This document shows positions 1-64,000 of a stretch of DNA of 64,000 bases, one piece after another. The notes below the pieces were generated by a model. That model had not been told where the DNA came from and searched no databases. It saw only the letters and a program-made list of their open reading frames with translations. The DNA lies in IMG/VR virus record IMGVR_UViG_3300037086_000360, positions 186,001 through 250,000 of that record; one strand, given 5' to 3'. The first letter of the stretch is position 1, and every line of letters begins with the position of its first letter. Made by a program: the position numbers and the translations under genes.

Positions 1-2
1 AG

Positions 3-389
3 CAAGTGATAGTTGTAAGAAAAGATCTCAATATGAGAAAGGGCAAGATGGTAGCTCAAAGTTGTCATGCTTCAATGAAAGTGTTCTTCGATAGAATAAA
101 ATTTGTAACTGATCATGATGGTAGAAAATACTACGAGATTCCATTTATCTCTTCTCAAGTAGATGAATGGATAGGCGGTCTTTTTACTAAGATTGTTGTT
201 TCTGTTGATTCTGAGGAAGAAGTTCTTCAGCTTCAAAAGAAAGCGGATGAAGCAGGTATCATAAACGCAGTAGTGACTGATGCCGGACTCACAGAATTCC
301 ATGGAATTCCAACCATCACTTGTATTTCAATTGGACCAGATGATCCAGAAAAAATTGACAAGATTACTGGAGAACTACCTCTTCTATGA
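3..389 (+). CDS. pth2: Peptidyl-tRNA hydrolase, PTH2 family (5' end outside window)
   Basis: QVIVVRKDLNMRKGKMVAQSCHAS, TKIVV, DAGLTEF, TCISIGP are PTH2 signature motifs; frame is open to the left edge. Confidence 0.92.
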   Translation, partial: QVIVVRKDLNMRKGKMVAQSCHASMKVFFDRIKFVTDHDGRKYYEIPFISSQVDEWIGGLFTKIVVSVDSEEEVLQLQKKADEAGIINAVVTDAGLTEFHGIPTITCISIGPDDPEKIDKITGELPLL

Positions 390-610
390 TAGAAGAAGGG
401 TTGGAATGGCTGTCGCAGACAGATGAAGAAATTGTCGAAGAAGCCAAACGACTTTTATGTCCGTTGCCATTTACTCATTTTAACAATGTAACCGTACTTG
501 ATAAGAAGCACTTTCTTTTTTCTTTTGCCGACAATACATGCCAAATTGCAATTCTCGTAGGGGACATTGTTACGCTTGGACCAAGAATTCCGTTTGCTGA
601 ACGTACATGA
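386..610 (+). CDS. Hypothetical protein
   Basis: ORF overlaps the pth2 stop (ATGA). Confidence 0.55.
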   Translation: MIEEGLEWLSQTDEEIVEEAKRLLCPLPFTHFNNVTVLDKKHFLFSFADNTCQIAILVGDIVTLGPRIPFAERT

Positions 611-632
611 AAAAAGAAAATTAAGAAGGGAG

Positions 633-781
633 ATATGCAGCGGTAGATAGAGTTTCATCAACCCAAACCGGAAGTTGCCAGTTCGAATCTGGTCAAGTGA
701 ATGCATCAATAAGTGGTTCACTTGTAGTTCAATTGGATAGAACGCCAGTCGTATTAGACTTTATTTAAAAAATTCGCATAT
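633..781 (+). ncRNA. YrlA/Y-RNA-like ncRNA with circularly permuted tRNA module
   Basis: Order: T-arm GCCAG-TTCGAAT-CTGGT (677-693), closed acceptor-like stem CAAGTGAA/TTCACTTG, D-arm TAGTTCAATTGGATAGAAC; enclosed by TAGATAGAGTTT/AGACTTTATTTA and terminal ATATGC/GCATAT. Confidence 0.75.
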
Positions 782-790
782 TTTCTTTTA

Positions 791-1027
791 ATGGACGAAG
801 CCCTTTGTGCTAAGAATCTAATGCTCGAAAGAGATTGTGCAAAATGTCGCATTGCGAGAGACACTTATCTCGATTTTGTCGATAATTGGAAACAAATCAA
901 TGAAGAGCTTCAGAAGCAAGGATGCATTGGTTCATTTAAATTGAAATCAGATGGGACCGAATATGAGTTTTGGGGTCCGCAAGTTGGAGTTTGTGATCAC
1001 TACATCCCTTTCAAAGGGAAAGAATAA
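791..1027 (+). CDS. Small Cys-rich hypothetical protein
   Basis: ORF with CxxC and other Cys, 15 nt after a GCATA motif. Confidence 0.55.
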   Translation: MDEALCAKNLMLERDCAKCRIARDTYLDFVDNWKQINEELQKQGCIGSFKLKSDGTEYEFWGPQVGVCDHYIPFKGKE

Positions 1028-1056
1028 GTGATTTCGACATAGAATAAAGATAATAC

Positions 1057-1203
1057 AGTATGCAGCGGGGTTAGAGTTACATCAATAGGAACCGGCGCCG
1101 TAAGGCATGTTGGTTCGAGACCAACCTCACTCAGTAATGGGTGAGTGGTGAAATTGGCAGACACACTGGTAAAAGAAAAAACTCTTTCTAGAATTCGCAT
1201 ACT
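1057..1203 (+). ncRNA. Second YrlA/Y-RNA-like ncRNA (tRNA-Leu-like permuted module)
   Basis: Shares 5' ATGCAGCGG..TAGAGTT.CATCAA and 3' AATTCGCATA with 633-781; variable arm GCCGTAAGGC, T-arm GTTGG-TTCGAGA-CCAAC, closed stem CTCACTCA-GTAA-TGGGTGAG, D-arm TGGTGAAATTGGCAGACAC. Confidence 0.78.
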
Positions 1204-1242
1204 ATTTTATAAAGTCGCGGGAAACCGCAAAAGGAGAACAAA

Positions 1243-1509
1243 ATGTTTGACATCGTATTGGCTGCCATTTCAGCAGTCATCGCCGTCGGAGTAATCCAGT
1301 TCCTCAAGAACGTTTGGAAGACGGCTCCTCGCTGGGTATGGCAAGTCGCTCTACCAGTCCTAGTCGTTGCACTAGTATTGGTTCTGTCACTCATTCCGGC
1401 ATGGCTAGTGGTTATGCTTCTTGCTTTGGCTATTGCCCAGCTTGGGTATGAGACCATTGTCAAGTTGCTCATTAGCGTCTACCAGAAGTTTTTCCCACCA
1501 AAGGCCTAA
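1243..1509 (+). CDS. Small membrane protein (holin-like)
   Basis: AAGGAG RBS; 2-3 hydrophobic segments and a basic C-terminus. Confidence 0.55.
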   Translation: MFDIVLAAISAVIAVGVIQFLKNVWKTAPRWVWQVALPVLVVALVLVLSLIPAWLVVMLLALAIAQLGYETIVKLLISVYQKFFPPKA

Positions 1510-1519
1510 ATGATCATTT

Positions 1520-1549
1520 GAACTGGCTCCACACGGAGCCAGTTCTTTT
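1520..1549 (+). terminator. Intrinsic terminator
   Basis: GAACTGGCTCC-ACAC-GGAGCCAGTTC followed by TTTT. Confidence 0.8.
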
Positions 1550-1624
1550 CTCTAATAATAGTGCCCTTCAATAAGGTTGTTGAAGGCTCGTTTTATCTCC
1601 AACGTATATCGAAGGAGGTATTAC

Positions 1625-2065
1625 GTGAAAAAAATGTTTTTGTTTTTATTGCTTTTGGTAGCATCTTTTTCTTTACTGATAATGGCCTGTCCAACGACAG
1701 CCACATTAATTTCTGGATTCGTTGTCAGCGGAGCTGCCACGACGAATGGTTTCAGCATAGATTCAACTATTCCAGCCACTATATCCATAGTGGGCCCCCC
1801 AAATCTTTCTTTAAACATTCCATCTCCACCATCAACTTCAGTCTCTTATTCAGTTCCAAATGTTCCGGCCGGAACCTATTCATTCTCCATAAATCTTTCC
1901 ACCGTTGGTACGGTTGGAACTATTGGAGTTAATGAAACCATAGGTGGAGTGCCACAGAGTTATTTTACCGTTTCTCCTGGATCTCCAAATCTTACACTCA
2001 TGTTATCTAGTTTAGTAATAAATTCAAACGAAACAATAAATATAAGTCTGACAAACGCGAGTTAG
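1625..2065 (+). CDS. Putative lipoprotein
   Basis: GGAGGT RBS and GTG start; signal peptide ends in LLIMA-C lipobox; Ser/Thr-rich beta-type mature part. Confidence 0.65.
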   Translation: MKKMFLFLLLLVASFSLLIMACPTTATLISGFVVSGAATTNGFSIDSTIPATISIVGPPNLSLNIPSPPSTSVSYSVPNVPAGTYSFSINLSTVGTVGTIGVNETIGGVPQSYFTVSPGSPNLTLMLSSLVINSNETINISLTNAS

Positions 2066-2112
2066 GAGACCATAGGCGATTCGCATATTTATTTAGTAAA
2101 TAGGAGGCACCT

Positions 2113-2313
2113 ATGAAAAGAGTCCTTATCAACAATATGATGTGCGATAATTGTGTGCATTTTGTCAAAAAGTCTTTGACGAAAGCTGGTGGAAACGTAA
2201 CTGGTGCAGTAGTTGGAGAAGTTTTTGTCGATCGGCTTTCTGATGACCAAATAAGAAAGGCTGTAGAAGAGGACGACATCTACAAGGTCAGGGAGATTCG
2301 TGAGGTCAAGTAA
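2113..2313 (+). CDS. Heavy-metal-associated (HMA/CopZ-like) domain protein
   Basis: MMCDNCV metal-binding motif; 66 aa; AGGAGG RBS. Confidence 0.75.
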   Translation: MKRVLINNMMCDNCVHFVKKSLTKAGGNVTGAVVGEVFVDRLSDDQIRKAVEEDDIYKVREIREVK

Positions 2314-2327
2314 AGAAAGATAACTAC

Positions 2328-2837
2328 ATGCCATTCAATCGTAAGTGCTCATGGTGTGGGGATCCTCTCACAGAGGATCCCTCTCTTTATCCTGATCAAC
2401 ATATAACTTCACATGGCATTTGTGATAAATGTTCCTTTTATTTAGACGGCGAAAAAGCACGTCTTTCTGAATTTATTTCTTCTTTTGATCACCCAATCCT
2501 CGTAATGGATGCTGAAGTGAGGGCTGCTTTTGCGAACGATTCTCTTTTAAGCCTTCTTGCAAAGAGCTTAGAAAGCGTTGAAGGTAAGCTGGGTGGTGAA
2601 GTGATTGAATGTCAACATTCTCGTTCTCCAGAAAAATGTGGTAGAACTGATCATTGTTCTGGATGTGCGTTGAGAATGGCAGTTACACACACGATGAATA
2701 CTGGTGAACCCCACGAGCATGTTAAATCATTTCATATCATAATGAATTCCGACAATACCACCAAGAAAGTAAATCTTTTCTTTTCTACAGAGAAAATAAA
2801 CAACTATGTTTTGGTAACGATTGAAAAGATAGAATAG
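2328..2837 (+). CDS. PAS-like domain protein with N-terminal Zn-binding motif
   Basis: CSWC..SHGICDKC; PAS-like ILVMDAEVRAAFAN; GEVIEC..CG...C..C pattern. Confidence 0.6.
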   Translation: MPFNRKCSWCGDPLTEDPSLYPDQHITSHGICDKCSFYLDGEKARLSEFISSFDHPILVMDAEVRAAFANDSLLSLLAKSLESVEGKLGGEVIECQHSRSPEKCGRTDHCSGCALRMAVTHTMNTGEPHEHVKSFHIIMNSDNTTKKVNLFFSTEKINNYVLVTIEKIE

Positions 2838-2848
2838 AAGGAGAAAAT

Positions 2849-3202
2849 ATGAGCACACTTGCGACGAATAATGTTGTGGAGTATCTTGAAAACATTGATG
2901 ATTATGAAGAAATGGAAACCTTGGACTATGCAGATCCAAACAATAATCGAGGGGTTCCATTTCTAGTTGAGCGACACATGTCGATTCCTTGGGCCAAGGC
3001 AGCAAATGCCAAAGAAGGATGGGTTGATGTTTATGTGGCTCTTGGAATTGATACTGGTGGTAGTTTCTTTGTTCCAGCAATCGATGCTGAGAAGAGAGAG
3101 GCGATAATCCATAGAGTCTATGGCAACATCAAGATTTTGAAAGTAGAAGTTCAAGGGCCTCAAACTGCTGGATATGTCAAAAAGACAGCCGCTGTTGCAT
3201 AG
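2849..3202 (+). CDS. Hypothetical protein
   Basis: AAGGAG RBS, 117 aa. Confidence 0.65.
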   Translation: MSTLATNNVVEYLENIDDYEEMETLDYADPNNNRGVPFLVERHMSIPWAKAANAKEGWVDVYVALGIDTGGSFFVPAIDAEKREAIIHRVYGNIKILKVEVQGPQTAGYVKKTAAVA

Positions 3203-3208
3203 TTTTTA

Positions 3209-3397
3209 TTGATGAAGAAAACATTTCTCATTTTGTCGTATGTTGGCGTCCTTGCTTCTCTAGCTCTTTTTATCAGAGCTATGGAAATACATATTGGTCT
3301 TTGGTGGATTCTCGGAGCTGTTCTTGTTTATTCATTATCAGCATCTTATTTGGTAAATCGAATCGCCAAACACTTCATAAAACTGGACTATCAGTAA
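3209..3397 (+). CDS. Small membrane protein
   Basis: Two hydrophobic helices. Confidence 0.5.
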   Translation: MMKKTFLILSYVGVLASLALFIRAMEIHIGLWWILGAVLVYSLSASYLVNRIAKHFIKLDYQ

Positions 3398-3594
3398 TGA
3401 AGAAAAGAAAATCTCGCTACACAGATGCTCCTCCAGACGTCGCTGAAGAGATCAAAAATTCTGTTCCAATTGAAAACGATGGACCAACCCCAAATAAGAT
3501 GAAGGCGATTGTTTGCACCCCTTTTGTCCATTTTCACAAAGATGGGACTGTCACATCGGGGATCCATTTGGGTTATCTGAAGGATGAAAAGTGA
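3397..3594 (+). CDS. Hypothetical protein
   Basis: ATG overlaps the upstream stop (TAATG). Confidence 0.45.
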   Translation: MKKRKSRYTDAPPDVAEEIKNSVPIENDGPTPNKMKAIVCTPFVHFHKDGTVTSGIHLGYLKDEK

Positions 3595-3756
3595 GTGATA
3601 CAATAAACTGGGAAAAAGAATATAACGATCTTCTAGAAGGTGTTAGAACAACTCTTTCAGCTCTGTGTAGAGATTATCGAAAAAGAGAACCAGAGAAGGG
3701 CTGTAATTATCCAATGTGTCCCTTGTGCCAAAGTTTGAAAAACAAATGAGGTTTGA

Positions 3757-3987
3757 ATGAAGTGTCCAATCTGTGGGACGAAATTAGTGATTGAAAGATT
3801 CAGTCCGCATGGTCTTAGTTGGGCATATTGTCCGCCGTGGAACTATAGTCATGCCGTTGTTGAATCTAGATTTCGAATCATTGCTGTTTTTTTGCTTTAC
3901 TTGGATTGTCTAGTTCATAGACAGCACCACGTAGATCACATGTTAAAACGCTCTAGAGATTTACTTGAAGGTAAGGAGCATATTTGA
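3757..3987 (+). CDS. Small Zn-ribbon-like hypothetical protein
   Basis: MKCPICG start; GAGG RBS. Confidence 0.5.
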   Translation: MKCPICGTKLVIERFSPHGLSWAYCPPWNYSHAVVESRFRIIAVFLLYLDCLVHRQHHVDHMLKRSRDLLEGKEHI

Positions 3988-4000
3988 ATGTGTTTACCAT

Positions 4001-4076
4001 TCCCCTGTAGCTCAGTTGGTAGAGCGGCGCACTGTTAATGCGCATGTTCGGTGTTCGAGTCACCGCCGGGGAGCCA
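4001..4076 (+). tRNA. tRNA-Asn(GTT)
   Basis: Cloverleaf; anticodon arm GCGCA-CTGTTAA-TGCGC; T-arm CGGTG-TTCGAGT-CACCG; encoded CCA. Confidence 0.92.
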
Positions 4077-4095
4077 CTTTCATTTTAAGGATCCT

Positions 4096-4332
4096 ATGAT
4101 GAAAATAAACAAAGCCCTAAATCAGGCCTCCACTAGATCTTCCAAGGCTATTAAAATCAAAGAAATCACAAACTATGTCTACGACAAAATGATGGAAGGT
4201 GAGACGGAACATGATGGAGACTTCTGGGATCAAATCAATACCATCGTAAAAGAAAATTACAACGAAAAGCTAACCAAGAGAGCCTATGTCAGTATAGTAA
4301 AATCAGAGGGCTTTTTCGGAGATGATTTTTGA
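4096..4332 (+). CDS. Hypothetical protein
   Basis: ORF after the tRNA with AAGGA RBS. Confidence 0.55.
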   Translation: MMKINKALNQASTRSSKAIKIKEITNYVYDKMMEGETEHDGDFWDQINTIVKENYNEKLTKRAYVSIVKSEGFFGDDF

Positions 4333-4685
4333 AAAAGTTGTCGAAAAGAGAACTTAAATACAGAAGAAATATGAAGAAGGCCGGTTGGAAACTCGATTAT
4401 GATTCCAAGGGAAGCACCACTTGGAGTAAGCCTGTTTCCAGAGCTAATCGCAATGCCATGGCAAAAGCTAGCCTCGAAGGTGAAAAAATCAGAGCCAAGT
4501 TGGCCAAGGAATGGCTTATAAGCTTTTTGGTTTATGTCGGATTTGTCGTTATTTTGAACTTCGTTGTTGCAGACGGAGTTTTTGGAAAGATTCCACTTAG
4601 TTGGCAAATATTTATTGGAGGCCTTTCATTGATCAGCATTATAGGCCAAATCTTTGATCGAAAGAATAAGATTGGACTTTTATAG
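4329..4685 (+). CDS. Membrane protein
   Basis: Basic N-terminus, two C-terminal TM segments. Confidence 0.55.
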   Translation: MKKLSKRELKYRRNMKKAGWKLDYDSKGSTTWSKPVSRANRNAMAKASLEGEKIRAKLAKEWLISFLVYVGFVVILNFVVADGVFGKIPLSWQIFIGGLSLISIIGQIFDRKNKIGLL

Positions 4686-4702
4686 TCCTTGAGGAGAAGA
4701 AG

Positions 4703-5068
4703 ATGAAGATAAGAACTGGGTTCGTGTCTAATAGTTCCACTAGTTCATTTATTGCAGTTGGTTTTAAGTTTCCTGAAAAGCCCGCCAAGATTCCAAAGAA
4801 ATACAACGAAATGGTCAGAGTCGATAGAGAGAATGAAGAATATTTCTTCATTTCAGAGATCATCGGCTGGGAATATGGTGAAGAGCATAAGCTTGATGAT
4901 TACCAAAAGAAGTTCGATAAGGCAAAGACTTCTGCTGAAAGGGCCATGGCAGACTTTGATGTCGAGGCCAAGATTGCAGTCTATACAAACATGACTGATA
5001 TGGGTGGAGAATCATGGCTTCAGTATATGGACGAAGAAGACGAGGAAGAGGAAGATGAGATTTCCTAA
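4703..5068 (+). CDS. Conserved phage protein with N-terminal MKIRxGFVSNSSxSSF motif
   Basis: MKIRTGFVSNSSTSSF, a motif recurrent in large phage genomes; GAGGAG RBS. Confidence 0.7.
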   Translation: MKIRTGFVSNSSTSSFIAVGFKFPEKPAKIPKKYNEMVRVDRENEEYFFISEIIGWEYGEEHKLDDYQKKFDKAKTSAERAMADFDVEAKIAVYTNMTDMGGESWLQYMDEEDEEEEDEIS

Positions 5069-5450
5069 AAAGGTTGCCTCTCTAGAGAAAATCACCCTCC
5101 TCATCAATGGTCATAAGATTCGCACAGAAGTTGCGCGAACAGACGAAGAAAAAGAACATGGTTTAATGGGAAGAAAAGACTTGGGTCCTCGAGACGCTAT
5201 GCTTTTCATCGAAGATAGTCGTCCGTCTCTCTGGATGAAAGACACTCCCACAGCTCTTTCTGCTGCTTGGGTGTCTGCTAAGGGAAAGATCCTTGGCATT
5301 GTTGATATGGAGCCCCTTTCAGAAGAAATCTATGTTTCACCACTTCATACTCACTTTGCAATTGAAATGCGCCAAGGCGCTTTTGCAGCCCTTGGAATTG
5401 AAAGGGGTGCGATGGTTATTTTTCCACTCGGATTTCAGGTAAAGAAGTAA
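5055..5450 (+). CDS. DUF192 family protein
   Basis: EVARTDEEKEHGLMGR, MLF, WMKDT, AIEM..G motifs. Confidence 0.85.
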   Translation: MRFPKKVASLEKITLLINGHKIRTEVARTDEEKEHGLMGRKDLGPRDAMLFIEDSRPSLWMKDTPTALSAAWVSAKGKILGIVDMEPLSEEIYVSPLHTHFAIEMRQGAFAALGIERGAMVIFPLGFQVKK

Positions 5451-5662
5451 TGTGCATAGATGGCAAGAAACATTCTTTAATCGAAATCTATAGCTCTGGC
5501 AGTGACGCAGAGGCAGACGTCATAAGATGGTGTTACGAATGTGGAGCAATTGTGGTCGATACCGACTATGATGGAAGAACTAATGCTGGCGCTGTGTTTG
5601 CAATGAGACGCCCTAATAATTTTGTAAAAACGAAAAAGACGGAAACAGGCATTAATAGATAA
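5450..5662 (+). CDS. Small hypothetical protein (WCxxCG motif)
   Basis: RWCYECGA; translationally coupled. Confidence 0.55.
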   Translation: MCIDGKKHSLIEIYSSGSDAEADVIRWCYECGAIVVDTDYDGRTNAGAVFAMRRPNNFVKTKKTETGINR

Positions 5663-5679
5663 AAAAGTAGGAGATAAAA

Positions 5680-5910
5680 ATGAGCACGCTTTCAACAGAC
5701 AACATCGAATTAGTAGAAAGATTTCAAAACATGGTTTCGACACAATTGGACCTTATTGAGAGATATTCTCGAAAAGGCAGCTCGGTCGCAGGTCTCAACA
5801 ATAAGCTTGACGTCCAGCTTGGAAATCTGATTGCTGGACTTGGTAGATTTACACGCCATTTCGAGCAGAGCCCCGTGGTTGATGAAAAGAAATCTGCAAA
5901 AAAGTCGTAG
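5680..5910 (+). CDS. Hypothetical protein
   Basis: AGGAG RBS. Confidence 0.6.
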   Translation: MSTLSTDNIELVERFQNMVSTQLDLIERYSRKGSSVAGLNNKLDVQLGNLIAGLGRFTRHFEQSPVVDEKKSAKKS

Positions 5911-5949
5911 ATCTTGCATACTTCTATTCGAAAGGCAAAGATAAGAACG

Positions 5950-6072
5950 ATGTCGTAGATTTCTTCTTCTACTACTAACTCTCGCCACTCAATTCTAAAT
6001 CACAACACAGAACCGATTTTCTCACAAACCAGGAGGTTATCTATGTCATAGACATTAATGCCACCTCCTTGA
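5950..6072 (+). promoter_or_regulatory. Putative translational leader with two in-frame Met-Ser-amber minigenes, ending PPP-stop
   Basis: One frame: ATG TCG TAG ... AGG AGG TTA TCT ATG TCA TAG ACA TTA ATG CCA CCT CCT TGA; AGGAGGT (6031-37) pairs with ACCTCCT (6063-69). Confidence 0.6.
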
Positions 6073-6117
6073 CGTTTGTCGTCGTCTGATCACAACACAA
6101 ACTAAAGGAGAAAAACA

Positions 6118-6645
6118 ATGGAAACCACCACTGTTGAAAAAAAGGTCTTCACCCCCAGGAATTACATTTGCAGCAAGGAGAAATACCTTGAGCTTAGGGC
6201 TCTTCAGAAAAAGACGATCGAAATTGGAAGACTCGATCGTCAGGCCAAGGCTGCATACATCGCTGCTCGTCGTAAGTTTTATCACGACAAGGGCATGACT
6301 GCTCCTAACCATTGGGGCTACGATGAAAAGAAAAACGTAGCGATTGATTATGACAAGGAAAACGGGTTCAAATACGATGGACTTCAGTCTGGATTTTCCG
6401 ACAAAGAGAAAGCCCGTTATTTGAACATCATTTACGGTATTGCCCGTGGAAAACCCTATGATAAAATTGAGCAAAGAATCACTGAGGGCAATGAGATCAG
6501 TGAATACCGTGTAGAGAAGTATTGTAAGCAGTTTGGAATCGATTTCTCCGCGGTAAAGGGTTTTATTTGGCCTTACAACACCGAGAAGGTTCTACCCAAA
6601 GATGGACTTGGCAAGACCACTCTCAAGATCACGAGGAAGGCATAA
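6118..6645 (+). CDS. Conserved phage hypothetical protein (RxxxIxYGxxRGKPYxxIE motif)
   Basis: ARYLNIIYGIARGKPYDKIE; AAGGAG RBS. Confidence 0.7.
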   Translation: METTTVEKKVFTPRNYICSKEKYLELRALQKKTIEIGRLDRQAKAAYIAARRKFYHDKGMTAPNHWGYDEKKNVAIDYDKENGFKYDGLQSGFSDKEKARYLNIIYGIARGKPYDKIEQRITEGNEISEYRVEKYCKQFGIDFSAVKGFIWPYNTEKVLPKDGLGKTTLKITRKA

Positions 6646-6646
6646 A

Positions 6647-7009
6647 ATGGCAGATGAAGTCAAACAGGTGATTGTGGTAAATATGGCCGTTCCATTTCCT
6701 CTCGGAAGATTGATGGCTCAAATTGCTCATGCTTCCATGCTCAACATCGTTAATCGTGGAACTTGGAATGGAGACAAGTTTTCCATTGATGCGGACGATT
6801 TGGCCCTAAGATTTTGGCTTAAGGATCATTATACAAAAGTCGTATGCAAGGCTTGGGGCAAGGAGCAGATGATGAAGATCAAAGCTGAAGCTGAGAAAAG
6901 AAAACTTTACGTTGCGCTAATGGAGGAAGAGGGGTTTATTACAGCACTCGCTATTGGTCCTGCGGATGTGAAAGATCTTTCTTTCACTGACACTTTAGCA
7001 TTGGTATGA
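6647..7009 (+). CDS. Divergent PTH2-family peptidyl-tRNA hydrolase
   Basis: KQVIVVN, GRLMAQIAHAS, TKVV, TALAIGP; lacks the canonical DAGxT motif. Confidence 0.8.
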   Translation: MADEVKQVIVVNMAVPFPLGRLMAQIAHASMLNIVNRGTWNGDKFSIDADDLALRFWLKDHYTKVVCKAWGKEQMMKIKAEAEKRKLYVALMEEEGFITALAIGPADVKDLSFTDTLALV

Positions 7010-7037
7010 ATGTGGCGGAGCTGGTCTCCGCCACGTT

Positions 7038-7110
7038 CTCGCTGTAGCTCGAATCTTGGTAGAGCACCCGGTCAGCCGGGAGGTTGGAGGTCCGAATCCT
7101 TCTGGCGAGG
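7038..7110 (+). tRNA. tRNA-like element with 4-nt anticodon loop
   Basis: Acceptor CTCGCTG/TGGCGAG, D-arm, T-arm GGAGG-TCCGAAT-CCTTC; anticodon arm CCCGG-TCAG-CCGGG. Confidence 0.7.
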
Positions 7111-7117
7111 TTTTCTT

Positions 7118-7193
7118 TCCGCTGTAGCTCGAATTTGGCAGAGCGTCTAGTCGAAAGATTAGAAGGTTGGAGGTTCAAGTCCTTCCGGCGGAG
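7118..7193 (+). tRNA. tRNA-like element with GAAA tetraloop replacing the anticodon loop
   Basis: Acceptor TCCGCTG/CGGCGGA; arm TCTAGTC-GAAA-GATTAGA; T-arm GGAGG-TTCAAGT-CCTTC. Confidence 0.7.
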
Positions 7194-7216
7194 TTATTTT
7201 GCATATGTCTTTATAT

Positions 7217-7288
7217 CTCTTCGTAGCTCAACGGTAGAGCAAGAATCCCTAAAATTCTAGGTCGCGGGCTCGACACCCGCCGGAGAGG
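7217..7288 (+). tRNA. tRNA with CTA anticodon (amber suppressor-like; atypical C33 and T-loop)
   Basis: Acceptor CTCTTCG/CGGAGAG; anticodon arm AGAAT-CCCTAAA-ATTCT; T-arm GCGGG-CTCGACA-CCCGC. Confidence 0.65.
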
Positions 7289-7292
7289 CCTT

Positions 7293-7366
7293 GGTCCTGT
7301 AGCTCAGATGGTCAGAGCAACGGATTCTAACCCCGTCGGTCGAGGGTTCGAGCCCCTCCAGGATCT
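7293..7366 (+). tRNA. tRNA with CTA anticodon (amber suppressor-like, Arg-like body)
   Basis: Acceptor GGTCCTG/CAGGATC; 17-nt arm ACGGA-TTCTAAC-CCCGT puts CTA at 34-36; T-arm GAGGG-TTCGAGC-CCCTC. Confidence 0.7.
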
Positions 7367-7867
7367 CTAGATAGTTGGATCGTGAAGTTTTTTGATTGCG
7401 TATGAGAATGCGCTATAAAAGTCTTTTGAAGAAACCCACTTATTCCTTAGAATTACCCTTTCACTTTCTTCATCGAAGAAAACACGGATCAAATCTTTAG
7501 CATTTTTCAACATCCATTTATCATATCTATGAATTCGTTTTGCCAAGTATGTGTAAGCAATGTCGAACATTAGTTCATAATCTTTTTCAGTTTGTACTGG
7601 TGGTAAATCTTTTTTGACTCTATATGGTCTGAGATTTCTCCACTTACTCGTTGCACTTGGCCAATTTGTTTCAGCAGAATAGCCTCTAATCACACCCTGC
7701 GCAAATACCGTGATTTTGTCATCAGCTACATCAGGATTGCCACTGAAGTCAATGTTTCCATGACTGAGTTGGGCTGGAGTGGTAGTATCTCGCCAACCAA
7801 GAGAAATGATATCTTTATACGATGGCAACTGTTTGATTTTTTCATGGTCAAAATTGAAATGTTTCAT
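7367..7867 (-). CDS. Hypothetical protein
   Basis: Minus-strand ORF MKHFNFDHEK...; AAGATAA motif just upstream on the minus strand (7873-7879). Confidence 0.65.
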   Translation of the reverse strand: MKHFNFDHEKIKQLPSYKDIISLGWRDTTTPAQLSHGNIDFSGNPDVADDKITVFAQGVIRGYSAETNWPSATSKWRNLRPYRVKKDLPPVQTEKDYELMFDIAYTYLAKRIHRYDKWMLKNAKDLIRVFFDEESERVILRNKWVSSKDFYSAFSYAIKKLHDPTI

Positions 7868-8078
7868 ATGATTTATCTTACTTACTTTGAGCATATATCT
7901 TATCGTGAAAGACCAGTTTTCTGACTTGATCAAGAACGCTCGTCGCCAAGCCCAGAGAAAGGCCAAAAAGGAAGGTGATAAAAGCCCCAATGATGGGGAA
8001 GTTGCCTCCTGGGCAAGCGGTTTCATCGAGGGTTTCGACTTCTTGGCAGAAAAACTAAACAAAGAGAAGGAGTAACTG

Positions 8079-8360
8079 ATGAGAGGTGTTCTAAAGACGC
8101 ATTGGACTCGCAATGGGGAAAAGTGGGAAAGGGAGATCTTGCTCGATGAATATGACAGGAAGTTTGTCATGTCTCACGGCAGCCAGGTCTATCTCGACGT
8201 GACCAACGACGTCCCAAAGTTCTATGATCGCGACGAGCAGAGAATGAAGTCTCTCGCGAGGGCAATCCTCGAAAACAGGGGTCGCTTCATTTCTCGTAGG
8301 AAGATCGGGAACGTCAATGGCAATCCCTACGATCTGCGCTTCAGCAACCTCAAGTTTTAG
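8079..8360 (+). CDS. Degenerate HNH-like protein
   Basis: C-terminal GNVNGNPYDLRFSNL resembles the HNH_3 pattern DHINGxxxDNRxxNL without the His. Confidence 0.45.
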   Translation: MRGVLKTHWTRNGEKWEREILLDEYDRKFVMSHGSQVYLDVTNDVPKFYDRDEQRMKSLARAILENRGRFISRRKIGNVNGNPYDLRFSNLKF

Positions 8361-8517
8361 AGGAAGGAGGAGAGCATGAAGATTCTGGAATCGAAGATGA
8401 ATAGGGTTGTTCTGGGATGTCTGATTGGTTTTGCCCTCATCTCCCAGTTCGTGATCATCGGCGCCGCAATTCTTCGCGGCCATCTCTAAGCCAATAACGG
8501 GAAAAGATTTGAAGAAA

Positions 8518-8544
8518 AGGCTCACTATTTAGTGAGCCTTTTTA
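8518..8544 (+). terminator. Intrinsic terminator
   Basis: AGGCTCACT-ATTT-AGTGAGCCT followed by T-tract. Confidence 0.75.
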
Positions 8545-8596
8545 TCTCAAGCACGAGCAGGCGAAGATAAACAAAACTAAATACTGGAGGTAGGAG

Positions 8597-8860
8597 ATGG
8601 AAGCAGATCTCCGTGCTCTGGGGGAAAAGTATCCCGGTCACGTCTTTACTTTAGATGGGAAGAATCTTTTATGTGATGGTCGTGTTATTACAATCATCAA
8701 CCCAATCGTTTCCGCTGAAAAAATCGTAGAGAATGGAATGACGGAACAAATGTTTTTTGACAGAATAGTTGAGTTTGGTGTTCATATGCTTGAGGATTCT
8801 CACTACTATGATTATGACGTCGTTCAAAAAAGAAAGAAACAGTGCTCAGAGCAACAATAA
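8597..8860 (+). CDS. Hypothetical protein
   Basis: GGAGGT RBS; AAGATAA upstream. Confidence 0.6.
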   Translation: MEADLRALGEKYPGHVFTLDGKNLLCDGRVITIINPIVSAEKIVENGMTEQMFFDRIVEFGVHMLEDSHYYDYDVVQKRKKQCSEQQ

Positions 8861-9010
8861 AATACTTAATAGATAGATCTGGAATCACAAGAGATAACAT
8901 TAGAATGATTCTTGTTTTGTTTCTCATCGATGGTATTTTTTGTTTATTGATGATTGCACTAAACAGCGTCATCCCAATGCATCACATTCCAATAAAACTA
9001 CCATGATTTT

Positions 9011-9115
9011 GAGATTGGGTCTGCTCATTTGGTCCTCGGACTCCGTTTCCGAACTGGCGGGTATGGTTTAAAGTCATTACGGATGACAAGCAAGCCGCTT
9101 AGAGGACCCAATCTC
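9011..9115. ncRNA. Unassigned structured RNA
   Basis: Terminal helix GAGATTGGGTC/GACCCAATCTC encloses hairpins TCGGA/TCCGA, GCGG/CCGC and GTCAT/ATGAC. Confidence 0.45.
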
Positions 9116-9133
9116 TTTTGCATATTTCAAATA

Positions 9134-9388
9134 AGAACAGTCGTATCGACTCCACGCTGATTCTTGGTCAGCAGCTGCGATCGAGAGTTAGAGGGAAGCT
9201 CACGACAACTCCGCTGACCGTGGGAGGTCGAAAGACCGTTATTACCACGTAGATGGTTGCAACTCAAACAGTCCTAGGGGGAAAGCGGCCCTACAATGGA
9301 CGGGTTGAGGCAGTCCGCAAGGACCAGTCGAAAGACTGAGACAGATGTGGAGATAAACCAGAATCGTGGCTACGGAGACGACTGTTCT
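9134..9388 (+). ncRNA. rnpB: RNase P RNA (compact, reduced specificity domain)
   Basis: P1 AGAACAGTCGT/ACGACTGTTCT; P2 CTCCAC/GTGGAG; CR-I GAGGGAAGCTCACGA and CR-V ACCAGAATCGTGGCTA form P4; several GNRA-capped hairpins. Confidence 0.85.
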
Positions 9389-9605
9389 CTTTTTAGAAAG
9401 GAGAGGTGGAAGGTGTATGGTGCATGGCAAGGCAGGAAGTTTTTTGCTGGTCTTCACTACCTCGGAATAGGAAGCGGATACACTAACAGCATTCATATTC
9501 TTCCAATGATCGAAATCTATCCTTCATGCAAAATAGTATTTTTTGGATGGCTTTTGTTCCGGTGGCGTTGGGGTTGGAATAAAGAAGACAAGAGAAGATG
9601 AGACC

Positions 9606-9815
9606 ATGGCAAATATTTCTTTGAATTATGGTGCCATTGATCCTCAAATCTCATTTCCAGAAACACCGGGTACTATAGGCCTTCTTTACATCAAGGATGG
9701 CCGCTTCTTTATAAAGATGCATCAAAAATCTATCTATGGCGAAATTGAAGACATAGAAATACCTACATCTGACGATCTTCTATCTATTTTCGCAAAGATT
9801 CTCCTCAATCAATAA
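9606..9815 (+). CDS. Small protein, paralog of 41675-42184 (TIGLLYIKDG motif)
   Basis: Shared GTIGLLYIKDGR/DTIGLLYIKDGK and C-terminal AKILL. Confidence 0.65.
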   Translation: MANISLNYGAIDPQISFPETPGTIGLLYIKDGRFFIKMHQKSIYGEIEDIEIPTSDDLLSIFAKILLNQ

Positions 9816-9843
9816 ACCACTGTTCTAAGTAAGATAATCTCAT

Positions 9844-10863
9844 ATGGGACACTCTATGGACTACAAGAAGTTTCTGTCTGGAATAAATCTCGAACTCAAC
9901 AAACAATTGAGGATACAAGAAGACTTCACTGATCAGCTTTCAACTGCCATGGCCAAGAAGCAATCTGTTTGGGATGCTGAAGAGGAGCAAGAGAAGGCCG
10001 CAAAAAACGCAGCTCAAACAGCTTCTCAATCACCAGATCAAACAACTTCTCAACAAAATTCAAAACCAGAAGATTCTGGCAGAACGACTACTCCGTTGAT
10101 CTTTTTCAAAGACAAAACTACTTATACTTTGCAACAATTTCTAAATGTAAGAAATTTGATTCTATATGATTTGGGAAGACCAAAGAAACTTCCGGAAATC
10201 AAATATACCCCACAACAAGACAAAGAACAACAGACAGCAGAACACAGATCGCGTCAAACTGCTGCAACTCTTAAGCCATTAGAGGTCAAATTTTTGGAAT
10301 GGATAAAAAGAGAGGCGAACAATGGTCCAAAGTCTGATATAGACAGCTTCTTACGAAAACAGGATGGTACTTTTAATGAAGATGGCATCAAGCAGCTTCG
10401 ACAAATGTTCCTTACATATGTAGGTAGTCAATATAACGCCAGAGTAGTTAAAAATCCAAAAAATGAAAATCCAGTTCTCGCTAAGGCTATAGAAACTTTT
10501 GGTCAAAAGTATGAACTGAACACTCCTCAAACAAAAGGACAAACAGTAGCAATTGGGCTTCATGCCCCTAGTCCAGGAACAGCTGACCAAATAAAGCAAA
10601 ATGTTTTGAATGGAATAGCTTTTGGAGGTGGATATGAGGGTAACACCCCGTTGAAAAATGGGCAAATCGCCCAGTGGTGGAAAGAAGTTCAGCCCTATCT
10701 AGATAGATTTACAGACACTAAAAAGGCCCTCAATTTTGGCATTCAATATGCTGGTTTCAAAAAGGGGATTGAAGGAGTAATCGATCCAACCATTGCTCTT
10801 CAACAAGAACAGTCCATTAACAACTCTTTCATTCAGAAACTTCGTTCTCAATTGTTAGCATAA
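9844..10863 (+). CDS. Hypothetical protein, possibly virion-associated
   Basis: 339-aa ORF just after an AAGATAA motif; Gln-rich. Confidence 0.7.
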   Translation: MGHSMDYKKFLSGINLELNKQLRIQEDFTDQLSTAMAKKQSVWDAEEEQEKAAKNAAQTASQSPDQTTSQQNSKPEDSGRTTTPLIFFKDKTTYTLQQFLNVRNLILYDLGRPKKLPEIKYTPQQDKEQQTAEHRSRQTAATLKPLEVKFLEWIKREANNGPKSDIDSFLRKQDGTFNEDGIKQLRQMFLTYVGSQYNARVVKNPKNENPVLAKAIETFGQKYELNTPQTKGQTVAIGLHAPSPGTADQIKQNVLNGIAFGGGYEGNTPLKNGQIAQWWKEVQPYLDRFTDTKKALNFGIQYAGFKKGIEGVIDPTIALQQEQSINNSFIQKLRSQLLA

Positions 10864-10872
10864 TTCCTTTAT

Positions 10873-12705
10873 ATGAATCAACCAACTCCCAAAGCTCCCA
10901 ACATGCGTAAAAATATCGCTATTGTGGCCATACTGCTAATAGGCTATTTTGTTTTTCAGTTTTTTATTGGAGGTGGAACTACTCCAGAAATCAGCTATAG
11001 TACTTTTAAAAAGGCCCTAATTGACGGTAGGATCCAACAAGTTTCTGTTTCAACTACTGAGATCCGTGGAGTAATGAAAGATAAAGAAATTGAGAAGCAG
11101 TTTTCAACCATTCGCGTAGATGATCCAGAATTGACGAAATTACTCGAATCCAAAAATGTTCAATACTCTGGAAAAATCCAGAGCAACTTCTTATCCAATC
11201 TTTTATGGATCATAATTCCTTTTGCTCTTCTATATTTCTTTTTCATGCGACAAACTGGTGGAGCGGGCACTAATGTTCTCTCATTTGGAAAGAGTAGGGC
11301 GAAACTCAACCAACCTCTGATTGGAAAAAAGATCTCATTTAAAGATGTCGCTGGAGTTGATGAGGCGAAAGAAGAGCTTCAAGAGGTTGTAGATTTTCTG
11401 AAGACTCCCCAGCGCTTTCAGCAATTGGGTGGAAGAATCCCTCGTGGAATCCTTTTAATTGGAGCTCCTGGCACCGGCAAGACACTTCTTGCAAGGGCGG
11501 TCGCCGGAGAGGCTGGGGTTCCATTTTTCAGTATTTCTGGATCTGAGTTTGTTGAAATGTTTGTAGGAGTTGGAGCTGCGAGAGTAAGAGATCTCTTCGC
11601 TCAAGCGATGTCAAAAGCCCCTTGTATCGTTTTTATCGACGAACTTGATGCCCTGGGAAGAGCTCGAGGATTTTCTCCAGTTGGTGGATTTGATGAGAGA
11701 GAGCAAACTCTCAACCAACTCCTTACAGAGATGGATGGTTTTGATACTCGAGTTGGCATCATCATCATGGCTGCTACGAACAGACCGGAGATTCTTGACT
11801 CAGCTCTCATGAGACCTGGAAGATTTGACCGACAGGTTCTTGTTGATAGGCCAGATCTTGTTGGTCGAGAAGCCATTCTCAAGGTTCATTCAGAAGGGAT
11901 CAAGATGGCTGAGAACGTTGATCTCAAAACCATTGCTCAGAGAACTCCAGGATTTGTCGGAGCAGATCTCGCCAACATCATGAATGAGGCAGCCCTTCTT
12001 GCTGCAAGACGCAACAAGACTGAAGTTATGATGGATGAGTTTAGTGAGGCTATCGATCGTGTTGTTGCTGGTCTAGAAAAGAAAAAAAGGCTGATCAGTC
12101 CATCAGAGAAGAAAATTGTGGCTTATCACGAGGCTGGTCATGCCATTGTTTCCCATTTCTCTGGAAAGGGTGATGAAGTCCATAAGATTTCCATTATTCC
12201 TCGTGGAATTGCTGCTCTTGGCTACACAATCAATCTTCCTACAGAAGATCGTTACTTGATGACTCAGAAAGAGCTTGAAGCAAGGCTCGCTACTCTTCTT
12301 GGTGGAAGAGTCGCGGAAGAGCTCTTCATTCAGGACGTTTCCACTGGAGCCTCAAGTGACCTGATGAAGGCAACAGAGATTGCGAAAGCTATGGTCAAAG
12401 AATATGGAATGAGCTCTCTTGGACTTTCTTCTTATGAGAGACCATCAAATCCATTTCTCAAAGATAATTCTTTCTTCCCTTCTGAAAAAGATTATTCAGA
12501 AAAAGTAGCGGCACAAATTGATGAAGAAGTTAAAAACATGCTCATTAAAGCACACGATAAAGCTGTGGTTATCCTTAACACCAAGAAACAGCTTATGGAA
12601 GACTTGTCGAAACTTCTTCTTGAAAAAGAAGTCGTAGAGAAAGATGAGTTTATAAAACTCATGACAGAAGAGAAGCTGGAAGAATTGCCGCGCGCAGAAG
12701 CATAG
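10873..12705 (+). CDS. ftsH: ATP-dependent zinc metalloprotease FtsH
   Basis: Two N-terminal TMs, Walker A GAPGTGKT, Walker [25 protein letters not shown]. Confidence 0.97.
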
Positions 12706-12713
12706 TTTATGCT

Positions 12714-13097
12714 ATGCGTGATGAAAAACCGCATGGCGAATATGTCTCGATGAAGCTCAGAAAGGAGTATGAAACGGACTTTCAGTCCATGATCGATAAG
12801 TGGTATGAGGTCAATTTAAGCTCAAACCGCTTCCTTGTTTGTATTGAGGGATTTGAGTGGAATGATTGGCATAAAGACTATTTGCTTCATGGCCATATTA
12901 TCAACTACAATAACAATAAAGCAGCAATGGTAGTCAGTGATTTTGGTAGATACTACTCCGAAATTAGAGAATCGTTTCCACTATGGAAACGCAAAAAAGT
13001 AAAGGACAAGAAGCTTCTAAAAGCGATCAATGTCGCCTTTTATGCTCAAACAGCAAAAGCTCTCTTGGGTGAAAGACATGAGCGAGAAACCTATTAA
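12714..13097 (+). CDS. Hypothetical protein (C-terminal AKALL)
   Basis: ORF after a GCATA motif. Confidence 0.6.
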   Translation: MRDEKPHGEYVSMKLRKEYETDFQSMIDKWYEVNLSSNRFLVCIEGFEWNDWHKDYLLHGHIINYNNNKAAMVVSDFGRYYSEIRESFPLWKRKKVKDKKLLKAINVAFYAQTAKALLGERHERETY

Positions 13098-13767
13098 TCT
13101 TTTTGATGGAGCGTGGAAGAAGCGCCCAAATGGTTTCTTCGAACTTGATCATGATCGAGTAGAAGAAAATGAAAAAAAAGCTAAGGCTCAGAGAGGATCT
13201 CCTCTTCTCGAAAAAATATATGAGAGACATAAGAGTGAAATCTATCACGCCAAAAAGAACTTCAATTGGTTCAGAAAAATGAGAAGCAGGCTTGAGCGTC
13301 TCAATAATATGCACCCAAAACAAATCTATATTTGGGGCCACACTGATATTGAAGGAACTAAGGCTGAGGGTTGTAAATACGCTTGGGAAGACGTTGAAAT
13401 AGCTCTTCCAACTATTTTCAGACGTCTCCATATGAGATGGATCACAACCATTCTGGCTGAATCTTGTTTCAAATCTGATTTGGACGAAGCCATTCGTTTT
13501 GGAAGTGAGTGCCCAGTTCTTGAACCTGAATATCCTCAGGACAACTTTGACGTTATGTATGTCAAGGGAAAAGAAGAATTCAATGATGAGAATGACGTCA
13601 TCGAAGCTTTCAAGAAGTGGAGAGACTTCTTCCTTCCTAATCTCAAGAATGTTCCTATTGTTTGGAAGGAAATGAGTCCCAACTCGCTCACTTGGTCGAT
13701 CTTCAAGTCGAAGAGTTTTCCAAGAATACGAATGTTGCTTGCCAATCTAAAACGAAAAACTTCCTGA
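13078..13767 (+). CDS. Hypothetical protein
   Basis: 229-aa ORF overlapping the upstream gene. Confidence 0.65.
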   Translation: MSEKPINLFDGAWKKRPNGFFELDHDRVEENEKKAKAQRGSPLLEKIYERHKSEIYHAKKNFNWFRKMRSRLERLNNMHPKQIYIWGHTDIEGTKAEGCKYAWEDVEIALPTIFRRLHMRWITTILAESCFKSDLDEAIRFGSECPVLEPEYPQDNFDVMYVKGKEEFNDENDVIEAFKKWRDFFLPNLKNVPIVWKEMSPNSLTWSIFKSKSFPRIRMLLANLKRKTS

Positions 13768-13849
13768 AAAACAAAAATGAATTCGACACTCGTGCAAGAT
13801 ACTATCTATAAGACTATACACCACCCATGTGGGAGGAGAAAGCAACTAA

Positions 13850-14947
13850 ATGGATGAATCTGACAAACAAGACCAGGAGTTCCCTCCAGGTACAGTGCCA
13901 TCGGACCAGTGGAATGACTGGCGATGGCAAATGCGGAATCGAGTTAAAAACATTGAAGACATTAAGACATTGGGATTATGGAAAGATGACACATTGCCTA
14001 ATCCAAAGCGTCTTCCCTTCACGGTAACCCCTTATTATTTGAAAGTCGCTCTCAATTCGAAAGCTCTTCAAAAAACTTTCGTGCCGAACATGAGTGAAAA
14101 CATTGTGACATCTGACTGTACGGATGATCCTCTTGCAGAAGAACATGACTCTCCTGTCAAATGCATCGTACATCGATATCCAGACAGAGTTCTGTTCCTT
14201 GCAACAGATCTTTGTGCTACTTATTGTCGCTATTGTACAAGAAGCCGAGTGATAGAGCAAAATGGATTTACTAAGTCTGAGTGGGAAAAGGGATTCGAAT
14301 ACATCAGAGAACACGAAGAAGTTCGAGACGTTCTTATCTCTGGTGGAGACCCTCTCACATATGACGATGATAATCTTGAGTATTTGATTTCAAGCATTAG
14401 AGCAATTTCTCATGTCGAAATCATAAGAATTGGTACCAAAGTTCCAGTCGTTCTTCCCCAAAGAATAACCCCAGAACTGGTGGCAATGCTTAAGAAGTAT
14501 CATCCGTTATTCATGAGCATTCATTTCACCCATCCCGACGAACTCACAGAGGAATGTAAGACTGCATGCTTAATGCTTGCTGATGCAGGAATCCCTCTCG
14601 GAAGTCAAACAGTTTTGTTGAATGATGTGAATGATAATCTCTATATTCTGAAAGCTCTGTTCCAGGGTCTGTTAAAGATTAGAGTTCGCCCCTATTATCT
14701 CTATCAGTGTGATGTTGTTCAAGGAGCTGCCCATTTTAGAACTCCTTTGGACGTGGGCATCAGGATGATTGAGGGATTAAGAGGATGGACTTCTGGATAT
14801 GCTGTTCCACAATTTGTAATTGACTTACCGAATGGTGGTGGAAAAACACCGGTCATTCCAAATTATGTGGTTGGAACTGAAGGAAAGAACATTGTCTTCA
14901 GAAATTATGAGGGCCAATCCTATCTCTTTCCCGATATAGCATCATGA
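13850..14947 (+). CDS. kamA: Lysine 2,3-aminomutase (KamA family radical SAM)
   Basis: WNDWRWQ, HRYPDRVL, CATYCRYC, SGGDPL, PYYLYQCD, GGGKTP. Confidence 0.93.
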   Translation: MDESDKQDQEFPPGTVPSDQWNDWRWQMRNRVKNIEDIKTLGLWKDDTLPNPKRLPFTVTPYYLKVALNSKALQKTFVPNMSENIVTSDCTDDPLAEEHDSPVKCIVHRYPDRVLFLATDLCATYCRYCTRSRVIEQNGFTKSEWEKGFEYIREHEEVRDVLISGGDPLTYDDDNLEYLISSIRAISHVEIIRIGTKVPVVLPQRITPELVAMLKKYHPLFMSIHFTHPDELTEECKTACLMLADAGIPLGSQTVLLNDVNDNLYILKALFQGLLKIRVRPYYLYQCDVVQGAAHFRTPLDVGIRMIEGLRGWTSGYAVPQFVIDLPNGGGKTPVIPNYVVGTEGKNIVFRNYEGQSYLFPDIAS

Positions 14948-15004
14948 AATATGGTGGTAGTATAACGGAACATGTCATAGCATAGTGGAACATGCCGTAG
15001 CATA
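14946..15004. repeat. Short tandem direct repeat (~20-bp period, 2 good copies plus 1 degenerate)
   Basis: GGAACATGTCATAGCATA (14967) and GGAACATGCCGTAGCATA (14987), degenerate GAAATATGGTGGTAGTATA (14946). Confidence 0.55.
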
Positions 15005-15170
15005 ATTTATTCATAATGATTTACACCTATGAACTCTATTGTAAAAGATGTGATAGGATAGTTATCCTTGAGACTGATGTACGGGTAGGAAAAAAACCAA
15101 ATTGTCCGAGTTGCAATCATAAGTTGCACGAGAAGAAAGATAATTTGGTTGCCTCTACAGGAGAAAACGA

Positions 15171-15707
15171 ATGAAAAAATTCATTGTTATATTGTTGGCT
15201 CTTTTGTTTATTGCGCCATTTGCAATGGCTGATTTTAAGATTGGAATTTCGGGAAATTTTGAATTTACGACAAATTCCCAATTGCAGTCATTGCAGTCGG
15301 GAGATCTCACCAAACTCATCAGACCTGGAATATATTTGGAACTATATGACCCAATGGGTTTTGGAATCGATTTAACGGCAGTTACCACACTCCCAGATTC
15401 AAGCAACAACATTGTATGGTTTGCCACTATTGATCCAACATTCCATTTTCTGAATCTCAAGATCATTGATTTATCAATTTTTGCAGGACTTGGAGTAACT
15501 GGAGAAAATGCCACGGACTTTAGTAAGATAAATGCAGCAGCGTGGTTTTTTCAAATTGGTGGTGGTCCCTCGCTTCTGTTAGGACCACTATTTGTTCAAG
15601 CAAGAGCAGCAGTTAGATTTCAAATTGGAAATGGACAATTGGGATCTATAGCACCACTAAGTTTCGATGATATTGAATTAGCGCTTATAGCGGGCCTCAA
15701 ACTGTAA
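15171..15707 (+). CDS. Secreted/outer-membrane beta-barrel-like protein
   Basis: Signal peptide MKKFIVILLALLFIAPFAMA; alternating amphipathic strands; terminal strand LALIAGLKL. Confidence 0.6.
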   Translation: MKKFIVILLALLFIAPFAMADFKIGISGNFEFTTNSQLQSLQSGDLTKLIRPGIYLELYDPMGFGIDLTAVTTLPDSSNNIVWFATIDPTFHFLNLKIIDLSIFAGLGVTGENATDFSKINAAAWFFQIGGGPSLLLGPLFVQARAAVRFQIGNGQLGSIAPLSFDDIELALIAGLKL

Positions 15708-15712
15708 AGAAC

Positions 15713-15736
15713 AGGGGGCTTACGCCCCCTTTTTTA
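15713..15736 (+). terminator. Intrinsic terminator
   Basis: AGGGGGC-TTAC-GCCCCCT followed by T-tract. Confidence 0.85.
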
Positions 15737-15750
15737 TTACTGGAGCCACT

Positions 15751-16017
15751 ATGAAAAAAGTAATTATTAACTTTAGAAAGAAGAAAATTGATATTTCGTT
15801 TGGTAGATGGGATCCAAAATTGAACTACTATGATCTCAAACGTACTGATGGTGATAATGAATATGAGGTCAAACCACCTCGACATTGTTTCTTCTACCAC
15901 AAGTATGAATGGGGTGAAAAGGAAGTGTATATTGAATTTTTAAGATTTCACTTATCAATTAGCATACTTGATAACGATAGTGCCAAGTCTCAAATAGGCA
16001 GGAAAAAGGATTCTTAA
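15751..16017 (+). CDS. Hypothetical protein
   Basis: GGAG RBS. Confidence 0.5.
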   Translation: MKKVIINFRKKKIDISFGRWDPKLNYYDLKRTDGDNEYEVKPPRHCFFYHKYEWGEKEVYIEFLRFHLSISILDNDSAKSQIGRKKDS

Positions 16018-16033
16018 AAAAATCCAAATTTAT

Positions 16034-16120
16034 GGAGTCCGGGCAGGCCGGTAATGCAGCAGATTGCTAATCTGTACAACCCTTCATCGGGTTGACCGAG
16101 TTCGATTCTCGGGGGCTCCG
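16034..16120 (+). tRNA. tRNA-Ser(GCT)
   Basis: Acceptor GGAGTCC/GGGCTCC; anticodon arm GCAGA-TTGCTAA-TCTGT; long variable arm; T-arm CCGAG-TTCGATT-CTCGG; D-arm atypical. Confidence 0.85.
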
Positions 16121-16164
16121 CTCAATTGGAAGGATTGTGGAGACCTTCCGGAAAGGATTTTATC

Positions 16165-16809
16165 ATGGAGGACGTGCTCTCTCTCAATGTTCTTGTCTTG
16201 AACAGGTCTTACAAGCCTATCAAGATCATCTCAGCCAAGAAGGCTCTTATTCTGCTCTACAAAACAGTGGCAGAAGTTATTCAGGTCGAGGATGGTAATT
16301 ATTCCAACTACGACTTTAATAGCTGGGCTGAGGTGTCTGCTTATAGGAGAGCATATGAAGACAATCCAGAGATGGACTGGATTTTCACGCCGCAGCTGAC
16401 GATCAATGTTCCTCGCGTCATCAGAGTTTTGACGTTCGACAAGTTTGTCAAGTACAACGTCAAGTTGAACCGCAGAAACATCTATGCTCGTGATGGAGAC
16501 ACTTGTCAGTACTGTGGTAAGAAGCACCAGAAGAAGCACTTGAACATCGACCACGTTGTGCCAAAGGTGGCGGGTGGTAAGACGATTTGGGAAAACCTCG
16601 TTGTCTCTTGTTTCAAGTGCAACACCAAAAAGGGTGGTAGGACTCCTAAGGAAGCGGGCATGACCTTGCTCAAGTCACCTAAGAAGCCAGACTTCACTCC
16701 ATCCCTCAGGATCCACATCGGAAACAAGAAATATGAAAGTTGGCGTCAGTTTGTAAACGATGCATATTGGTTGGTCTCTATCGAGGATGAGAAGATTGAA
16801 GAGGAATAA
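16165..16809 (+). CDS. HNH endonuclease (McrA/HNH_5-like)
   Basis: VLVLNRSY, RRNIYARDGDTCQYCG, IDHVVPK..GG, WENLVVSCFKCNTKKG. Confidence 0.92.
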   Translation: MEDVLSLNVLVLNRSYKPIKIISAKKALILLYKTVAEVIQVEDGNYSNYDFNSWAEVSAYRRAYEDNPEMDWIFTPQLTINVPRVIRVLTFDKFVKYNVKLNRRNIYARDGDTCQYCGKKHQKKHLNIDHVVPKVAGGKTIWENLVVSCFKCNTKKGGRTPKEAGMTLLKSPKKPDFTPSLRIHIGNKKYESWRQFVNDAYWLVSIEDEKIEEE

Positions 16810-17228
16810 TGCGACGATGGCTTACAGCATGGACACCTGAGTTAGCAAGAAAAGAAATGATAGCCAGGGAGCTTAGAAGAACTAGGCCCCTGGTTTCTTT
16901 TCCGCTTCTCAAAAAAGTGTACGACAAATTTGGAATCTTTTGGGTGACAATGCACCATGTTGAAGATATGGATGAACATCTCTGGAGTAAAATGCATGAT
17001 CTAAATAGACATGGACTCTTAGAGCTTTCTGAGTGGAAAAAAGAAATCAATCCAACTCCCTCAAGAGGTCAAAAACTTGCAAACTATTGGAGAGTAACTC
17101 CACTTGGTTTGATAGCCCTTACAAAATTTTATAGTGTCAAAGATGAAGACGTACACAAAGTTAGCAAATATTTGTTGGACCCAGAAGGAGATAAGAATGA
17201 GGCGACTGTCTTGGCAAAACGATATTGA
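16809..17228 (+). CDS. Hypothetical protein (possible winged helix)
   Basis: Coupled ORF; YWRVTPLG wing-like motif. Confidence 0.5.
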   Translation: MRRWLTAWTPELARKEMIARELRRTRPLVSFPLLKKVYDKFGIFWVTMHHVEDMDEHLWSKMHDLNRHGLLELSEWKKEINPTPSRGQKLANYWRVTPLGLIALTKFYSVKDEDVHKVSKYLLDPEGDKNEATVLAKRY

Positions 17229-17808
17229 ACCCGAGATTCCAGACAGAAAATTACCGATAAACAACAATAAAAAAGATGATGATCAACAATTGGTCGAACA
17301 CATTGATGGTCACATTTACTTTTATTCAGATGTGACTTCCCTATCAGTAATTAAACTCAACAAAGTAATAAGAGAAATCACAAACAATATGCTTCCATAT
17401 AAAGAAGATGGATTGGTGTTGAAGCTTCATATCAACAGTGATGGTGGAGTTCTTCTTGATGGACTTGCCGCTCTCGATTCAATTATTTCTAATGCACTTC
17501 CCATCCATACCTATGTAGAAGGTGGAGCTGCCTCAGCCGCCACTCTTATTTCAGTCGCAGGTAAAAAAAGATTCATGCACAGACACTCTTTCATGCTTAT
17601 CCACCAAATGTCAAGCAGACTGTGGGGCAAGTATGAGGAGATAAAAGACGACAAAGAAAACTGTGATCGATTCATGAAAATGATCAAGGATATTTACAAG
17701 GAATATACAAAAGTTCCTATGAAAAAGATAGATGAAATTCTCAAACATGATTTGTGGTTTGACGCAGATCAATGTCTTGAATATGGGATGATAGATGAGA
17801 TAGTCTAG
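17197..17808 (+). CDS. clpP: ClpP-like protease proteolytic subunit
   Basis: HINSDGG, AASAATLI (catalytic Ser), MLIHQ, DLWFDADQCLEYGMIDEI. Confidence 0.88.
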   Translation: MRRLSWQNDIEPEIPDRKLPINNNKKDDDQQLVEHIDGHIYFYSDVTSLSVIKLNKVIREITNNMLPYKEDGLVLKLHINSDGGVLLDGLAALDSIISNALPIHTYVEGGAASAATLISVAGKKRFMHRHSFMLIHQMSSRLWGKYEEIKDDKENCDRFMKMIKDIYKEYTKVPMKKIDEILKHDLWFDADQCLEYGMIDEIV

Positions 17809-17901
17809 AGATTTTATGCGACAGACGGATAAGATAACTAACTCAGGCTTCACGTGAAGCCAAAATTAAGCATATTTCTATTTACCTTATAGGAGGAATG
17901 A

Positions 17902-18390
17902 ATGAAACGTCTATTTCTTATCTTGGCCCTTGCCTTGATTGGCACATTGGCTTTCGCTGCAACAACGGGAACTATTACTCTCAATGGAATAGTTGCAGCC
18001 AGCACAAACATTACAGTTACACCACAGGCTGGGTTCAATACTCTTGATCTCACCACAACTGCAACTAATGTCTTGGTGGCAATAATCAATGAACAGACCA
18101 ACGACCATAGTGGATATACGGTTACAGTTGCCTCGGCCAACTTGGCAGGAGCCGGAACTGCGCCTTTCTTAAAAGATGTTGCTAGTGGAAATACTTGGCT
18201 TTATACACTTCAATATAATGCAGTCGCCGTAGTGTTTGCAAGTGGAGTATCAACAATATCAAATACTGTCGCAATGACTGTACCAGCGGGAGTTAATAAG
18301 AACCTCAACATATCATATGTTGGAACCAATACCCTTGCTGCGAGCAACGCTTACGCCGATACTCTTACGTTTACAATTGCAGGAAAATAA
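17902..18390 (+). CDS. Chaperone-usher pilus major subunit (SCPU/Csu-like)
   Basis: Signal peptide; N-terminal extension ATTGTITLNGIV; C-terminal AYADTLTFTI strand typical of SCPU/Csu pilins. Confidence 0.75.
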   Translation: MKRLFLILALALIGTLAFAATTGTITLNGIVAASTNITVTPQAGFNTLDLTTTATNVLVAIINEQTNDHSGYTVTVASANLAGAGTAPFLKDVASGNTWLYTLQYNAVAVVFASGVSTISNTVAMTVPAGVNKNLNISYVGTNTLAASNAYADTLTFTIAGK

Positions 18391-19124
18391 TGAAACTCAA
18401 TAGAAATAGCCAGGCTGGTTTGACTAGTCTGGCATTTTTGTTCTTCTTTTTGGTGAGTGTTGGTGTAGCCTCTGCCTTCAGTTTTTCACCAATCAGTTTA
18501 AGTTTCTCTCCATCTGGTGAAAACACAATCCAAAGTTTCAAGCTTACCAATACCTCAGATGTCACAGTAGCAATCAAAGTTACCATGGTATCTCGTGAAA
18601 TGGCTGTCGATGGAACTGAGACTTTGAAACCAACCGATTTATTTGCCATCTATCCATCAAGAATTATTCTCGACGCAAGCTCGGTCCAAATTGTAAAGGT
18701 TCAGTGGAAGGGACCATTTGATGTTTCAATGGAACAAAACTTCAGGATCATTGCTGAACAAGTTCCTGTTGATTTCAATGGCCCAAAGCCAGTAAATATT
18801 AGAATCCTTATCCGCTATATGGGAGCCATTTATATTACTCCCTCAAATGCCGTTCCAAACGTTGTCCTAGACTCAGTCAAACACGACACACAGAACCTTG
18901 CTATTACACTCTACAATAAAGGAAATGCCCATGTTCTTATGAGCAACTTGACACTTCAAGTCAAGACAAGTGAGTCCTTTAAAATTTATTCTCCCGAGGA
19001 ACTAAAGGGCTTCAATGGAGAGAATATGCTTGCAGGTTTGAAGAGAACCTTTGTTGTCCCTCTCCCTCCAGACATGAAGGGCGAAGATTTTAGTGTCACG
19101 TTTAAGTTTGATTCGATTCGTTAG
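18390..19124 (+). CDS. Fimbrial periplasmic chaperone (PapD/CsuC-like)
   Basis: Signal peptide; FSPISL, LTNTSD, IYPSRIIL, EQNFRIIAEQVP, LYNKGNAH. Confidence 0.85.
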   Translation: MKLNRNSQAGLTSLAFLFFFLVSVGVASAFSFSPISLSFSPSGENTIQSFKLTNTSDVTVAIKVTMVSREMAVDGTETLKPTDLFAIYPSRIILDASSVQIVKVQWKGPFDVSMEQNFRIIAEQVPVDFNGPKPVNIRILIRYMGAIYITPSNAVPNVVLDSVKHDTQNLAITLYNKGNAHVLMSNLTLQVKTSESFKIYSPEELKGFNGENMLAGLKRTFVVPLPPDMKGEDFSVTFKFDSIR

Positions 19125-21417
19125 AATCATATTCTTTCTTCTCACAATCTCATCTTTTTCAGCCCAAAGCTCGAATATTGTTCCTCTTGATTTTACTATT
19201 AATGAACAATCTCAAAAAACAATCAACTGCATCATTGTTGATAACCAACTATTGTCTATAGATAGAACAAAGTTGATTGAAGTTGTTCGTCCCATTCTAG
19301 ATGAATCAACCTTCTTTAAGCTTCAAAATGAAATAGCAAACAAAGATTTCGTGCCTCCAAAAGATTTAGAGAAATATGGTATTATATCAAAATATGATTC
19401 CAATTTGTTGAAGCTGGAACTAAATATTCCTATTCAAGAACAAAGGGTTCAAGTCCTTAGAATGCCTGGCAGCTCGATTCCAAACTATGTTGCCGCAACT
19501 CCAGCAGATTTCAGTGTCTACCTTAATATGAGAACAACCATGAATCTGCAGACAGCATATGATATCCAAAACTCTATAACCTTGCCCACTCAGCTTATCC
19601 TTCAACCTGTGATTAACTACAAAGGATGGGTTCTTGATACCAGCGTGACAAGTAGTGTCATTGAGTACCCTAGCATCAGCCTCGATTACGCTAGAGTTGT
19701 TCATGATTTTCCAGACAACTCACAACGACTCACTATTGGTTCCGTCTTTTTCCCAACTACTGCTTTTATGGCACCATTTCCTGCTTATGGAGTTGAGTTC
19801 ACGCGCAATCCAATCATGACTCAAGCTCTTCGAAGTCCATATCTCATTCGACAAAGCTTTGAACTTTCTCAGCCATCTGCAGTAAGTATCATACTCAACG
19901 ATAGAACTCTGGAGTCCTATCAATTGAATTCAGGCAAATATGTCCTTCCAGATATTCCTTTCATTGGAGGGTTAAATGACTTAGTCATAAATACAAATGG
20001 CCAAATAACCCATACTGAAGTTTCGTATGATGCGAGACTTCTCGTTGAAAATGACATGTCGTATTCTGTGAACGTAGCAATTCCACAATGGGAGCTACAA
20101 GTTCCAATATTTTCAGGCTATTTCCTGTATGGAATCCTTCCATTTCTAACTGTTGGTGTCAATATGCAGGCAGGACTTGGCCGTCAAATGGAAGGAGTTG
20201 AGGCTGTTTATTCTACTCCATATGGAAGTGTTCATGGACAGTTTGGATTGAGTGAAAGTCCAATCGATTTTGCGGCAGAAATCGACTATCGACTTGTATT
20301 TGCATATGGAAATCTCCGTCCTACCGTGACCTTCAGCGCCCAATACACTGGACAAAACTTCTTACTCCCAGGTTTTGATTACAACAGCAACATTTACGCC
20401 TGGCTTTTTTCTGCAAGCTACGGTCAATCTCTTCCATATGGCATTGGGCTTAGCTTGGGGGTTGGATACCAAGTGGGATTGAGTCCAAACCCCGATCAAG
20501 CAAGTGCGAATATTACTCTCACAAAACAAATCTTCAAAGATACAAACATAAGTTTGATGTTCACAGTTGCCTACCAAGCAGGCAATCCATTGAAGTTTGA
20601 AGGATATTTTGGTCTAGCTTCTGTTGCACTTGGAGGTAAAGAGACCACCAACTTCAACTCCCAGCTTGATGGGCAATCAGCCTCAGTAAATGCCACCTAT
20701 CAGCCAAATCAGAGTCTTCCGATGTTTTCAACTTTCTTGGCAAAGAGTCCAGATTTGAATGGGGCTATTTCGGCGAACTATAATGTGCCATTCACTGAAA
20801 GTTCATTGACAGAATCTTTTTCACCAACAACAAACAGTCTCGTTCTCTCTGCCGGTGTGGCGATTGTAATGGTCGAAGGTCATTTTGGAATCACAAGACC
20901 AATCTCAGATAGTTTTGCTCTCATTATTCCTCAAGACAATATGGCTGGTCAAACTGTCGTTGCAAACAAGCAGGCTGAAACCTATGATGGCATGGCTATG
21001 AAAAACTTCAACATTGGTCTTTCACAGTTGCCATCCTATACCTTAGATCTAGTGACCCTTAGTTCTCCTACCGCCCCTATAGATACGAACGTGGGAGACA
21101 GTATAAGAGTCATGAAGCCAACTTACAAGAGTGGAATCGCTCTATTTGTTGGAACAAAGGCAGCAATTTCCATAAAAGGAAAGCTCACATTTAATGGACA
21201 GCCTTTCACTTATCAATCAGGACAAATCAAAGGAAATACTAGTGTCACCTTTTTCACAGATGAAAATGGAGATTTCGAAGCCTACGGTTTGAGTCCAGGA
21301 GATTATCAACTCACCATCAATGATCTTGAGGGATACAGTCAGAAAATTACAATCCCAATAGCAGCCCCGGCTTCTTATAATATAGGAACGATTGTTGTTC
21401 AGGAGAAAAAGCAATGA
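19093..21417 (+). CDS. Fimbrial outer-membrane usher
   Basis: 774 aa with signal peptide and beta-rich body; PSAVSIILN, GLNDLVI, ITRPISDSFALI, PTYKSG, FFTDENGDF. Confidence 0.85.
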   Translation: MSRLSLIRFVRIIFFLLTISSFSAQSSNIVPLDFTINEQSQKTINCIIVDNQLLSIDRTKLIEVVRPILDESTFFKLQNEIANKDFVPPKDLEKYGIISKYDSNLLKLELNIPIQEQRVQVLRMPGSSIPNYVAATPADFSVYLNMRTTMNLQTAYDIQNSITLPTQLILQPVINYKGWVLDTSVTSSVIEYPSISLDYARVVHDFPDNSQRLTIGSVFFPTTAFMAPFPAYGVEFTRNPIMTQALRSPYLIRQSFELSQPSAVSIILNDRTLESYQLNSGKYVLPDIPFIGGLNDLVINTNGQITHTEVSYDARLLVENDMSYSVNVAIPQWELQVPIFSGYFLYGILPFLTVGVNMQAGLGRQMEGVEAVYSTPYGSVHGQFGLSESPIDFAAEIDYRLVFAYGNLRPTVTFSAQYTGQNFLLPGFDYNSNIYAWLFSASYGQSLPYGIGLSLGVGYQVGLSPNPDQASANITLTKQIFKDTNISLMFTVAYQAGNPLKFEGYFGLASVALGGKETTNFNSQLDGQSASVNATYQPNQSLPMFSTFLAKSPDLNGAISANYNVPFTESSLTESFSPTTNSLVLSAGVAIVMVEGHFGITRPISDSFALIIPQDNMAGQTVVANKQAETYDGMAMKNFNIGLSQLPSYTLDLVTLSSPTAPIDTNVGDSIRVMKPTYKSGIALFVGTKAAISIKGKLTFNGQPFTYQSGQIKGNTSVTFFTDENGDFEAYGLSPGDYQLTINDLEGYSQKITIPIAAPASYNIGTIVVQEKKQ

Positions 21418-22325
21418 AATCACGAATCATTTTAATCTTGTTGATGTTTATGTCTCTTTCAATTGGAGCCCAGACATTAACTTTTTCAGTTCCTCCAGGA
21501 AATCCTACTGGAACCTATTCTCCTGATACTGGTGTTACTATAGTTAGCACAATGACTATTCGGCATACTGGAGCCGCTTGTAGCTATTTTATCACTTTTG
21601 CTTCTGGATCATCTGGAACCTTCACATCAAGAACAGCAAAAAGTGGTGCCAACATTCTCAACTATCAAATCTATGACAACATAACCAATAAAAATGTTCT
21701 CGAGGATTTGACAGCGAGTCCAACATCTGCAAATGTGTTGAGTGGTTCTTTCGCAGCAGGAACTGCGACTCAGGTCCAAACATTCACAAGCTATGTTGCA
21801 ACAACACAACTTCCTCCGGTTGGAACCTACACAGATGCTATAAGAATGGACATTTATATTGGAACAATAGCCGCTCACGGGGCATCTGTCAGAAATCGTA
21901 CCTTCACAGAAACCATGACTGTTCCAACTCTTCTCGACATATGCCTCGTTCCAACCGGTTCGTCCTTCAATGTTGCAAGCACTTCTACCACTTTCAACTT
22001 TGGAACTCTTTCAACTGGACAAAATCTTGGTGATGATTTCATGGTGAGATCTAATGGATTAAACACAGTGAAGGTCACTTCTACAAATGGACAAGTGTTA
22101 AAGAATGCTATTAGTGGAGATATTAGTTCAGTTCCATATATCTTTGCTGTTAATGCTGTTGCATACACACTACCAGCCGCCACTGCTGTAACCATCATAG
22201 CGAGTCAACCAGCAACTGTAGCGACTGGAAAGCGATACCCAATTCTAGTAACCATAGGCACCATAGGGTGGGTCAGTGCGGCCACATATACAGACACGAT
22301 CACTTTTACCGCAACTGCAAACTAG
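21414..22325 (+). CDS. Pilus tip/minor subunit with two SCPU (spore coat U-like) domains
   Basis: Signal peptide; LNYQIY, GTYTD and ATYTDTITFT repeated domain ends. Confidence 0.8.
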   Translation: MKSRIILILLMFMSLSIGAQTLTFSVPPGNPTGTYSPDTGVTIVSTMTIRHTGAACSYFITFASGSSGTFTSRTAKSGANILNYQIYDNITNKNVLEDLTASPTSANVLSGSFAAGTATQVQTFTSYVATTQLPPVGTYTDAIRMDIYIGTIAAHGASVRNRTFTETMTVPTLLDICLVPTGSSFNVASTSTTFNFGTLSTGQNLGDDFMVRSNGLNTVKVTSTNGQVLKNAISGDISSVPYIFAVNAVAYTLPAATAVTIIASQPATVATGKRYPILVTIGTIGWVSAATYTDTITFTATAN

Positions 22326-22353
22326 CATACTTTAGATAAATTCATAGAAAGAA

Positions 22354-22683
22354 TTGTTGATGACTAAGAAAACTCTCGAAAGATATGCATCCCAGATTAA
22401 TGCTCCACAATTAGACGATGATAAAGATTTGGTAGAAGAAGCCAAAATGCTTCTCGGCGACACAACATTCAGAATGTTGCCCAGGAGCAGTAGAATTTAT
22501 TACATGCGACTCTTCGTAAAACATCGCTTTTTCAAAGTTAGATGTCACAAATGCAGAAAAAGAGTCAATGATTTATATGATTTCATTCAATTCAAAAATC
22601 CTACATGGTGTATGGACTGTATGAGAAATGAGAGTCCAAATACTCTCTTTGAAATCAAGGAAAGCGTAGAGGAATTCATTTAG
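22354..22683 (+). CDS. Zn-finger hypothetical protein
   Basis: CHKC...CMDC. Confidence 0.55.
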   Translation: MLMTKKTLERYASQINAPQLDDDKDLVEEAKMLLGDTTFRMLPRSSRIYYMRLFVKHRFFKVRCHKCRKRVNDLYDFIQFKNPTWCMDCMRNESPNTLFEIKESVEEFI

Positions 22684-22768
22684 ATTTTGCATATTTCTAA
22701 ACACATGAATATTCGGAAGTGAATGATATTTCTAAGAGAATGTTGAAAAAGAAAATAGGAGAAAATAA

Positions 22769-23611
22769 ATGGGAATAATTCGCACACACTGCGCACTCAT
22801 CCTCGATAAAAGCGGGTCGATGGGCGGTATCAAGGATTCTGCTCTCAACAATTTTAACGAGCAGATCCAGACTCTAAAAACAGAGTCAAATTCACCAGAT
22901 GCCATTGCCAAGAAGATGTTGATAAGTGGTGGAAATCCAACGGGAGTTGAGACATATGTCACTCTCGTAGCATTCAACGACAATGTCGAATTTTTGAACT
23001 TTGATCAGAACATTAATGACATTGAAGAGTTTCCAGCTGAAAAATACGCACCAAACGGCTCAACAGCACTCTTTGATGCCATTGGAATGACGATTGACCG
23101 TTTTACCAGCGAGATCCAAGGACTTGATGATCCAGATACTGGAATGTTGTTCATCATTATCACTGATGGACAGGAAAATGCCTCTAAGTCCTGGGGACAG
23201 GAAGATGGAAGAAAGAAGCTGAAGTCAAGAATAGAAGAGCTTCAAAACTCAAAGAAATGGACTTTCACATTCATTGGTTCTGAAAAGGTCATGGAGACCG
23301 CCGTTGATCATCTGGGTCTCTATGCTGGAAACACCGCTTCCTTTGCAGCTACCGCTGGTGGGATCAGGGGCGCTTCAGTTCAAATGTCTGCTGGAACTAG
23401 AAGCTACATGTCAGCAAGAATGCTACATAAGACCTCTATAGATTCATATTACAGTGGCGATGATGACGCTACTGGTCCTACAGTTGTTCCACCAGTTGAT
23501 CCTCTCACCGGAATTGACGTAGCAAAGATCAAGTTGATGGAAGAAGCCATCAAAAAGAGTGCACTGAAGAAACAAACAACAGTTTCCGAAGAAGATAAAG
23601 AAGAAGCATAA
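22769..23611 (+). CDS. von Willebrand factor A (VWA) domain protein
   Basis: MIDAS ILDKSGSM, GSTALFDAIG, IITDGQENAS, WTFTFIG. Confidence 0.9.
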   Translation: MGIIRTHCALILDKSGSMGGIKDSALNNFNEQIQTLKTESNSPDAIAKKMLISGGNPTGVETYVTLVAFNDNVEFLNFDQNINDIEEFPAEKYAPNGSTALFDAIGMTIDRFTSEIQGLDDPDTGMLFIIITDGQENASKSWGQEDGRKKLKSRIEELQNSKKWTFTFIGSEKVMETAVDHLGLYAGNTASFAATAGGIRGASVQMSAGTRSYMSARMLHKTSIDSYYSGDDDATGPTVVPPVDPLTGIDVAKIKLMEEAIKKSALKKQTTVSEEDKEEA

Positions 23612-23804
23612 AATATGACTCTGATTGAAATGAGAGAAGTTCGAAAGCGAAGAATGCAGAGAACTCGTATTTTTCGTAGAGGACCTAGCATATATAAAAG
23701 CGTTGAGAACAATAGTGAAGTGAATTCACCAGGGGAGGCGATAGATAATGATTCACTTCACCAGCACAACAACGCTGCTGCATGTGTAGCAGCGGTACTT
23801 TGAA

Positions 23805-24079
23805 GGGGCCGTAAAGGTTTCGACTGAACAGTGTTGGGCTTAGCCGAAGTTTTTCTACAAAATAGACGCGAATAACTTCGCTCTCGCGGCATAGCCGCTC
23901 ACCTAACGGCATTTAGTTTTTTGCTTCTAGCTGTTGGGTAACAAAAAGCAAAGAACGGGTTCATTCAATGAAACTCCCGTAAAAAAGCGAATTGTGGTAT
24001 TTAGAATCCACCACTCTACGGTTCTACGGCAGGCGAAGGTCCTTTGTTCAGGACGGGATTTCGATTATCCCCGGCTCCA
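23805..24079 (+). ncRNA. ssrA: tmRNA (compact); tag (A)ANNFALAA
   Basis: GGGGCCG/CGGCTCC-A acceptor with G3.U; GGTTTCGAC 5' motif; tag GCG AAT AAC TTC GCT CTC GCG GCA TAG from 23868; T-arm near the 3' end. Confidence 0.92.
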
Positions 24080-24088
24080 TTTCCAGAC

Positions 24089-24121
24089 ACCTCCAGCACA
24101 TAGTATGTTGGAGGTTTTTTT
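24089..24121 (+). terminator. Intrinsic terminator after tmRNA
   Basis: ACCTCCAGCA...TGTTGGAGGT followed by T-tract. Confidence 0.7.
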
Positions 24122-24386
24122 GATCATTTTCACGGAAATGATTGATAAGATAGTTGAAGTTATACTTTTCTAGAGGAGTCTGATTTGACGCGCACTAAAA
24201 CCTTGAAGAGATATGTTGTTATCTACAAAAAATCGCAAAAAACAGATGACCCCACAGAACAGGAAGATCTTCTAGCTAAACTTGATGATCTATATTATGA
24301 GCTGAGCGACGAAGATATGGAGTACGTTGAAAGACACGAAATGCTGCCTTAGTGTAAGATAAATATAAAACTGTGGGAGAAAAAGA

Positions 24387-24815
24387 TTGCAGCTCAATGA
24401 AAGTGTTTTCGATGTCATCGGCAGAGATTCGCTGAATCTTGTCATTTTTAGATACCAACTGACAGATACTCCCACTGTTCAATGGACTGCTATTTTTAAT
24501 CGTTGGGGTGAACCATTTAGGGTTCATTCTTTCAAAAACACCAAATACATTGTAATTAAAGTGACTTCCAACCAGGCTAAAACCTTAGATGCCAAAGGGC
24601 TTGTCAAGAAATTAATTGCCAATGCCAGTCAAGACTATGAGCGGGAAGTCCAAAAAAGTGCTACATTATTAAAAATTGCCACAAGATCAACACATCCCTT
24701 ACCCAGAGGGCTAGTCATTGTTCATAACAACTTATCACATTCTATAGGTCCAAACGGTATTTCTGAATACGAGGACTATTTGAACAAAGTGATAACGAGA
24801 GTGAGCAACCTATAA
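24387..24815 (+). CDS. Hypothetical protein
   Basis: GGGAG RBS, TTG start, AAGATAA upstream; N-terminal LNE. Confidence 0.6.
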   Translation: MQLNESVFDVIGRDSLNLVIFRYQLTDTPTVQWTAIFNRWGEPFRVHSFKNTKYIVIKVTSNQAKTLDAKGLVKKLIANASQDYEREVQKSATLLKIATRSTHPLPRGLVIVHNNLSHSIGPNGISEYEDYLNKVITRVSNL

Positions 24816-24865
24816 AGATATAGATGTAATTTCTTTTTACTATTCAAAAAGGAGAGGTAAAAACT

Positions 24866-25372
24866 ATGAGTATGGATTTCAATAAGTTTGTTGAAAACCT
24901 TGAGAAGAAAGCTGGTGGAGCTCTGTTTGAGCAGGGTCCAGGAGCAGGAGCTGGTCGTATTATTCCAGCTGACCAAGTCATTTCTGACGGAGCTGGTGGA
25001 TGGTTCTATGTTCCAAAGCAGACCTTTCTAAGCAAGTCAATGAAAGTAGCTGTCCATGAGATCGACAAAGACAAGTGGCAGATTTTCTATATGGCACCAC
25101 TATCTGGAGCTTCTGAAAAGGCAAGATCCGGAGCTGCCAAGTTGGCTTCTAGAGGCGCTGCTAAGGCTGAGGAACCAGAAACTGCAACTGAAGAGATCAT
25201 GAGATATACGAGAATGCTCAATGAAAACATCGAAGGCGATTCAAAGTCACTTCCAAATTGGTTTGTGAAGGTAAAGTCTCCTGAAATGTCTTTCGAAGAT
25301 TGCATTAAGACTTGCGTGGATTTGGTAAAGGGAAAGGCTGACGCAATTCCAACTGCATTCAAGAGAGCATAA
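24866..25372 (+). CDS. Hypothetical protein, possibly virion-associated
   Basis: Strong RBS; N-terminal MDFNKFVENLE..LFE. Confidence 0.7.
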   Translation: MSMDFNKFVENLEKKAGGALFEQGPGAGAGRIIPADQVISDGAGGWFYVPKQTFLSKSMKVAVHEIDKDKWQIFYMAPLSGASEKARSGAAKLASRGAAKAEEPETATEEIMRYTRMLNENIEGDSKSLPNWFVKVKSPEMSFEDCIKTCVDLVKGKADAIPTAFKRA

Positions 25373-25398
25373 CTCTACACTAGAAAAGGTGGTCTCAA

Positions 25399-27798
25399 AT
25401 GGACGTCCTCTTAGAAAAGCTCAGATCTGAGATACTAAAAGAGGGACTGCCCCATGATGAGGTTAGCTTGGAGTATCTGCTCGAGAATTACGAAAGTCTC
25501 GATGAGGATATGAAAAAGTTTGCAGCTTGGGGAAGAATTGCCTTAAAAAAGGTTTCACAGTTCCTCGGCAAAGTGAAGATCTTCTTCCAAACGGTTGGAG
25601 ATAAGACTTTTGCCATGTATAGAAAGGGAAATGAAGAGGGAATCATTGACCCAGTGACGATGAAAGTCGCCATTAAGTGGGGTAGTGGTACTCCACACTC
25701 AATGACAATTCTTTTAAATCCCGATGTATATGGTGTCCCACCAACGCATGCCCCAATACCAGAGGGTAAGACAAAAAAAGTATCATTAGAAACTTTACTC
25801 GAGGATGAAACTCAAGCTGATTTTCAAAAGGCTTTGGGTAAGAGGACTTCTGAACTCGACATTCCATTAGACACGGGTGAATTAGATCAAGACGAAGCAT
25901 CTAAACAACTTTCTTCACATAAAGATGTTGAAGAGATTGTCAAACTTCTAAAGCGATTTGCACGACAAGCTCTTGACAGAAAATCAATTAATGAAAGAGT
26001 ACCTTCCATCTTGATTCAGGGACCTCCGGGTGGAGGCAAGACAACCATAGCAAAACAATTTGTTGAAACTATGGCAACTGAATGGCATTATAGTATTCTA
26101 GAGATTGCTTCTCTCTACAAAGAAATCTTGGGTGGATTCCCTGTTGTCACGAGATCACTTAGTCCAAATGATGAGAGCATTAGAGATCTTATGAAGAAAA
26201 AACTCTCTTCTCTTACATCTGAAGAGAGAAAAACAATCGAAGAATTCCAAAAAGAAATGCAGAGATTTGAAGAAGTTGTATTGAAGCCAGCAAACATTCT
26301 TCCACCAAGTGGAGCTCCAGGAAATTATGTTCTTTTCCTTGATGAGTTCAACAGGGAAGAAGAAAAGATGGCTGCAGCTATGAACCTCTGTCTCTCAGGA
26401 AGTATTGGAAATACATATACACTTCCAGTTCATTCACTAGTCATTGCTGCTGGAAACGTTGGAAAGCCAGTCGATACTGTTGATGTTGCAAAGATGGATA
26501 GTGCAACCTTCTCAAGGTTTGGTGCAACAGTATATCTTGGATATGACTGGTTAGCTTGGGTCGATTATGCTAACACTAGAGAGTTTGCCGATAAACATAT
26601 TGGAAAGGCCCCGGCAATTGTAACCAATTGGGTATTGGAAAAAACCGCACAAGAAAAGACAAGAGACTGGACAGTTCCTCTGAAGCAATTTACTACAAAG
26701 GGAGAAGGCCAGTTTAATCCAAGAATGATGTCAAACGTTGTTGCTCAGATGATCTCTGCGGCGGCGACACACTGGGAAGACAACACCCTGCTTGGCAAGA
26801 AACCAAAAGACTACTATGAGAAAGGTTTCAAATCTGCCGGTTACCCCAATGCATTGGCGTATTATTTACACTACAATCAAAAACAATTATTTGCAGAAAT
26901 CGCTGGGACTTCTCTCGGCGCGGCTCCAGAAGCAGTAGCTCATGAGATTTTGGGATCATTCGAGAACGCCCAACAGCAAAAGCGTACATTGGCACCTGAA
27001 GACATCTTGCTAACTTGGGTTTCAATGTCCGAGAAAAAGAGAAAAGCAGCAAATGCTGGAATGGCTAAATTGTTTGTAGTAAAAATTCCATTCTTCATTC
27101 AAGATCACGAAACCATGGCATCTATTCAGAAGTACATTAAAGAACACGATTTGAAAATACCTGAGGAAGACCTCAAGGAAGTAAATGGTGATCTCGCAAT
27201 GTATATTGCAGCCAACATCGCAGGCTTTACTGATTATGTTGGTATGAGAGCTGATGATGCTGGTGGATTGTTTAAAGCATTGTCGGAAATCAGAGCTGGT
27301 CGAGCATTGGAAGCGGATGAAGAGGAAGAGGAAGATGATTCCAAGCCTGCAAAGGGAAAGAAGAAAGCCGCTCCTAAGCAGAAGGCTGCTAAATACACTT
27401 CTGAAGTTGGAAAAGAAGCAATTGCTAACGAATTCGCAGATAGAATCATGACTCGTTTGATTGAGGTTTCTGAAACCTATAGCAATATCCAAAATGTGGC
27501 TATTGAGCATGCAAAGAAAACTGAAGGAAAGACTAGCAAATTCATTCAAGCATTTTCTCATGCACAAAGAGGCGAACTTATTGATGGTGGCGAACCACCT
27601 TCATATGCTGTTCATCACTTGAAGGGAAAAAACCTGACGAATTATTTGACTATTTTGAACATGCAAATGCTTGGACGAAACATCATCAACCCAATTCTCA
27701 AGAAAGCTCCAAAAGTAACAGAACTTGGTGCTGAAGAGCCACCGAGAGAAAATCCAGTTGAAGAGGGACTAAGAAGACTATTCTCAAGGATGCTATAA
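25399..27798 (+). CDS. MoxR/dynein-related AAA+ ATPase with N- and C-terminal extensions
   Basis: GPPGGGKT, LFLDEFNR, VIAAGN, DSATFSRF, NPRM. Confidence 0.88.
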   Translation: MDVLLEKLRSEILKEGLPHDEVSLEYLLENYESLDEDMKKFAAWGRIALKKVSQFLGKVKIFFQTVGDKTFAMYRKGNEEGIIDPVTMKVAIKWGSGTPHSMTILLNPDVYGVPPTHAPIPEGKTKKVSLETLLEDETQADFQKALGKRTSELDIPLDTGELDQDEASKQLSSHKDVEEIVKLLKRFARQALDRKSINERVPSILIQGPPGGGKTTIAKQFVETMATEWHYSILEIASLYKEILGGFPVVTRSLSPNDESIRDLMKKKLSSLTSEERKTIEEFQKEMQRFEEVVLKPANILPPSGAPGNYVLFLDEFNREEEKMAAAMNLCLSGSIGNTYTLPVHSLVIAAGNVGKPVDTVDVAKMDSATFSRFGATVYLGYDWLAWVDYANTREFADKHIGKAPAIVTNWVLEKTAQEKTRDWTVPLKQFTTKGEGQFNPRMMSNVVAQMISAAATHWEDNTLLGKKPKDYYEKGFKSAGYPNALAYYLHYNQKQLFAEIAGTSLGAAPEAVAHEILGSFENAQQQKRTLAPEDILLTWVSMSEKKRKAANAGMAKLFVVKIPFFIQDHETMASIQKYIKEHDLKIPEEDLKEVNGDLAMYIAANIAGFTDYVGMRADDAGGLFKALSEIRAGRALEADEEEEEDDSKPAKGKKKAAPKQKAAKYTSEVGKEAIANEFADRIMTRLIEVSETYSNIQNVAIEHAKKTEGKTSKFIQAFSHAQRGELIDGGEPPSYAVHHLKGKNLTNYLTILNMQMLGRNIINPILKKAPKVTELGAEEPPRENPVEEGLRRLFSRML

Positions 27799-27799
27799 A

Positions 27800-28687
27800 A
27801 TGAAGAGTTTGAAGCAACTGAATGAGAAGCTTCTTCAAAAGAGAGTCCTTTTGGAAGATGGTGATGCTCCTCCTAAGATTATTCAAGAGCTCTTGTTCAA
27901 AATCTCTTATGTAAATCCATTTATTTCAAATCTTCTCAGTAGTTCCCATACTGATTGGTATGAAGAACCTGGTATAGAAACTGCTGGAGTCACTGTCAGA
28001 TTTGGCAAGATCCATTTCTTCTACAATCCTGAATTTATAGCTTCACTGTCTGAACCAGAACTCGTTTTTTTGTTGTTGCATGAACTCTATCACATTTTTA
28101 AGCAACACACCATCAGAGGAAAAATGGCTGGTGGTGATCCAGAAAAGGCCCACTTATTCAATGTTGCAGCCGACGCGATCATCAACGATGAAGTTGAAAA
28201 AGATGGTGGTCCAGGTGGAAGACCAATAAAAGTAATTGATCACGCTTGGTTCATCAAACCTCGTGGTACTTCTGGACAATATGGAAGTGTAGAAAAAGAA
28301 TTTCAAAACGATCCAAAAGATGACTATAAGGGACAGGAACTTACTGAAGAACTTTACAAATGGATGTTGGATCGAAAGAAAAACTATGCACCACCTCCAC
28401 CTAAGCCTGGTAGTGGAAAGGGCAATCCTTATGTTCCAAAAGTTGGTGATGTGGTTTGGAACGAAAAAACTCAAGAATATGGAAAAGTATCTTCAATCGC
28501 TGGCAAGAAGATTTCTGTAGAGACCATGACAGAAAAAGAAGCTGAAGCCGCATTGAAGGCCAAACAAGGAACGCAAACTTCTAGTCCTGTTGGACAAACA
28601 ACTTCATTTTCTCAAAATCCTGCTCAACTGAGCCATCTTGAACAAGAAATGGCCAAAATGCAGCAATCAAAAGCTGGAAAGAAATAA
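27800..28687 (+). CDS. Putative metallopeptidase (DUF2201 N-terminal-like)
   Basis: TAGV, YNPEF, LLHELYH (HExxH), FNVAADAIIN. Confidence 0.85.
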   Translation: MKSLKQLNEKLLQKRVLLEDGDAPPKIIQELLFKISYVNPFISNLLSSSHTDWYEEPGIETAGVTVRFGKIHFFYNPEFIASLSEPELVFLLLHELYHIFKQHTIRGKMAGGDPEKAHLFNVAADAIINDEVEKDGGPGGRPIKVIDHAWFIKPRGTSGQYGSVEKEFQNDPKDDYKGQELTEELYKWMLDRKKNYAPPPPKPGSGKGNPYVPKVGDVVWNEKTQEYGKVSSIAGKKISVETMTEKEAEAALKAKQGTQTSSPVGQTTSFSQNPAQLSHLEQEMAKMQQSKAGKK

Positions 28688-28688
28688 T

Positions 28689-30212
28689 ATGGGCCTAGAG
28701 TTTTTAGACCGTCTTTCAAAAGAAATTGTCGAACAAGTAAAGACAGCAACCTGGGATCAGCCCGATGTTCTTCCTGTTGGACTACCCCCACCATCTGGCG
28801 GTCAGCCTGGAAAACCAGGCGGTCAAAAAGGAAAAATAATAGGCAAGCAACCACCCCCTCCTCCAGGTGGAAAACCAGGACAACCTCAACCATCACAACC
28901 GCCTCAACCAGGTGGAAAACCACCAAAGGGCGGAGAACCTCAGGGTTCTCCATCTCCAGGAGATAAAAAGGGCGGAGAACTTACTAAGGGCAAAGATGCT
29001 ATTGGAGATTTTGAGAATAAGGGAAAAGAAGGCAAGAAACCAGTTGCTGGAAAAGAGGGTGAGAGCACGAAGGGAAAAGAGAAGATGGAAACTGGTGAGG
29101 GAGAAGATGAGGGGAATAAAAAAGACTCTGATAAAAACAATGGAAAAGAGTGGATGGATGATCATTCCAAGTTGGCAGACAGTGATGGAAGTGCTAAGGG
29201 TTTGATTGAGAGAGCTTATAGAGAAGTCGAAGCAGATATGAAGAAAATAGAGGCTCGTTCTACTATGGCTGGAAAAGAATCTGGTGGTTTTTTTGCTCGT
29301 CTGAAAGAGTTCATGAAAGAAGAGTTTGACATCTCTCAAATCTTAGATAGACTTAGAGAGTATAAGATCGAAATCAACAAGCATATCAAAAAGAGAGAAA
29401 CCTATCAAGCTGGAGTTTTTAATCCAGTAACTCATAGTGGAAGCATTCTCGCTCCAGGATCTCCTAAGCTCCCTATTTATGAGAAAAATGCTGCTATTTT
29501 GATTTTTGCTCTTGACACATCAGGATCTATCACCGCTGAAGATTGGTCTTCAGCACTTGGATATATGAACAGCATCGCTCGCCAATTTGAAGAACAAGAA
29601 CATGGAATCAAGGGCAAAGTCTATTACATAAACTGGGACACTGAAGTCCATCCACCAATCAGAAAGTGGAACTATATGACTGAGTTGAAGCCTAAAAAAG
29701 AAATGACACCAGAAGAAAGAGAACAAATGGCAGTCATGGGAATGGGTGGAACCGACATTCAGTCTCTCTTTGATTTCCTTGATGAACACTTTGTCAGAGT
29801 GGTTGATGGAAAGCCATATTTCGTTTGGTCCGAGAAGATGGCACCGTTCATTTCAGATCCAAAAGAAAGATCGAAGGCGGCCAAAGAAAAAACTCTTCCG
29901 GACGATTCAGTTCAAGTAGAAATCGAACCACCAGATCCAAAGAACTATAAATATCGTGTTGGTGAGTATAAGAAGGAAATGTCGGATAAGGCAAAGCAGG
30001 GAAAACTTCAATTGGATGTTGGCGGAGTTCAACCGGTTCCATATCTTCTTATCTATACTGATGGTTTCTTTGGAAAACCAGATGTAGCAAAAAGCAAACT
30101 CTTCGGCAGAGAGCCTGGAAACATTCTCTATATCATTACAAGCAGGGCTGGAATCGCCAACATCAATCCACCAAACTACGTGTATCACAACCTCCATAAC
30201 GATAAACTCTAG
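28689..30212 (+). CDS. VWA-like domain protein (DUF2201 C-terminal-like) with Pro/Gly/Lys-rich linker
   Basis: MDDHS, LDTSGSI, WDTEV, GMGGTD, YTDGF. Confidence 0.85.
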   Translation: MGLEFLDRLSKEIVEQVKTATWDQPDVLPVGLPPPSGGQPGKPGGQKGKIIGKQPPPPPGGKPGQPQPSQPPQPGGKPPKGGEPQGSPSPGDKKGGELTKGKDAIGDFENKGKEGKKPVAGKEGESTKGKEKMETGEGEDEGNKKDSDKNNGKEWMDDHSKLADSDGSAKGLIERAYREVEADMKKIEARSTMAGKESGGFFARLKEFMKEEFDISQILDRLREYKIEINKHIKKRETYQAGVFNPVTHSGSILAPGSPKLPIYEKNAAILIFALDTSGSITAEDWSSALGYMNSIARQFEEQEHGIKGKVYYINWDTEVHPPIRKWNYMTELKPKKEMTPEEREQMAVMGMGGTDIQSLFDFLDEHFVRVVDGKPYFVWSEKMAPFISDPKERSKAAKEKTLPDDSVQVEIEPPDPKNYKYRVGEYKKEMSDKAKQGKLQLDVGGVQPVPYLLIYTDGFFGKPDVAKSKLFGREPGNILYIITSRAGIANINPPNYVYHNLHNDKL

Positions 30213-30220
30213 GAGTTGGG

Positions 30221-30622
30221 ATGGCTGAGAAGATCTATGCCCATGAATACATGCTTTTAGATCTCGCCCGCGCATCTCAGTGGCACTGGTCCCTTTTTAG
30301 CACACTTGCTAGTGGTTCTCTCACCGCAAAATCGTACATCTATAAATGCAGGGGTCTTCTTCAAATTCAAAGAGCATCGTCTGTCATGCATTTCCTGCAT
30401 GGATCCGATATTAATTCAAATGCAGCTGGTTTAAGACTTGAAGGATTCAAATTTCTTCTCAAACATTTTCCAAAGGATCCAGTGATTCAGAAAATGAAAC
30501 TAGAATTGTTTGACTCCATCTTTGGTGATGGATCAACTTATCGAATGGTTCTCGCTCGAGCCAAGGGGTATGGTGGAAGAAACAAGAGTGTCTTTGACAG
30601 CTCTGAGTTTGACCTAGCATAA
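30221..30622 (+). CDS. Hypothetical protein
   Basis: AGGAG RBS. Confidence 0.55.
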   Translation: MAEKIYAHEYMLLDLARASQWHWSLFSTLASGSLTAKSYIYKCRGLLQIQRASSVMHFLHGSDINSNAAGLRLEGFKFLLKHFPKDPVIQKMKLELFDSIFGDGSTYRMVLARAKGYGGRNKSVFDSSEFDLA

Positions 30623-30803
30623 TTTTTAGTATGAGATGTCTCGAACCTGCATGTAAAACCCCAGCCAGAAAAGACAGCAACTATTGTGATCAACATCATC
30701 CCACCAGATGGGTTCGTAATAAAAGAACTGGTGAACTCACCAGACCTTGGCACAAGAAACAGTTGATTTTAGAGGTGATAGAGGGAAGAGGTATAATTGA
30801 TTC

Positions 30804-31049
30804 ATGATAGTAAAAGATGCTCTCAGGTCCTATAAGCACATTCAAGGACTCTTCACTCAGGATGTTGGAGTGAGACGCGAAGATCTTCCCAAGGAAATCA
30901 ATGGCGTCAAAGTGGAAACACTCAATCCGGTGGAATTTCCTGATGAATCCCTTCAAACTCGGATTCAGATGGTGGCCAAGGAAACCGTTCACAGTCCGGT
31001 CCAGTTCGACAAGAACTTAGGAACTAAAATCAACATTCTCGTTCAGTAA
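30804..31049 (+). CDS. Hypothetical protein
   Basis: ORF downstream of TTTAGA-N18-TATAAT. Confidence 0.5.
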   Translation: MIVKDALRSYKHIQGLFTQDVGVRREDLPKEINGVKVETLNPVEFPDESLQTRIQMVAKETVHSPVQFDKNLGTKINILVQ

Positions 31050-31063
31050 GCATAGTTCTCTAT

Positions 31064-31360
31064 ATGGACAACACCCAAAAGCAGGCATTGCTGGCGAAGT
31101 ACCACTTGATGTTCGATAGGCCTTCTATCGACGGGTTCTTGCTTTTTTCCATGGCACAAGCCAAGGAAGAAAATGGAAAGTTGAAAGTGTATTTGCCTCG
31201 AGCAAAAAAGCTTTTCATGGTGATGGTGAGATACTTTCCAACCGATAAGTTGAAGAAGTATTTTCCACGGTCTTGGAAAAACTCCAAGAGTAATCGATCC
31301 ATCTTCCTCGAGAGATGTGAACAGTATTTTGAAGCCAAAACTATAAGGAGACGTCGTTGA
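31064..31360 (+). CDS. Hypothetical protein
   Basis: ORF 14 nt after a GCATA motif. Confidence 0.55.
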   Translation: MDNTQKQALLAKYHLMFDRPSIDGFLLFSMAQAKEENGKLKVYLPRAKKLFMVMVRYFPTDKLKKYFPRSWKNSKSNRSIFLERCEQYFEAKTIRRRR

Positions 31361-31710
31361 AAGTTTTGATCTTCGAGGATGATGCTGAGAGGATAAAAAC
31401 CTTTCAGAGAATTCTCAAAAATCACGACCTTTACTTTTTCGACAAAGTAGATGAGGCCAAGAAAGCATTTGATCTTCTTGGCCCCTTTGATTTTATTTTC
31501 CTCGATCATGATATGGACGGAAAAGTCTTTGTCCCATCAGAGGAAGAGAACACTGGCTATCAGCTCGCCAAACACATTGCTAAAATGGGAACGAAGGCAG
31601 AGATTGTTGTCCATAGTATGAACATGCCCGGAGTTGAGAAAATATTGGGCGTCTTGCCACAGGCAAAGAATGTCTCATTTCCTATTCTCATCCAACATCT
31701 CAAAGGATGA
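31357..31710 (+). CDS. Stand-alone receiver-fold protein (cyclic-phosphate-processing receiver-like)
   Basis: LIFEDD, IFLDHDM, TGYQLA, VVHSMN pattern. Confidence 0.75.
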   Translation: MKVLIFEDDAERIKTFQRILKNHDLYFFDKVDEAKKAFDLLGPFDFIFLDHDMDGKVFVPSEEENTGYQLAKHIAKMGTKAEIVVHSMNMPGVEKILGVLPQAKNVSFPILIQHLKG

Positions 31711-32090
31711 AAATGGAACCCGATAAAAAGGCAAAAATACTTCTGGAATACGGAAGTATGATTGTATATCTCAGAGAAAAACTCATTGATGTTGGAATCG
31801 ACGATTCAGAAGTTGAAGAACGCCTTACGACTTCTTTCTTTGATTTCATAGAACCAGAACAGGTGAGAGAGTCATACGATTCTGAAGAGCTTTCAGGTGA
31901 TCCAGAAGAAGCCACCTATGAAACATGGCATGATGCCTGGGAAGATAACAGTGATCCTCTTTGTCATAGACTTGCTGAAGAATACTCTCTAATGGTTTTC
32001 GACAGTGATGGAGACATGGAAGATGAATTAGTAAAATACATCATGAAGGTGGCTGTTGGTATTTCTGTGGATGGTGGTCCAAATGAATGA
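31707..32090 (+). CDS. Acidic hypothetical protein
   Basis: Coupled ORF. Confidence 0.6.
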   Translation: MKMEPDKKAKILLEYGSMIVYLREKLIDVGIDDSEVEERLTTSFFDFIEPEQVRESYDSEELSGDPEEATYETWHDAWEDNSDPLCHRLAEEYSLMVFDSDGDMEDELVKYIMKVAVGISVDGGPNE

Positions 32091-32794
32091 AGATAACTCT
32101 ACAAGACCTCATCAATCACGCAAAATCCTCTGACATAAAATGGCTCTATGAGATCAAGACTGTAAGTTGGCTCAAGGGGCTTCTCAACAATAAACTTGAC
32201 GAAGTCACAATCAGATTTCTTTGGAACAGAAATGACATTCATTGGGACATCGTCAGATACCAAAAGATTCCTTCTGACATGGTAAAAGATTTATTTGAAG
32301 ATTATATGGGCATGAGAAAGAAGAAGGGTGTCAATGCTGCCACTTTCAAACAAGCTATAGTCAGTCAAAATATAACTCCAGAGATTGTCAAGCTGACCGA
32401 AGACGTCAATAATTTTCCCAATGAAGCCTACTTCATGTTATGGAGTACTATTCCTGAAAAAATGGTTAAGATGGCCGACATCACAACTTTCATCAATAAC
32501 ATCAGTGATGTCACATATAAGGATTTTGGTTTCTATGTAAAGGAATCTCTCATAGCTCTTGTGAGAGAAGTTCCAGAGACCATGGTCACTGTGATGGAAA
32601 AGGTACTGGTTTCGAAAGATTTGTGTGAAGAAATCATTCCAACTCTTGGTAAGTTAGTGTTCTTCGATGATGAGACTATAGAACTCATTCGTCAAACAGT
32701 TGGAGTCATGACGTTTTATACATTCATGGAGCATCTCATTAGCAGAGACCATTGTTCTGTGAGTGCAAAAGCAAAATATCTTCTGAGTAAATAG
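32087..32794 (+). CDS. Hypothetical protein (C-terminal AKYLL)
   Basis: 235-aa coupled ORF. Confidence 0.65.
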   Translation: MKITLQDLINHAKSSDIKWLYEIKTVSWLKGLLNNKLDEVTIRFLWNRNDIHWDIVRYQKIPSDMVKDLFEDYMGMRKKKGVNAATFKQAIVSQNITPEIVKLTEDVNNFPNEAYFMLWSTIPEKMVKMADITTFINNISDVTYKDFGFYVKESLIALVREVPETMVTVMEKVLVSKDLCEEIIPTLGKLVFFDDETIELIRQTVGVMTFYTFMEHLISRDHCSVSAKAKYLLSK

Positions 32795-33085
32795 ATGAGT
32801 GTATTGAAAGTTATTGGTGAAGCATTGGAAAATAGATGGTTTGAAGTTCCTGAAAAAGATGGAATAGTATATGTTCGTCTTTCTGTAATCAACGACTATC
32901 TTGGAAGAGAAAAAATCACCTATTTCAGTGTTGCGTTTGATAAAGATCATAAGTTGTTTATGCCTCTGTTTTATAGAGGTCATGATTTTGAATACTTCGC
33001 ACAATTCAACGAAGTAGAAGATCAAGAGTTAGTTGTACAATTCACAGCCTTTGAAGCCAAATATTTACTTGGAGGAAAAGAATGA
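32795..33085 (+). CDS. Hypothetical protein (C-terminal EAKYLL)
   Basis: Paralog-like to 33082-33423 (N-terminal LxxIxEALxxxWF). Confidence 0.65.
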   Translation: MSVLKVIGEALENRWFEVPEKDGIVYVRLSVINDYLGREKITYFSVAFDKDHKLFMPLFYRGHDFEYFAQFNEVEDQELVVQFTAFEAKYLLGGKE

Positions 33086-33423
33086 CCACCGCTTTGGATC
33101 TAATATATGAAGCATTAAAAGACAAGTGGTTTGCTTCTAGGGCAGTTGATTTCTATTATGACATCTATCATGATCCAAAAAAAACTAAGATCTACCAAAG
33201 AGTTGAAATGGATTCAGACAAGAGTCTTCGATGGGTCTTTATCGTTGTAAATAAAACTGGACTAAACTCAGAAGTCTCGTCTTCATATGAAGATTTTACT
33301 TCTGATGAAACAGCCGATAAGCTTAGAGAAGTGAAAGATGACAGAATGATTAGAAAGCTTACAGCAATAGAAGCTCTTTATGCACTGAGTGAAGAAGATG
33401 AAGACGATGATGACTGCGTGTAG
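33082..33423 (+). CDS. Hypothetical protein
   Basis: GGAGG RBS; paralog-like to the preceding gene. Confidence 0.65.
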   Translation: MTTALDLIYEALKDKWFASRAVDFYYDIYHDPKKTKIYQRVEMDSDKSLRWVFIVVNKTGLNSEVSSSYEDFTSDETADKLREVKDDRMIRKLTAIEALYALSEEDEDDDDCV

Positions 33424-33427
33424 TCAT

Positions 33428-33456
33428 TTTAGAGAGTATATTTTTTGTAGTACAAT
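33428..33456 (+). promoter_or_regulatory. Sigma70-like promoter
   Basis: TTTAGA-N17-TACAAT; same architecture at 35013-35041 and 30768-30797. Confidence 0.5.
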
Positions 33457-33474
33457 GATTATGGAGGAAGAACC

Positions 33475-33816
33475 ATGCGAATACTCGGTTCTGACAACGA
33501 CGGAGTGACCGACATCAGCCTAGAAGCTCTCGAAGCATTTCATGAAAAGGGCAAGGAGCTTGTGGCAGTTGGAATCCATAGCGATTCAACAAGTGAAGTA
33601 GTTTGTACTTTCTATTTCAAGAATGATGAGATCTATAACGCTTCTGGATTTTCCATCGGCTACAGTGGAACTGGACCTCATGGACTCTACAAAGCTATCA
33701 AGATGTGGGACCCAAAAATTGGTCCTTTCGAAGACACCAAAATTTCTTCAATGGATACCAACAAGAGTTGGATGTGGTTTCCTATTGGTGGATTCAGAGA
33801 AGCCGAATTCAAGTAG
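33475..33816 (+). CDS. Hypothetical protein (GFSIGYSGTGPHG motif)
   Basis: GGAGG RBS. Confidence 0.65.
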   Translation: MRILGSDNDGVTDISLEALEAFHEKGKELVAVGIHSDSTSEVVCTFYFKNDEIYNASGFSIGYSGTGPHGLYKAIKMWDPKIGPFEDTKISSMDTNKSWMWFPIGGFREAEFK

Positions 33817-33887
33817 GGAGAAAAGAACGTGCATACTTATTTGCATAGTCTTCCAAAACACATTGTTACATTAGGAAGGAGAGGTAA

Positions 33888-34994
33888 ATGCCGATTACGA
33901 TCAAGGAACTAAAAGTCAATCTCAAGCTCGTCCTCAAAAAGGGAACGAAACAGCCTATCACCCCATATATTTGGGGAAAGCCGGGTATCGGAAAGTCGCA
34001 AGCTGTCAAGCAGATCGCCGATGAAATGGGAATTGGTTTCATCGACCTTCGTCTTTCACAGCTTGAATCTTCGGACCTTCGTGGTATCCCTGTTCCTGAT
34101 ATGGTGGCGGGTATCGCTCGTTGGCTTCCGCCCGAATTCATCCCCTTTCAGGGTGTAAAGGTTTACCAAAATACTTCCGGCATTCTCCTTCTCGACGAAT
34201 TGAACCGTGCAAGAACCGACGTTCTTCAGGCCGCCTTCCAGCTTGTTCTCGACCGCCAGGTCGGTATGCACAAGCTCATGGATTCCTGGTACATCGTTGC
34301 CGCCGGCAACCTCGGTATGGAAGACAAGACTGACGTCAATGAGTTCGACTCTGCCCTCAAGAACAGGTTCATCCACTTCACAGTGGATGTCAATCTCGAC
34401 ACTTGGGTGACATGGGCCCAGAAGGCGAATGTTCATCCTGATGTCATCAACTATCTCCAGGGAAAGCCCAATCACCTTTTCTACACGGTGAAGGAAGATG
34501 ACAATGTGTTCGTCACTCCTCGTTCTTGGGAAAAGTTTTCCGACATTCTCAAGCAGAATCCGGATGTCGATCCCAAGGAAATCACCCAGGCCATCGGTTC
34601 CGCAATCATCAATGGTTGTGCCGGCCACTTCATCAAGTACCTCGAGTCCAAGGAGATCATCTCTCCGAAAGACATCATCGACAAATATGACGAGGTGAAA
34701 AACAAGATCAAAGCACTTCAGCGTGATCAGGTTTACCAGCTCAACACCGAGTTGGCTTCCTACATCGTGAAGAGTTTGAATAAGGACGCCAACAAACCTC
34801 GCAGGACCAAGGCCCTCGAGTCCGTCCATCAGTACTGTCATGATCACCTGGAGAAGGACATCTACATCGCGTTCCTCCAGTCTCTCACCAAGTCGTGCAA
34901 TGGAGCTTCTCCGGTGAATGACTTCATGGACCTCTACCTGAAGAAATACATCGAGGATTCCAAACTGGTCATCAGCATCCTCAAGAAGAACTAA
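33888..34994 (+). CDS. MoxR/dynein-related AAA+ ATPase
   Basis: WGKPGIGKS, IDLRLSQ..DLRGIP, LLDELNRA, IVAAGN, ALKNRF, TPRSW. Confidence 0.92.
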   Translation: MPITIKELKVNLKLVLKKGTKQPITPYIWGKPGIGKSQAVKQIADEMGIGFIDLRLSQLESSDLRGIPVPDMVAGIARWLPPEFIPFQGVKVYQNTSGILLLDELNRARTDVLQAAFQLVLDRQVGMHKLMDSWYIVAAGNLGMEDKTDVNEFDSALKNRFIHFTVDVNLDTWVTWAQKANVHPDVINYLQGKPNHLFYTVKEDDNVFVTPRSWEKFSDILKQNPDVDPKEITQAIGSAIINGCAGHFIKYLESKEIISPKDIIDKYDEVKNKIKALQRDQVYQLNTELASYIVKSLNKDANKPRRTKALESVHQYCHDHLEKDIYIAFLQSLTKSCNGASPVNDFMDLYLKKYIEDSKLVISILKKN

Positions 34995-35003
34995 CCTCAA
35001 GCC

Positions 35004-35031
35004 GGGAGGGAGTTTAGAGACTCCCTCCCTT
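35004..35031 (+). terminator. Hairpin/terminator overlapping a sigma70-like promoter
   Basis: GGGAGGGAGT-TTAGAG-ACTCCCTCCC. Confidence 0.55.
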
Positions 35032-35057
35032 GTTGTATAATCTACATAGAGGTATTC

Positions 35058-35423
35058 ATGAAGCCGACAAAGAGATTTTCTCCAACCGATTTTTTCGAGA
35101 CGTATATTGTTGGAGATTCTGCCGACCAAGCAAAAATACTTCTTCTTCTGACAGCGATGAATGAGGAAGAACTTGCAAAGTTTGCTACTAGGATTTCTTC
35201 TTATGTCGTCAAAAGCAAAGATATTGAAGAAACTGAACACGAGAAGTATTCTCTTGTTCTCCATCGATTTTGTGAGGATCTGAACGATTTTTACTTTAAC
35301 AAGCTTTTGCGAGCGCTTATCCAAGCATGTCATTCGTCAAATCCTGTAAATCCATTTGTAGAGCATTATCTTAGCAAGTTTTCTGACGATGCAAAACGAG
35401 TTGTAATGACTCTCAAGGCATAG
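35058..35423 (+). CDS. Hypothetical protein
   Basis: GAGGT RBS. Confidence 0.6.
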   Translation: MKPTKRFSPTDFFETYIVGDSADQAKILLLLTAMNEEELAKFATRISSYVVKSKDIEETEHEKYSLVLHRFCEDLNDFYFNKLLRALIQACHSSNPVNPFVEHYLSKFSDDAKRVVMTLKA

Positions 35424-35442
35424 TTGATATAAAGAGGAAATA

Positions 35443-37254
35443 ATGGCAGTCACCAAAGAACAAATCAAAGAAAACGCCAAGAAGATGATTTCAGTCATCG
35501 ACAAGCTGACTAAGGTCAAGAGGGTCCGTCTCCCGGCTCGCGTTGAAGCAGTGTCGGTGAAGTGGGTTCGTGATGCTCCTTTCTTCTCGGAGTTCTTGAT
35601 GAGGTTCAACTACTTTGAGACTGAAGCAATTCCTACAATGGGAGTTAATTGCGTCAAGGGACGTATCAACCTCTATATCAACACTACGTTTATGAATGGT
35701 GGTGGTGAGTTCTACAAGTTTGACAAAGAAGGCAAACCCATTCTCAAGATGAAGGGTGGAAAACCACTTCTTGACGATCAGGGAAATGTCATCTACGAGA
35801 TGGAGCCTTGGAAGGGTCTCAATGATGACCAGCTTGAGGCAGTTCTTCTTCACGAAATCATGCATCTCATTCGTTGTCACCATGAGAGGACGCTTGAAGA
35901 CCCTTATGTTTTCAACGTCGCTGGGGACATGCTTATCAATGACGATTTGAAAACAATGCAGATCGGAAATCGTAAACCAACACTTCCTGACGGCGCCGTC
36001 TATCTCGACATGGCAAAGAAGGAAGGGTATAAGGATGAGCCCATCACTGAAAAGGTGTATGTGTGGCTCATTGATCAGCGTCAGAAATACATGAATGCAA
36101 TGCAGGACCTGATGAAACAGCAGGGAAAGCAGAGCGGCCAAAAACAGCAGTGTTCTCATTGTGGTGGTTCAGGAAAAGTTGATCAGGAATGCTCTGAGTG
36201 CGGTGGAAAGGGAACTACGAAGCCGAAGTGCCCAACCTGTGGTGGAACTGGCCAGAAGCAACAAAACCAGGGAAATCAGAAGCAGGATGGAAAGGGAAAG
36301 GGCAAAGATCAGAAAGATAAGGGCGACGGAAACCAACAGGGAGAAGGCCAAGGTCAGGGTGATCAGAAACAGGATCAGCAGGGTAGTGGTCAGGGACAGG
36401 GAGATCAGGAAGGTGATGGACAGGGAAGCTCTTGCCCCGACTGCCATGGAACTGGAAAAGACCAGAGCGGACAGGAAGTTCCTTGTCCAAGCTGCGGTGG
36501 AGGCGGTCACGAAGAAGGAAAATGCCCTCACTGTGGCGGAAGCGGCAATCAACGCGGTTCCGACTTGTTTGATGCAATGTACGGTTCCAAGATCGATGAC
36601 CACTCTTCAATGGAACAGAATGATGAACTGACTGAGGCAACTATTAGGGAAATCATCGAAACTGGAAAGATCCGCGGATGGGGCAACATTAGCGGAGAAG
36701 CGGTCGAGAAACTCGAAGAACTGACAAAACCATCCAAGATCTCTTGGAAGCAGATTCTCCGAAGGTATCTCACTGCGGCCATCCATGACGTTGGAAACAT
36801 CTACGAAAACTCTTGGTCCAAGAGAAACAGAAGGCAGCTTCCACTTCCTGGAATCAAGAAGCTCAACAACCGTGTCATCATCGGAATTGATACGTCTGGA
36901 TCCATTGGTAAGAAGGAATTTCAGATGTTCTTCACCGAAGTCGAGAGGATTGTCAAAGACACGTCCAACATCATTCTTCTCCAGTGGGATACGGAAATCA
37001 AAGATGTGAAACTTGGCTACAAGAAGGGCGACTGGAAGAAAATCGCAATCAAGGGCAGAGGAGGCACGGACGTCCAGAAGACTTTCGACTGGATGGTCGA
37101 AGAGAAATACACCACGTATCCACTCATCATGTTTACGGACGGTTATTTTGACCACAACTTCGACACTCGTGCTGTCAAGGTCGTATGGTGTGTCACCCAG
37201 AGCGAGAATAAGATCCCCGGGGGAGACAATATCTACATCGACATAGATGAATAG
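35443..37254 (+). CDS. Metallopeptidase-VWA (DUF2201-like) protein with inserted DnaJ-type zinc-finger repeats
   Basis: TMGV, LLHEIMH, FNVAGDMLIN, six CxxCxGxG repeats, IDDHS, IDTSGSI, GRGGTD, FTDGY. Confidence 0.9.
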   Translation: MAVTKEQIKENAKKMISVIDKLTKVKRVRLPARVEAVSVKWVRDAPFFSEFLMRFNYFETEAIPTMGVNCVKGRINLYINTTFMNGGGEFYKFDKEGKPILKMKGGKPLLDDQGNVIYEMEPWKGLNDDQLEAVLLHEIMHLIRCHHERTLEDPYVFNVAGDMLINDDLKTMQIGNRKPTLPDGAVYLDMAKKEGYKDEPITEKVYVWLIDQRQKYMNAMQDLMKQQGKQSGQKQQCSHCGGSGKVDQECSECGGKGTTKPKCPTCGGTGQKQQNQGNQKQDGKGKGKDQKDKGDGNQQGEGQGQGDQKQDQQGSGQGQGDQEGDGQGSSCPDCHGTGKDQSGQEVPCPSCGGGGHEEGKCPHCGGSGNQRGSDLFDAMYGSKIDDHSSMEQNDELTEATIREIIETGKIRGWGNISGEAVEKLEELTKPSKISWKQILRRYLTAAIHDVGNIYENSWSKRNRRQLPLPGIKKLNNRVIIGIDTSGSIGKKEFQMFFTEVERIVKDTSNIILLQWDTEIKDVKLGYKKGDWKKIAIKGRGGTDVQKTFDWMVEEKYTTYPLIMFTDGYFDHNFDTRAVKVVWCVTQSENKIPGGDNIYIDIDE

Positions 37255-37298
37255 AAGTTAGACTGCGTTGAAAGATAAGGGTATAGGAGAATGAACTC

Positions 37299-37826
37299 AT
37301 GTCATTCAATTCCGAATACTTCGACTCTTTCAATGCAGCCAAAAAAGACTTAGTCTTAACTGGAAATCACGCCAATGGTGATGATGTTTTAGTCATTATA
37401 GCTAATGGCATCATGGATACTTACAACTCACCAGACGCCTGTAAAGCAATCTTACAAACCGTTACATCAGATACAGGAAAAAACATTGTTCTTGATCTTG
37501 AACAGTTGACTTATGTCTCTTCTACAGGAGTTGGTACATTGGTAGAAATTTTGAAGACATCAACTATTCTTGACAAGAGCCTTTTTCTTTTAAACATGAA
37601 CACTAAAGTGAAGGAAGTCATGGATCTTCTTGGATTTTTGCAGATGTTCTTGGTAGTTTCAACTATAGAAGAGGTAAAAACTATTGGAAAATCCTCAATT
37701 TTTCCAATGAATATCAAGTGTCTCTCCTGTTCAGCCAAGTTGAGAATTCCAAAGGCCGGAAGATTCAAATGCTCTCAGTGTAAAAAAGTTATAGAAGCAA
37801 ATAAGGATGGAAAACTGACAATATGA
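37299..37826 (+). CDS. STAS-domain anti-sigma-factor antagonist with C-terminal Zn ribbon
   Basis: VLDLEQLTYVSSTGVG, VKEVMDLLGF; C-terminal FP..CLSC..GRFKCSQC. Confidence 0.85.
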   Translation: MSFNSEYFDSFNAAKKDLVLTGNHANGDDVLVIIANGIMDTYNSPDACKAILQTVTSDTGKNIVLDLEQLTYVSSTGVGTLVEILKTSTILDKSLFLLNMNTKVKEVMDLLGFLQMFLVVSTIEEVKTIGKSSIFPMNIKCLSCSAKLRIPKAGRFKCSQCKKVIEANKDGKLTI

Positions 37827-38041
37827 AAATAGAAGATTTTTTCGATAATCTGAATGTGGTTTTTGGTGACAGTGAGGGCGAGTTTGCAGATGTTGTTTCA
37901 AACGTCTATAGAGATGAAGATGGTAAAATAACTGAGATTCGTGTTTTCAATAGGGAATACGATGAGTTTCTAGTTATTGAGAGAGATGGAACATCTTATG
38001 CGATTAGCGTACCTGGTGAAAAAGATTTAGCCAAAAAATAA
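37823..38041 (+). CDS. Hypothetical protein
   Basis: Coupled ORF. Confidence 0.55.
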   Translation: MKIEDFFDNLNVVFGDSEGEFADVVSNVYRDEDGKITEIRVFNREYDEFLVIERDGTSYAISVPGEKDLAKK

Positions 38042-38042
38042 T

Positions 38043-38729
38043 ATGACACGAAGAATTATTCCGATTTTCGCCATGATTTTGGGGATGTTGGGATTGGTTC
38101 TCTTTTTGTTAGCTGCTGAGATATTACCAGACACTACTAAAGAGATCGTGTCTGAAGCCTCAAATTGGTTTGATAAAGCCCGCTATGAAAAATCTCTAAC
38201 AGATACTAGTAAATACTATACTGGTTTTCAAATTAATGAACAAATAGCGCGATTGTATAATCAAGTCAATTTTGTAGATTTTTATAACCAATTTATTCCA
38301 GACAGAGAGTTGATAAAAGCAACACTGCAGTATGGATTGAAATATAATGCTCCAATTAACTCTGCCTTCGCGCTTTGTAAGGGAGAGAGCCAGTTTAATC
38401 CAATGGCTTTTAATCGTAATACTAATGGAACAGTAGATAGAAGCTACTGGCAACTAAACAATGGTCATAGAAGAAATTGGAAGGTGGCTGATTTTTACAA
38501 CGTTTGGAAAGCTACTCCAGAAGCTCTTCGCCAATTCAGAGATTCAATTAATTTTGCCAACGACATTACTTTTGCATGGTTGACGTATAATATGGGAATG
38601 GGAGGAGCCAGGCCGTGGATAGCGGTCAAACAAATACCAGAGTTCAGAAAAGATTACATCAATGAAATTTCGGATTTTGAAGACATGCTCAATAAGGCTT
38701 TTAACGACGGATTGAAGAGATGGAATTAG
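38043..38729 (+). CDS. Lytic transglycosylase (SLT domain) with N-terminal membrane anchor
   Basis: ESQFNPMA.N.N.NGTVD..YWQLN, TYNMG. Confidence 0.82.
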   Translation: MTRRIIPIFAMILGMLGLVLFLLAAEILPDTTKEIVSEASNWFDKARYEKSLTDTSKYYTGFQINEQIARLYNQVNFVDFYNQFIPDRELIKATLQYGLKYNAPINSAFALCKGESQFNPMAFNRNTNGTVDRSYWQLNNGHRRNWKVADFYNVWKATPEALRQFRDSINFANDITFAWLTYNMGMGGARPWIAVKQIPEFRKDYINEISDFEDMLNKAFNDGLKRWN

Positions 38730-38941
38730 CAGTTGGAGACGTGATAAAAATCTCTGGTGCTATCTATATGATCGCCGCCATAAATACGAAGAAATCGTTA
38801 AAGAACCCGACTGTCACTATAATGGGTTTAGATGGTCAATATGAGGCGCACTATAAGTCTGTTTTGTCTGATGTCAGGGCTCGACACGTTATAGGAGAAA
38901 ACAATATAGCTAAGTGCTTGTTGATGTTTCGTAAAAAATGA
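38720..38941 (+). CDS. Hypothetical protein (C-terminal IAKCLL)
   Basis: Overlapping ORF. Confidence 0.5.
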   Translation: MELAVGDVIKISGAIYMIAAINTKKSLKNPTVTIMGLDGQYEAHYKSVLSDVRARHVIGENNIAKCLLMFRKK

Positions 38942-38989
38942 CAAGAAGCATATTTATGTGTAGTAATAATGTCCGCACAGGAGTAAGGA

Positions 38990-39070
38990 ATGCTTCTAAA
39001 CAAGTTTAAGGGTCGCTTAGTGATCTTCGAAGGAGAAGATCATTGCGGATTGAATAATTCTGATTCCTGA
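38990..39070 (+). pseudogene. Orphan 5' fragment of thymidylate kinase
   Basis: MLLNKFKGRLVIFEGEDHCG-LNNSDS* matches MLLNKFKGKLICLEGQDHCG-KTT of 40024-40671; has its own RBS. Confidence 0.85.
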
Positions 39071-39097
39071 GCAAGATAATATCATGAGGAGATTCCA

Positions 39098-40033
39098 ATG
39101 ATATTATCTGAGTTGAAAAAAGTAAATTCAAAATACAAACCCCAACTTAAAGACAAAATTCAAATCACCCAATTCGTAAAAATAAAATGTGACAATAAAG
39201 AGTGCGGAAAGGAATGGGAAATATCATACTCTTACGTCTTGAAGGGACGAGAAACATATGGTAGAGATCTTTGCTATTCTTGTAAATTGAAAGAACAATA
39301 TAAAAGGGGTTTGAGAGAAGAGCAGAGAATAAAGTTAGCAGAAAGAAATGTTGAAAACTCTGGAAAAACATACGAAGAAATTTATGGTACAAAGAAGGCT
39401 GAAAAATTCAAGAAAAAATTATCGAATTCAAATTCTGGAGAAAATAATCCTAATTTTGGTGGTCTTTATTCACATGGGTTTAGAGATAGGCCCCTCAACA
39501 TAAAAGGTAAATCATTCGAAGAAATATATGGTGATGAAAGAGCTGGTGAATATAAGAAAAAACTTTCAAAAGCTTCTTCGGGTGAGAACAATGGAATGTA
39601 TGGAAAACCATCTCCACAAGGTTCTGGAAATGGTTGGTCTGGGTGGTACAAAGCAAAGTATTTCAGAAGTCTTTTAGAGCTTTCATTTATAGTCAATGTG
39701 TTAGAAAAACAGAAATTACTATGGGACACTGGAGAAATAGCTAAATACAATATTCCATATGTAGATTACAAAGGAACTAATAGGAGTTATTATCCAGATT
39801 TTGTAATAGAGAATAGTGTTGTTGTTGAAATAAAACCCCACAATCTGAGAAATAGTAAAGATATATTGTTGAAGGAAGAGGCTGCAAAAAAGTGGTGTAA
39901 AAAGCATAATTTTGAATATAGAATCATAGACGAAGTGGAACGCCTTTCTGATGAAGAAATTAGAACACTTCATGATAATGAGTTAGTTAGATTCATAGAT
40001 CGATATGAGGAGAAATTCAAAAGATGCTATTAA
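39098..40033 (+). CDS. Free-standing homing endonuclease (NUMOD3-like repeats plus TnsA-like PD-(D/E)xK domain)
   Basis: Repeated GKxxEEIYG..KKKLS..SGENN; FRSLLE, YYPDF, VEIKP. Confidence 0.82.
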   Translation: MILSELKKVNSKYKPQLKDKIQITQFVKIKCDNKECGKEWEISYSYVLKGRETYGRDLCYSCKLKEQYKRGLREEQRIKLAERNVENSGKTYEEIYGTKKAEKFKKKLSNSNSGENNPNFGGLYSHGFRDRPLNIKGKSFEEIYGDERAGEYKKKLSKASSGENNGMYGKPSPQGSGNGWSGWYKAKYFRSLLELSFIVNVLEKQKLLWDTGEIAKYNIPYVDYKGTNRSYYPDFVIENSVVVEIKPHNLRNSKDILLKEEAAKKWCKKHNFEYRIIDEVERLSDEEIRTLHDNELVRFIDRYEEKFKRCY

Positions 40034-40671
40034 ACAAGTTCAAGGGTAAATTAATTTGTCTAGAGGGTCAAGATCACTGTGGGAAAACTACCGTAGGAAA
40101 GCTCTTGAATCAAGCTTTGAATGATGCCGGTATCAAATCCATCTTTACATTTCAGCCAGGAGATCCAGCTTATGGTTCTCATGCAGAACTGATTGATAAG
40201 TTTTGCACCAAGAAAGAGTATCCATTAGATCCACTGTCAAATCTCTTTGCATTTTTGTTGGATAGATCTGAACACACTTCTAAGATCGTAATTCCAGCTT
40301 TGAAAAATGGCATCACTGTTATTTCTGATAGATGGTGGTATTCAACAATTGCTTACCAATTCTATGGTAAACAGCTTTTAGAAAAGTACTTCCTAGATAA
40401 GAAATTTGCAGGGTGGATGAATATTCTTGCATCTCACTATATGCAACCTGATATTTCATTTTATTTTCAAAGGCAGCAACAATTAATTGATAACGACAAA
40501 AACGATGAATCAGATCAATTTGAAACTGCTGATGAAGCATTCAAAAGAAGAGTCAAGAATGCTTATTTGGATATGGTCAACGACAAAATCTTTGTTAAGA
40601 TTGATGTATCGAGCGATCCAAATGAGACTCTTCAAAGAGTTTTAAACGCTGATTTTTATGTAGATCAATAA
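40024..40671 (+). CDS. tmk: Thymidylate kinase
   Basis: EGQDHCGKTT P-loop, LLDRSEH, VISDRWWYSTIAYQ. Confidence 0.92.
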   Translation: MLLNKFKGKLICLEGQDHCGKTTVGKLLNQALNDAGIKSIFTFQPGDPAYGSHAELIDKFCTKKEYPLDPLSNLFAFLLDRSEHTSKIVIPALKNGITVISDRWWYSTIAYQFYGKQLLEKYFLDKKFAGWMNILASHYMQPDISFYFQRQQQLIDNDKNDESDQFETADEAFKRRVKNAYLDMVNDKIFVKIDVSSDPNETLQRVLNADFYVDQ

Positions 40672-40980
40672 ATGAACTTGGACGAAAAAGACATTCTAGA
40701 ATCTAAGAATGATTTTGATAAATGGCTCGAGGAAATGCGTCAAGAAAGTGTTGATAGAGTTGAAAAGAATCGTCTTGAATACGAGGCCTATCTCGCTGCT
40801 GGTGGTTGTGCTCATAGCAAATGCATACCAATTTATGACAGTGAGAGAGTTAGAAAAAAAATTATGAGTGCTGAAGAGGTGAGAAGACTTTATCCTCGTT
40901 TTTTTGGCAATTGTCCAGACTGCGGACAACAACTCATTCAATATGCTTCATTTGAACACTATTTGGCTGGTGATTGGTGA
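40672..40980 (+). CDS. Hypothetical Zn-binding protein
   Basis: YPRFFGNCPDCG..YASFEHYLAGDW. Confidence 0.65.
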   Translation: MNLDEKDILESKNDFDKWLEEMRQESVDRVEKNRLEYEAYLAAGGCAHSKCIPIYDSERVRKKIMSAEEVRRLYPRFFGNCPDCGQQLIQYASFEHYLAGDW

Positions 40981-41267
40981 TGTTCGATTGCAGGCAGAAG
41001 GACTGTCCAAATCATCCTGAATATGTTTCGGAACCAGCAAATCTTGAAAATGAAACGAATTTCAAACATAAATTCAGAGAAGCTGCATTGAAAAACCATT
41101 ATAGTAATCAAACATTGAGTTGGGAAAATCTATCAGAAGCTGCTGGATGGATTAAGTTGGATGGGATCAGAATCTCCACCGAATGTTTGATTTGTGTGCA
41201 TTGTCCAAAAATAGATGTTCGTGAAATCAAAATCGCAGCATTAGCAAAAGATTATCTAAGAAAATGA
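40974..41267 (+). CDS. Small Cys-rich protein (AKxxL C-terminal family)
   Basis: CxxxxCPxH and CxxC; paralog of the next gene. Confidence 0.65.
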   Translation: MVMFDCRQKDCPNHPEYVSEPANLENETNFKHKFREAALKNHYSNQTLSWENLSEAAGWIKLDGIRISTECLICVHCPKIDVREIKIAALAKDYLRK

Positions 41268-41656
41268 AAATACTAGAATGTGATAAAATGGACTGTCCAG
41301 CTCATTCAAAATATGTAAATCCTGAACCACCGGTAGTTCCAACTGGAATCTATTCGAGTACTACTGGAACATATTCTGCTGCGGTTGGTGGCGGAGGTGC
41401 AGGTTCAGGTGGTTTGATGGGCGTGGTCGTTGGTGGAGGTGGGGGTGCTGGAGTCATGACAATTAATGGTGTTCCATCATACGTCAGTAGCTTATCTTGG
41501 CCACAAATATCCGCAGTTCCACAAGAAAAACAAATATATCTCTGTTTTGGAGAAATCAGAGTCCATCCTGCCTGTCTTATGTGTTCCAATCTTCCAAAAA
41601 TGGATATGAGAGAGGTTCAAATAGCCGAAAAAGCTAAGACAATGTTGGAGAGATGA
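41264..41656 (+). CDS. Small Cys-rich protein with Gly-rich insert (AKxxL family)
   Basis: CDKMDCPAH, CLMC; paralog of the preceding gene. Confidence 0.65.
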   Translation: MKILECDKMDCPAHSKYVNPEPPVVPTGIYSSTTGTYSAAVGGGGAGSGGLMGVVVGGGGGAGVMTINGVPSYVSSLSWPQISAVPQEKQIYLCFGEIRVHPACLMCSNLPKMDMREVQIAEKAKTMLER

Positions 41657-41674
41657 CCTCTTGGAGAAAATAAA

Positions 41675-42184
41675 ATGTCGAATACAAATAGTAATACGCC
41701 TTCCTATTCTGTTTCTATTGGTGCTTCCATACTTGGTGGTGTTACAAACAGTGCTTCTTCTTCACTCAATGTTGGAGTCGATTATGCCTCCGGTAGTAGT
41801 CAATCTGACTATACGACATACACGACTACGACTACTAATACCACCAATGTAATTTATGGTCAACAGGTTGGTGGTGGATGGCAGTGGCAACAGACTGGTT
41901 CAACAATATGGCCGTACAATCCTTCAACCACTCAACCAATTATCACAATAACTCCAGGAGTCATTTCAATTCCTTCTGTTTGGCCTCTACCTCCAAAATG
42001 GCCTGAAAATCTTCCTGATACAATTGGTCTCCTTTACATAAAAGATGGAAAGCTAATGATGATGACGGAAGAGGGTGTGGAAGTAGAACTTCTTGACCTA
42101 TCTACTGCAGAAGGTGAAACTGCTCAAATTCTCATAGCCATTGCAGCCAAGAAAAAACTTTCCGAAGGAACTCCAGCAAAATAA
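41675..42184 (+). CDS. Ser/Thr-rich protein with TIGLLYIKDG domain (AKxxL family)
   Basis: GGAG RBS; paralog of 9606-9815. Confidence 0.65.
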   Translation: MSNTNSNTPSYSVSIGASILGGVTNSASSSLNVGVDYASGSSQSDYTTYTTTTTNTTNVIYGQQVGGGWQWQQTGSTIWPYNPSTTQPIITITPGVISIPSVWPLPPKWPENLPDTIGLLYIKDGKLMMMTEEGVEVELLDLSTAEGETAQILIAIAAKKKLSEGTPAK

Positions 42185-42426
42185 TGAGCTATAAGGATAA
42201 TTGGCCGAAGGACGCCATTGCCTGGGGAGACATCAATTCAGACGACAACTCCTACAACGTAAGGGTTCATTATTTGCCAAGTAGAAATATTTTTGTGATT
42301 TCTCCAGATCCTATGTATGCTGTGCCAATTATTGATTTAAACAAGGATCCTGACAACGAAGTGGCAAAAAGACTATTGGCCCTCATAGCAAAAAGAGTGA
42401 TCAATCAATCAAATGAGAAGACATAA
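42184..42426 (+). CDS. Small protein (AKxxL family)
   Basis: C-terminal LLALIAKRVI. Confidence 0.6.
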   Translation: MSYKDNWPKDAIAWGDINSDDNSYNVRVHYLPSRNIFVISPDPMYAVPIIDLNKDPDNEVAKRLLALIAKRVINQSNEKT

Positions 42427-42646
42427 AGTTCACTGGTATGAATCAAATTCTTGGTGGTACGCCGAAGTTAAAGGCAGACTCCAAAAAAATCTAATTGGTG
42501 AGATTTTCTTTGAAAATGGTTATGTTGTACTATATCACGACAATCCTCGACAGAAAATAGTCCTTGGCAAGATAGAAAATGATAGTGGGATTGCAAAGAA
42601 GCTTACCACTCACATCGCAAAAACGATGTTGGAAAAAAACGAATGA
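42413..42646 (+). CDS. Small protein (AKxxL family)
   Basis: IGEIFFENG; LTTHIAKTML. Confidence 0.6.
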   Translation: MRRHKVHWYESNSWWYAEVKGRLQKNLIGEIFFENGYVVLYHDNPRQKIVLGKIENDSGIAKKLTTHIAKTMLEKNE

Positions 42647-42879
42647 AACTAAAAGAGTATGTCAAATCGCTTCAAAAGGATCCGTCTAGTGATATACCTA
42701 CGATGGGTGATCCTTCTCCAGAAGGATTGGGCTCTATATTCACAATAGCAGGAAAGTTGTGTATGATCAATCATGATGAGGTAACTGAAATAGGTGATAT
42801 AGAAGACATAGATGAAACGATAGAAAATTTGACCGTGTATATTGCGAAAGAGCTACTGAAGGGAAAGAAAAGAAATTGA
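42643..42879 (+). CDS. Small protein (AKxxL family)
   Basis: LTVYIAKELL. Confidence 0.6.
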   Translation: MKLKEYVKSLQKDPSSDIPTMGDPSPEGLGSIFTIAGKLCMINHDEVTEIGDIEDIDETIENLTVYIAKELLKGKKRN

Positions 42880-43178
42880 GCAGAAAATTACCACAGCCAC
42901 TGCCTGGAGGCATAAGGAAACCAACACCTCCACCTGCCCCTCCAAGAACTGTAACTCCAAAGAACATGAAAAAGAACCCATGGCTGCTCAAATTTAATGA
43001 ATTACATGATCCAAGCTATTTAGGAGAGCTCCATTTTGAAAATGGACATCTTATTCTGCATCAACCGGATCACCCATACGCAGAAGAAGTAAAAATAGAT
43101 TTAGGTGATCTTAATAATTCTGAGGGCATGCAACAGGTCCTCACTACTGTTATAGCAAAAAGACTGTTGATAAAGTAA
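42876..43178 (+). CDS. Small Pro-rich protein (AKxxL family)
   Basis: LGELHFENG; LTTVIAKRLL. Confidence 0.6.
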   Translation: MSRKLPQPLPGGIRKPTPPPAPPRTVTPKNMKKNPWLLKFNELHDPSYLGELHFENGHLILHQPDHPYAEEVKIDLGDLNNSEGMQQVLTTVIAKRLLIK

Positions 43179-43205
43179 TCATATAAAAAATCACAGGAGA
43201 GAGTA

Positions 43206-43433
43206 ATGAATAATGAACAAATCAGGTTAGCGATACGCGACCTGTCTAAAGCCCTTCAGGAAGACGAGGGAGACATAGAGTTTTTAGGAGCAACAGAGAA
43301 TGGAATTGTCAATATACGACTTATCGGACAATGCGCTGGCTGTTCATCAAGATTAATGGTAAAGAACTTCATTGAGTTGAATTTGAAAAGAAAGTTTCCA
43401 GAAGTCGAAAGAGTTGTTGCGGTCCGAGCATAA
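43206..43433 (+). CDS. NifU C-terminal domain (Nfu-type Fe-S carrier)
   Basis: LQEDEGDIEF, RLIGQCAGC, IELNL...PEVERV. Confidence 0.85.
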   Translation: MNNEQIRLAIRDLSKALQEDEGDIEFLGATENGIVNIRLIGQCAGCSSRLMVKNFIELNLKRKFPEVERVVAVRA

Positions 43434-43465
43434 TTCTTTCCATAATAGAGTTCAAGGAGAAAAAG

Positions 43466-43726
43466 ATGGCCGACCTTTCCTTCAATAAAGAAGCAATTGC
43501 TGATATTAAGAAAACCTTCAAATCCCTGAAGATGCTTCAGGAACAAAAGAAATCAATTTCAGAAGACATCCGCGAAGAAAAGCTCGAATGCTCAAAGAAA
43601 ACTGGTATGGCAATCAAGGATATCAACAACATCATGAAGGTCCTGCACGCCCGTGAGAAGGGCGACTATTCCGAGGACTACACGAAAATTGCCAAGGCGG
43701 TAGAAGGTATTCTAGACGCAGAGTAA
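43466..43726 (+). CDS. Putative dsDNA-binding protein (T4 DsbA/GapR-like)
   Basis: Helical 86-aa protein with LQEQKKSISEDIRE..KKTGM..KDINNIMK pattern; AAGGAG RBS. Confidence 0.55.
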   Translation: MADLSFNKEAIADIKKTFKSLKMLQEQKKSISEDIREEKLECSKKTGMAIKDINNIMKVLHAREKGDYSEDYTKIAKAVEGILDAE

Positions 43727-43794
43727 TGGGCTACGGGGGGCGTCGTTGACGTCTGAAATGGTCCATAAATAATACTCCTCCATTTCCTCCATTT

Positions 43795-43820
43795 AGCGCT
43801 CGGAAACGAGCGCTTTTTTT
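43795..43820 (+). terminator. Intrinsic terminator
   Basis: AGCGCTCG-GAAA-CGAGCGCT followed by T-tract. Confidence 0.85.
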
Positions 43821-43854
43821 ATCCCTGAGGCCCATCTTCTGTAAGATAATAGAA

Positions 43855-44166
43855 ATGAGCAAGTTCTACAAGTGGCTGAAGAGCGATACCTTGTATAATT
43901 CTAAGGGCAGGATCGATCAGCCTATTTGGTGGTATCTGATAGGAACAGGGATACAGTCAAATACTGGTTGGGCAATAGCTGTTGGGTGGGTGTTTGGTGG
44001 AAGTAGGGGAGAGGGGCCACTAGGATTCGACAAGAAATTGCTCAAATTAAAAGTAGTACAACCAAAAGATCACCAACGATTTGAAAAAAGAATGATAACA
44101 GATGTCTTTGAGAGAGGCAAGACGTTGTGGCCTGAAGGCATAAGGAGCATAAAGTATGAGCGATAA
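43855..44166 (+). CDS. Hypothetical protein
   Basis: ATG 6 nt after AAGATAA; near-terminal KRMITDVF. Confidence 0.6.
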   Translation: MSKFYKWLKSDTLYNSKGRIDQPIWWYLIGTGIQSNTGWAIAVGWVFGGSRGEGPLGFDKKLLKLKVVQPKDHQRFEKRMITDVFERGKTLWPEGIRSIKYER

Positions 44167-44824
44167 TCAAGATCTTACGAAATACCTCGTTCAAGGTAGA
44201 GTAGATGAAGAACTCGATAAAGAAGTTGATCAGGCTCTGGAGCCAGCAAAGAAACCAGAACCTCCAAAAACTACTCAGCCTGGTAAGATTGTACCAGCCG
44301 TCCTGGTAGATGAGAATCAATTGAAACTATCATTGGTCAAGAAGATGGTAGAAGCCCTGACTGAGCAAAGCATGTATGGACCAACTGGCACTGGCACTGA
44401 TGAAACGGACCCCAAGATCAAGGTTTCAAGAGCACTGACTCAAACTGTTTCAGATGCTCTTTGGAAGATCAGTGATTTCGATAGAAAGGGATCTGATATG
44501 GACGATCTCAATGCAGAGATTCAGAAAGAGTTGAAGATGAGTTACAACAAAGTTCTTCGCCTTGCTGTCAAGAAGCTCTATGACACGTGGTGGGGTGGAG
44601 ACAGTGAAGAAGAAAAGAAAGAACCAGAGAAGAAAGAACCAGAAAAAGAAGAGCCCAAACTTCAACTTCAGATAATTCCAAATGAACAAATCAAGTCTCC
44701 TACTGGAGAGACATTGAAGATTGAAGAGATCCTGGGTGATAAGGTTAAGCTTCAAAAGGCCAATGGAGAATTCGTTCTAGCAGATCTTGATTCAGTAAAG
44801 AAGTGGGCAGGATTAATTAAATAG
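44156..44824 (+). CDS. Hypothetical protein, possibly virion-associated
   Basis: AAGGAG RBS; acidic. Confidence 0.7.
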   Translation: MSDNQDLTKYLVQGRVDEELDKEVDQALEPAKKPEPPKTTQPGKIVPAVLVDENQLKLSLVKKMVEALTEQSMYGPTGTGTDETDPKIKVSRALTQTVSDALWKISDFDRKGSDMDDLNAEIQKELKMSYNKVLRLAVKKLYDTWWGGDSEEEKKEPEKKEPEKEEPKLQLQIIPNEQIKSPTGETLKIEEILGDKVKLQKANGEFVLADLDSVKKWAGLIK

Positions 44825-44840
44825 AACTAAGGAGTAAAAA

Positions 44841-45629
44841 ATGGCAAGTGAGTTTGCAAACAACTTTCTCGATAGAATGATACGTGAAACGTCTGACGAA
44901 CCACAAAAGGAAGCAACAAGGGCTGAGCTTATCAGAGTTACAAGAGATGTACCAGTCCAGAGAACACAGTCAAAGCCCAAGCCAAGACCAATACCACAAC
45001 CAAAAGAAGAGCCCGTAGAAGAGGAATTCGGCACAGTAGAGAAAAAAGTAGAAGAAGAACAGCTTGAAGAGGATTTTGTTGAAAAGGCCCTTAATTACGC
45101 TAGTGTTGTCATGAGAACTGTGAAGAAAACATTCGAATCGTCAAAAGAAAGAGAAATTGTCTTGGAAGCTCTTTATAGTACTCTAAAGCTTCATTTCAAG
45201 ACCAAAGGGAGAGAGCTTGTGGAAGAAACCACCACCCATAGGGCTGCTCCAGTTCATTCAGTTGGTGTTGCTTCTCAACTTTCTCCCCAATCCACCGCTC
45301 CTGTCAAACAAATCGACAAAACAAATCTGCATCCTGGTGGAACGATGTCAGAACGTGATTGGATGAAGATCCCAACCATTTCTTACACTGATTACGAAAC
45401 CTTTGATCCTGCTGCAGTTGAGGCCGAAGCTGGAAAAGAAGAGGCGAGAATAGTCGCACCACAACCAATTGCTCCCACCCCAGCAGTTCGCAAATCTAGT
45501 GAGACATATGATCCAAAGCAGGTTGCGGCGCCAATAGTAGTCAATAATGATGGATTACCAACTCTAGACGTTAATTCAATGAGTCAAGAATCCATACATG
45601 CTTTGAGAGTTTTAGCGGGGATAGAATAA
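44841..45629 (+). CDS. Hypothetical protein, possibly virion-associated
   Basis: AAGGAG RBS; ends LRVLAGIE. Confidence 0.7.
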   Translation: MASEFANNFLDRMIRETSDEPQKEATRAELIRVTRDVPVQRTQSKPKPRPIPQPKEEPVEEEFGTVEKKVEEEQLEEDFVEKALNYASVVMRTVKKTFESSKEREIVLEALYSTLKLHFKTKGRELVEETTTHRAAPVHSVGVASQLSPQSTAPVKQIDKTNLHPGGTMSERDWMKIPTISYTDYETFDPAAVEAEAGKEEARIVAPQPIAPTPAVRKSSETYDPKQVAAPIVVNNDGLPTLDVNSMSQESIHALRVLAGIE

Positions 45630-45819
45630 TGGATGAACAAAGGCTTTTCAATTTACTAGAAGAAATGAACAAAACTCTCAAAGAGGTGGTTTCACAGTTA
45701 GAAGAAGTGAATTCAAGATTTGCAAGATACGAAAATGAACTTGCAGATTCTGATGAAATGAAGAGAATAAAAGAGGGATAAATAGACCACTTGGAAAATT
45801 CAAATGAGAGTGGTGTTCC

Positions 45820-46140
45820 ATGATTTTCAGAGAACCTTTAGAACAATACGTCGGAAGTTGGTTGCATTTCATCGAAGATGAACATGTAAATTCGACTAGA
45901 GGTTTGATTGCTGGTCTAGAACGTCGCATCTATTTTCCAATCGTTTTCATCGACATAAAAAACCAACAGCTAAGATACCGTTATTTTAGAGTTATTCATG
46001 ATGATGGCAGCCCAATTCTCTATTCAGTAGAACAATACTTTCCAACTGATGACGAACTAGTTACATTATCTAAGCATTTACTAGCTTCTGCATATTTCTT
46101 TTCAGATGTGCAAAGCTACTGCGACGATAGAAACCGATAA
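45820..46140 (+). CDS. Hypothetical protein
   Basis: ORF in gene string. Confidence 0.55.
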   Translation: MIFREPLEQYVGSWLHFIEDEHVNSTRGLIAGLERRIYFPIVFIDIKNQQLRYRYFRVIHDDGSPILYSVEQYFPTDDELVTLSKHLLASAYFFSDVQSYCDDRNR

Positions 46141-46534
46141 TAAAATCGACGGCAATACTCTCTATCAAACAATTCATATAGTCCCCTCAAAGCGAACGGA
46201 TCTCAAATACTTCATCCATGATAGATACAAGGCGGCTCGAGCAGTTGACGACATTTTGTCAAAGCTTTATTTTGGTGATGGTCAGACAATAGTGTTTCGA
46301 GAAAAACAGCGTTTTAGAAATCTCATCACAATCAAGTATGAGATGATGGAAGGCGCTAAGCCAGATATGACACCTAAGAAATTTCATATCTCTGCTGAGG
46401 TGCCCTGTTTTGATGGATGTGATTATTGTGTTCAATTGAGACAGTCTAAAAAAGGCATGGACAATTGCCTATATTACAAATGCTTCTTGCCGAGACATAA
46501 GAGAAGTTGTATTGATTTTTGCGAAAGGGATTAA
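46106..46534 (+). CDS. Cys-rich hypothetical protein
   Basis: C-terminal Cys cluster. Confidence 0.55.
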   Translation: MCKATATIETDNKIDGNTLYQTIHIVPSKRTDLKYFIHDRYKAARAVDDILSKLYFGDGQTIVFREKQRFRNLITIKYEMMEGAKPDMTPKKFHISAEVPCFDGCDYCVQLRQSKKGMDNCLYYKCFLPRHKRSCIDFCERD

Positions 46535-46536
46535 GC

Positions 46537-46848
46537 ATGTTCGATAAAAAAATAGAAATCGCTTGGCGTCGGACTGGAAAGAAACAATACCCCTTACAGA
46601 GTCAAGTTTGTCTCATCTACTTCGCTCATACTGGATTCAGCGTTAGCGAGTATGAAGAACAACCTGATTCTATCGATTATGGAGATGGAAATAAATACAC
46701 AGTACATGTTTTTGTAGATCTGGGTGGTTGGCTGGGTGATGAAGATCTTCTTTGGATTCCGATCGCCGAGCTTCCAGCAGTAGGATCATTTCAACACATT
46801 GTGATACCGGAAGATTATTCGAGAGACTGTGCCCGTGAGAAGGATTAA
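46537..46848 (+). CDS. Hypothetical protein
   Basis: ORF in gene string. Confidence 0.5.
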   Translation: MFDKKIEIAWRRTGKKQYPLQSQVCLIYFAHTGFSVSEYEEQPDSIDYGDGNKYTVHVFVDLGGWLGDEDLLWIPIAELPAVGSFQHIVIPEDYSRDCAREKD

Positions 46849-47111
46849 AAACCAAACAGCGTCTGGATTGCGAACTGCATATCTAAAGAAGTGATTTCAT
46901 TAGCATCAGAGTGAATTTGGTCCCAATTTGGCTTGTAAGAAAGATCCCTATTGACTCTAGTTTCTTCTTTAGATATGATGTAAAGATGGTATCGAACTAA
47001 ATGTGGTTCAACTGCTTTTATGAAATAAACAAACGCACTATAGCTTTCTTCTACTGTTTTATTGACGAAAAGATATAGTGTCATTCCTGGTTTGAGTTGT
47101 CCAAATTTCAT
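46845..47111 (-). CDS. Small protein, paralog family MKFxxLKPGM (copy 4)
   Basis: MKFGQLKPGMTLY...AIQTLF. Confidence 0.7.
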   Translation of the reverse strand: MKFGQLKPGMTLYLFVNKTVEESYSAFVYFIKAVEPHLVRYHLYIISKEETRVNRDLSYKPNWDQIHSDANEITSLDMQFAIQTLFGF

Positions 47112-47117
47112 TTAATT

Positions 47118-47420
47118 CTATCCATTCTTATCGAATAATGATGTGATTACTACTCGCATTTGTCCAGTTTGGATTTCTTTTGCTGAACCATTCGTCAAAA
47201 TCCACCCCTTTACCCACGCTTTTTCATTGAAGGTTTGAGTTATTCTCTTAGGAGAGTCCACCTCATGCCCATTATTGATTATGATGCGATCATAGACTAC
47301 ATATTCTGAGGTCTTTTCTTTAATGAATTCGAGATAGAGAATGTAACCGCTCGTGATTGTTGAGTTATCAACTAGATCATAGAGAATCATTCCTGGGCTT
47401 AGATCTTTGAAGTTTATCAT
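47118..47420 (-). CDS. Small protein, paralog family MKFxxLKPGM (copy 3)
   Basis: MINFKDLSPGMILY...VITSLF. Confidence 0.7.
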   Translation of the reverse strand: MINFKDLSPGMILYDLVDNSTITSGYILYLEFIKEKTSEYVVYDRIIINNGHEVDSPKRITQTFNEKAWVKGWILTNGSAKEIQTGQMRVVITSLFDKNG

Positions 47421-47725
47421 GTGGTACTATCGAAAATTGCTTTCACTGCGAACCTACAGTCTCTATTATCAGCCTCTTCTGCTGTTCCATGATCTATGTT
47501 CCAATGCATGTGGTCTGCCATACTATTGGGATTTACCGTAATGTATTGAGGAAGATTGAAGCCTTTTCCAGTGACGCCATTGCTGACTATATATTGATTA
47601 TATGTGGCTATATCAACTGTTTTCTTTTTGATGAAATACAAATAGATCTTATAGCCGCCAGTAGTTGCAGCATGGTCTATTGTATCAATTAGTACCATTC
47701 TAGATTTCAATTCGTTAAATTTCAT
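47417..47725 (-). CDS. Small protein, paralog family MKFxxLKPGM (copy 2)
   Basis: MKFNELKSRMVLI...AVKAIF. Confidence 0.7.
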   Translation of the reverse strand: MKFNELKSRMVLIDTIDHAATTGGYKIYLYFIKKKTVDIATYNQYIVSNGVTGKGFNLPQYITVNPNSMADHMHWNIDHGTAEEADNRDCRFAVKAIFDSTT

Positions 47726-48002
47726 AATCTCCAAAAACACCTTTGATTATGATTTTGTATTTTTCAGGAACAAGCGGCACTAATCGCAACATTCTGTCAT
47801 TCCATACTTTGATTTCTGATTCAGGTTCATCTGAGAGCGATTGTTCATGATAAATTGTTAGGAAATACCCCCAAACGAGATGCGCTTCTGAATGTTTTCT
47901 TTTCACGAAAAAAACATTAGCCCAAGCTAAAGTTTTAGTTTCTTTGTCTAAGTATTGTGAATACCAAAGAATCATTCCTGGTTTCACTTCTTTGAATTTC
48001 AT
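47715..48002 (-). CDS. Small protein, paralog family MKFxxLKPGM (copy 1)
   Basis: MKFKEVKPGMILW...IIKGVF. Confidence 0.7.
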   Translation of the reverse strand: MKFKEVKPGMILWYSQYLDKETKTLAWANVFFVKRKHSEAHLVWGYFLTIYHEQSLSDEPESEIKVWNDRMLRLVPLVPEKYKIIIKGVFGDYEI

Positions 48003-48544
48003 TATGGTTCATAAACCTCAATCTTGTTTCTAAATTTGTCGATTCCATTAATCTTCTGAACATAATCCCTCAAGAAACAAGTCAAAGCATAGGCATCTAC
48101 GCAGTTGTCATCGGGTAGGATAACTCCACCCTTATATTTCTTTGATGGGATGTCGAGATTCATCTGTACTGCTCTCGCAATCATCATATCCTTACCAGCA
48201 TTTCCCTTGCCAGTCCAATATTGTTTCACCACTGTTGGTGGAACAACCATAAAATTGATGGCTTCCTTGATAAACATTTCTCTAATCATGTATGCTAAAG
48301 CACCCAATTCAGCGATTCTGCCGTGAGAACCAAACGAAATTCCCTCCATGGCAGCCCAATTGACTCCAGATGTCTTGCAGAGATCTCTAATTTCGTCTCT
48401 AATCTCCATAAGTCTGAAAGTGTAGTCAATGCTTCTTTCTTCGTCTGGATCTTTTGATGTTGCAAAAATTGAAAAACGAGGTGGATCGGAATAAATGCAG
48501 CAGCCCGTTCCTGAAAGACTCTGATCGACGCCGAGAAGTATCAT
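48002..48544 (-). CDS. ruvC: RuvC-like Holliday junction resolvase
   Basis: LGVDQSLSGTG, AMEG, VKQYWTGKGNAGK, DNCVDAYAL. Confidence 0.85.
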   Translation of the reverse strand: MILLGVDQSLSGTGCCIYSDPPRFSIFATSKDPDEERSIDYTFRLMEIRDEIRDLCKTSGVNWAAMEGISFGSHGRIAELGALAYMIREMFIKEAINFMVVPPTVVKQYWTGKGNAGKDMMIARAVQMNLDIPSKKYKGGVILPDDNCVDAYALTCFLRDYVQKINGIDKFRNKIEVYEP

Positions 48545-48620
48545 GTTGTCACCTTTCTTTTGAGACATATAGATTACCTTTACCCGGTAAAGATAATAGA
48601 AGTAGGAAAGCAGAAACAAA

Positions 48621-48974
48621 ATGGAAAAACATGAAATTCCAAGAGCCAAAGTTGGTCAGTATTATGTGGAAATGAGATCAGGAGAAGTGGCTCGAGAGTT
48701 CTATGTAATAGACATGGACGGCAGTAGAATCTACGGAATTATGATAGCGCACGTTCCAACTCACGTTTTGAATGCTACCATTCAACCGCGGACTCTTATA
48801 GACTTCCACGATTCTATGGATTACGAGGGAGGCTGGAGGAAGGGCCAGACTGTTTTTACAGGTCAGCATGGTGAAAAGAGACCATTTCCAGAGGATTTCA
48901 ACCATAGAATAATCAGAGCAGTTTTTAATTACACCATCATCAATGGTGAGAATATTTCATTGGGGAACAAATGA
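48621..48974 (+). CDS. Hypothetical protein
   Basis: After AAGATAA; near-terminal RIIRAVF. Confidence 0.6.
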   Translation: MEKHEIPRAKVGQYYVEMRSGEVAREFYVIDMDGSRIYGIMIAHVPTHVLNATIQPRTLIDFHDSMDYEGGWRKGQTVFTGQHGEKRPFPEDFNHRIIRAVFNYTIINGENISLGNK

Positions 48975-49309
48975 AGTTTGAACCGCCTTTTGAAAAATAC
49001 TTGGGAATTTTTTTGACGACCCATCGCACCATGGGAAAAGACACGGTGGTTTATTTGACACATAAAAAAATTGAAAAACAACGGAAATTTGGAACAGAAG
49101 CATATGAAAGCGAGTATACTATAGCGTTTATCTTCTATTTCAACGATCCCGACATATTCACCACAGATGAGATTTTTGATTTTGAAAATGAAAACACTAA
49201 CGTTGGTCAAAAATCCGAATGGCACGAAATGACTTCTTCTGAAATAAATCTCATAACTAAAAAAATGGTAGAAGCCTTATTTGAAAATCGATGGAAAGAG
49301 CACTTATAA
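48971..49309 (+). CDS. Hypothetical protein (paralog of next gene)
   Basis: MKFEPPFEKYLGIFLTTH...KKMVEALF. Confidence 0.65.
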   Translation: MKFEPPFEKYLGIFLTTHRTMGKDTVVYLTHKKIEKQRKFGTEAYESEYTIAFIFYFNDPDIFTTDEIFDFENENTNVGQKSEWHEMTSSEINLITKKMVEALFENRWKEHL

Positions 49310-49310
49310 T

Positions 49311-49592
49311 ATGAAATTTGAAGAGCCCTACAATAAATATATAGGAAAGTTTTTCCAAACAACCCATGCTCCTGGTAAGAATGTAATGGTTACATTTATC
49401 CTAAAGATGCATGAATCAAAATCAGATACTGCTGATGCCACCATGCTTTGGGATGCCGAGGATGTGAGAGACGAAGTGAGTCTCACAACCTTCAATTTCA
49501 AGGTCGAAAGCAACACTGATCAGCCATGGATGGAAGTTGAACAGCCTCTTTCTTACCCAAAGAGAATGATAAAAGGACTGTTCAAAGCATAA
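49311..49592 (+). CDS. Hypothetical protein (paralog of preceding gene)
   Basis: MKFEEPYNKYIGKFFQTTH...KRMIKGLF. Confidence 0.65.
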   Translation: MKFEEPYNKYIGKFFQTTHAPGKNVMVTFILKMHESKSDTADATMLWDAEDVRDEVSLTTFNFKVESNTDQPWMEVEQPLSYPKRMIKGLFKA

Positions 49593-49602
49593 TTTAAGTT
49601 AA

Positions 49603-50283
49603 ATGAATAGGTACTCAGCCTCCAAAATAAAAACGTTTGAGACATGTAGACTGCAATTCAAACTACACTATATTGAAAACATCGAAGTAGAAAAACCAGT
49701 CTCACCAGACACAGAATTTGGTTCTCTCATCCACAAAGCAGCAGAGATTTATAATGGATCCAATCTCACTGAAGTGGTAAAGCTTACAAGAGATTACCAT
49801 CTCAATGAAGCATACAAGAGAGAAATAGCCCACACATTAAGAAATCTTTTTGTGTTCAGTCAGAAATACAAACACGTCGATGAAAAAAGAGAGCTTGAAA
49901 TTGAATGGAAAACGGATGACATTTGGTTATATGGCTTTGCCGACAAGTTGATCGATAATAACCAACTCATTTGCATTGACTACAAAACAGCAAAATACGC
50001 CGACACTTCAAGATTCATGTTCCAAATGAGACTCTATAATCTCATCCTCTCTCACGTCTATCAAAAAGATCCCGACAAAATCAGATTTGTTGTCTATTTT
50101 CCAAGAATAGATACTGAAGAGAAGATTCTTTTTTCAAAGAAGGAAATCATTCTCTTTGAGAGTGACATAAGGAAAAAGATCACTACAATAGAATCTAACA
50201 CCGATTGGAACCCAGCTCCTGGATACCATTGTAGATGGTGTCAATACTGTAAAGGCACCAATTGTGATGTTGGAAAGTGTTAG
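49603..50283 (+). CDS. PD-(D/E)xK exonuclease (RecB/Cas4-like)
   Basis: SASKIKTFETC, GSLIHKAAE, GFADK, IDYKT, QMRLY, CRWCQYC..C. Confidence 0.88.
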   Translation: MNRYSASKIKTFETCRLQFKLHYIENIEVEKPVSPDTEFGSLIHKAAEIYNGSNLTEVVKLTRDYHLNEAYKREIAHTLRNLFVFSQKYKHVDEKRELEIEWKTDDIWLYGFADKLIDNNQLICIDYKTAKYADTSRFMFQMRLYNLILSHVYQKDPDKIRFVVYFPRIDTEEKILFSKKEIILFESDIRKKITTIESNTDWNPAPGYHCRWCQYCKGTNCDVGKC

Positions 50284-50292
50284 GAGAACAAA

Positions 50293-50976
50293 ATGACTCA
50301 GAATCCTATAACAACAGCGACACTTATTCGTAATAAACTTGCCTCGATGGATGAATCCACGATTCAATGGTTCCATGAAAAGGGGATTATGGTAAGTGGA
50401 GACGGAAATGGTGTTTTTTTTCTGAAAGCAGACGTTGGAGCCCACACTTCTGAACTTACTACTATTTGTGGAAAAGGGCTCGTATATTCTGTCCCTCATC
50501 TCGTTATCTTCTCAGGTACGAAACCGGCAAAATTGACCCTTGAAGAGGCAAAGGTTCTTCCATGGTTCATATGGAATGATAAGGTTATGTTCTTTCAGCA
50601 TATTCCAGGTCAGCCAGTATATATGGGATGGGATCCAATCAAAAAGGATTGGTTATTTTCTGACGACAAGTCGTATACGACGCCCTATGAATCCATAATC
50701 AAAGACTCTCTTTACAATCGACAAGCTGCTGAATATAACTTCACATTCTGTTTTAAACTAGCTGTGAATGGGCACATTTTTCTTGAGAGTGTCTATAATA
50801 ACAAGACTTGCAGGTCTATTCCACTAGATCAAACTCAATTCTATGCCTATAAGTTTAAGATTGAATACCCAAATATGTACGCATTTGAGGGTTTTGAAAA
50901 GCTTGAAGAAGGAGATTTTCCTCTTATTGCTAGAGATATGTCGGAAAATATGATCCATTTGACGAGTATGAAATGA
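50293..50976 (+). CDS. Hypothetical protein, possibly a degenerate RNA ligase 1-like fold
   Basis: Order ICGKGLVY..VIFSG.KP..QHIPGQPVYMGW..WLFS echoes Rnl1 but lacks the KxDG lysine. Confidence 0.4.
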   Translation: MTQNPITTATLIRNKLASMDESTIQWFHEKGIMVSGDGNGVFFLKADVGAHTSELTTICGKGLVYSVPHLVIFSGTKPAKLTLEEAKVLPWFIWNDKVMFFQHIPGQPVYMGWDPIKKDWLFSDDKSYTTPYESIIKDSLYNRQAAEYNFTFCFKLAVNGHIFLESVYNNKTCRSIPLDQTQFYAYKFKIEYPNMYAFEGFEKLEEGDFPLIARDMSENMIHLTSMK

Positions 50977-51725
50977 AATTTGTCAAAGCTTCAGACCAGC
51001 CTCTCCACGAACACTTGCCTCCAAAGCTGCTGAAGCAAATGAATGGTAGCATTAATAGTCTTATGGACATAAAGCTTTATCCAAATGTGGCTATATATCT
51101 CATGAAGCCTGGAACCAAGGGCTATTTCAAATATATTGCAACTTTAGCAAACAATGGAATTGAGGCCGCTAGCTGGTCAATTAGGGTGTTTTTTACAAAC
51201 AATTGTTGGACTTTGCAGGTAGCCCCACATCCAGAGATAGATCCTCATCAAATAACAATTAACCTTTATGAAATTTTAGAAAATGTTAAAGATGATACTG
51301 TAAAAACTTATGGTAATTTACATTTTGCCTCAATGACAACCACCACCAAATCAAAAATTGAAACAGTTGTTAATCTCTTCGTTGAAAAATTAGCGACTTG
51401 TAAAATACCTGGAGTTGAGTCCCAGCCAATCGATAAAAAATACTCAATGTCTTTTAGTAACTCTAAGTATCGAATACACTATAACCCTGTTGTTGTCAAC
51501 CCTTTCAATGAAAAAAATGTAGCTAAATATAATGCTATACTAAGGGCATTAAAAAATAAGGCTCTTGATGAAAACGAATTGAAGTTTATCAATCGAATTT
51601 CAAAGAAGTTGGAGAGTGGAAAACCGCTCATAAAAAAAGAGCATAGATTATTTAATGAGATGAGTCAAGATCATCTCTCCCAAAATGAGAAGATAAAGAT
51701 CGCATTAGCTTTTTTAACGGAGTAG
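50973..51725 (+). CDS. Hypothetical protein
   Basis: 250-aa coupled ORF. Confidence 0.65.
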   Translation: MKFVKASDQPLHEHLPPKLLKQMNGSINSLMDIKLYPNVAIYLMKPGTKGYFKYIATLANNGIEAASWSIRVFFTNNCWTLQVAPHPEIDPHQITINLYEILENVKDDTVKTYGNLHFASMTTTTKSKIETVVNLFVEKLATCKIPGVESQPIDKKYSMSFSNSKYRIHYNPVVVNPFNEKNVAKYNAILRALKNKALDENELKFINRISKKLESGKPLIKKEHRLFNEMSQDHLSQNEKIKIALAFLTE

Positions 51726-51735
51726 AAGATACCCT

Positions 51736-52497
51736 ATGAAAGGGATTTATAAAATAACGAATCTGATCAACGGCAAGGTCTATATTGGTAAAAGTGAAGT
51801 ATCAATAGAAGATAGATGGAAATATGCCGGAACTACTAACGAACATTTTGCCAACGCTATAAAGAAATATGGGATCAATAATTTCAAGTTCGAAGTTCTG
51901 ATTGAAACTGATCAACACCTGAATGAATTAGAGACACAATATATTCTAGAATACAAGTCGAATGATCAGCATTTTGGTTACAATAAGACTCTTGGCGGTG
52001 ACGGCTGTCTAGCAACTGAAGAAACTAAGAAGAAAATGAGTGAGAATTGGACACCGAGAGAGCCTTGGAACAAAGGAAAGAAGACAAAGCCCCATTCTTC
52101 TGAAACAAAGCTAAGAATGAGTGCGTCTCACAAGGGAAAGACCACTGGCCCACATTCAGAAGAGAGAAAACGAAAGAATAGTGAATCACATATAGGCATA
52201 TTTCCATCAGTAGAGACCCGTGCTAAGCAAAGTGCTTCTATGAGGGGTAAAAATACTGGTCCTAAGTCACTGGAGCATAGAAAAAGGCTTAGTGAGTCAC
52301 ACAAAGGTATTCCGACTTGGAATAAGGGCTTAAAAGCCTCTGAAGAGTTGAGAAAAACACTTAGTGAGGCCCACATGGGAATAAAAAATGACTACGAAGA
52401 GAGAATCTGTCCCTATTGTGGTAAAAAAGGTAAGGGTGGGGTGATGGTGAGATGGCATTTTGATAATTGCAAGTTGAAGGGAGCCGTGAGTGACTAA
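51736..52497 (+). CDS. GIY-YIG homing endonuclease with NUMOD3 repeats
   Basis: GIYKITNLINGKVYIGKS, GYNKTLGG, repeated HSxETK.KMSxSHKG. Confidence 0.93.
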   Translation: MKGIYKITNLINGKVYIGKSEVSIEDRWKYAGTTNEHFANAIKKYGINNFKFEVLIETDQHLNELETQYILEYKSNDQHFGYNKTLGGDGCLATEETKKKMSENWTPREPWNKGKKTKPHSSETKLRMSASHKGKTTGPHSEERKRKNSESHIGIFPSVETRAKQSASMRGKNTGPKSLEHRKRLSESHKGIPTWNKGLKASEELRKTLSEAHMGIKNDYEERICPYCGKKGKGGVMVRWHFDNCKLKGAVSD

Positions 52498-53422
52498 TCT
52501 AATCATCGACAGCAATAATGTTTCCAGCATTTCCTATTTCAAAGCCAAGAGTATGGCCCATATGCGTGGAAATCTGACTGAGGATGAGGCCGGAAGACAG
52601 CGATTGTCCAATTTTTCAACCTATCTCTATTTTCAAATGATTCATAGTTATATTAGCCAATTCAATCCTTCCAAAATGTACGTGGTGTGGGACGGCCCCT
52701 CTGGCAGCACATGGAGGAAGGCGGCTTACCCAGATTACAAGGCAGGAAGGGATCATTCTGGTGACAATTTCTACAGACAATTCCAGGGCTCATGTGAGCA
52801 AGAAAGGTTGATTTTATCAGCATATCCCATTTATCAGCTTCAAGTCGACGAGGCAGAAGCTGATGATTTGATATACTCGGTGTGTAAAATCTTATCCGCG
52901 GATGCTAAAAATGATCAAATTGTGGTATCTGGGGATGGAGACATGCTTCAGCTTCCTCAGCATTTTTCTAATACCAAGATATGGAATCCCCGCAACAAAC
53001 AATTCCAGGACACTCCAGCCTATGATGTTATTCTCTATAAGTCGATCACTGGAGACGGTAGCGATAGAATCACCGGCATTCCAGGCTTTGGAGCCAAAAG
53101 AGGCTTGAAACTAATGGAAGACATGAAGAATGGCTCTGCTAAGGTGACTGATGAACAACTTGCCATTATCGCCAAGTTTAGGAACCTTGTCGATCTCTCT
53201 GCCAACCCATTTGAAGAGAAAAACAGAAACTCCATTATCGAACTGTTGGACAAAACTAAGATAACACTAGATCAAGATAGAATCCAACAGCTTTTCGTGA
53301 GGTATGAACTTAACGGCTTCATGAAGAGGTGGGCGTATATAAGAAAATTGCTCACGCAACTAGAAACGGAGGCAGCAAATGGAGGGGCAACAGAAAGTGA
53401 ATCTGATCAATTTCGGTGCTGA
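52490..53422 (+). CDS. 5'-3' exonuclease / T4 RNase H-like flap nuclease
   Basis: IIDSNN, VWDG, WRK.YPDYKAGR, EADD, VSGDGD, GDGSDRITGIPGFG.K. Confidence 0.92.
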   Translation: MTNLIIDSNNVSSISYFKAKSMAHMRGNLTEDEAGRQRLSNFSTYLYFQMIHSYISQFNPSKMYVVWDGPSGSTWRKAAYPDYKAGRDHSGDNFYRQFQGSCEQERLILSAYPIYQLQVDEAEADDLIYSVCKILSADAKNDQIVVSGDGDMLQLPQHFSNTKIWNPRNKQFQDTPAYDVILYKSITGDGSDRITGIPGFGAKRGLKLMEDMKNGSAKVTDEQLAIIAKFRNLVDLSANPFEEKNRNSIIELLDKTKITLDQDRIQQLFVRYELNGFMKRWAYIRKLLTQLETEAANGGATESESDQFRC

Positions 53423-53819
53423 ATTACACGAAGATGTGATCAAGGAGATAGAAGAGAAGCATAATGTAAAACTTAAGATGGTGTCTATCAAAGCATCTTT
53501 GAATCTAAAGAAGCATAGTACATATATTCAAGCTCACGATATTATTGAAAAAAATAAAAATTATTTTTGTGAAAATGATTTCTCTATCATCAATCTACCA
53601 GGACTTCCAATCTTTGCGGCGTTCTTAATAACAGAAATCCATGCTCTGACAGGACGCTTTCCAATCATCGTGGAATGTCTAAAAGACTATTCACAAGATG
53701 GAATCTTCTCCCACTATAAATTCAAAAGACTCTATGATCTTGATAGAGAGCGAGTCCAATCACGTGAATATTTCAAGACGAGTTGCAAAGAACCTCGACA
53801 AGATTTAGAAGATAAATAA
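53379..53819 (+). CDS. Csx15-like protein (stand-alone)
   Basis: LINFG.EL, IINLPGLPIFAAFLITEIHALTGRFPII, FKRLYDLDRERVQSRE match the Csx15 pattern as recalled. Confidence 0.65.
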   Translation: MEGQQKVNLINFGAELHEDVIKEIEEKHNVKLKMVSIKASLNLKKHSTYIQAHDIIEKNKNYFCENDFSIINLPGLPIFAAFLITEIHALTGRFPIIVECLKDYSQDGIFSHYKFKRLYDLDRERVQSREYFKTSCKEPRQDLEDK

Positions 53820-54095
53820 ATGGACGTCTTAGAGTTTTTCGATAAGGTGCGAGCCAATGGCTGGCGCAATAATATAGAAGCCGAAATCTCATACAGCTTT
53901 GACAAGCTATTGGAGAAACTTTCTGCGTCCAAGACCGAAATCGTAGAGAAAACTGCCAAACAGCTCGAAATCTTGGATCAATTCAAGAAAGAAGAGAAAG
54001 AAGAAATGACTTATTCTATCTTCGAGAAATGGATTGAGAGATTTATACGCAACACGATCATTGAAAGATTCGACAATAAGGAAAACGAAGAGTGA
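53820..54095 (+). CDS. Hypothetical protein
   Basis: Coupled ORF. Confidence 0.55.
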   Translation: MDVLEFFDKVRANGWRNNIEAEISYSFDKLLEKLSASKTEIVEKTAKQLEILDQFKKEEKEEMTYSIFEKWIERFIRNTIIERFDNKENEE

Positions 54096-54334
54096 AAACG
54101 TTCAACGATTTTTCAAAAAAACTTGAAGAGACATCTGGTAGAGCTAAGGCTGCTTATGATAGAACTCATTGGAATATGGCGATTGGAGTAGTGACTCAGG
54201 TTGTTTTTGACGACAAGGATGACGAAGCTATTGAAAAAGTCGCCCAAGAATCTGGATACGATCCAACTATCACAAAACTCGCTAAAGAAGTTTATAAAGA
54301 ACTTAAGAACGATCTCAAAAATATGAGAAAGTAA
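54092..54334 (+). CDS. Hypothetical protein, possible internal head protein
   Basis: N-terminal MKTFNDFSKKLEE resembles T4-like internal-protein N-termini. Confidence 0.55.
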   Translation: MKTFNDFSKKLEETSGRAKAAYDRTHWNMAIGVVTQVVFDDKDDEAIEKVAQESGYDPTITKLAKEVYKELKNDLKNMRK

Positions 54335-54544
54335 ATGTTTTATTACATGACTCTCTATGACTATACAAAACCCAAACCATATCATCAACCAAAATTTGGA
54401 AAGAAAGAGGGGATAATTTGGATTGGTAAAAATCCAAACGAAGGATATAGGCCTGCTGGCCACGATGCTTTAAGTGAAGAACAGATGATTAAATCATATT
54501 TCAAATATATCTCACAAGGATATGTCTTTGAAATCAGAAAATAG
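54335..54544 (+). CDS. Hypothetical protein
   Basis: Coupled ORF. Confidence 0.45.
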   Translation: MFYYMTLYDYTKPKPYHQPKFGKKEGIIWIGKNPNEGYRPAGHDALSEEQMIKSYFKYISQGYVFEIRK

Positions 54545-54557
54545 GGGGAATACAAAA

Positions 54558-54719
54558 ATGTGGAAAAAAGTATTAGGATGGATCTTGGCAGTTGTTCTTG
54601 GGCCACTACACATCGGTCTTTCATTTATCAGCAAGGCGGCTCAGAAGCTTTGGGGAGAATTGCTCCCTGAAATTCATGATGTTGAAGCTGCAATCAAGAA
54701 GTTTTTCAACCTTCCATAA
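54558..54719 (+). CDS. Small membrane protein
   Basis: GGGGG RBS; hydrophobic N-terminus; hairpin terminator follows (54725-54746). Confidence 0.5.
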   Translation: MWKKVLGWILAVVLGPLHIGLSFISKAAQKLWGELLPEIHDVEAAIKKFFNLP

Positions 54720-54752
54720 GGAATAGGGCCCTTGAGGGCCCTTTTAACTATA

Positions 54753-55550
54753 ATGAACTTCACAGATTACATCGCCAAAACAGTCATTCAAAAACAAATC
54801 ATCAAAAACAACCCTCAAGATTTAAAGCCTATGATACCGGTCATGCAAAAGACTCGATCATATAAAGAAGTTGAAACTGTAAAACCAAAACAAAAGCTTA
54901 ATCTTACTCTCATGAGACATCGATTCGGAGAAGAAAAGGGCGAATGGAAGATGAAGTGGTACGTCCAATGGCCGTTCTTCACTCCTATAGATAAGTCGCT
55001 TTCTGCTGAACAAGTTAAGGCTTTTGCTGAGGACTATCTTCATACGAGCAGCGAAAGAGGAGACGATAAATATATCCAAGTCGAATCTGCCGACAAAAAC
55101 TATGTAATTTATAAGTGGGACGTTGAAAGGTGGCTCAGTGATAACTTCAGATCTGTCGTTGTCAAATACCATCCACCGACCACTCTAGCCTACAAATTTA
55201 AAATCTCGGTCCCACTCTTCATTTTCAGTCATGCCTCTCCTTCCGATCTCTCTAGGTTTATCGGTGATAGATTCTCGAAATGGTTAGGCTCTCACAAATC
55301 AAAATTTGAAACTAAATGGTTCGCTTTTCTCAAGAAAGTAACTCCTGATCTGTTTGACTGGACAACAGATTTCCAAATGGGTGAAATCAGAGCCTCCCTC
55401 AAATACTCCATTATTCTTACCTCTCTCGCAGCCTACATGTTGTTCTTCCACAAGAAGAGTTTTGCTCCAAAGGAATTCAGCGGACTCAAAAAACAACTTA
55501 CCAAACTCAGTTCCGTTGATGATTTGGAGAAAAATCTGAAAAATCTCTAA
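54753..55550 (+). CDS. Hypothetical protein
   Basis: 265-aa ORF. Confidence 0.65.
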   Translation: MNFTDYIAKTVIQKQIIKNNPQDLKPMIPVMQKTRSYKEVETVKPKQKLNLTLMRHRFGEEKGEWKMKWYVQWPFFTPIDKSLSAEQVKAFAEDYLHTSSERGDDKYIQVESADKNYVIYKWDVERWLSDNFRSVVVKYHPPTTLAYKFKISVPLFIFSHASPSDLSRFIGDRFSKWLGSHKSKFETKWFAFLKKVTPDLFDWTTDFQMGEIRASLKYSIILTSLAAYMLFFHKKSFAPKEFSGLKKQLTKLSSVDDLEKNLKNL

Positions 55551-55607
55551 CAACACAATCCAATCGAGTCTGAAAGATAAACTAAACATAAGGAAAGGGG
55601 GTGAGTT

Positions 55608-56123
55608 ATACCACTGACGATCTACAAAGACAGTCGTTTTGTATACGCTAAGACATTCCATCCGAATGTCAAAAGGGACCGTCATAGGAAAGCACAAGAA
55701 CTGAAGAGAAAGCAGTTACTTTATACTGAGAATTGGGATGAGATTCGACATAAAGTCTATGAGCGCGACGGCCATCGTTGTGTGATTTGTGGGAAGAGGG
55801 GCAAGCTACATGCGCATCATATCGTTCCAGTCAAGTTGAGTCATGATAATAGCATGACCAACCTTGTGACCTTGTGCAATAAACACCACCTGAAATTGGA
55901 AAAGATTGGCTTTGCCATACTAGAAAGAGGCGGAGGAAGAACAGATGTAAGAAGGACAGAGCTTCAAATAATTATGGAAGCGAGAAAAGAACGCTTTCAA
56001 AAGCTGATCGAGAATCGTGATAAAATAGAGTCAAAGGAGAAAATACTTGAGCGACCAGTTGCAAATGAAAGCGATGCTTCAGATCATAAAGACGCTGAAG
56101 GAAATGTCGCAGAAAATGGATAA
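55608..56123 (+). CDS. HNH endonuclease (probable non-ATG start)
   Basis: Open frame from ATA 55608 after GGGGGTGA: NWDEIRHKVYERDGHRCVICG..LHAHHI..NLVTLCNKHH. Confidence 0.82.
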   Translation: MPLTIYKDSRFVYAKTFHPNVKRDRHRKAQELKRKQLLYTENWDEIRHKVYERDGHRCVICGKRGKLHAHHIVPVKLSHDNSMTNLVTLCNKHHLKLEKIGFAILERGGGRTDVRRTELQIIMEARKERFQKLIENRDKIESKEKILERPVANESDASDHKDAEGNVAENG

Positions 56124-56195
56124 CATTGCGGAGGTCATGGATACTTTGCTTGATATTGAAGTCAAGAAGGTCGAGGCCGAAAAAAGAGGATTCTA

Positions 56196-56417
56196 ATGAA
56201 AATAGAAAAACTTGTAAGCCATCTCGCTGAGAAAGAAGCGCTCGAACTCAAAAACATCGTCGATGACATTAGAGACGAAAAAACTCTTTTGAAGGTTGTG
56301 GCCGACGTTGCAAAAATTTACGATGATTGCTGCATGGCCAAAAATCGCAATTTGATAGAGTCGACGTGCGTGCATAATAGAGCTCGAAAGTATTTGGATG
56401 GGAATAAGGAGGACTAA
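56196..56417 (+). CDS. Hypothetical protein (paralog of 56769-56990)
   Basis: KIYDDCCMA..CVH.RARK. Confidence 0.65.
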   Translation: MKIEKLVSHLAEKEALELKNIVDDIRDEKTLLKVVADVAKIYDDCCMAKNRNLIESTCVHNRARKYLDGNKED

Positions 56418-56765
56418 ATGAATACTGAAGAAAATAGAGAGCTAAAAAATTTGGATGAGTATTTGAATGAACTCGAATACGTCGATTTTCAGGGAGATCC
56501 AGATCCAGCTAAACAAATGAAGGCTCAACTAATCAAGAATATTGGTCTCGAGGGACTCACGGTGAAGGAACTACCAGATGAACAGTATCAATTGACCTGG
56601 AAAGGAAAAACAGAAACCTACGATTTCGAAAATCTTTTGAAAAAATTGATTGAGCTTGCTAAAACCACTACTGCCGCTGAGCGCAAGGCACAAGCCCAGC
56701 CAACACCTCCGTCTCCAGCACCGGCTCCAGTAAAGGCGAACGTACCGGCTCAAGTTCAGGTATAA
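56418..56765 (+). CDS. Hypothetical protein
   Basis: AAGGAGG RBS. Confidence 0.65.
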   Translation: MNTEENRELKNLDEYLNELEYVDFQGDPDPAKQMKAQLIKNIGLEGLTVKELPDEQYQLTWKGKTETYDFENLLKKLIELAKTTTAAERKAQAQPTPPSPAPAPVKANVPAQVQV

Positions 56766-56768
56766 GAA

Positions 56769-56990
56769 ATGGAACTAGATAATTTGATCGAGAAGATAAA
56801 GGAACAACCCTTTATCACCTACAAAAAAATTGTTGGTGAGATCAAGGACGAAGCAACTCTCAAAAAGATTATCACAGATCTTTCTAAAATCTATGACGAT
56901 TGTTGCATGGCTGTTGCTTTGAGGCCAGTGAATCCTGATTGCATTCACATCAAAGCTCGCAAAGCTCTTGCTGAAGAGGAGGGCAAATAA
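56769..56990 (+). CDS. Hypothetical protein (paralog of 56196-56417)
   Basis: KIYDDCCMA..CIH.KARK. Confidence 0.65.
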   Translation: MELDNLIEKIKEQPFITYKKIVGEIKDEATLKKIITDLSKIYDDCCMAVALRPVNPDCIHIKARKALAEEEGK

Positions 56991-56991
56991 G

Positions 56992-57411
56992 ATGGAATTA
57001 GATAGATTTTCCACTCATCTTGAAAAGATGGATGAGTTCATAGATCCAATGGTTGCCGGAGAACTTATAGGTACAGCCATAAGTCTACCTCTCTGTGCTT
57101 TGCTTGGTTTTGTTCTTGGGGCATATGGCCGCGCAAATCTATTAAAAAAAGATGATGTGACGGCTACAGCATATCTCAAAGATGCTATCAAGACATTTTT
57201 TCAAAAGGGAGATCTCAGAAAACACATGAAGAATGTAGATAAAGAGACTCTTACACAGATGACTAAAAAGCATAGGAAACTTGCTGACAGTATGCGAACA
57301 TATATTAAGAAGCCTAACGATTATGATCTGTACGAAATGGCTGGATATCTCCAGCGCATGAGCAAAGAAGATCGAGAAGAAGCGATGAATATGATTAAAG
57401 GAAAAAGCTAA
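56992..57411 (+). CDS. Hypothetical protein (paralog of next gene)
   Basis: KKDDVTATAYLKDAIKTFF. Confidence 0.65.
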   Translation: MELDRFSTHLEKMDEFIDPMVAGELIGTAISLPLCALLGFVLGAYGRANLLKKDDVTATAYLKDAIKTFFQKGDLRKHMKNVDKETLTQMTKKHRKLADSMRTYIKKPNDYDLYEMAGYLQRMSKEDREEAMNMIKGKS

Positions 57412-57902
57412 TGAACCTTAGTTTGGATCAAATAGTAAATGGTGCTATTGATAAAAAGGCACTAGAAAGACAGAGAAAGATTATCGCTCGACACGATTAC
57501 ACCAACCCAAAGAAAGTTGTTGAACCTATCAACTCCAACATTTCAGAGGAATTGGTTGGTGCCCCAGTGGGATTGCCCATTGCAGCACTAATCGATTATG
57601 TAAATAAGTGGGTTAGTGAATCAGCACTTCGAAAGAAGGATGATGTGACTACTATGGCCTATCTCAAAGAACGAATTCAAACATTCTTTGAAGAGGAGAC
57701 ATTGAAGAAGTATATTAAGGAGCTTGATAAGGTTGCTATTATGAGAATAGCTGAGAAACATCAGAAACTTGGATCATCTATAAAATCGTATATTAAGGAA
57801 CAAAACGAGGACGCTCTGGAAGGAATGGTGAAATACTTTTTAAAAATGACTAAAGAAGAGCGTCGAGAAACTATGAAACTGATTAGAGGAGAAAGTAAAT
57901 GA
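57411..57902 (+). CDS. Hypothetical protein (paralog of preceding gene)
   Basis: KKDDVTTMAYLKERIQTFF. Confidence 0.65.
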   Translation: MNLSLDQIVNGAIDKKALERQRKIIARHDYTNPKKVVEPINSNISEELVGAPVGLPIAALIDYVNKWVSESALRKKDDVTTMAYLKERIQTFFEEETLKKYIKELDKVAIMRIAEKHQKLGSSIKSYIKEQNEDALEGMVKYFLKMTKEERRETMKLIRGESK

Positions 57903-58072
57903 ACCTAGAAGAATTGTTGAACAGTGTTCTTGGCGAAGCTATGGGAAAGAAGGAGAAGAAGGGCAAGAAGGATCATTGTGAGTGTGGTGAGAAGATGGGA
58001 AAAGATGGAAAATGTCCAAAGTGTGACGGCGACGAAGACGAAAAGTAAATATATAACTAACGGAGAACTCTA

Positions 58073-58309
58073 ATGGCAGAAGACAACAAGGGCGTTGTCG
58101 CGCAGTACAATAAAAGTCCTGTCACTCAGCGTGATTATTACTATGATTACGAAACGACTGATAAGGAAGCAAAAGATAAGTATGCGGACAGTATGTTTAA
58201 TCTCAAGAAAACAAATGATGGACTCAAGAAAGAACTCGAGTCTGAGAAGGCTGCAAAGTGGAAAGAAGAAAAAGTTGAGGTAGAACAAAAGCCCATTACG
58301 AAAAAGTAG
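58073..58309 (+). CDS. Hypothetical protein
   Basis: GGAG RBS. Confidence 0.55.
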   Translation: MAEDNKGVVAQYNKSPVTQRDYYYDYETTDKEAKDKYADSMFNLKKTNDGLKKELESEKAAKWKEEKVEVEQKPITKK

Positions 58310-58312
58310 TAA

Positions 58313-58930
58313 ATGAATGTTTTATATAATGCTTTGGTACAAACCCTCAGAAAGCAATATGGCGCTAACTCGAGGGTTGTGCCGTTCGCTTTAGGAAGAG
58401 TCTATGAATGTGCCTACAGAAACTGGAAACACGATCCTAGCCCTCTTGTTTTTATAGTAGGCTCGGACGCATTTCACACAATAGGCATCAACATTCACTA
58501 TGTAAGGGGTTTTGAAACAAATCTGATACAGTTTATAATGTTGCTCAGAAACTCTCAAGCACTGATCAATGGTCTTACATTGTACCAGCTCCTAAAAACA
58601 AGAATTCCTATGATCCCCCAACTTGCATGCAGAATGTATTTTACTGCAATGTTGAGAGGAAGATTGGTTAGTGATGGAATTTCCCAGATTCCATCTCCCA
58701 ATGTAGCAACCTTTATAAGAGATCCTTGGGTGAGAAGATTAAATAATTTGATCAGACCAAGGATTTTTTCCTTTAGAAAAACTGAAGTGAATCCGCAGGA
58801 TGCAGCATCAATAAGAAGTCAAGCTATTCAAACTCAATATAATGCCGACGCGGCAAAACCTTTTGCAAATAGAAATCAAGGAAATATAGTTCAGTATCTG
58901 CCTCCTGAAGAAGGAGAGGGGAATAAGTAA
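58313..58930 (+). CDS. DNA end protector-like protein (T4 gp2-like)
   Basis: HDPSPLVFIVG..IGINIHY resembles the gp2 DxxPL..GxNxHY motif; lies before tail genes. Confidence 0.55.
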   Translation: MNVLYNALVQTLRKQYGANSRVVPFALGRVYECAYRNWKHDPSPLVFIVGSDAFHTIGINIHYVRGFETNLIQFIMLLRNSQALINGLTLYQLLKTRIPMIPQLACRMYFTAMLRGRLVSDGISQIPSPNVATFIRDPWVRRLNNLIRPRIFSFRKTEVNPQDAASIRSQAIQTQYNADAAKPFANRNQGNIVQYLPPEEGEGNK

Positions 58931-60663
58931 TGGCTCTCAAAGACCCAGCTCCATGTAATTGGCTTGATGAAGGTAGAATCACGGCGAATTCTTATCCATA
59001 TCTCGAGGTCACCTTTGGACAAAGTGAAGATATGGATAAGGATCCACCGAAGGGCGCCACCCGTTGGCCGCGCTTTACAATTTCTAGTGAATTTTACAAA
59101 AATGCAACTCAAAATGACAAAATGACTGGTGGCGCGGGCATCATCGATGCTGAAATTGAAGGATTCTCTCCAGGAGCAAGAAACGGTCACATCTCAATCA
59201 TCGATCCAACTGGAGCTTGGGCGAGCGCTATTCAGAAAATCACATCACAAGATTATTCTATGATGGGATATGCACCAGGAGCCAATATTCATCTAACCTA
59301 TGGATGGAAATATTTGGCTCTCGGACCAAATATGGAAGGAAAACAAGATCGAGATTATTTAGCACACTTAGATGCCCTGTATTTAGACTCTGCATTTGAT
59401 TTAACTGATGATGGTGTTATGACGGTTAAAATTAACTTTGTTGAATTCGCTTCTCGAATTGTTGATATGATCAAATTTTCAAGTCCAGATGATATGATGG
59501 TTGGAAACACCCATAGTCTTTTTGATGGTGGTAAAAGCGATATTAAAGATCATGTGCCCCAAAATCTAATGAAGTATTTGCTCAACACCGACAGCCAAAA
59601 TACTAGTGCCGCGAAAGCGTTATTCAAACATAATGTTGAGATTGTTTTTTTGGGGGCAAATGAAACAAAGGAAATGAACAAGGATAAGTGGCCAGACATC
59701 AGATTTTCCACCACGCTTACCAGTTGGATTAATGCTCTTACTTCGATAATGGAAAGAAAAGATGCACCAGCGAGCAGTTCTCCTGAGAAATTTACATATT
59801 CATATGAAAAATTTTTGACCATCAAGTGGTCAAAAAACTTAAAAAATTCATCCATGGATGCAATTGCTGGTAAAATAGGAGATCTCAATTTAAAAGAGGG
59901 CTTTAATTACGTTTTCTATGATTGGAGAGCTTCTCCAGAGGATGCAGGAGATACAAAAGATCAAAACTCTCCCATCATTCCAAATGCCATGATAATGTGG
60001 GCTGGCCCCACTCTCTTATATAAAGGGATGAGAAAAAAGGGAAGTGAAAAGGTATTGTTGGGGTGGACGTCTGATCTATCATCTTATCCAGCTATTCTCC
60101 AACTTCTAGGTACAACTCTAAATTCTACGATGAAAACTTATGTAGAAGATGATTGGAAGAATCTTGAATCAGCATTGAACAAGGGGTATATCGAGAATAA
60201 TACTAGCAAACATACAACTCCATATATTGCTTCCCAGACGGCGGCCTATGCAGTAGGCGATGGAGGTGCGGGTGAAGTAGATACTCAAGCTGCTCTGAAA
60301 ATGATAAATAGTTTGGGTTCATCTACAGATCAACAAAATGGTGCAATGTTATCTATGAATTCAAATGCACAGATCAGATCTGTTATTAGAAATAATCTTT
60401 TCAACGCTACGGCCACAATAATGGGTGATCCATCAATGGGGTATTTATTTATACCGATGAGTAGTGTTCTTGTTACAGACTTTAGTGCAGTGAGTGCTTT
60501 GGCTTCCGATTTTTTTAGTAGAGGATGGTATTTGGGAACTTCAACTCATAAGTTTGAAGCTGGAAAATATACAACCGAATTGAAAATTGTAGGATTCCCC
60601 AGTGTGAATTCGCCGGTAGGTGATAAGGATGCTGAGAAATTGTGGGAAATGCAACATACTTGA
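58930..60663 (+). CDS. Baseplate hub-like / late control D-like tail protein
   Basis: IHLTYGW, ATIMGDP, GWYLGTSTHKF..YTTELK; adjacent to the tape-measure-like gene. Confidence 0.55.
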   Translation: MALKDPAPCNWLDEGRITANSYPYLEVTFGQSEDMDKDPPKGATRWPRFTISSEFYKNATQNDKMTGGAGIIDAEIEGFSPGARNGHISIIDPTGAWASAIQKITSQDYSMMGYAPGANIHLTYGWKYLALGPNMEGKQDRDYLAHLDALYLDSAFDLTDDGVMTVKINFVEFASRIVDMIKFSSPDDMMVGNTHSLFDGGKSDIKDHVPQNLMKYLLNTDSQNTSAAKALFKHNVEIVFLGANETKEMNKDKWPDIRFSTTLTSWINALTSIMERKDAPASSSPEKFTYSYEKFLTIKWSKNLKNSSMDAIAGKIGDLNLKEGFNYVFYDWRASPEDAGDTKDQNSPIIPNAMIMWAGPTLLYKGMRKKGSEKVLLGWTSDLSSYPAILQLLGTTLNSTMKTYVEDDWKNLESALNKGYIENNTSKHTTPYIASQTAAYAVGDGGAGEVDTQAALKMINSLGSSTDQQNGAMLSMNSNAQIRSVIRNNLFNATATIMGDPSMGYLFIPMSSVLVTDFSAVSALASDFFSRGWYLGTSTHKFEAGKYTTELKIVGFPSVNSPVGDKDAEKLWEMQHT

Positions 60664-60672
60664 AGAAATTAA

Positions 60673-63600
60673 ATGCCTAAAATAGCTTTGGAATTCAATC
60701 TAGCTTTTAGAACCTCAACAAAAGAACTTCAAAAAGGTTTGAAGACTGCCTCTAGTATGATGAGTGATCTGACAAAGTCAGCAGGACAATTGATTAGTGA
60801 ATTTGGCGGTGGACTCGAGAAGAAAATTATTGATGAATTTGGTGCCCATGGTCCAATGATAGGCACCTTTAAGCAAAGTATTGCTGAAATAGGAAAGAAT
60901 TTAAAAGACACTGTCGCTTCTTCTACAAAAGGAATTAGTGCTGGAGCGACCGACATTTTACAGAAAGCTCAATTTATTCACGTTTCAGAGGGAATAGAAA
61001 GCATTAATAAGGCCATGGGAAGAATGGTCGAGGGATTTGGTGTTGCTGGAGCAGAGGGCCAAAAAATGATGGTTGAAATGACAGCCGCCATGGCAGGTTT
61101 GACATCTAAAGACAATATTCAATACTTCAATCAATTCGTAAAACAATCTGAAAATCTGCGACGGAATATGGACGACTTTACTCCACAGCGTTTTGGAAAA
61201 ATAGCCGGAAATTTTGAAAAAATACAAACAGCATCACATATAATTGCTGAACTTCAGAAGAAAATATCACTATCAACTGGAATAGAAAAGAAAAATCTCG
61301 AAGAGACTCTCACCGCCCAACAAAAATCCATTAAAAATCTCATAAGAGAGAATGATGCTTTGGCAAAACAGGGTGAGATGATTAATCGAATCAAAGAAAA
61401 AGCAAAAGATCTTTTTGGGAAACTAAAAATGCTCGCTGGAGTTGCCAGTCTTGCCGACATTGTGAAACGTGCGGCAGAGGCTCAAAACAATGCAGCTAGA
61501 ATAGCTTTCAAAACTGGAATCAATGGCATCGCAGCTGTAGATGATGCCATGGGTCAATTTGTCAAAACTAATCAGAATTACTCTGATCAAGTTGGTCGAG
61601 CATCATTATTAATGGGAAATGCCATGACTCAAGCCGCTGGGGAAGTGAGCGCCAATACTGCTGATATCGCTGAAAGTTGGGGCGAGTTGGCCTCTCTAAG
61701 AGTGAGAGGACCCATTAGTGAGATGAAGGATTTGACTGAAATCAGTTATCAAATGCAAAAAGCATTTGGTATTTCTTCTGGAGAAGCTGCTAATTTTATT
61801 CGTGACTTGAAGGTTATTGGAGGTCTTGGAACAAAAGAAATTAAATCTGCTGCCGAAGGTTTGCTCGGAGTTCAGAGAGAACTTGGTCTCATGCCTGGTG
61901 AGGCAAGAGAAGTTAGTGCTACTGTCGGTGTCGTGATGCGACAAATAAGAGCGTTTGGTGGATCTGCAAAAAACATTAGCGTAGTCACAAAGGAAATTGG
62001 AAAATTGGTGGCCACGTTTGGAGACGTGGGTCTTGAAGCCTCTGATGCTACGAAAATGATTGAACAGATGATGGACCCATCTAAGATTAATGACAATATT
62101 ATGCTGTGGCATGGATTAGGAATGACGGCTCAAGAGGGAATGCAAATGGCAATGGGTGAGGGTAAAAATATGGCTGGAATGACCACTAAAATGGTTGGTT
62201 TGGCTAAAAGTTTGAAAGCCCAGGCCGGTGGTAACTATATAGTGTTAGATTCTTTAGCCAAAATGTATGGAATGACATATCAACAGGTCATGGCATTGAC
62301 TCAAGCTGAGGTAAAAAGAACTGATAAACAAATAGCTGATGCGAAATTACAAGAAGCCGCCGCAGCGGCACAGAGAGGTATTCTCGATCAATTAAAGCGC
62401 GCGTGGAATAGTATCGCGGTCATAGTTGATAAAGCTGTACTTCCAGCCATAAGCGGTATCAGTTGGGTATTAGAAAAAGTATTGCCCCTTGTCACAAAAC
62501 TTGCCGGTGCCTTTGATACCACTAAAGAAAAAGCAGGATCATTCGGAATGATTTGGAAATGGATTGGAAAAATTGGAATTCCAGTAGTGGCATTTGGGAT
62601 GTTCAAGCTGATCAAAAATGGAAAACTTCTTGCTGGTGTTTTTGGTGAAAAGGGTCTTCTTAAATCTTTCGGAGCCTTGATCAAAAGAGCTCCAATCCTA
62701 AATAAGTTGTTCAAAAACATAAAGGTTCCTGAGGTACCGGGCGGAGCAGTTGGGACTAAGGGCGGAGGCATCTTCAAAGGCATCGCTGATGCACTCAAAG
62801 GTATTAAACCCGCTCAATTGCTAGCAATTGGTGCGGCCATCTTTTTCATAGCTGCCGGTATTGCACTTATCGTGTTTTCGGTTTCATTGTTGGCCAAAGC
62901 GCTTAAAGACTTGAATCTGGATCAATTGAATGCTCTTGTTCAAATCATGGCTATCACCATGGGTGGAATGATTGCAATCATGATTGTATTTGCAGTTGTT
63001 ATATTCTTGTTGGGATCAGCCGGATTGGCCGCCGCACCGGGTATTTTGGCCATTGGTGCCGCAATTTTCTTGATCGCAGCTGGTGTTGCTCTGATGATGT
63101 TTGCAATGGTTCTACTTATAAGAGAAATAGCTGGATTGGGTAAGAATATAATGCCTGCTGCTGTGGCTTTTGGAATGATGATTGTAATGTTGGCCGCCCT
63201 AACTATTGCTCTGTATTTCTTAATACCTGCAGTCATTGGACTAGGAGCTGCGGGATATGCATCAGCGGTAGGAATACTTGCTATTGGTGTTGCCATTTTT
63301 CTAATGGGAGCTGGGGCTGCTCTTGCTGGATTTGGTGTATTATTGATGGCTAAGGGTATGGTTCTGTTGGGACAGAATGCAGAAGCTGCGGTAAAAGGCG
63401 CCATGGCTCTCGTTGTTGCTCTTGCTGCCACTGCTCTTGCTTTATTTATTTTCATGAAAGCAGTGGGACCAGCGATTATAGCAATTGCTCTTTTGGCTGG
63501 CATGGCTTTGGTATTCTTCCTAGCAGGAAAGGCCGCACTTTGGCTTGCAGTTCCACTTGGAATAATTGCGCTATCATTAACCGCAATAGTTGGCATGACA

Positions 63601-64000
63601 GATTTGGCAGTTACGGCGTTAGGAAGGCTTGCCACCACTCTCAAGAGTCTTCCTAAAGGATTTGGTGTTAATTTTGCAGCTGAAATCAATATGATGACTA
63701 TGGCTCTTTTGAAATTTGCTGCTGTTGGAGCAATAGCTGCTCCAATTATGGCGATTACAGCTATTTTTGGAATTAAGGGAGCAGCTCCTGCAGGAGCTAC
63801 GACTGGAACAGCTGGTAGTAGTGGTGCCGTTGTAAGTGAATTACAAACCAGTAACCAGCATCTAGCTCTCATTGAAAAATACACTAGTATAACAAATGAT
63901 AAATTGGATGCAGTCGTAAATGCTCTTAAGACAACAGTGTCCAATACTCGACGCTCTAATATGTATGGTGTTGATAAGTCACTAGGAGCGACTGCTCCAG
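60673..64000 (+). CDS. Tail tape measure-like protein (3' end outside window; missing from ORF track)
   Basis: Frame open from ATG 60673 to the window end (about 1109 codons); Ala/Gly/Lys-rich helical sequence with a long hydrophobic multi-TM block near 62800-63780. Confidence 0.82.
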   Translation, partial: MPKIALEFNLAFRTSTKELQKGLKTASSMMSDLTKSAGQLISEFGGGLEKKIIDEFGAHGPMIGTFKQSIAEIGKNLKDTVASSTKGISAGATDILQKAQFIHVSEGIESINKAMGRMVEGFGVAGAEGQKMMVEMTAAMAGLTSKDNIQYFNQFVKQSENLRRNMDDFTPQRFGKIAGNFEKIQTASHIIAELQKKISLSTGIEKKNLEETLTAQQKSIKNLIRENDALAKQGEMINRIKEKAKDLFGKLKMLAGVASLADIVKRAAEAQNNAARIAFKTGINGIAAVDDAMGQFVKTNQNYSDQVGRASLLMGNAMTQAAGEVSANTADIAESWGELASLRVRGPISEMKDLTEISYQMQKAFGISSGEAANFIRDLKVIGGLGTKEIKSAAEGLLGVQRELGLMPGEAREVSATVGVVMRQIRAFGGSAKNISVVTKEIGKLVATFGDVGLEASDATKMIEQMMDPSKINDNIMLWHGLGMTAQEGMQMAMGEGKNMAGMTTKMVGLAKSLKAQAGGNYIVLDSLAKMYGMTYQQVMALTQAEVKRTDKQIADAKLQEAAAAAQRGILDQLKRAWNSIAVIVDKAVLPAISGISWVLEKVLPLVTKLAGAFDTTKEKAGSFGMIWKWIGKIGIPVVAFGMFKLIKNGKLLAGVFGEKGLLKSFGALIKRAPILNKLFKNIKVPEVPGGAVGTKGGGIFKGIADALKGIKPAQLLAIGAAIFFIAAGIALIVFSVSLLAKALKDLNLDQLNALVQIMAITMGGMIAIMIVFAVVIFLLGSAGLAAAPGILAIGAAIFLIAAGVALMMFAMVLLIREIAGLGKNIMPAAVAFGMMIVMLAALTIALYFLIPAVIGLGAAGYASAVGILAIGVAIFLMGAGAALAGFGVLLMAKGMVLLGQNAEAAVKGAMALVVALAATALALFIFMKAVGPAIIAIALLAGMALVFFLAGKAALWLAVPLGIIALSLTAIVGMTDLAVTALGRLATTLKSLPKGFGVNFAAEINMMTMALLKFAAVGAIAAPIMAITAIFGIKGAAPAGATTGTAGSSGAVVSELQTSNQHLALIEKYTSITNDKLDAVVNALKTTVSNTRRSNMYGVDKSLGATAP

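What the first reader, a model, noticed from the sequence alone, without database searches (positions are those of the whole stretch)
5950..7366. Candidate amber-readthrough / peptidyl-tRNA sensing circuit: Met-Ser-TAG leader, PTH2-like operon and CUA tRNAs
Seen: right after an AAGATAA motif, one reading frame encodes M-S-amber, 28 codons including AGG AGG, M-S-amber again, then TLMPPP-opal. The second minigene's SD (AGGAGGT) can pair with the PPP codons (ACCTCCT), and its ATG-TCA-TAG sits in an inner hairpin. Downstream come a conserved unknown gene, a divergent PTH2 and, in the same run, two tRNAs with CUA anticodons. Known: two-codon minigenes such as lambda bar cause peptidyl-tRNA drop-off that needs Pth, and PPP stalls ribosomes. 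Inference: the leader may sense amber termination or suppression, or peptidyl-tRNA load, and set expression of the hydrolase module. I do not recognise this arrangement as described.
Basis: partly seen in the sequence, partly recalled or inferred. Interest (0 to 1): 0.82.

Follow-up and report, generated by a model that had tools for sequence, protein, structure and literature searches.

The report
Amber-codon-gated leader before phage PTH2 operon
A short leader in front of a giant phage's "unknown gene, PTH2-like hydrolase, amber-suppressor tRNA" cassette is conserved across distant phages and looks like a natural switch that turns the operon on only when the stop codon UAG is read as an amino acid.

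Summary
Its core idea holds up against related sequences.

**The cassette.** The window is part of a 250-kb peat phage contig. Gene 6118-6645 (here "X") belongs to a phage-only family. In every relative with enough DNA, X is followed by a PTH2-like gene. Wherever DNA continues past that gene, a tRNA with a CUA anticodon follows.

**The leader.** In all 11 loci found through X homology, the DNA upstream of X has the same layout:
- a strong Shine-Dalgarno (SD) site, then ATG-NNN-TAG, where codon 2 varies and TAG never does;
- 3-5 sense codons in the same frame;
- CCN-CCN (Pro-Pro), usually followed directly by a stop.

The Pro-Pro codons form an anti-SD. In predicted folds it pairs with the SD of X across a small hairpin.

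**Independent checks.**
- A motif-only scan of IMG/VR found 17 stretches, 13 with this full layout.
- The same scan with TGA or TAA in place of TAG gave 8 and 4 stretches, nearly all inside coding regions.

**Best model (inferred, not tested).** Without suppression, the ribosome terminates at codon 3 and the SD of X stays paired. With UAG readthrough, the ribosome pauses at Pro-Pro-stop, sits on the anti-SD, and frees X and PTH2 for translation.

**Not part of the conserved device.** The first Met-Ser-TAG and the 28-codon spacer occur only in this phage and its closest relative.

I found no description of this element.

The parts
5938..5944 (+). AAGATAA motif just upstream of the first minigene. 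It is conserved in the close relative L003. Its role is unknown; it may be a -10-like promoter element.
   Evidence: The motif is enriched in the window (32 found, 19 expected) and mostly on the + strand, but its contexts are heterogeneous.
5950..5958 (+). First minigene, ATG TCG TAG. It has no SD and sits in a hairpin spanning 5952-5975. It is specific to this lineage and is not part of the conserved device.
   Evidence: It is present only in the window and in L003. Other relatives have a single minigene.
5959..6042 (+). A 28-codon open stretch linking the two minigenes (27 codons in L003). It contains a pyrimidine tract, UUUUCUC (6017-6023), that can also pair with either SD.
   Evidence: The conserved nucleotide block here is read in different frames in the window and in L003 because of 2-nt and 1-nt indels.
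6031..6037 (+). SD1 (AGGAGGT), the ribosome-binding site of the sensor ORF, 6 nt before its ATG.
   Evidence: A strong SD lies at the same place in all 11 loci found through X homology.
6043..6072 (+). Sensor leader ORF: ATG TCA TAG, then in the same frame ACA TTA ATG CCA CCT CCT TGA. The amber codon is at 6049-6051. The Pro-Pro-Pro-stop is at 6061-6072. The anti-SD ACCUCCUU is at 6063-6070.
   Evidence: ATG, TAG and CC.CC are invariant alignment columns across 11 loci, while codon 2 and the spacer codons vary.
6074..6102 (+). Small hairpin (GUUUGU paired with ACAAAC) between the leader stop and the SD of X. It is enclosed by the anti-SD:SD2 helix.
   Evidence: A hairpin of unrelated sequence sits at this position in nearly all relatives, with z-scores down to -4.
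6104..6110 (+). SD2 (AAAGGAG), the ribosome-binding site of gene X. It is predicted to pair with the anti-SD.
6118..6645 (+). Gene X, 175 aa, a member of a phage-only family with the motif ARYLNIIYGIxKGKxYxQIE. The model is confident but matches no known fold, so its function is unknown.
6647..7009 (+). PTH2-like gene, 120 aa. Its start lies 1 nt after the X stop, so translation is probably coupled to X.
7012..7034 (+). A 9-bp stem-loop directly after the PTH2 stop, with no U-tract. It is conserved in L003.
7038..7110 (+). tRNA-like gene 1. Its anticodon arm is replaced by a 5-bp stem and a tetraloop, so it has no anticodon.
   Evidence: Neither ARAGORN nor Rfam calls it in the window. The L003 copy has a 7-bp stem and a 6-nt loop.
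7117..7194 (+). tRNA-like gene 2. Its anticodon arm is a 7-bp stem capped by a GNRA tetraloop (GAAA here, GAGA in L003, with compensatory stem changes).
   Evidence: (Rfam tRNA, 40.9 bits).
7217..7290 (+). tRNA(CUA) a, with anticodon loop CCCUAAA. Position 33 is C instead of the usual U.
   Evidence: The anticodon stem differs from L003 by compensatory changes while the loop is kept.
7293..7367 (+). tRNA(CUA) b, with anticodon loop UUCUAAC.

Best explanation
The segment from about 6027 to 6117 is a cis-acting translational attenuator whose input is the decoding of UAG.

- Ribosomes load at the strong SD1 and start at AUG 6043.
- OFF state: if UAG at codon 3 is read as stop, the ribosome leaves after two codons. 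The CCUCC(UU) that spells the Pro codons stays base-paired with the SD of gene X across a small hairpin, so X and the coupled PTH2-like gene are translated poorly.
- ON state: if UAG is decoded, presumably by the phage's own tRNA(CUA) genes just downstream, the ribosome runs six more codons and pauses at Pro-Pro-Pro-UGA. That is a slow peptide-bond and termination context. The paused ribosome physically covers the anti-SD, so the SD of X is free and X and PTH2 are translated.

The cassette therefore reports 'amber suppression is working in this cell' and licenses X and PTH2 accordingly.

Shown: the anatomy, its conservation, the pairing potential, and the link to PTH2 and tRNA(CUA).

Inferred: that readthrough happens, that the ribosome pauses at Pro-Pro-stop, and the sign of the response.
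For: 1. The cassette of X, PTH2 and tRNA(CUA) recurs in relatives whose X is 26-85% identical.
2. All 11 loci found through X homology carry SD, ATG-NNN-TAG, 3-5 codons, then CCN-CCN in frame. A stop follows directly in all but L012 and L019 (8 of 10 lineages, counting the window and L003 as one). The gap to the X start is 45-58 nt (17 nt in L012).
3. In the alignment, ATG, TAG and CC.CC are invariant while codon 2 takes eight forms.
4. Treated as independent draws, the odds are about 5e-6 for TAG, 5e-5 for the frame and 1e-9 for the adjacent stop. These leaders are homologous, so the numbers measure conservation rather than independent invention.
5. In L021 the anti-SD has decayed to CCCCCUU but Pro-Pro-stop is kept. 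This argues for the codons and not only the pairing.
6. The anti-SD can pair with SD1 or SD2 at similar energies. Its duplex with SD2 is in the best 0.2-6% of all 10-mers of each locus.
7. With a ribosome masked at UAG, the minimum-free-energy fold in most loci is anti-SD:SD2 enclosing the hairpin. With a ribosome masked at Pro-stop, the probability that SD2 and the AUG are unpaired rises above the UAG-terminating state in all 11 loci. The means are 0.33 free, 0.35 terminating and 0.54 stalled. Six further loci behave the same way. In L032 the helix also buries the start codon.
8. In L012 the readthrough frame runs on to 4 nt before SD2, which would open it directly.
9. A scan of IMG/VR by motif alone gave 17 stretches, 13 with the full layout. 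These include a new X-PTH2-tRNA(CUA) locus, one locus with a PF01981 gene downstream, and one with tRNA(CUA). The TGA and TAA versions gave 8 and 4 stretches. Nearly all lie inside long ORFs and none is near X, PTH2 or a suppressor tRNA.
10. The nucleotide after TAG is A in 10 of 17 leaders. From my own knowledge, a 3' purine favours amber suppression in E. coli.
11. Peat metatranscriptome libraries hold contigs 100% identical to 5577-6486. This is weak evidence, since DNA carry-over is not excluded.
Against: - There is no experiment. Readthrough, pausing and the sign of regulation all come from sequence and thermodynamic models.
- In the window itself the modelled gain in SD2 accessibility is nil (0.30 free, 0.23 terminating, 0.29 stalled). 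The extra upstream UUUUCUC tract can replace the anti-SD there.
- TAG is an ordinary stop for about 26% of genes in the window, and reading TAG as sense gives no ORF-length gain here or around the other cassettes. Whether these phages really reassign TAG is unproven, apart from one in-frame TAG in the PTH2 gene of L014.
- L012 and L019 lack a stop directly after Pro-Pro, and L022 has Gly-Pro.
- MAFFT plus RNAalifold gave no consensus structure. The structural argument therefore rests on per-sequence folds, not on formal covariation statistics.
Confidence: 0.55

Rival explanations
1. The device is the same, but the signal is host release factor 1 activity rather than the phage tRNA. The leader would measure the balance between termination and readthrough at UAG, for example after the phage inhibits or outcompetes RF1.
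For: The invariant TAG is read only by RF1 (PMC13602936). The logic resembles prfB, where an early in-frame stop senses RF2 (own knowledge). Nothing in the sequence separates 'more suppressor' from 'less RF1'.
Against: The cassette always carries tRNA(CUA) where DNA continues past PTH2. No RF gene or RF1 inhibitor is recognisable next to it. X has no known fold.
Confidence: 0.15
2. The element is a constitutive 'start-stop' or ribosome-standby site. The two-codon ORF and SD/anti-SD helices tune X translation or mRNA stability, and UAG is always read as stop. The in-frame Pro-Pro would then be a by-product of the anti-SD sequence.
For: Two-codon and start-stop ORFs that hold ribosomes are known in bacteria (own knowledge). 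SD1, the anti-SD and SD2 alone would make a workable RNA switch.
Against: - CCUCC could sit in any of three frames, yet it reads Pro-Pro in all 10 lineages.
- A stop follows directly in 8 of 10.
- The stop of the minigene is TAG in every case, although TAA is the commonest stop in these genomes.
- Pro-Pro-stop survives where the anti-SD has decayed (L021).
- The TGA and TAA motif controls find no such leaders near these cassettes.
Confidence: 0.1
3. The sensor is real but has the opposite sign: amber readthrough shuts X and PTH2 off. A queue behind the stalled ribosome, or pairing between SD1 and other elements, could cause this.
For: In the window the model shows no gain in SD2 exposure on stalling. 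The upstream UUUUCUC tract can capture SD2 once the anti-SD is occupied.
Against: SD2 exposure rises on stalling in the other 10 loci found through X homology and in the 6 extra loci. The L012 variant translates right up to SD2. The stalled ribosome ends about 30 nt before SD2, so it cannot block it sterically.
Confidence: 0.08
4. The leader senses peptidyl-tRNA load, like the lambda bar minigenes. Dipeptidyl-tRNA drops off the two-codon ORF and depletes a tRNA, and the leader adjusts PTH2 synthesis to hydrolase demand.
For: A PTH2-like gene is always downstream. Two-codon minigenes are the classic source of peptidyl-tRNA drop-off (own knowledge of lambda bar and pth).
Against: Codon 2 differs among relatives (Ser, Leu, Arg, Lys, Thr, Met), so no particular tRNA is monitored. 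The model does not explain the invariant TAG, the in-frame Pro-Pro-stop, or the link to tRNA(CUA).
Confidence: 0.05
5. The leader is an ordinary small protein gene in a TAG-recoded genome (a 9-42 aa peptide), or the repeated ATGTCGTAGA boxes are protein-binding sites on DNA.
For: In the window the upstream gene (stop TAG at 5908-5910), both minigenes and PPP-TGA share one open frame. The box occurs twice here, and a third near-copy overlaps the upstream stop.
Against: Apart from Met and Pro-Pro, the peptide is not conserved. The conserved spacer nucleotides are read in different frames in the window and in L003. In L003 the upstream gene ends in TAA in another frame. Other relatives have one box only.
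Confidence: 0.03

Closest known systems
Leader-peptide translational attenuation (ermC, cat, cmlA type)
   Same: A short ORF has its own SD. A ribosome paused at a defined place in the leader breaks a helix that hides the SD of the downstream gene.
   Different: Pausing is not triggered by a drug. Whether the ribosome reaches the pause site at all is gated by an in-frame UAG at codon 3. The pause motif is Pro-Pro-stop, and its codons are themselves the anti-SD.
prfB (RF2) autoregulation through an early in-frame stop codon
   Same: An in-frame stop early in a frame is used as a meter of how efficiently that stop is read.
   Different: There is no +1 frameshift site (no CUU U slippery sequence). 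The frame continues in phase. The output is exposure of the next gene's SD, not completion of the same protein. The stop is UAG rather than UGA.
tnaC and other nascent chains ending in Pro-stop
   Same: Slow termination with peptidyl-tRNA(Pro) in the P site and a stop in the A site holds a ribosome at the leader's end to control downstream genes.
   Different: There is no long sensor peptide or small-molecule ligand. The leader is only 8-10 residues. Control is translational (SD release), not Rho-dependent.
Lambda bar minigenes (two-codon ORFs that are toxic when Pth is limiting)
   Same: An SD followed by AUG, one sense codon and a stop, in a phage, with a functional link to peptidyl-tRNA hydrolase.
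   Different: In bar the effect depends on the particular second codon and tRNA. Here codon 2 is free and the stop is always UAG. Here the minigene sits in front of the phage's own PTH2-like gene and continues in frame to Pro-Pro-stop.
Phage 'code change modules' (suppressor tRNA, aminoacyl-tRNA synthetase and release factor; Borges et al., bioRxiv 10.1101/2021.08.26.457843)
   Same: A compact cassette written in standard code that contains the suppressor tRNA of a large phage.
   Different: The partners are X and a PTH2-like protein, not a synthetase or release factor. That paper does not mention a hydrolase or a leader, and a 2026 jumbo-phage survey does not mention a peptidyl-tRNA hydrolase.
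Engineered amber-codon leader switches (TAG placed in trp/tna leader peptides; reviewed in PMC6412442)
   Same: Translation of a leader beyond an inserted UAG, which depends on a suppressor tRNA, decides expression of the downstream gene.
   Different: Those are synthetic and act on transcription termination. This one is natural, conserved and apparently translational.

Membership tests
PTH2 (PF01981) peptidyl-tRNA hydrolase | Sequence match to the family profile above the curated threshold | tested here: met
   57.8 bits against a cut-off of 23, covering profile positions 1-105 of 115. phmmer matches archaeal Pth2 structures 1WN2, 1RZW and 1XTY.
PTH2 (PF01981) peptidyl-tRNA hydrolase | Conservation of the residues implicated in catalysis in archaeal Pth2. 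From my memory of work on the Sulfolobus enzyme, these are the Lys of the G-K-(I/L) motif and the Asp and Thr of the D-A-G-x-T loop. I did not verify this in a paper here. | tested here: inconclusive
   In the alignment to 1WN2 and 1RZW the Lys position is Arg (Gln in L012 and L016). D-A-G-L is E-E-G-F, and the following 7 residues are deleted. The protein may be active with altered chemistry or have another role.
PTH2 (PF01981) peptidyl-tRNA hydrolase | Hydrolysis of peptidyl-tRNA or N-blocked aminoacyl-tRNA | not testable with these tools
   Needs an enzyme assay.
Amber suppressor tRNA | Cloverleaf with a 7-nt anticodon loop carrying CUA at positions 34-36 | tested here: met
   ARAGORN and Rfam agree. 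The loops are conserved against L003 while both anticodon stems changed by compensatory substitutions. tRNA a has C33, which is unusual.
Amber suppressor tRNA | Is aminoacylated and decodes UAG on the ribosome | not testable with these tools
   Indirect only. In L014 an in-frame TAG in PTH2 aligns with the Gln of the archaeal G-Q-x-K-V-V motif. The CUA tRNAs of L012, L014 and L015 start with U1 and end so as to pair with A72, as tRNA-Gln does (and own knowledge).
Leader-ORF translational attenuator | Short ORF with its own ribosome-binding site directly upstream of the regulated gene | tested here: met
   SD1 lies 6 nt before ATG 6043, with the same layout in all 11 loci.
Leader-ORF translational attenuator | RNA pairing that sequesters the downstream SD and overlaps the leader ORF | tested here: met
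   This rests on prediction only. The anti-SD:SD2 helix appears in the minimum-free-energy folds of most loci, and its duplex energies are in the top 0.2-6% of background. No consensus came from RNAalifold on a MAFFT alignment.
Leader-ORF translational attenuator | Programmed ribosome pause within the leader that changes the pairing | not testable with these tools
   The Pro-Pro(-Pro)-stop motif is present and conserved in frame. That it pauses ribosomes is established knowledge for E. coli but is not shown here.
Lambda bar-type minigene | SD followed by AUG, one sense codon and a stop | tested here: met
Lambda bar-type minigene | The effect depends on a particular second codon and tRNA (AUA/Ile in bar) | tested here: not met
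   Codon 2 varies: TCA, TCG, CTG, CTA, CGG, AAG, ACG, ATG, TTG, TTA.
prfB-type programmed frameshift sensor | Slippery site and internal SD that direct a +1 shift at the in-frame stop | tested here: not met
   The conserved downstream signal (Pro-Pro-stop) is in the zero frame in all lineages.
TAG-recoded (code 15) phage genome | Many genes interrupted by in-frame TAG, TAG avoided as a stop, and higher coding density when TAG is read as sense | tested here: not met
   This applies to the window and the DNA next to the cassettes. TAG ends 27 of 105 ORFs. There is no coverage gain with TAG as sense (0.88 against 0.88). Same-frame neighbours are no commoner across TAG than across TAA or TGA. The other 186 kb of the contig, probably including the late genes, was not available.
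Known RNA families (Rfam 15) | Match to a curated covariance model in the leader | tested here: not met
   Only tRNA and tmRNA hits were found in the window at gathering thresholds.

The most novel reading that the evidence does not exclude
Amber-gated attenuators would be a previously unrecognised and widespread class of natural cis-regulatory element. Phages carrying UAG-suppressor tRNAs would use a two-codon ORF ending in UAG as a checkpoint. It reports that the infected cell's genetic code has been switched, and only then licenses a conserved effector pair. That pair is protein X, which has a new fold, and a divergent PTH2-like protein. Both would then be new players in phage code switching or in handling its side effects, such as peptidyl-tRNA or blocked suppressor tRNA.
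Probability: 0.45. Interest if true: 0.9.

Novelty: new variant of a known kind. Interest (0 to 1): 0.8.

Why it matters
How phages with reassigned stop codons time and control the switch from the host's code to their own is an open question. Only suppressor tRNAs, release factors and a few synthetases have been implicated so far.

A conserved leader whose logic depends on reading UAG would be the first natural sensor of genetic-code state. It would be a counterpart of the prfB meter for RF2 and of the amber-leader switches that synthetic biologists built by hand.

It also singles out two uncharacterised proteins, X and a divergent PTH2, as functionally tied to amber suppression.

The hypothesis is cheap to test with a roughly 100-nt reporter in laboratory strains that carry or lack a suppressor. 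If it works, the element is a ready-made, compact part for genetic-code-expansion circuits.

Tried and rejected
- **Whole-window TAG recoding.** I compared ORF coverage under four stop sets, same-frame neighbours across each stop, stop usage, and the distance to the next stop. There is no sign of recoding in the window or next to the cassettes.
- **Close relatives in public collections.**
  - GenBank phages hold only tRNA-level DNA matches and no match to X. PTH2-like genes in known jumbo phages and mycobacteriophages are about 30% identical and have no X beside them.
  - No relative of X exists in 185,579 species genomes.
- **22-mer at the X ribosome site.** Searched in IMG/VR, it returned only chance matches.
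- **Consensus RNA structure.** MAFFT plus RNAalifold on 11 leaders returned no structure, because the hairpins share no sequence and do not align. I used per-sequence constrained folds instead and did not build a covariance model.
- **Function of X.** All of the following were uninformative:
  - Pfam and PHROGs;
  - a profile search of the PDB;
  - a confident AlphaFold model (pLDDT 92.5) searched with Foldseek against the PDB, VIA-align wide, AFDB clusters and the ESM Atlas, plus a model of the C-terminal domain alone.

  The best scores were Z 5.2 on generic helical hairpins and TM below 0.35. A winged-helix resemblance is a weak lead only.
- **First genes behind the extra motif-found leaders.** They are not significantly X-like by hhalign.
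- **AAGATAA as a ribosome-site or promoter motif.** It is enriched, but its contexts are inconsistent.
- **Sigma-70 and terminator scans around the leader.** Nothing beyond chance.
- **One 130-codon gene from 5680 to 6072 read through three TAGs.** Rejected, because L003 has TAA in another frame.
- **Catalytic residues of Pth2.** I could not confirm them in the papers I reached.
Full report
**Where the window comes from.** The window is positions 186,001-250,000 of IMGVR_UViG_3300037086_000360, a 250,111-bp viral contig. Runs that hold it are peat metagenomes. GC content is 40%, most genes are on the + strand, and ribosome sites are SD-type.

Recognisable genes in the window:
- FtsH;
- a radical-SAM enzyme like lysine-2,3-aminomutase;
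- ClpP;
- a tmRNA;
- nucleases and homing endonucleases.

There are no structural genes, so this is an early or middle type of region.

**The observation.** All of the following lie in one frame:
- ATG TCG TAG at 5950-5958;
- 28 sense codons at 5959-6042, including AGG AGG;
- ATG TCA TAG at 6043-6051;
- ACA TTA ATG CCA CCT CCT TGA, ending at 6072.

AGGAGGT (6031-6037) is complementary to ACCTCCT (6063-6069), and the two pair in the minimum-free-energy fold.

Downstream lie:
- a 175-aa ORF, here called X (6118-6645), with no Pfam or PHROG match;
- a PTH2-like ORF (6647-7009; PF01981, E 1.5e-15);
- two tRNAs with CUA anticodons.

The 10-mer ATGTCNTAGA occurs only at these two places on both strands of the window.

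**The nearest relative.** A protein search found an 85%-identical X on a 732-kb JGI contig (L003) with the same gene order.

Features kept in the L003 leader:
- both ATG TCG TAG units;
- ATG CCG CCT CCT TGA, with a synonymous CCA to CCG change;
- a 27-codon open spacer.

However, the alignment needs a 2-nt and a 1-nt indel. As a result, the best-conserved spacer block is read in different frames in the two phages. The spacer is therefore conserved as nucleic acid, not as peptide.

Both CUA tRNAs keep their anticodon loops while their anticodon stems differ by compensatory changes. That is good evidence the CUA anticodon is under selection.

**The decisive comparison.** An exhaustive profile search found 78 members of the X family. 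I fetched loci through IMG/VR, JGI metagenomes and exact-protein look-ups.
- Wherever DNA extends downstream, X is followed by a PTH2-like gene.
- Where DNA goes further still, tRNA(CUA) follows.

Upstream of X, all 11 loci (10 lineages, with X 26-85% identical) show one layout:
- a strong SD;
- ATG-NNN-TAG;
- 3-5 sense codons in the same frame;
- CCN-CCN (GGT-CCC in one locus);
- a stop, which follows the Pro codons directly in all but L012 and L019 (8 of 10 lineages);
- 45-58 nt containing a small hairpin of unrelated sequence (17 nt, with no room for a separate hairpin, in L012);
- the SD and ATG of X.

In the alignment the invariant columns are ATG, TAG, CC.CC and the X start. Codon 2 takes eight forms in these 11 leaders and ten across all 17.

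In L021 the anti-SD has decayed to CCCCCUU but still reads Pro-Pro-stop. In L012 the readthrough frame continues to 4 nt before the SD of X.

**RNA logic.**
- The Pro-Pro/stop segment can pair with SD1 or with the SD of X at similar energies. Its duplex with the SD of X ranks in the best 0.2-6% of all 10-mers of each locus.
- I modelled a ribosome as an unpaired footprint. When it sits at UAG, the minimum-free-energy fold in most loci is the anti-SD paired to the SD of X, enclosing the hairpin.
- When it sits at Pro-stop, the mean probability that the SD and AUG of X are unpaired rises above the UAG-terminating state in all 11 loci. The means are 0.33 free, 0.35 terminating and 0.54 stalled.
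- The window is the weakest case (0.30, 0.23, 0.29). It and L003 have an extra UUUUCUC tract that can substitute for the anti-SD.
- The spacing of 3-5 codons places the anti-SD just beyond the leading edge of a ribosome terminating at UAG.

**An independent test.** I scanned IMG/VR with a pattern that encodes only the leader: GGAG, ATG NNN TAG, 15 nt, CCYCCN, TRA. It makes no reference to X.
- It returned 17 stretches.
- Thirteen have the full layout, with an SD-like site and ATG 49-66 nt downstream and the same predicted helix.
- These include the known contigs, a new X-PTH2-tRNA(CUA) locus (L030), loci with a PF01981 gene downstream (L026 group, 24.5 bits), and one with tRNA(CUA) (L035).
- Four stretches look random.

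With TGA or TAA in place of TAG the same pattern gave 8 and 4 stretches. Nearly all lie inside long ORFs and none is near X, PTH2 or a suppressor tRNA. One TAA case (L048/L051) has a similar layout.

**What it most likely does.** The simplest reading is a translational attenuator gated by UAG decoding.
- Termination at codon 3 leaves the SD of X sequestered.
- Readthrough carries the ribosome to Pro-Pro(-Pro)-stop, where it pauses on the anti-SD and frees X.
- PTH2 starts 1 nt after the X stop, so it is probably coupled.

That Pro-Pro and Pro-stop slow the ribosome is established for E. coli. This is from my own knowledge: the EF-P literature, SsrA tagging at C-terminal prolines, and tnaC.

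That it happens here is inference. I put the sensor idea at about 0.8 and the specific 'ON upon readthrough' model at 0.55.

**What remains open.**
- *Is TAG really reassigned?* In the window TAG ends 27 of 105 ORFs, including FtsH and ClpP. Reading it as sense gains nothing, here or around the other cassettes. This fits the published picture that code-change modules are written in standard code, but the late genes were not available. One direct hint exists: the PTH2 gene of L014 has an in-frame TAG that aligns with the Gln of the archaeal G-Q-x-K-V-V motif.
- *What do X and the PTH2-like protein do?* X gives a confident model (pLDDT 92.5) with no fold match. Relative to archaeal Pth2, the PTH2-like protein has Arg at the G-K-L lysine and a 7-residue deletion after the D-A-G motif. 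Its activity cannot be assumed.
- *What is the first minigene for?* It has no SD, lies in a hairpin, and is found only in the window and L003. I treat it as a lineage-specific addition of unknown value.

**Transcription.** Peat metatranscriptome libraries contain contigs 100% identical to 5577-6486. One spans 5687-6054, which covers the end of the upstream gene and the leader. This is compatible with transcription through the leader but does not exclude DNA carry-over.

**Literature.**
- The recoded-phage preprint describes suppressor tRNA, synthetase and release-factor modules, and mentions neither a hydrolase nor a leader.
- A 2026 jumbo-phage survey does not mention a peptidyl-tRNA hydrolase.
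- Full-text searches for combinations of suppressor tRNA, leader, anti-SD, PTH2 and phage found no description of such an element.
- A review describes engineered switches in which TAG is inserted into trp/tna leader peptides. This is the closest, and synthetic, analogue.

**Verdict.** The element is a new variant of leader-ORF attenuation with a new kind of input, conserved across a phage-only cassette. Interest is high, pending a simple reporter experiment.

Noticed in passing
window 7038-7110 and 7117-7194 (L003 6917-6998 and 7003-7080): Two tRNA-like genes have normal acceptor, D and T arms, but the anticodon arm is replaced by a closed stem. Gene 1 has 5 bp plus UCAG. Gene 2 has 7 bp plus a GNRA tetraloop (GAAA here, GAGA in L003, with compensatory stem changes). 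They have no anticodon and sit between PTH2 and the CUA tRNAs. They could be decoys, processing elements or non-decoding acceptors.
   Followed up: partly
window 7217-7290 (L003 7111-7186): tRNA(CUA) a has the anticodon loop CCCUAAA (CCCUAAC in L003), so position 33 is C instead of the near-universal U. The two CUA tRNAs of the window are unlike each other and may carry different amino acids.
   Followed up: partly
window 10873-12705, 13850-14947, 17134-17808, 23805-24079: A cluster of translation and protein quality-control genes lies near the cassette: FtsH (it and ClpP end in TAG), a radical-SAM protein like lysine-2,3-aminomutase (the enzyme type that makes beta-lysine for EF-P modification, relevant to poly-Pro stalls), ClpP, and a phage tmRNA with tag ANNFALAA.
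   Followed up: partly
L014 695-1078 (same contig as L023): The PTH2-like gene of this 47-kb phage contig has one in-frame TAG. It falls at the position of Gln in the archaeal G-Q-x-K-V-V motif. In that phage PTH2 itself would need amber suppression, probably as Gln.
   Followed up: partly
window 5680-6072: The upstream 76-aa gene ends in TAG (5908-5910, within AAGTCGTAGA, a third near-copy of the minigene box). It is in the same open frame as both minigenes down to TGA 6070-6072. L003 has TAA in another frame, so this is probably coincidence.
   Followed up: yes
window 5999-6009 and 6089-6099: An exact direct repeat, ATCACAACACA, has one copy in the spacer and one in the loop and 3' arm of the hairpin before the SD of X. 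The second copy and the whole stretch up to the X start are identical in L003. From the SD onward it is also identical in the 55%-identical relative L004.
   Followed up: partly
window, 32 sites (for example 2317, 5938, 9831, 39073, 43843, 53809): AAGATAA is enriched (32 found, 19 expected; 26 on the + strand). It often lies a few bases before start codons or in intergenic DNA. It may be a phage promoter or initiation motif.
   Followed up: partly
L048 1559-1600 and L051 4825-4866: A leader-like arrangement ends its two-codon ORF in TAA: GGAG, ATG GGG TAA, five codons, CCC CCT TAA, then an SD and ATG 43 nt later. It could be chance or an ochre analogue.
   Followed up: no
L032, about 1.8-3.3 kb downstream of its leader: A run of same-frame ORFs encoding a repeat-rich protein is interrupted only by TAG codons. 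This suggests that the phage reads TAG as sense in some genes.
   Followed up: no
window 7012-7034: A 9-bp GC-rich stem-loop lies directly after the PTH2 stop, with no U-tract. It is conserved in L003 with loop changes. It may be a processing or stabilising signal before the tRNA array.
   Followed up: no
window 7063-7179: One metatranscriptome library contains a short insert that ends exactly at 7179 against the sequencing adapter and starts at 7063. It spans the end of tRNA-like 1 and most of tRNA-like 2, at the highest depth of the region.
   Followed up: no
window 5004-5450: A DUF192 (PF02643) protein is encoded two genes upstream of the leader. It is also present at the same place in L003.
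   Followed up: no

Follow-up and report, generated by a model that had tools for sequence, protein, structure and literature searches.

A short sequence signature, Ala-Lys-x-Leu-Leu (AKxLL), predicted to form a helix, is carried at the very start or the very end of about one in eight small proteins of a huge phage and its relatives, on otherwise unrelated bodies, and looks like a portable protein-binding module, although no partner was identified. We analyzed a window of 64,000 nucleotides (positions 186,001 to 250,000 of IMG/VR record IMGVR_UViG_3300037086_000360) together with the whole 250-kb phage genome (G000, 88% complete), four related huge phages (G001, which is 98% complete, G002, G003, and G005), and a 44.6-kb fragment from another relative (G006). 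The initial annotation of this window had listed twelve small proteins sharing a C-terminal helix of this kind, seven of them encoded by consecutive ORFs, and all twelve endings are present in the sequence, so that the observation is confirmed and proves to be much larger than was reported (Table 1).

Table 1. Motif-carrying ORFs in the 64-kb window (positions are those of the window).
Position	Strand	Protein	Terminal sequence or motif	Supporting data
40974..41267 (alternative start 40980)	+	ORF1, 95-97 aa, Cys-rich family A7	ends IKIAALAKDYLRK; motif at 41244-41258	C4, D8, C9, C69, C72, D79, A89, K90, and L93 invariant in A7
41264..41656	+	ORF2, 130 aa, Cys-rich family with a Gly-rich insert	ends VQIAEKAKTMLER; motif at 41633-41647	hhalign to A7 prob 99.9; to the three-strand-plus-helix family only 16 helix columns
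41675..42184	+	ORF3, 169 aa, T/S/N/G/W-rich low-complexity N-terminal part plus C-terminal three-strand-plus-helix domain	ends IAIAAKKKLSEGTPAK	HMM from external relatives only, E 1.7e-13
42184..42426	+	ORF4, 80 aa, three-strand-plus-helix domain	helix carries VAKRLL and LIAKRVI	same HMM, E 1e-5; hhalign prob 97
42413..42646	+	ORF5, 77 aa, three-strand-plus-helix domain (the protein that was modelled)	motif A69-L73 at 42617-42631	predicted strands 30-34, 37-42, 47-53; predicted helix 57-76
42643..42879	+	ORF6, 78 aa, three-strand-plus-helix domain	ends TVYIAKELLKGKKRN	same HMM, E 1.3e-7; hhalign prob 98
42876..43178	+	ORF7, 100 aa, Pro-rich N-terminus plus three-strand-plus-helix domain	ends TTVIAKRLLIK	same HMM, E 4e-3; hhalign prob 99.5
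9543..9815	+	Eighth member of the three-strand-plus-helix family; a 69-aa form starts at 9606	ends LSIFAKILLNQ	same HMM, E 2.4e-7
12714..13097	+	127-aa ORF, body unrelated	C-terminal AKALLGE motif (AQTAKALLGE...)	
32087..32794	+	235-aa conserved protein	ends SAKAKYLLSK	G001 ortholog ends MKARFLLEK
32795..33085	+	96-aa ORF, body unrelated	ends AFEAKYLLGGKE	
38720..38941	+	73-aa ORF, body unrelated	ends NIAKCLLMFRKK	
31713..32090	+	125-aa ORF	N-terminal motif MEPDKKAKILLEYG, residue 7	
35058..35423	+	121-aa ORF	DQAKILLLL near the N-terminus, residue 25	conserved in L012, a 732-kb relative
22360..22683	+	107-aa ORF	VEEAKMLLGD, residue 28	
386..610	+	74-aa ORF	VEEAKRLLCP, residue 20	

First, the frequency of the motif was compared with shuffled sequences, since a lack of enrichment at C-termini had been named beforehand as the outcome that would refute the observation. 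In the whole 250-kb genome, AK.LL occurs 62 times in 499 proteins, against 2.8±1.7 in shuffles, and is the most over-represented dispersed gapped tetrapeptide in the proteome. The looser pattern AK..[LI] lies within the last 20 residues in 37 of 499 proteins, against 6.5±2.6 in residue shuffles (max 15 of 1000). The enrichment survived when paralog clusters were collapsed and only the tails were shuffled, with 27 clusters versus 7.8±2.7 for this pattern and 16 clusters versus 0.6±0.8 for AK.LL. In contrast, the control patterns SK..L, GK..L, LK..L, AE..L, EK..L, and AK..V/F were not enriched. In an unbiased scan of gapped tripeptides in the last 20 residues, AK..L ranked first (33 vs 9.9, p 5e-9). 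However, the motif is not specific to C-termini but is as common at N-termini, which the initial annotation had not seen. AK.LL also lies in the first 35 residues of 33 proteins (23 clusters), versus 0.8±0.9 expected, and its positions form one peak 0-9 residues before the stop and a second at residues ~7-11 after the start.

The motif recurs in the four related huge phages, with 52 occurrences versus 3.3 in G001, 14 versus 1.6 in G002, 20 versus 1.1 in G003, and 19 versus 1.4 in G005, whereas no motif was found in the 76 genes of the G006 fragment and the T4 early region showed no enrichment (1 vs 0.4). The proteins themselves turn over between genomes, since only 100 of the 499 proteins have a G001 homolog, yet motif density is kept. 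The alanine, lysine, and leucine are among the very few invariant columns in three separate families, beside the zinc ligands.

The possibility that the peptide is a by-product of a promoter, ribosome-binding, or recombination sequence at gene junctions, or of chance, was considered because the motif sits close to gene boundaries and because residues after C-terminal motifs are often encoded by purine-rich codons that overlap the ribosome-binding site of the next gene. This explanation is refuted by the reading frame. The degenerate DNA pattern occurs 62 times in frame 0 but 7 times and once in the other frames, 5 times in intergenic DNA, and 3 times on the reverse strand. All Ala codons, both Lys codons, and all Leu codons are used, third codon positions carry ≤0.32 bit (except Lys AAR, where only A or G is possible), flanking nucleotides carry little information, and shuffles never approached the observed counts. 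Selection therefore acts on the protein.

The seven consecutive ORFs fall into two families, the Cys-rich ORF1-2 and ORF3-7, the latter being paralogs of one domain family rather than the several families suggested by the initial annotation. ORF3-7 and the ORF at 9543 share a ~50-residue three-strand-plus-helix domain with metagenomic relatives, and were recovered by a profile built from external relatives only. ORF1-2 align to this family over only 17 helix columns (prob 17%), which does not support a single paralogous family comprising all seven ORFs, and profile comparisons between families in general align only 7-17 motif columns. An HMM built from the seven ORFs recruited only the eighth member at E<0.01, so that this profile does not recover all C-terminal carriers; a further hit in the profile search, the Big_13 repeat protein P0009, looks like a compositional or strand-pattern match and was set aside. 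A cluster at genome 183-184 kb is remotely related to the ORF3-7 family (prob 69% over 50 columns).

Structure prediction gave a confident helix in both terminal contexts, at residues 57-76 after three strands in ORF5 (pLDDT 80-90) and at residues 3-11 in a C4 zinc-ribbon family that has 11 genes in this genome (pLDDT 84), and the helix was modelled with the highest confidence of each protein. For ORF3-7 the helix is thus not a loose tag but is modelled as part of a conserved fold. A homodimer model of ORF5 residues 24-77 obtained a score of 0.57 versus 0.04 for the best control, a mark that was reached by 20 of 30 proteins solved as pairs of one chain and by 1 of 23 solved as single chains. 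The three runs shared 100% of their contacts and the pLDDT of the partner was at least 79, although this prediction covered one family only, homodimers only, and rested on a single modelling job with a shallow alignment of our own. In the predicted symmetric dimer, the first strands of the two copies pair, and helix residues I60, A61, L64, I68, A69, and M72 pack across the interface, of which I68, A69, and M72 belong to the motif. The two invariant residues of the family beyond Met1, G29 and A69, both lie in the predicted interface.

Based on these results, our tentative reading is that the AKxLL signature is the conserved core of a short amphipathic helix that this lineage of huge phages uses as a portable protein-protein association element. 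In this view, it is the last helix of a domain predicted to dimerize in ORF3-7, in the protein encoded at 9543-9815, and, remotely, in the 183-184 kb cluster, and paralogs with the same interface residues could therefore also pair with each other; the same helix would sit at residues ~3-11 of other small proteins, such as the zinc-ribbon family, one N-terminal-motif protein of which is encoded at genome 138070-138348, and at the C-terminal end of many further unrelated bodies. The enrichment, the selection at protein level, the conservation across the lineage, the modularity, and the helical models are results of the analysis, whereas it is by inference that the helix is taken to mediate self- or hetero-association in all families rather than docking on one outside hub, and any cleavage or ClpXP-dependent degradation of the carriers would be inferred from sequence likeness alone. 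Several facts speak against this reading. The nearly invariant Lys (K70) and L73 are not among the confident interface residues, so that dimerization alone does not explain why Lys is kept. The tight positional modes, with a start at residue 7 in 19 of 29 N-terminal cases in G001 and exactly 2 residues after the motif in 9 of 28 C-terminal cases in the present genome, look more like recognition of a free end than a packing need, and the convergence of independent families on the same five residues is easier to explain by one shared partner.

The initial annotation had interpreted the seven and five proteins as diverse cargo or adaptors whose shared terminal motif binds a common hub, such as an AAA+ ATPase, protease, or scaffold, and this interpretation is only partly supported: the motif is strongly enriched, selected at protein level, and placed on bodies of different families, but no hub was found. 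Docking on one phage or host partner remains possible, albeit doubtful. It is favored by the presence of the same five residues on ≥25 unrelated bodies at either free end, by the sharp positional modes, by the position of the nearly invariant Lys outside the predicted dimer interface, and by the turnover of carriers between genomes while motif density is kept. Conserved candidate hubs lie among carriers in the window, namely an AAA protein of 799 aa, a DUF2201_N peptidase of 295 aa, and a VWA-like protein of 507 aa, as well as a MoxR-like AAA of 368 aa with a DUF2201 protein of 603 aa; a ClpP-like protein is also among the conserved core proteins; other candidates are the prohead core and a host AAA+ protease or chaperone (a ClpX-type terminal degron or a DnaK site). 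On the other hand, the G006 fragment has MoxR and DUF2201 but lacks the motif, the helix of ORF3-7 is modelled inside the fold and interface rather than as a free peptide, and packaging or degrading 12-20% of the proteome through one tag would be unusual. The FtsH and Hsp70 of the phage itself were rejected as a conserved hub, since Peptidase_M41 and HSP70 were found in G000 only and are absent from the nearly complete G001, which carries the motif just as often. A literature search for hub genes and another for AKxLL gave nothing relevant.

A further alternative is a purely intramolecular helix that caps or packs on the body of each protein and was spread by descent, as new small genes arose by partial duplication of gene ends or by shifts of gene boundaries within tandem arrays, with no common partner and no pairing code. 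Carriers do lie in tandem arrays of tightly packed, often overlapping small genes, and the remote homology of the 183-184 kb cluster and the high model confidence of the helix are consistent with this view. We nevertheless regard it as unlikely, because synonymous sites are randomized while A, K, and LL stay invariant over genomes sharing only 21-76% protein identity, implying strong purifying selection on exactly these residues, including a Lys, and because very different folds (zinc ribbon, three-strand-plus-helix, and helical bodies) would not need the same capping sequence.

Comparison with described systems revealed partial likenesses. The encapsulation peptides of bacterial microcompartment (BMC) cargo are likewise short amphipathic helices at either terminus of otherwise unrelated proteins that serve one shared interaction, and the predicted helices at residues 3-11 of the zinc-ribbon family and 57-76 of ORF5 agree with this feature. 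However, their consensus differs, the helix of ORF3-7 is modelled inside the fold rather than on a linker, and a search for BMC shell proteins (PF00936) found a match in 0 of 5 genomes, while the control genomes responded. The capsid-targeting sequence of T4 internal proteins is an N-terminal peptide of about 10 residues on diverse small proteins that is cut by the prohead protease gp21 after L/I-x-E. In the present genome Glu follows the motif, giving L-L-E, in 14 of 38 N-terminal cases, and G001 encodes a gp21-type protease (S77, E 5.5e-22) and a gp23-type capsid protein (Gp23, E 1.4e-71), which were not found in G000, which is 88% complete, nor in G002, G003, and G005. About 40% of the cases are C-terminal and do not fit such a signal, carriers are far more numerous than in T4, and there is no evidence of cleavage or packaging. 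ClpX reads short degrons at either free end (three N-terminal and two C-terminal classes), and the lambda O tag TNTAKILNFGR contains AKIL (PMC12723719), but degrons are unstructured and loosely defined, whereas the A, K, and LL are here near invariant and modelled as a helix. In poxviruses, the C-terminal PRANC/F-box-like motif is placed on dozens of diverging ankyrin paralogs so that they dock on one hub; this is a eukaryotic host system with a different motif and an identified hub.

The topology of three antiparallel strands plus a C-terminal helix resembles DNA-binding domains of the lambda and HPI integrase arm-binding, AP2, and NUMOD4 types, which were returned by three different searches, although all matches are weak (Foldseek E 0.6-1.8, VIA Z 3.0-3.8, atlas TM 0.46-0.53). 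DNA binding was considered on this basis, but is not supported by these weak matches, and many family members are acidic by our own reading of the sequences. Pfam and PHROGs searches gave nothing for the seven ORFs or for ten N-terminal-motif proteins, nucleotide and protein searches of the phage collection gave no match, word-based protein searches returned only the query itself or the close lineage, and an ESM Atlas feature search was uninformative.

Most genes of huge phages are small orphans with no handle for study, whereas this motif marks about 60-100 of them per genome, is about 15- to 20-fold over-represented, and is kept while the proteins turn over, so that it gives a direct experimental entry point to how a large share of the accessory proteome is organized and a simple sequence marker for recognizing this phage lineage and its accessory genes in metagenomes. 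A more far-reaching reading, which we consider unlikely on present evidence, is that AKxLL is a five-residue helical address, readable at either protein end, that directs roughly 12-20% of the proteome, mostly fast-evolving accessory proteins, to one destination, which could be the prohead core (giving a large arsenal of injected proteins), a phage AAA+/VWA/metallopeptidase machine, or a host protease or chaperone. If true, this would be a viral sorting code comparable to microcompartment encapsulation peptides. With respect to gene order, from which no conclusion was drawn, C-terminal carriers followed directly by N-terminal carriers occur 3 times in the present genome, but the order is reversed in G001.

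The analyzed window corresponds to bases 186001-250000 of a single 250,111-bp virus contig that is rated 88% complete. Using our own ORF caller, we identified 499 genes in this genome, 473 of which are located on the + strand. The genome encodes DnaB, FtsH, a radical-SAM lysine-aminomutase-like protein, thymidylate kinase, and NifU, as well as several functions that are unusual cargo for a phage, namely a Pol III alpha (DnaE) split into two ORFs with an intein fragment and a UDG/PHP front, a complete Hsp70, and large PAS histidine kinase/response-regulator hybrids. In addition, homologs of two counter-defence proteins were found: Tad6, a Thoeris inhibitor (E 1e-39), and an Apyc1-like metallo-beta-lactamase (anti-Pycsar). 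The Tad6 homolog contains a ~100-residue insertion carrying an internal AKELLL that is also present in the ortholog from the related phage G001. Nucleotide and protein searches of the phage collection returned no match to the genome. The positions of the features discussed below are collected in the table.

First, the C-terminal AKxxL endings proposed in the initial annotation were verified: all seven consecutive ORFs (ORF1-7) and the five distant ORFs terminate as it described. The AK..[LI] pattern lies within the last 20 residues of 37 of the 499 proteins, compared to 6.5+-2.6 in shuffled sequences. After joining the paralogs detected by BLAST and HMM and shuffling only the tails, the count was 27 clusters versus 7.8+-2.7 for this pattern and 16 clusters versus 0.6+-0.8 for AK.LL. 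Seven of ten control patterns were not enriched, whereas the reverse pattern, AR..[LI], and AA..[LI] were only mildly raised. For AR..[LI], 8 C-terminal occurrences were observed versus 3.7, and two 73-aa paralogs in the window end with an Arg variant of the motif (NRARKYLDGNKED, IKARKALAEEEGK). In an unbiased scan of gapped tripeptides in the last 20 residues, AK..L ranked first.

The motif is, however, proteome-wide and two-ended. AK.LL occurs 62 times in the genome versus 2.8+-1.7 expected, and it is the most over-represented gapped tetrapeptide that is dispersed over many proteins. Only CP.CG scored a higher ratio, which we attribute to Cys/Gly repeats like those seen in the DUF2201 protein. 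One positional peak of AK.LL lies 0-9 residues before the stop, with a mode of exactly two residues after the motif, whereas the other lies near the start, with a mode at residue 7 (M-x5-AKxLL). In the first 35 residues, the motif was found in 33 proteins (23 clusters), compared to 0.8+-0.9 expected. The corresponding degenerate DNA pattern occurs 62 times in coding frame 0, in contrast to 7 and 1 occurrences in the other frames, 5 intergenic occurrences, and 3 on the reverse strand. Third codon positions carry at most 0.32 bit, except for Lys AAR, where only A or G is possible, and all synonymous codons are used. Selection therefore acts on the peptide, and an origin of the motif in a DNA-level signal or by chance is considered very improbable.

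A profile of the C-terminal domain identified 20 proteins among 1.84 billion at E<=0.001. Excluding one spurious repeat protein (P0009), these are the window's own proteins, their orthologs, and more distant metagenomic relatives. They share the module P-x-x-[LI]-G-x-[IL]-[YF]-[VI]-x-[DN]-G ... [IL]-x-L-G ... I-A-K-[KR]-L-L and have variable, often T/S/N/W-rich, N-terminal parts. In ORF3 and many relatives (P0007, P0012, and P0015-P0020), the N-terminal parts are T/S/N/G/W/Y-rich low-complexity segments. As in the genome studied here, the genes of the relatives lie after thymidylate kinase, and the orthologs keep the motif. In the window, a NUMOD3/TnsA-like endonuclease gene sits just upstream of thymidylate kinase, and GIY-YIG/NUMOD3 genes interrupt the syntenic region in the closest relative, L012 (JGI Ga0673036_0000002). 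The latter lies on a 732-kb contig, three times the size of this genome, that could be a concatemer or a much larger phage.

Whole related records were then fetched and tested for the motif. In G001 (388 kb, 30% GC, 98% complete), AK.LL was observed 52 times versus 3.3+-1.9 expected. The observed and expected counts were 14 and 1.6 in G002 (178 kb), 20 and 1.1 in G003 (159 kb), and 19 and 1.4 in G005 (131 kb). In contrast, G006, a 44.6-kb fragment with 76 genes, had 0 versus 0.2 expected, and the first 50 kb of T4, used as a control, had 1 versus 0.4. G001 shares only 100 of the 499 proteins with this genome, at 21-79% identity. Of its 52 motifs, 27 are N-terminal and 18 are C-terminal; with the slightly wider pattern AK.[LIFYMV]L, 19 of 29 N-terminal cases start at residue 7. 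The motif is thus a trait of the lineage that is kept while the carrier proteins turn over.

Profile comparisons were used to establish how many families carry the motif. An HMM built only from external relatives recovered ORF3-7 and an additional ORF in the window (E 1.7e-13 to 4e-3), but neither ORF1 nor ORF2. ORF1 and ORF2 form a Cys-rich family with counterparts in the records L011 and L012, and profile-profile comparison of this family with ORF3-7 aligned only 17 helix columns (prob 17%). A zinc-ribbon family with the pattern M-x5-AKxLL-x3-CxxC...C...CxxW has 11 genes here and 11 in G001, and it aligns to ORF3-7 over 11 motif columns only. A cluster outside the window is a probable remote member of the ORF3-7 domain family (prob 69%, 50 columns). 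Across 66 carriers surveyed, the other families match over only 7-15 motif columns, apart from four low-probability partial matches to the ORF3-7 domain (36-56 columns, prob <=15%). In each of the three aligned families, A, K, and L are among the few invariant columns, beside the Cys ligands. A purely structural motif spread by descent is regarded as an unlikely explanation.

Structural models were obtained for representatives of two of these families. The predicted ORF5 monomer has a disordered N-terminus, three strands (residues 30-34, 37-42, and 47-53), and a helix at residues 57-76, with pLDDT of about 80-90 in the domain. Fold searches gave only weak matches, which recur on the integrase arm-binding, AP2, and NUMOD4 type of three-strand-plus-helix domain. 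The model of the zinc-ribbon family has a helix at residues 3-11 (pLDDT 84) before a less confident ribbon. A homodimer model of ORF5 residues 24-77 scored 0.57, compared to 0.04 for the best of three controls. That mark was reached by 20 of 30 proteins solved as pairs of one chain and by 1 of 23 solved as single chains, although these counts hold only roughly since our own alignment was used. The three runs shared 100% of their contacts, and the partner's pLDDT was at least 79. The predicted interface consists of the paired first strands (24-35), residues 38-40, and helix residues 57-62, 64-65, 68-69, and 71-72. It includes the invariant G29 and A69, whereas K70 and L73 are not listed.

Candidate hubs were assessed by their distribution across the lineage. 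The phage FtsH, a full-length protein with FtsH_ext, AAA, and M41 domains, and Hsp70 occur in this genome but not in G001. A ClpP-like gene occurs in both genomes; here the ClpP-like (S14) match spans an in-frame TAG between two called ORFs, and the G001 ortholog likewise shows one TAA, which could reflect programmed readthrough or frameshift, or two separate genes. The block conserved across the lineage within the window holds two sets of an AAA+ ATPase with a DUF2201_N metallopeptidase and a VWA-like domain, which are among the best conserved genes of the lineage. The second member of one set, a 603-aa protein, has HExxH and Cys/Gly-rich CxxCGG repeats that, by our reading of the sequence, resemble the DnaJ zinc finger. 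The block also holds a REC protein and a STAS protein, interleaved with five motif carriers. However, G006 has the MoxR/DUF2201 pair but no motif. G001 has a T4-type capsid protein and prohead protease, the latter a 295-aa ORF carrying an AKQLL in its C-terminal extension, whereas no such head genes were found in the 88%-complete genome studied here. No BMC shell genes are present. None of these observations identifies a partner.

Based on these results, we concluded that the observation made in the initial annotation is confirmed and greatly extended. Its interpretation, a modular terminal motif that binds a common hub, is only partly supported: the motif is modular and clearly functional, but for ORF3-7 it is the core of a folded domain's last helix and of a predicted dimer interface, and no hub is shown. 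The enrichment, the selection on the peptide, and the modularity follow from the sequence analyses, whereas the fold and the dimer rest on models, and any association or docking by the helix is inferred. The reading we tentatively favor is a portable association helix that mediates self- or hetero-pairing, while docking on one common partner ranks second and remains doubtful. The nearly invariant Lys outside the modelled interface and the sharp distance of the motif from the free ends are the main unexplained points, and they keep the hub reading alive.

Positions of features in the phage genome and its relatives. Window and genome positions refer to the phage studied here; our labels L001 to L004 accompany genome positions.
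Record	Position	Strand	Feature
Window	9543-9815		Additional member of the ORF3-7 family
Window	10873-12705 and 13850-14947		Phage FtsH, near a radical-SAM lysine-2,3-aminomutase-like gene
Window	16809-17808		ClpP-like (S14) match
Window	25399-30212		AAA+/metallopeptidase/VWA set
Window	33888-37254		AAA+/metallopeptidase/VWA set whose second member has HExxH and CxxCGG repeats
Window	39098-40033		NUMOD3/TnsA-like endonuclease gene
Window	41675-42000		Low-complexity N-terminal part of ORF3
Window	46845-49592	both	Paralog family with a different C-terminal signature
L012	14413-17457		Same paralog family in the close relative
Window	56196-56417 and 56769-56990		Two paralogs with the Arg variant
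Genome	10764-11522 (L001) and 34643-35578 (L002)		Tad6 homolog; Apyc1-like metallo-beta-lactamase
Genome	21171-33708 (L002), 73154-75043 (L004), 52159-55260 (L003)		Split Pol III alpha; Hsp70; PAS histidine kinase/response-regulator hybrids
Genome	183-184 kb		Cluster, probable remote member of the ORF3-7 domain family
G001	49994-53214		T4-type capsid protein and prohead protease

A second paralog family, comprising proteins of ~90-117 aa, shares a different C-terminal signature, [IV]-[KRT]-[GAS]-[LIV]-F followed by 2-5 residues (TLFGF, SLFDKNG, AIFDSTT, GVFGDYEI, GLFKA, and AVFNY), and is conserved in the close relative.
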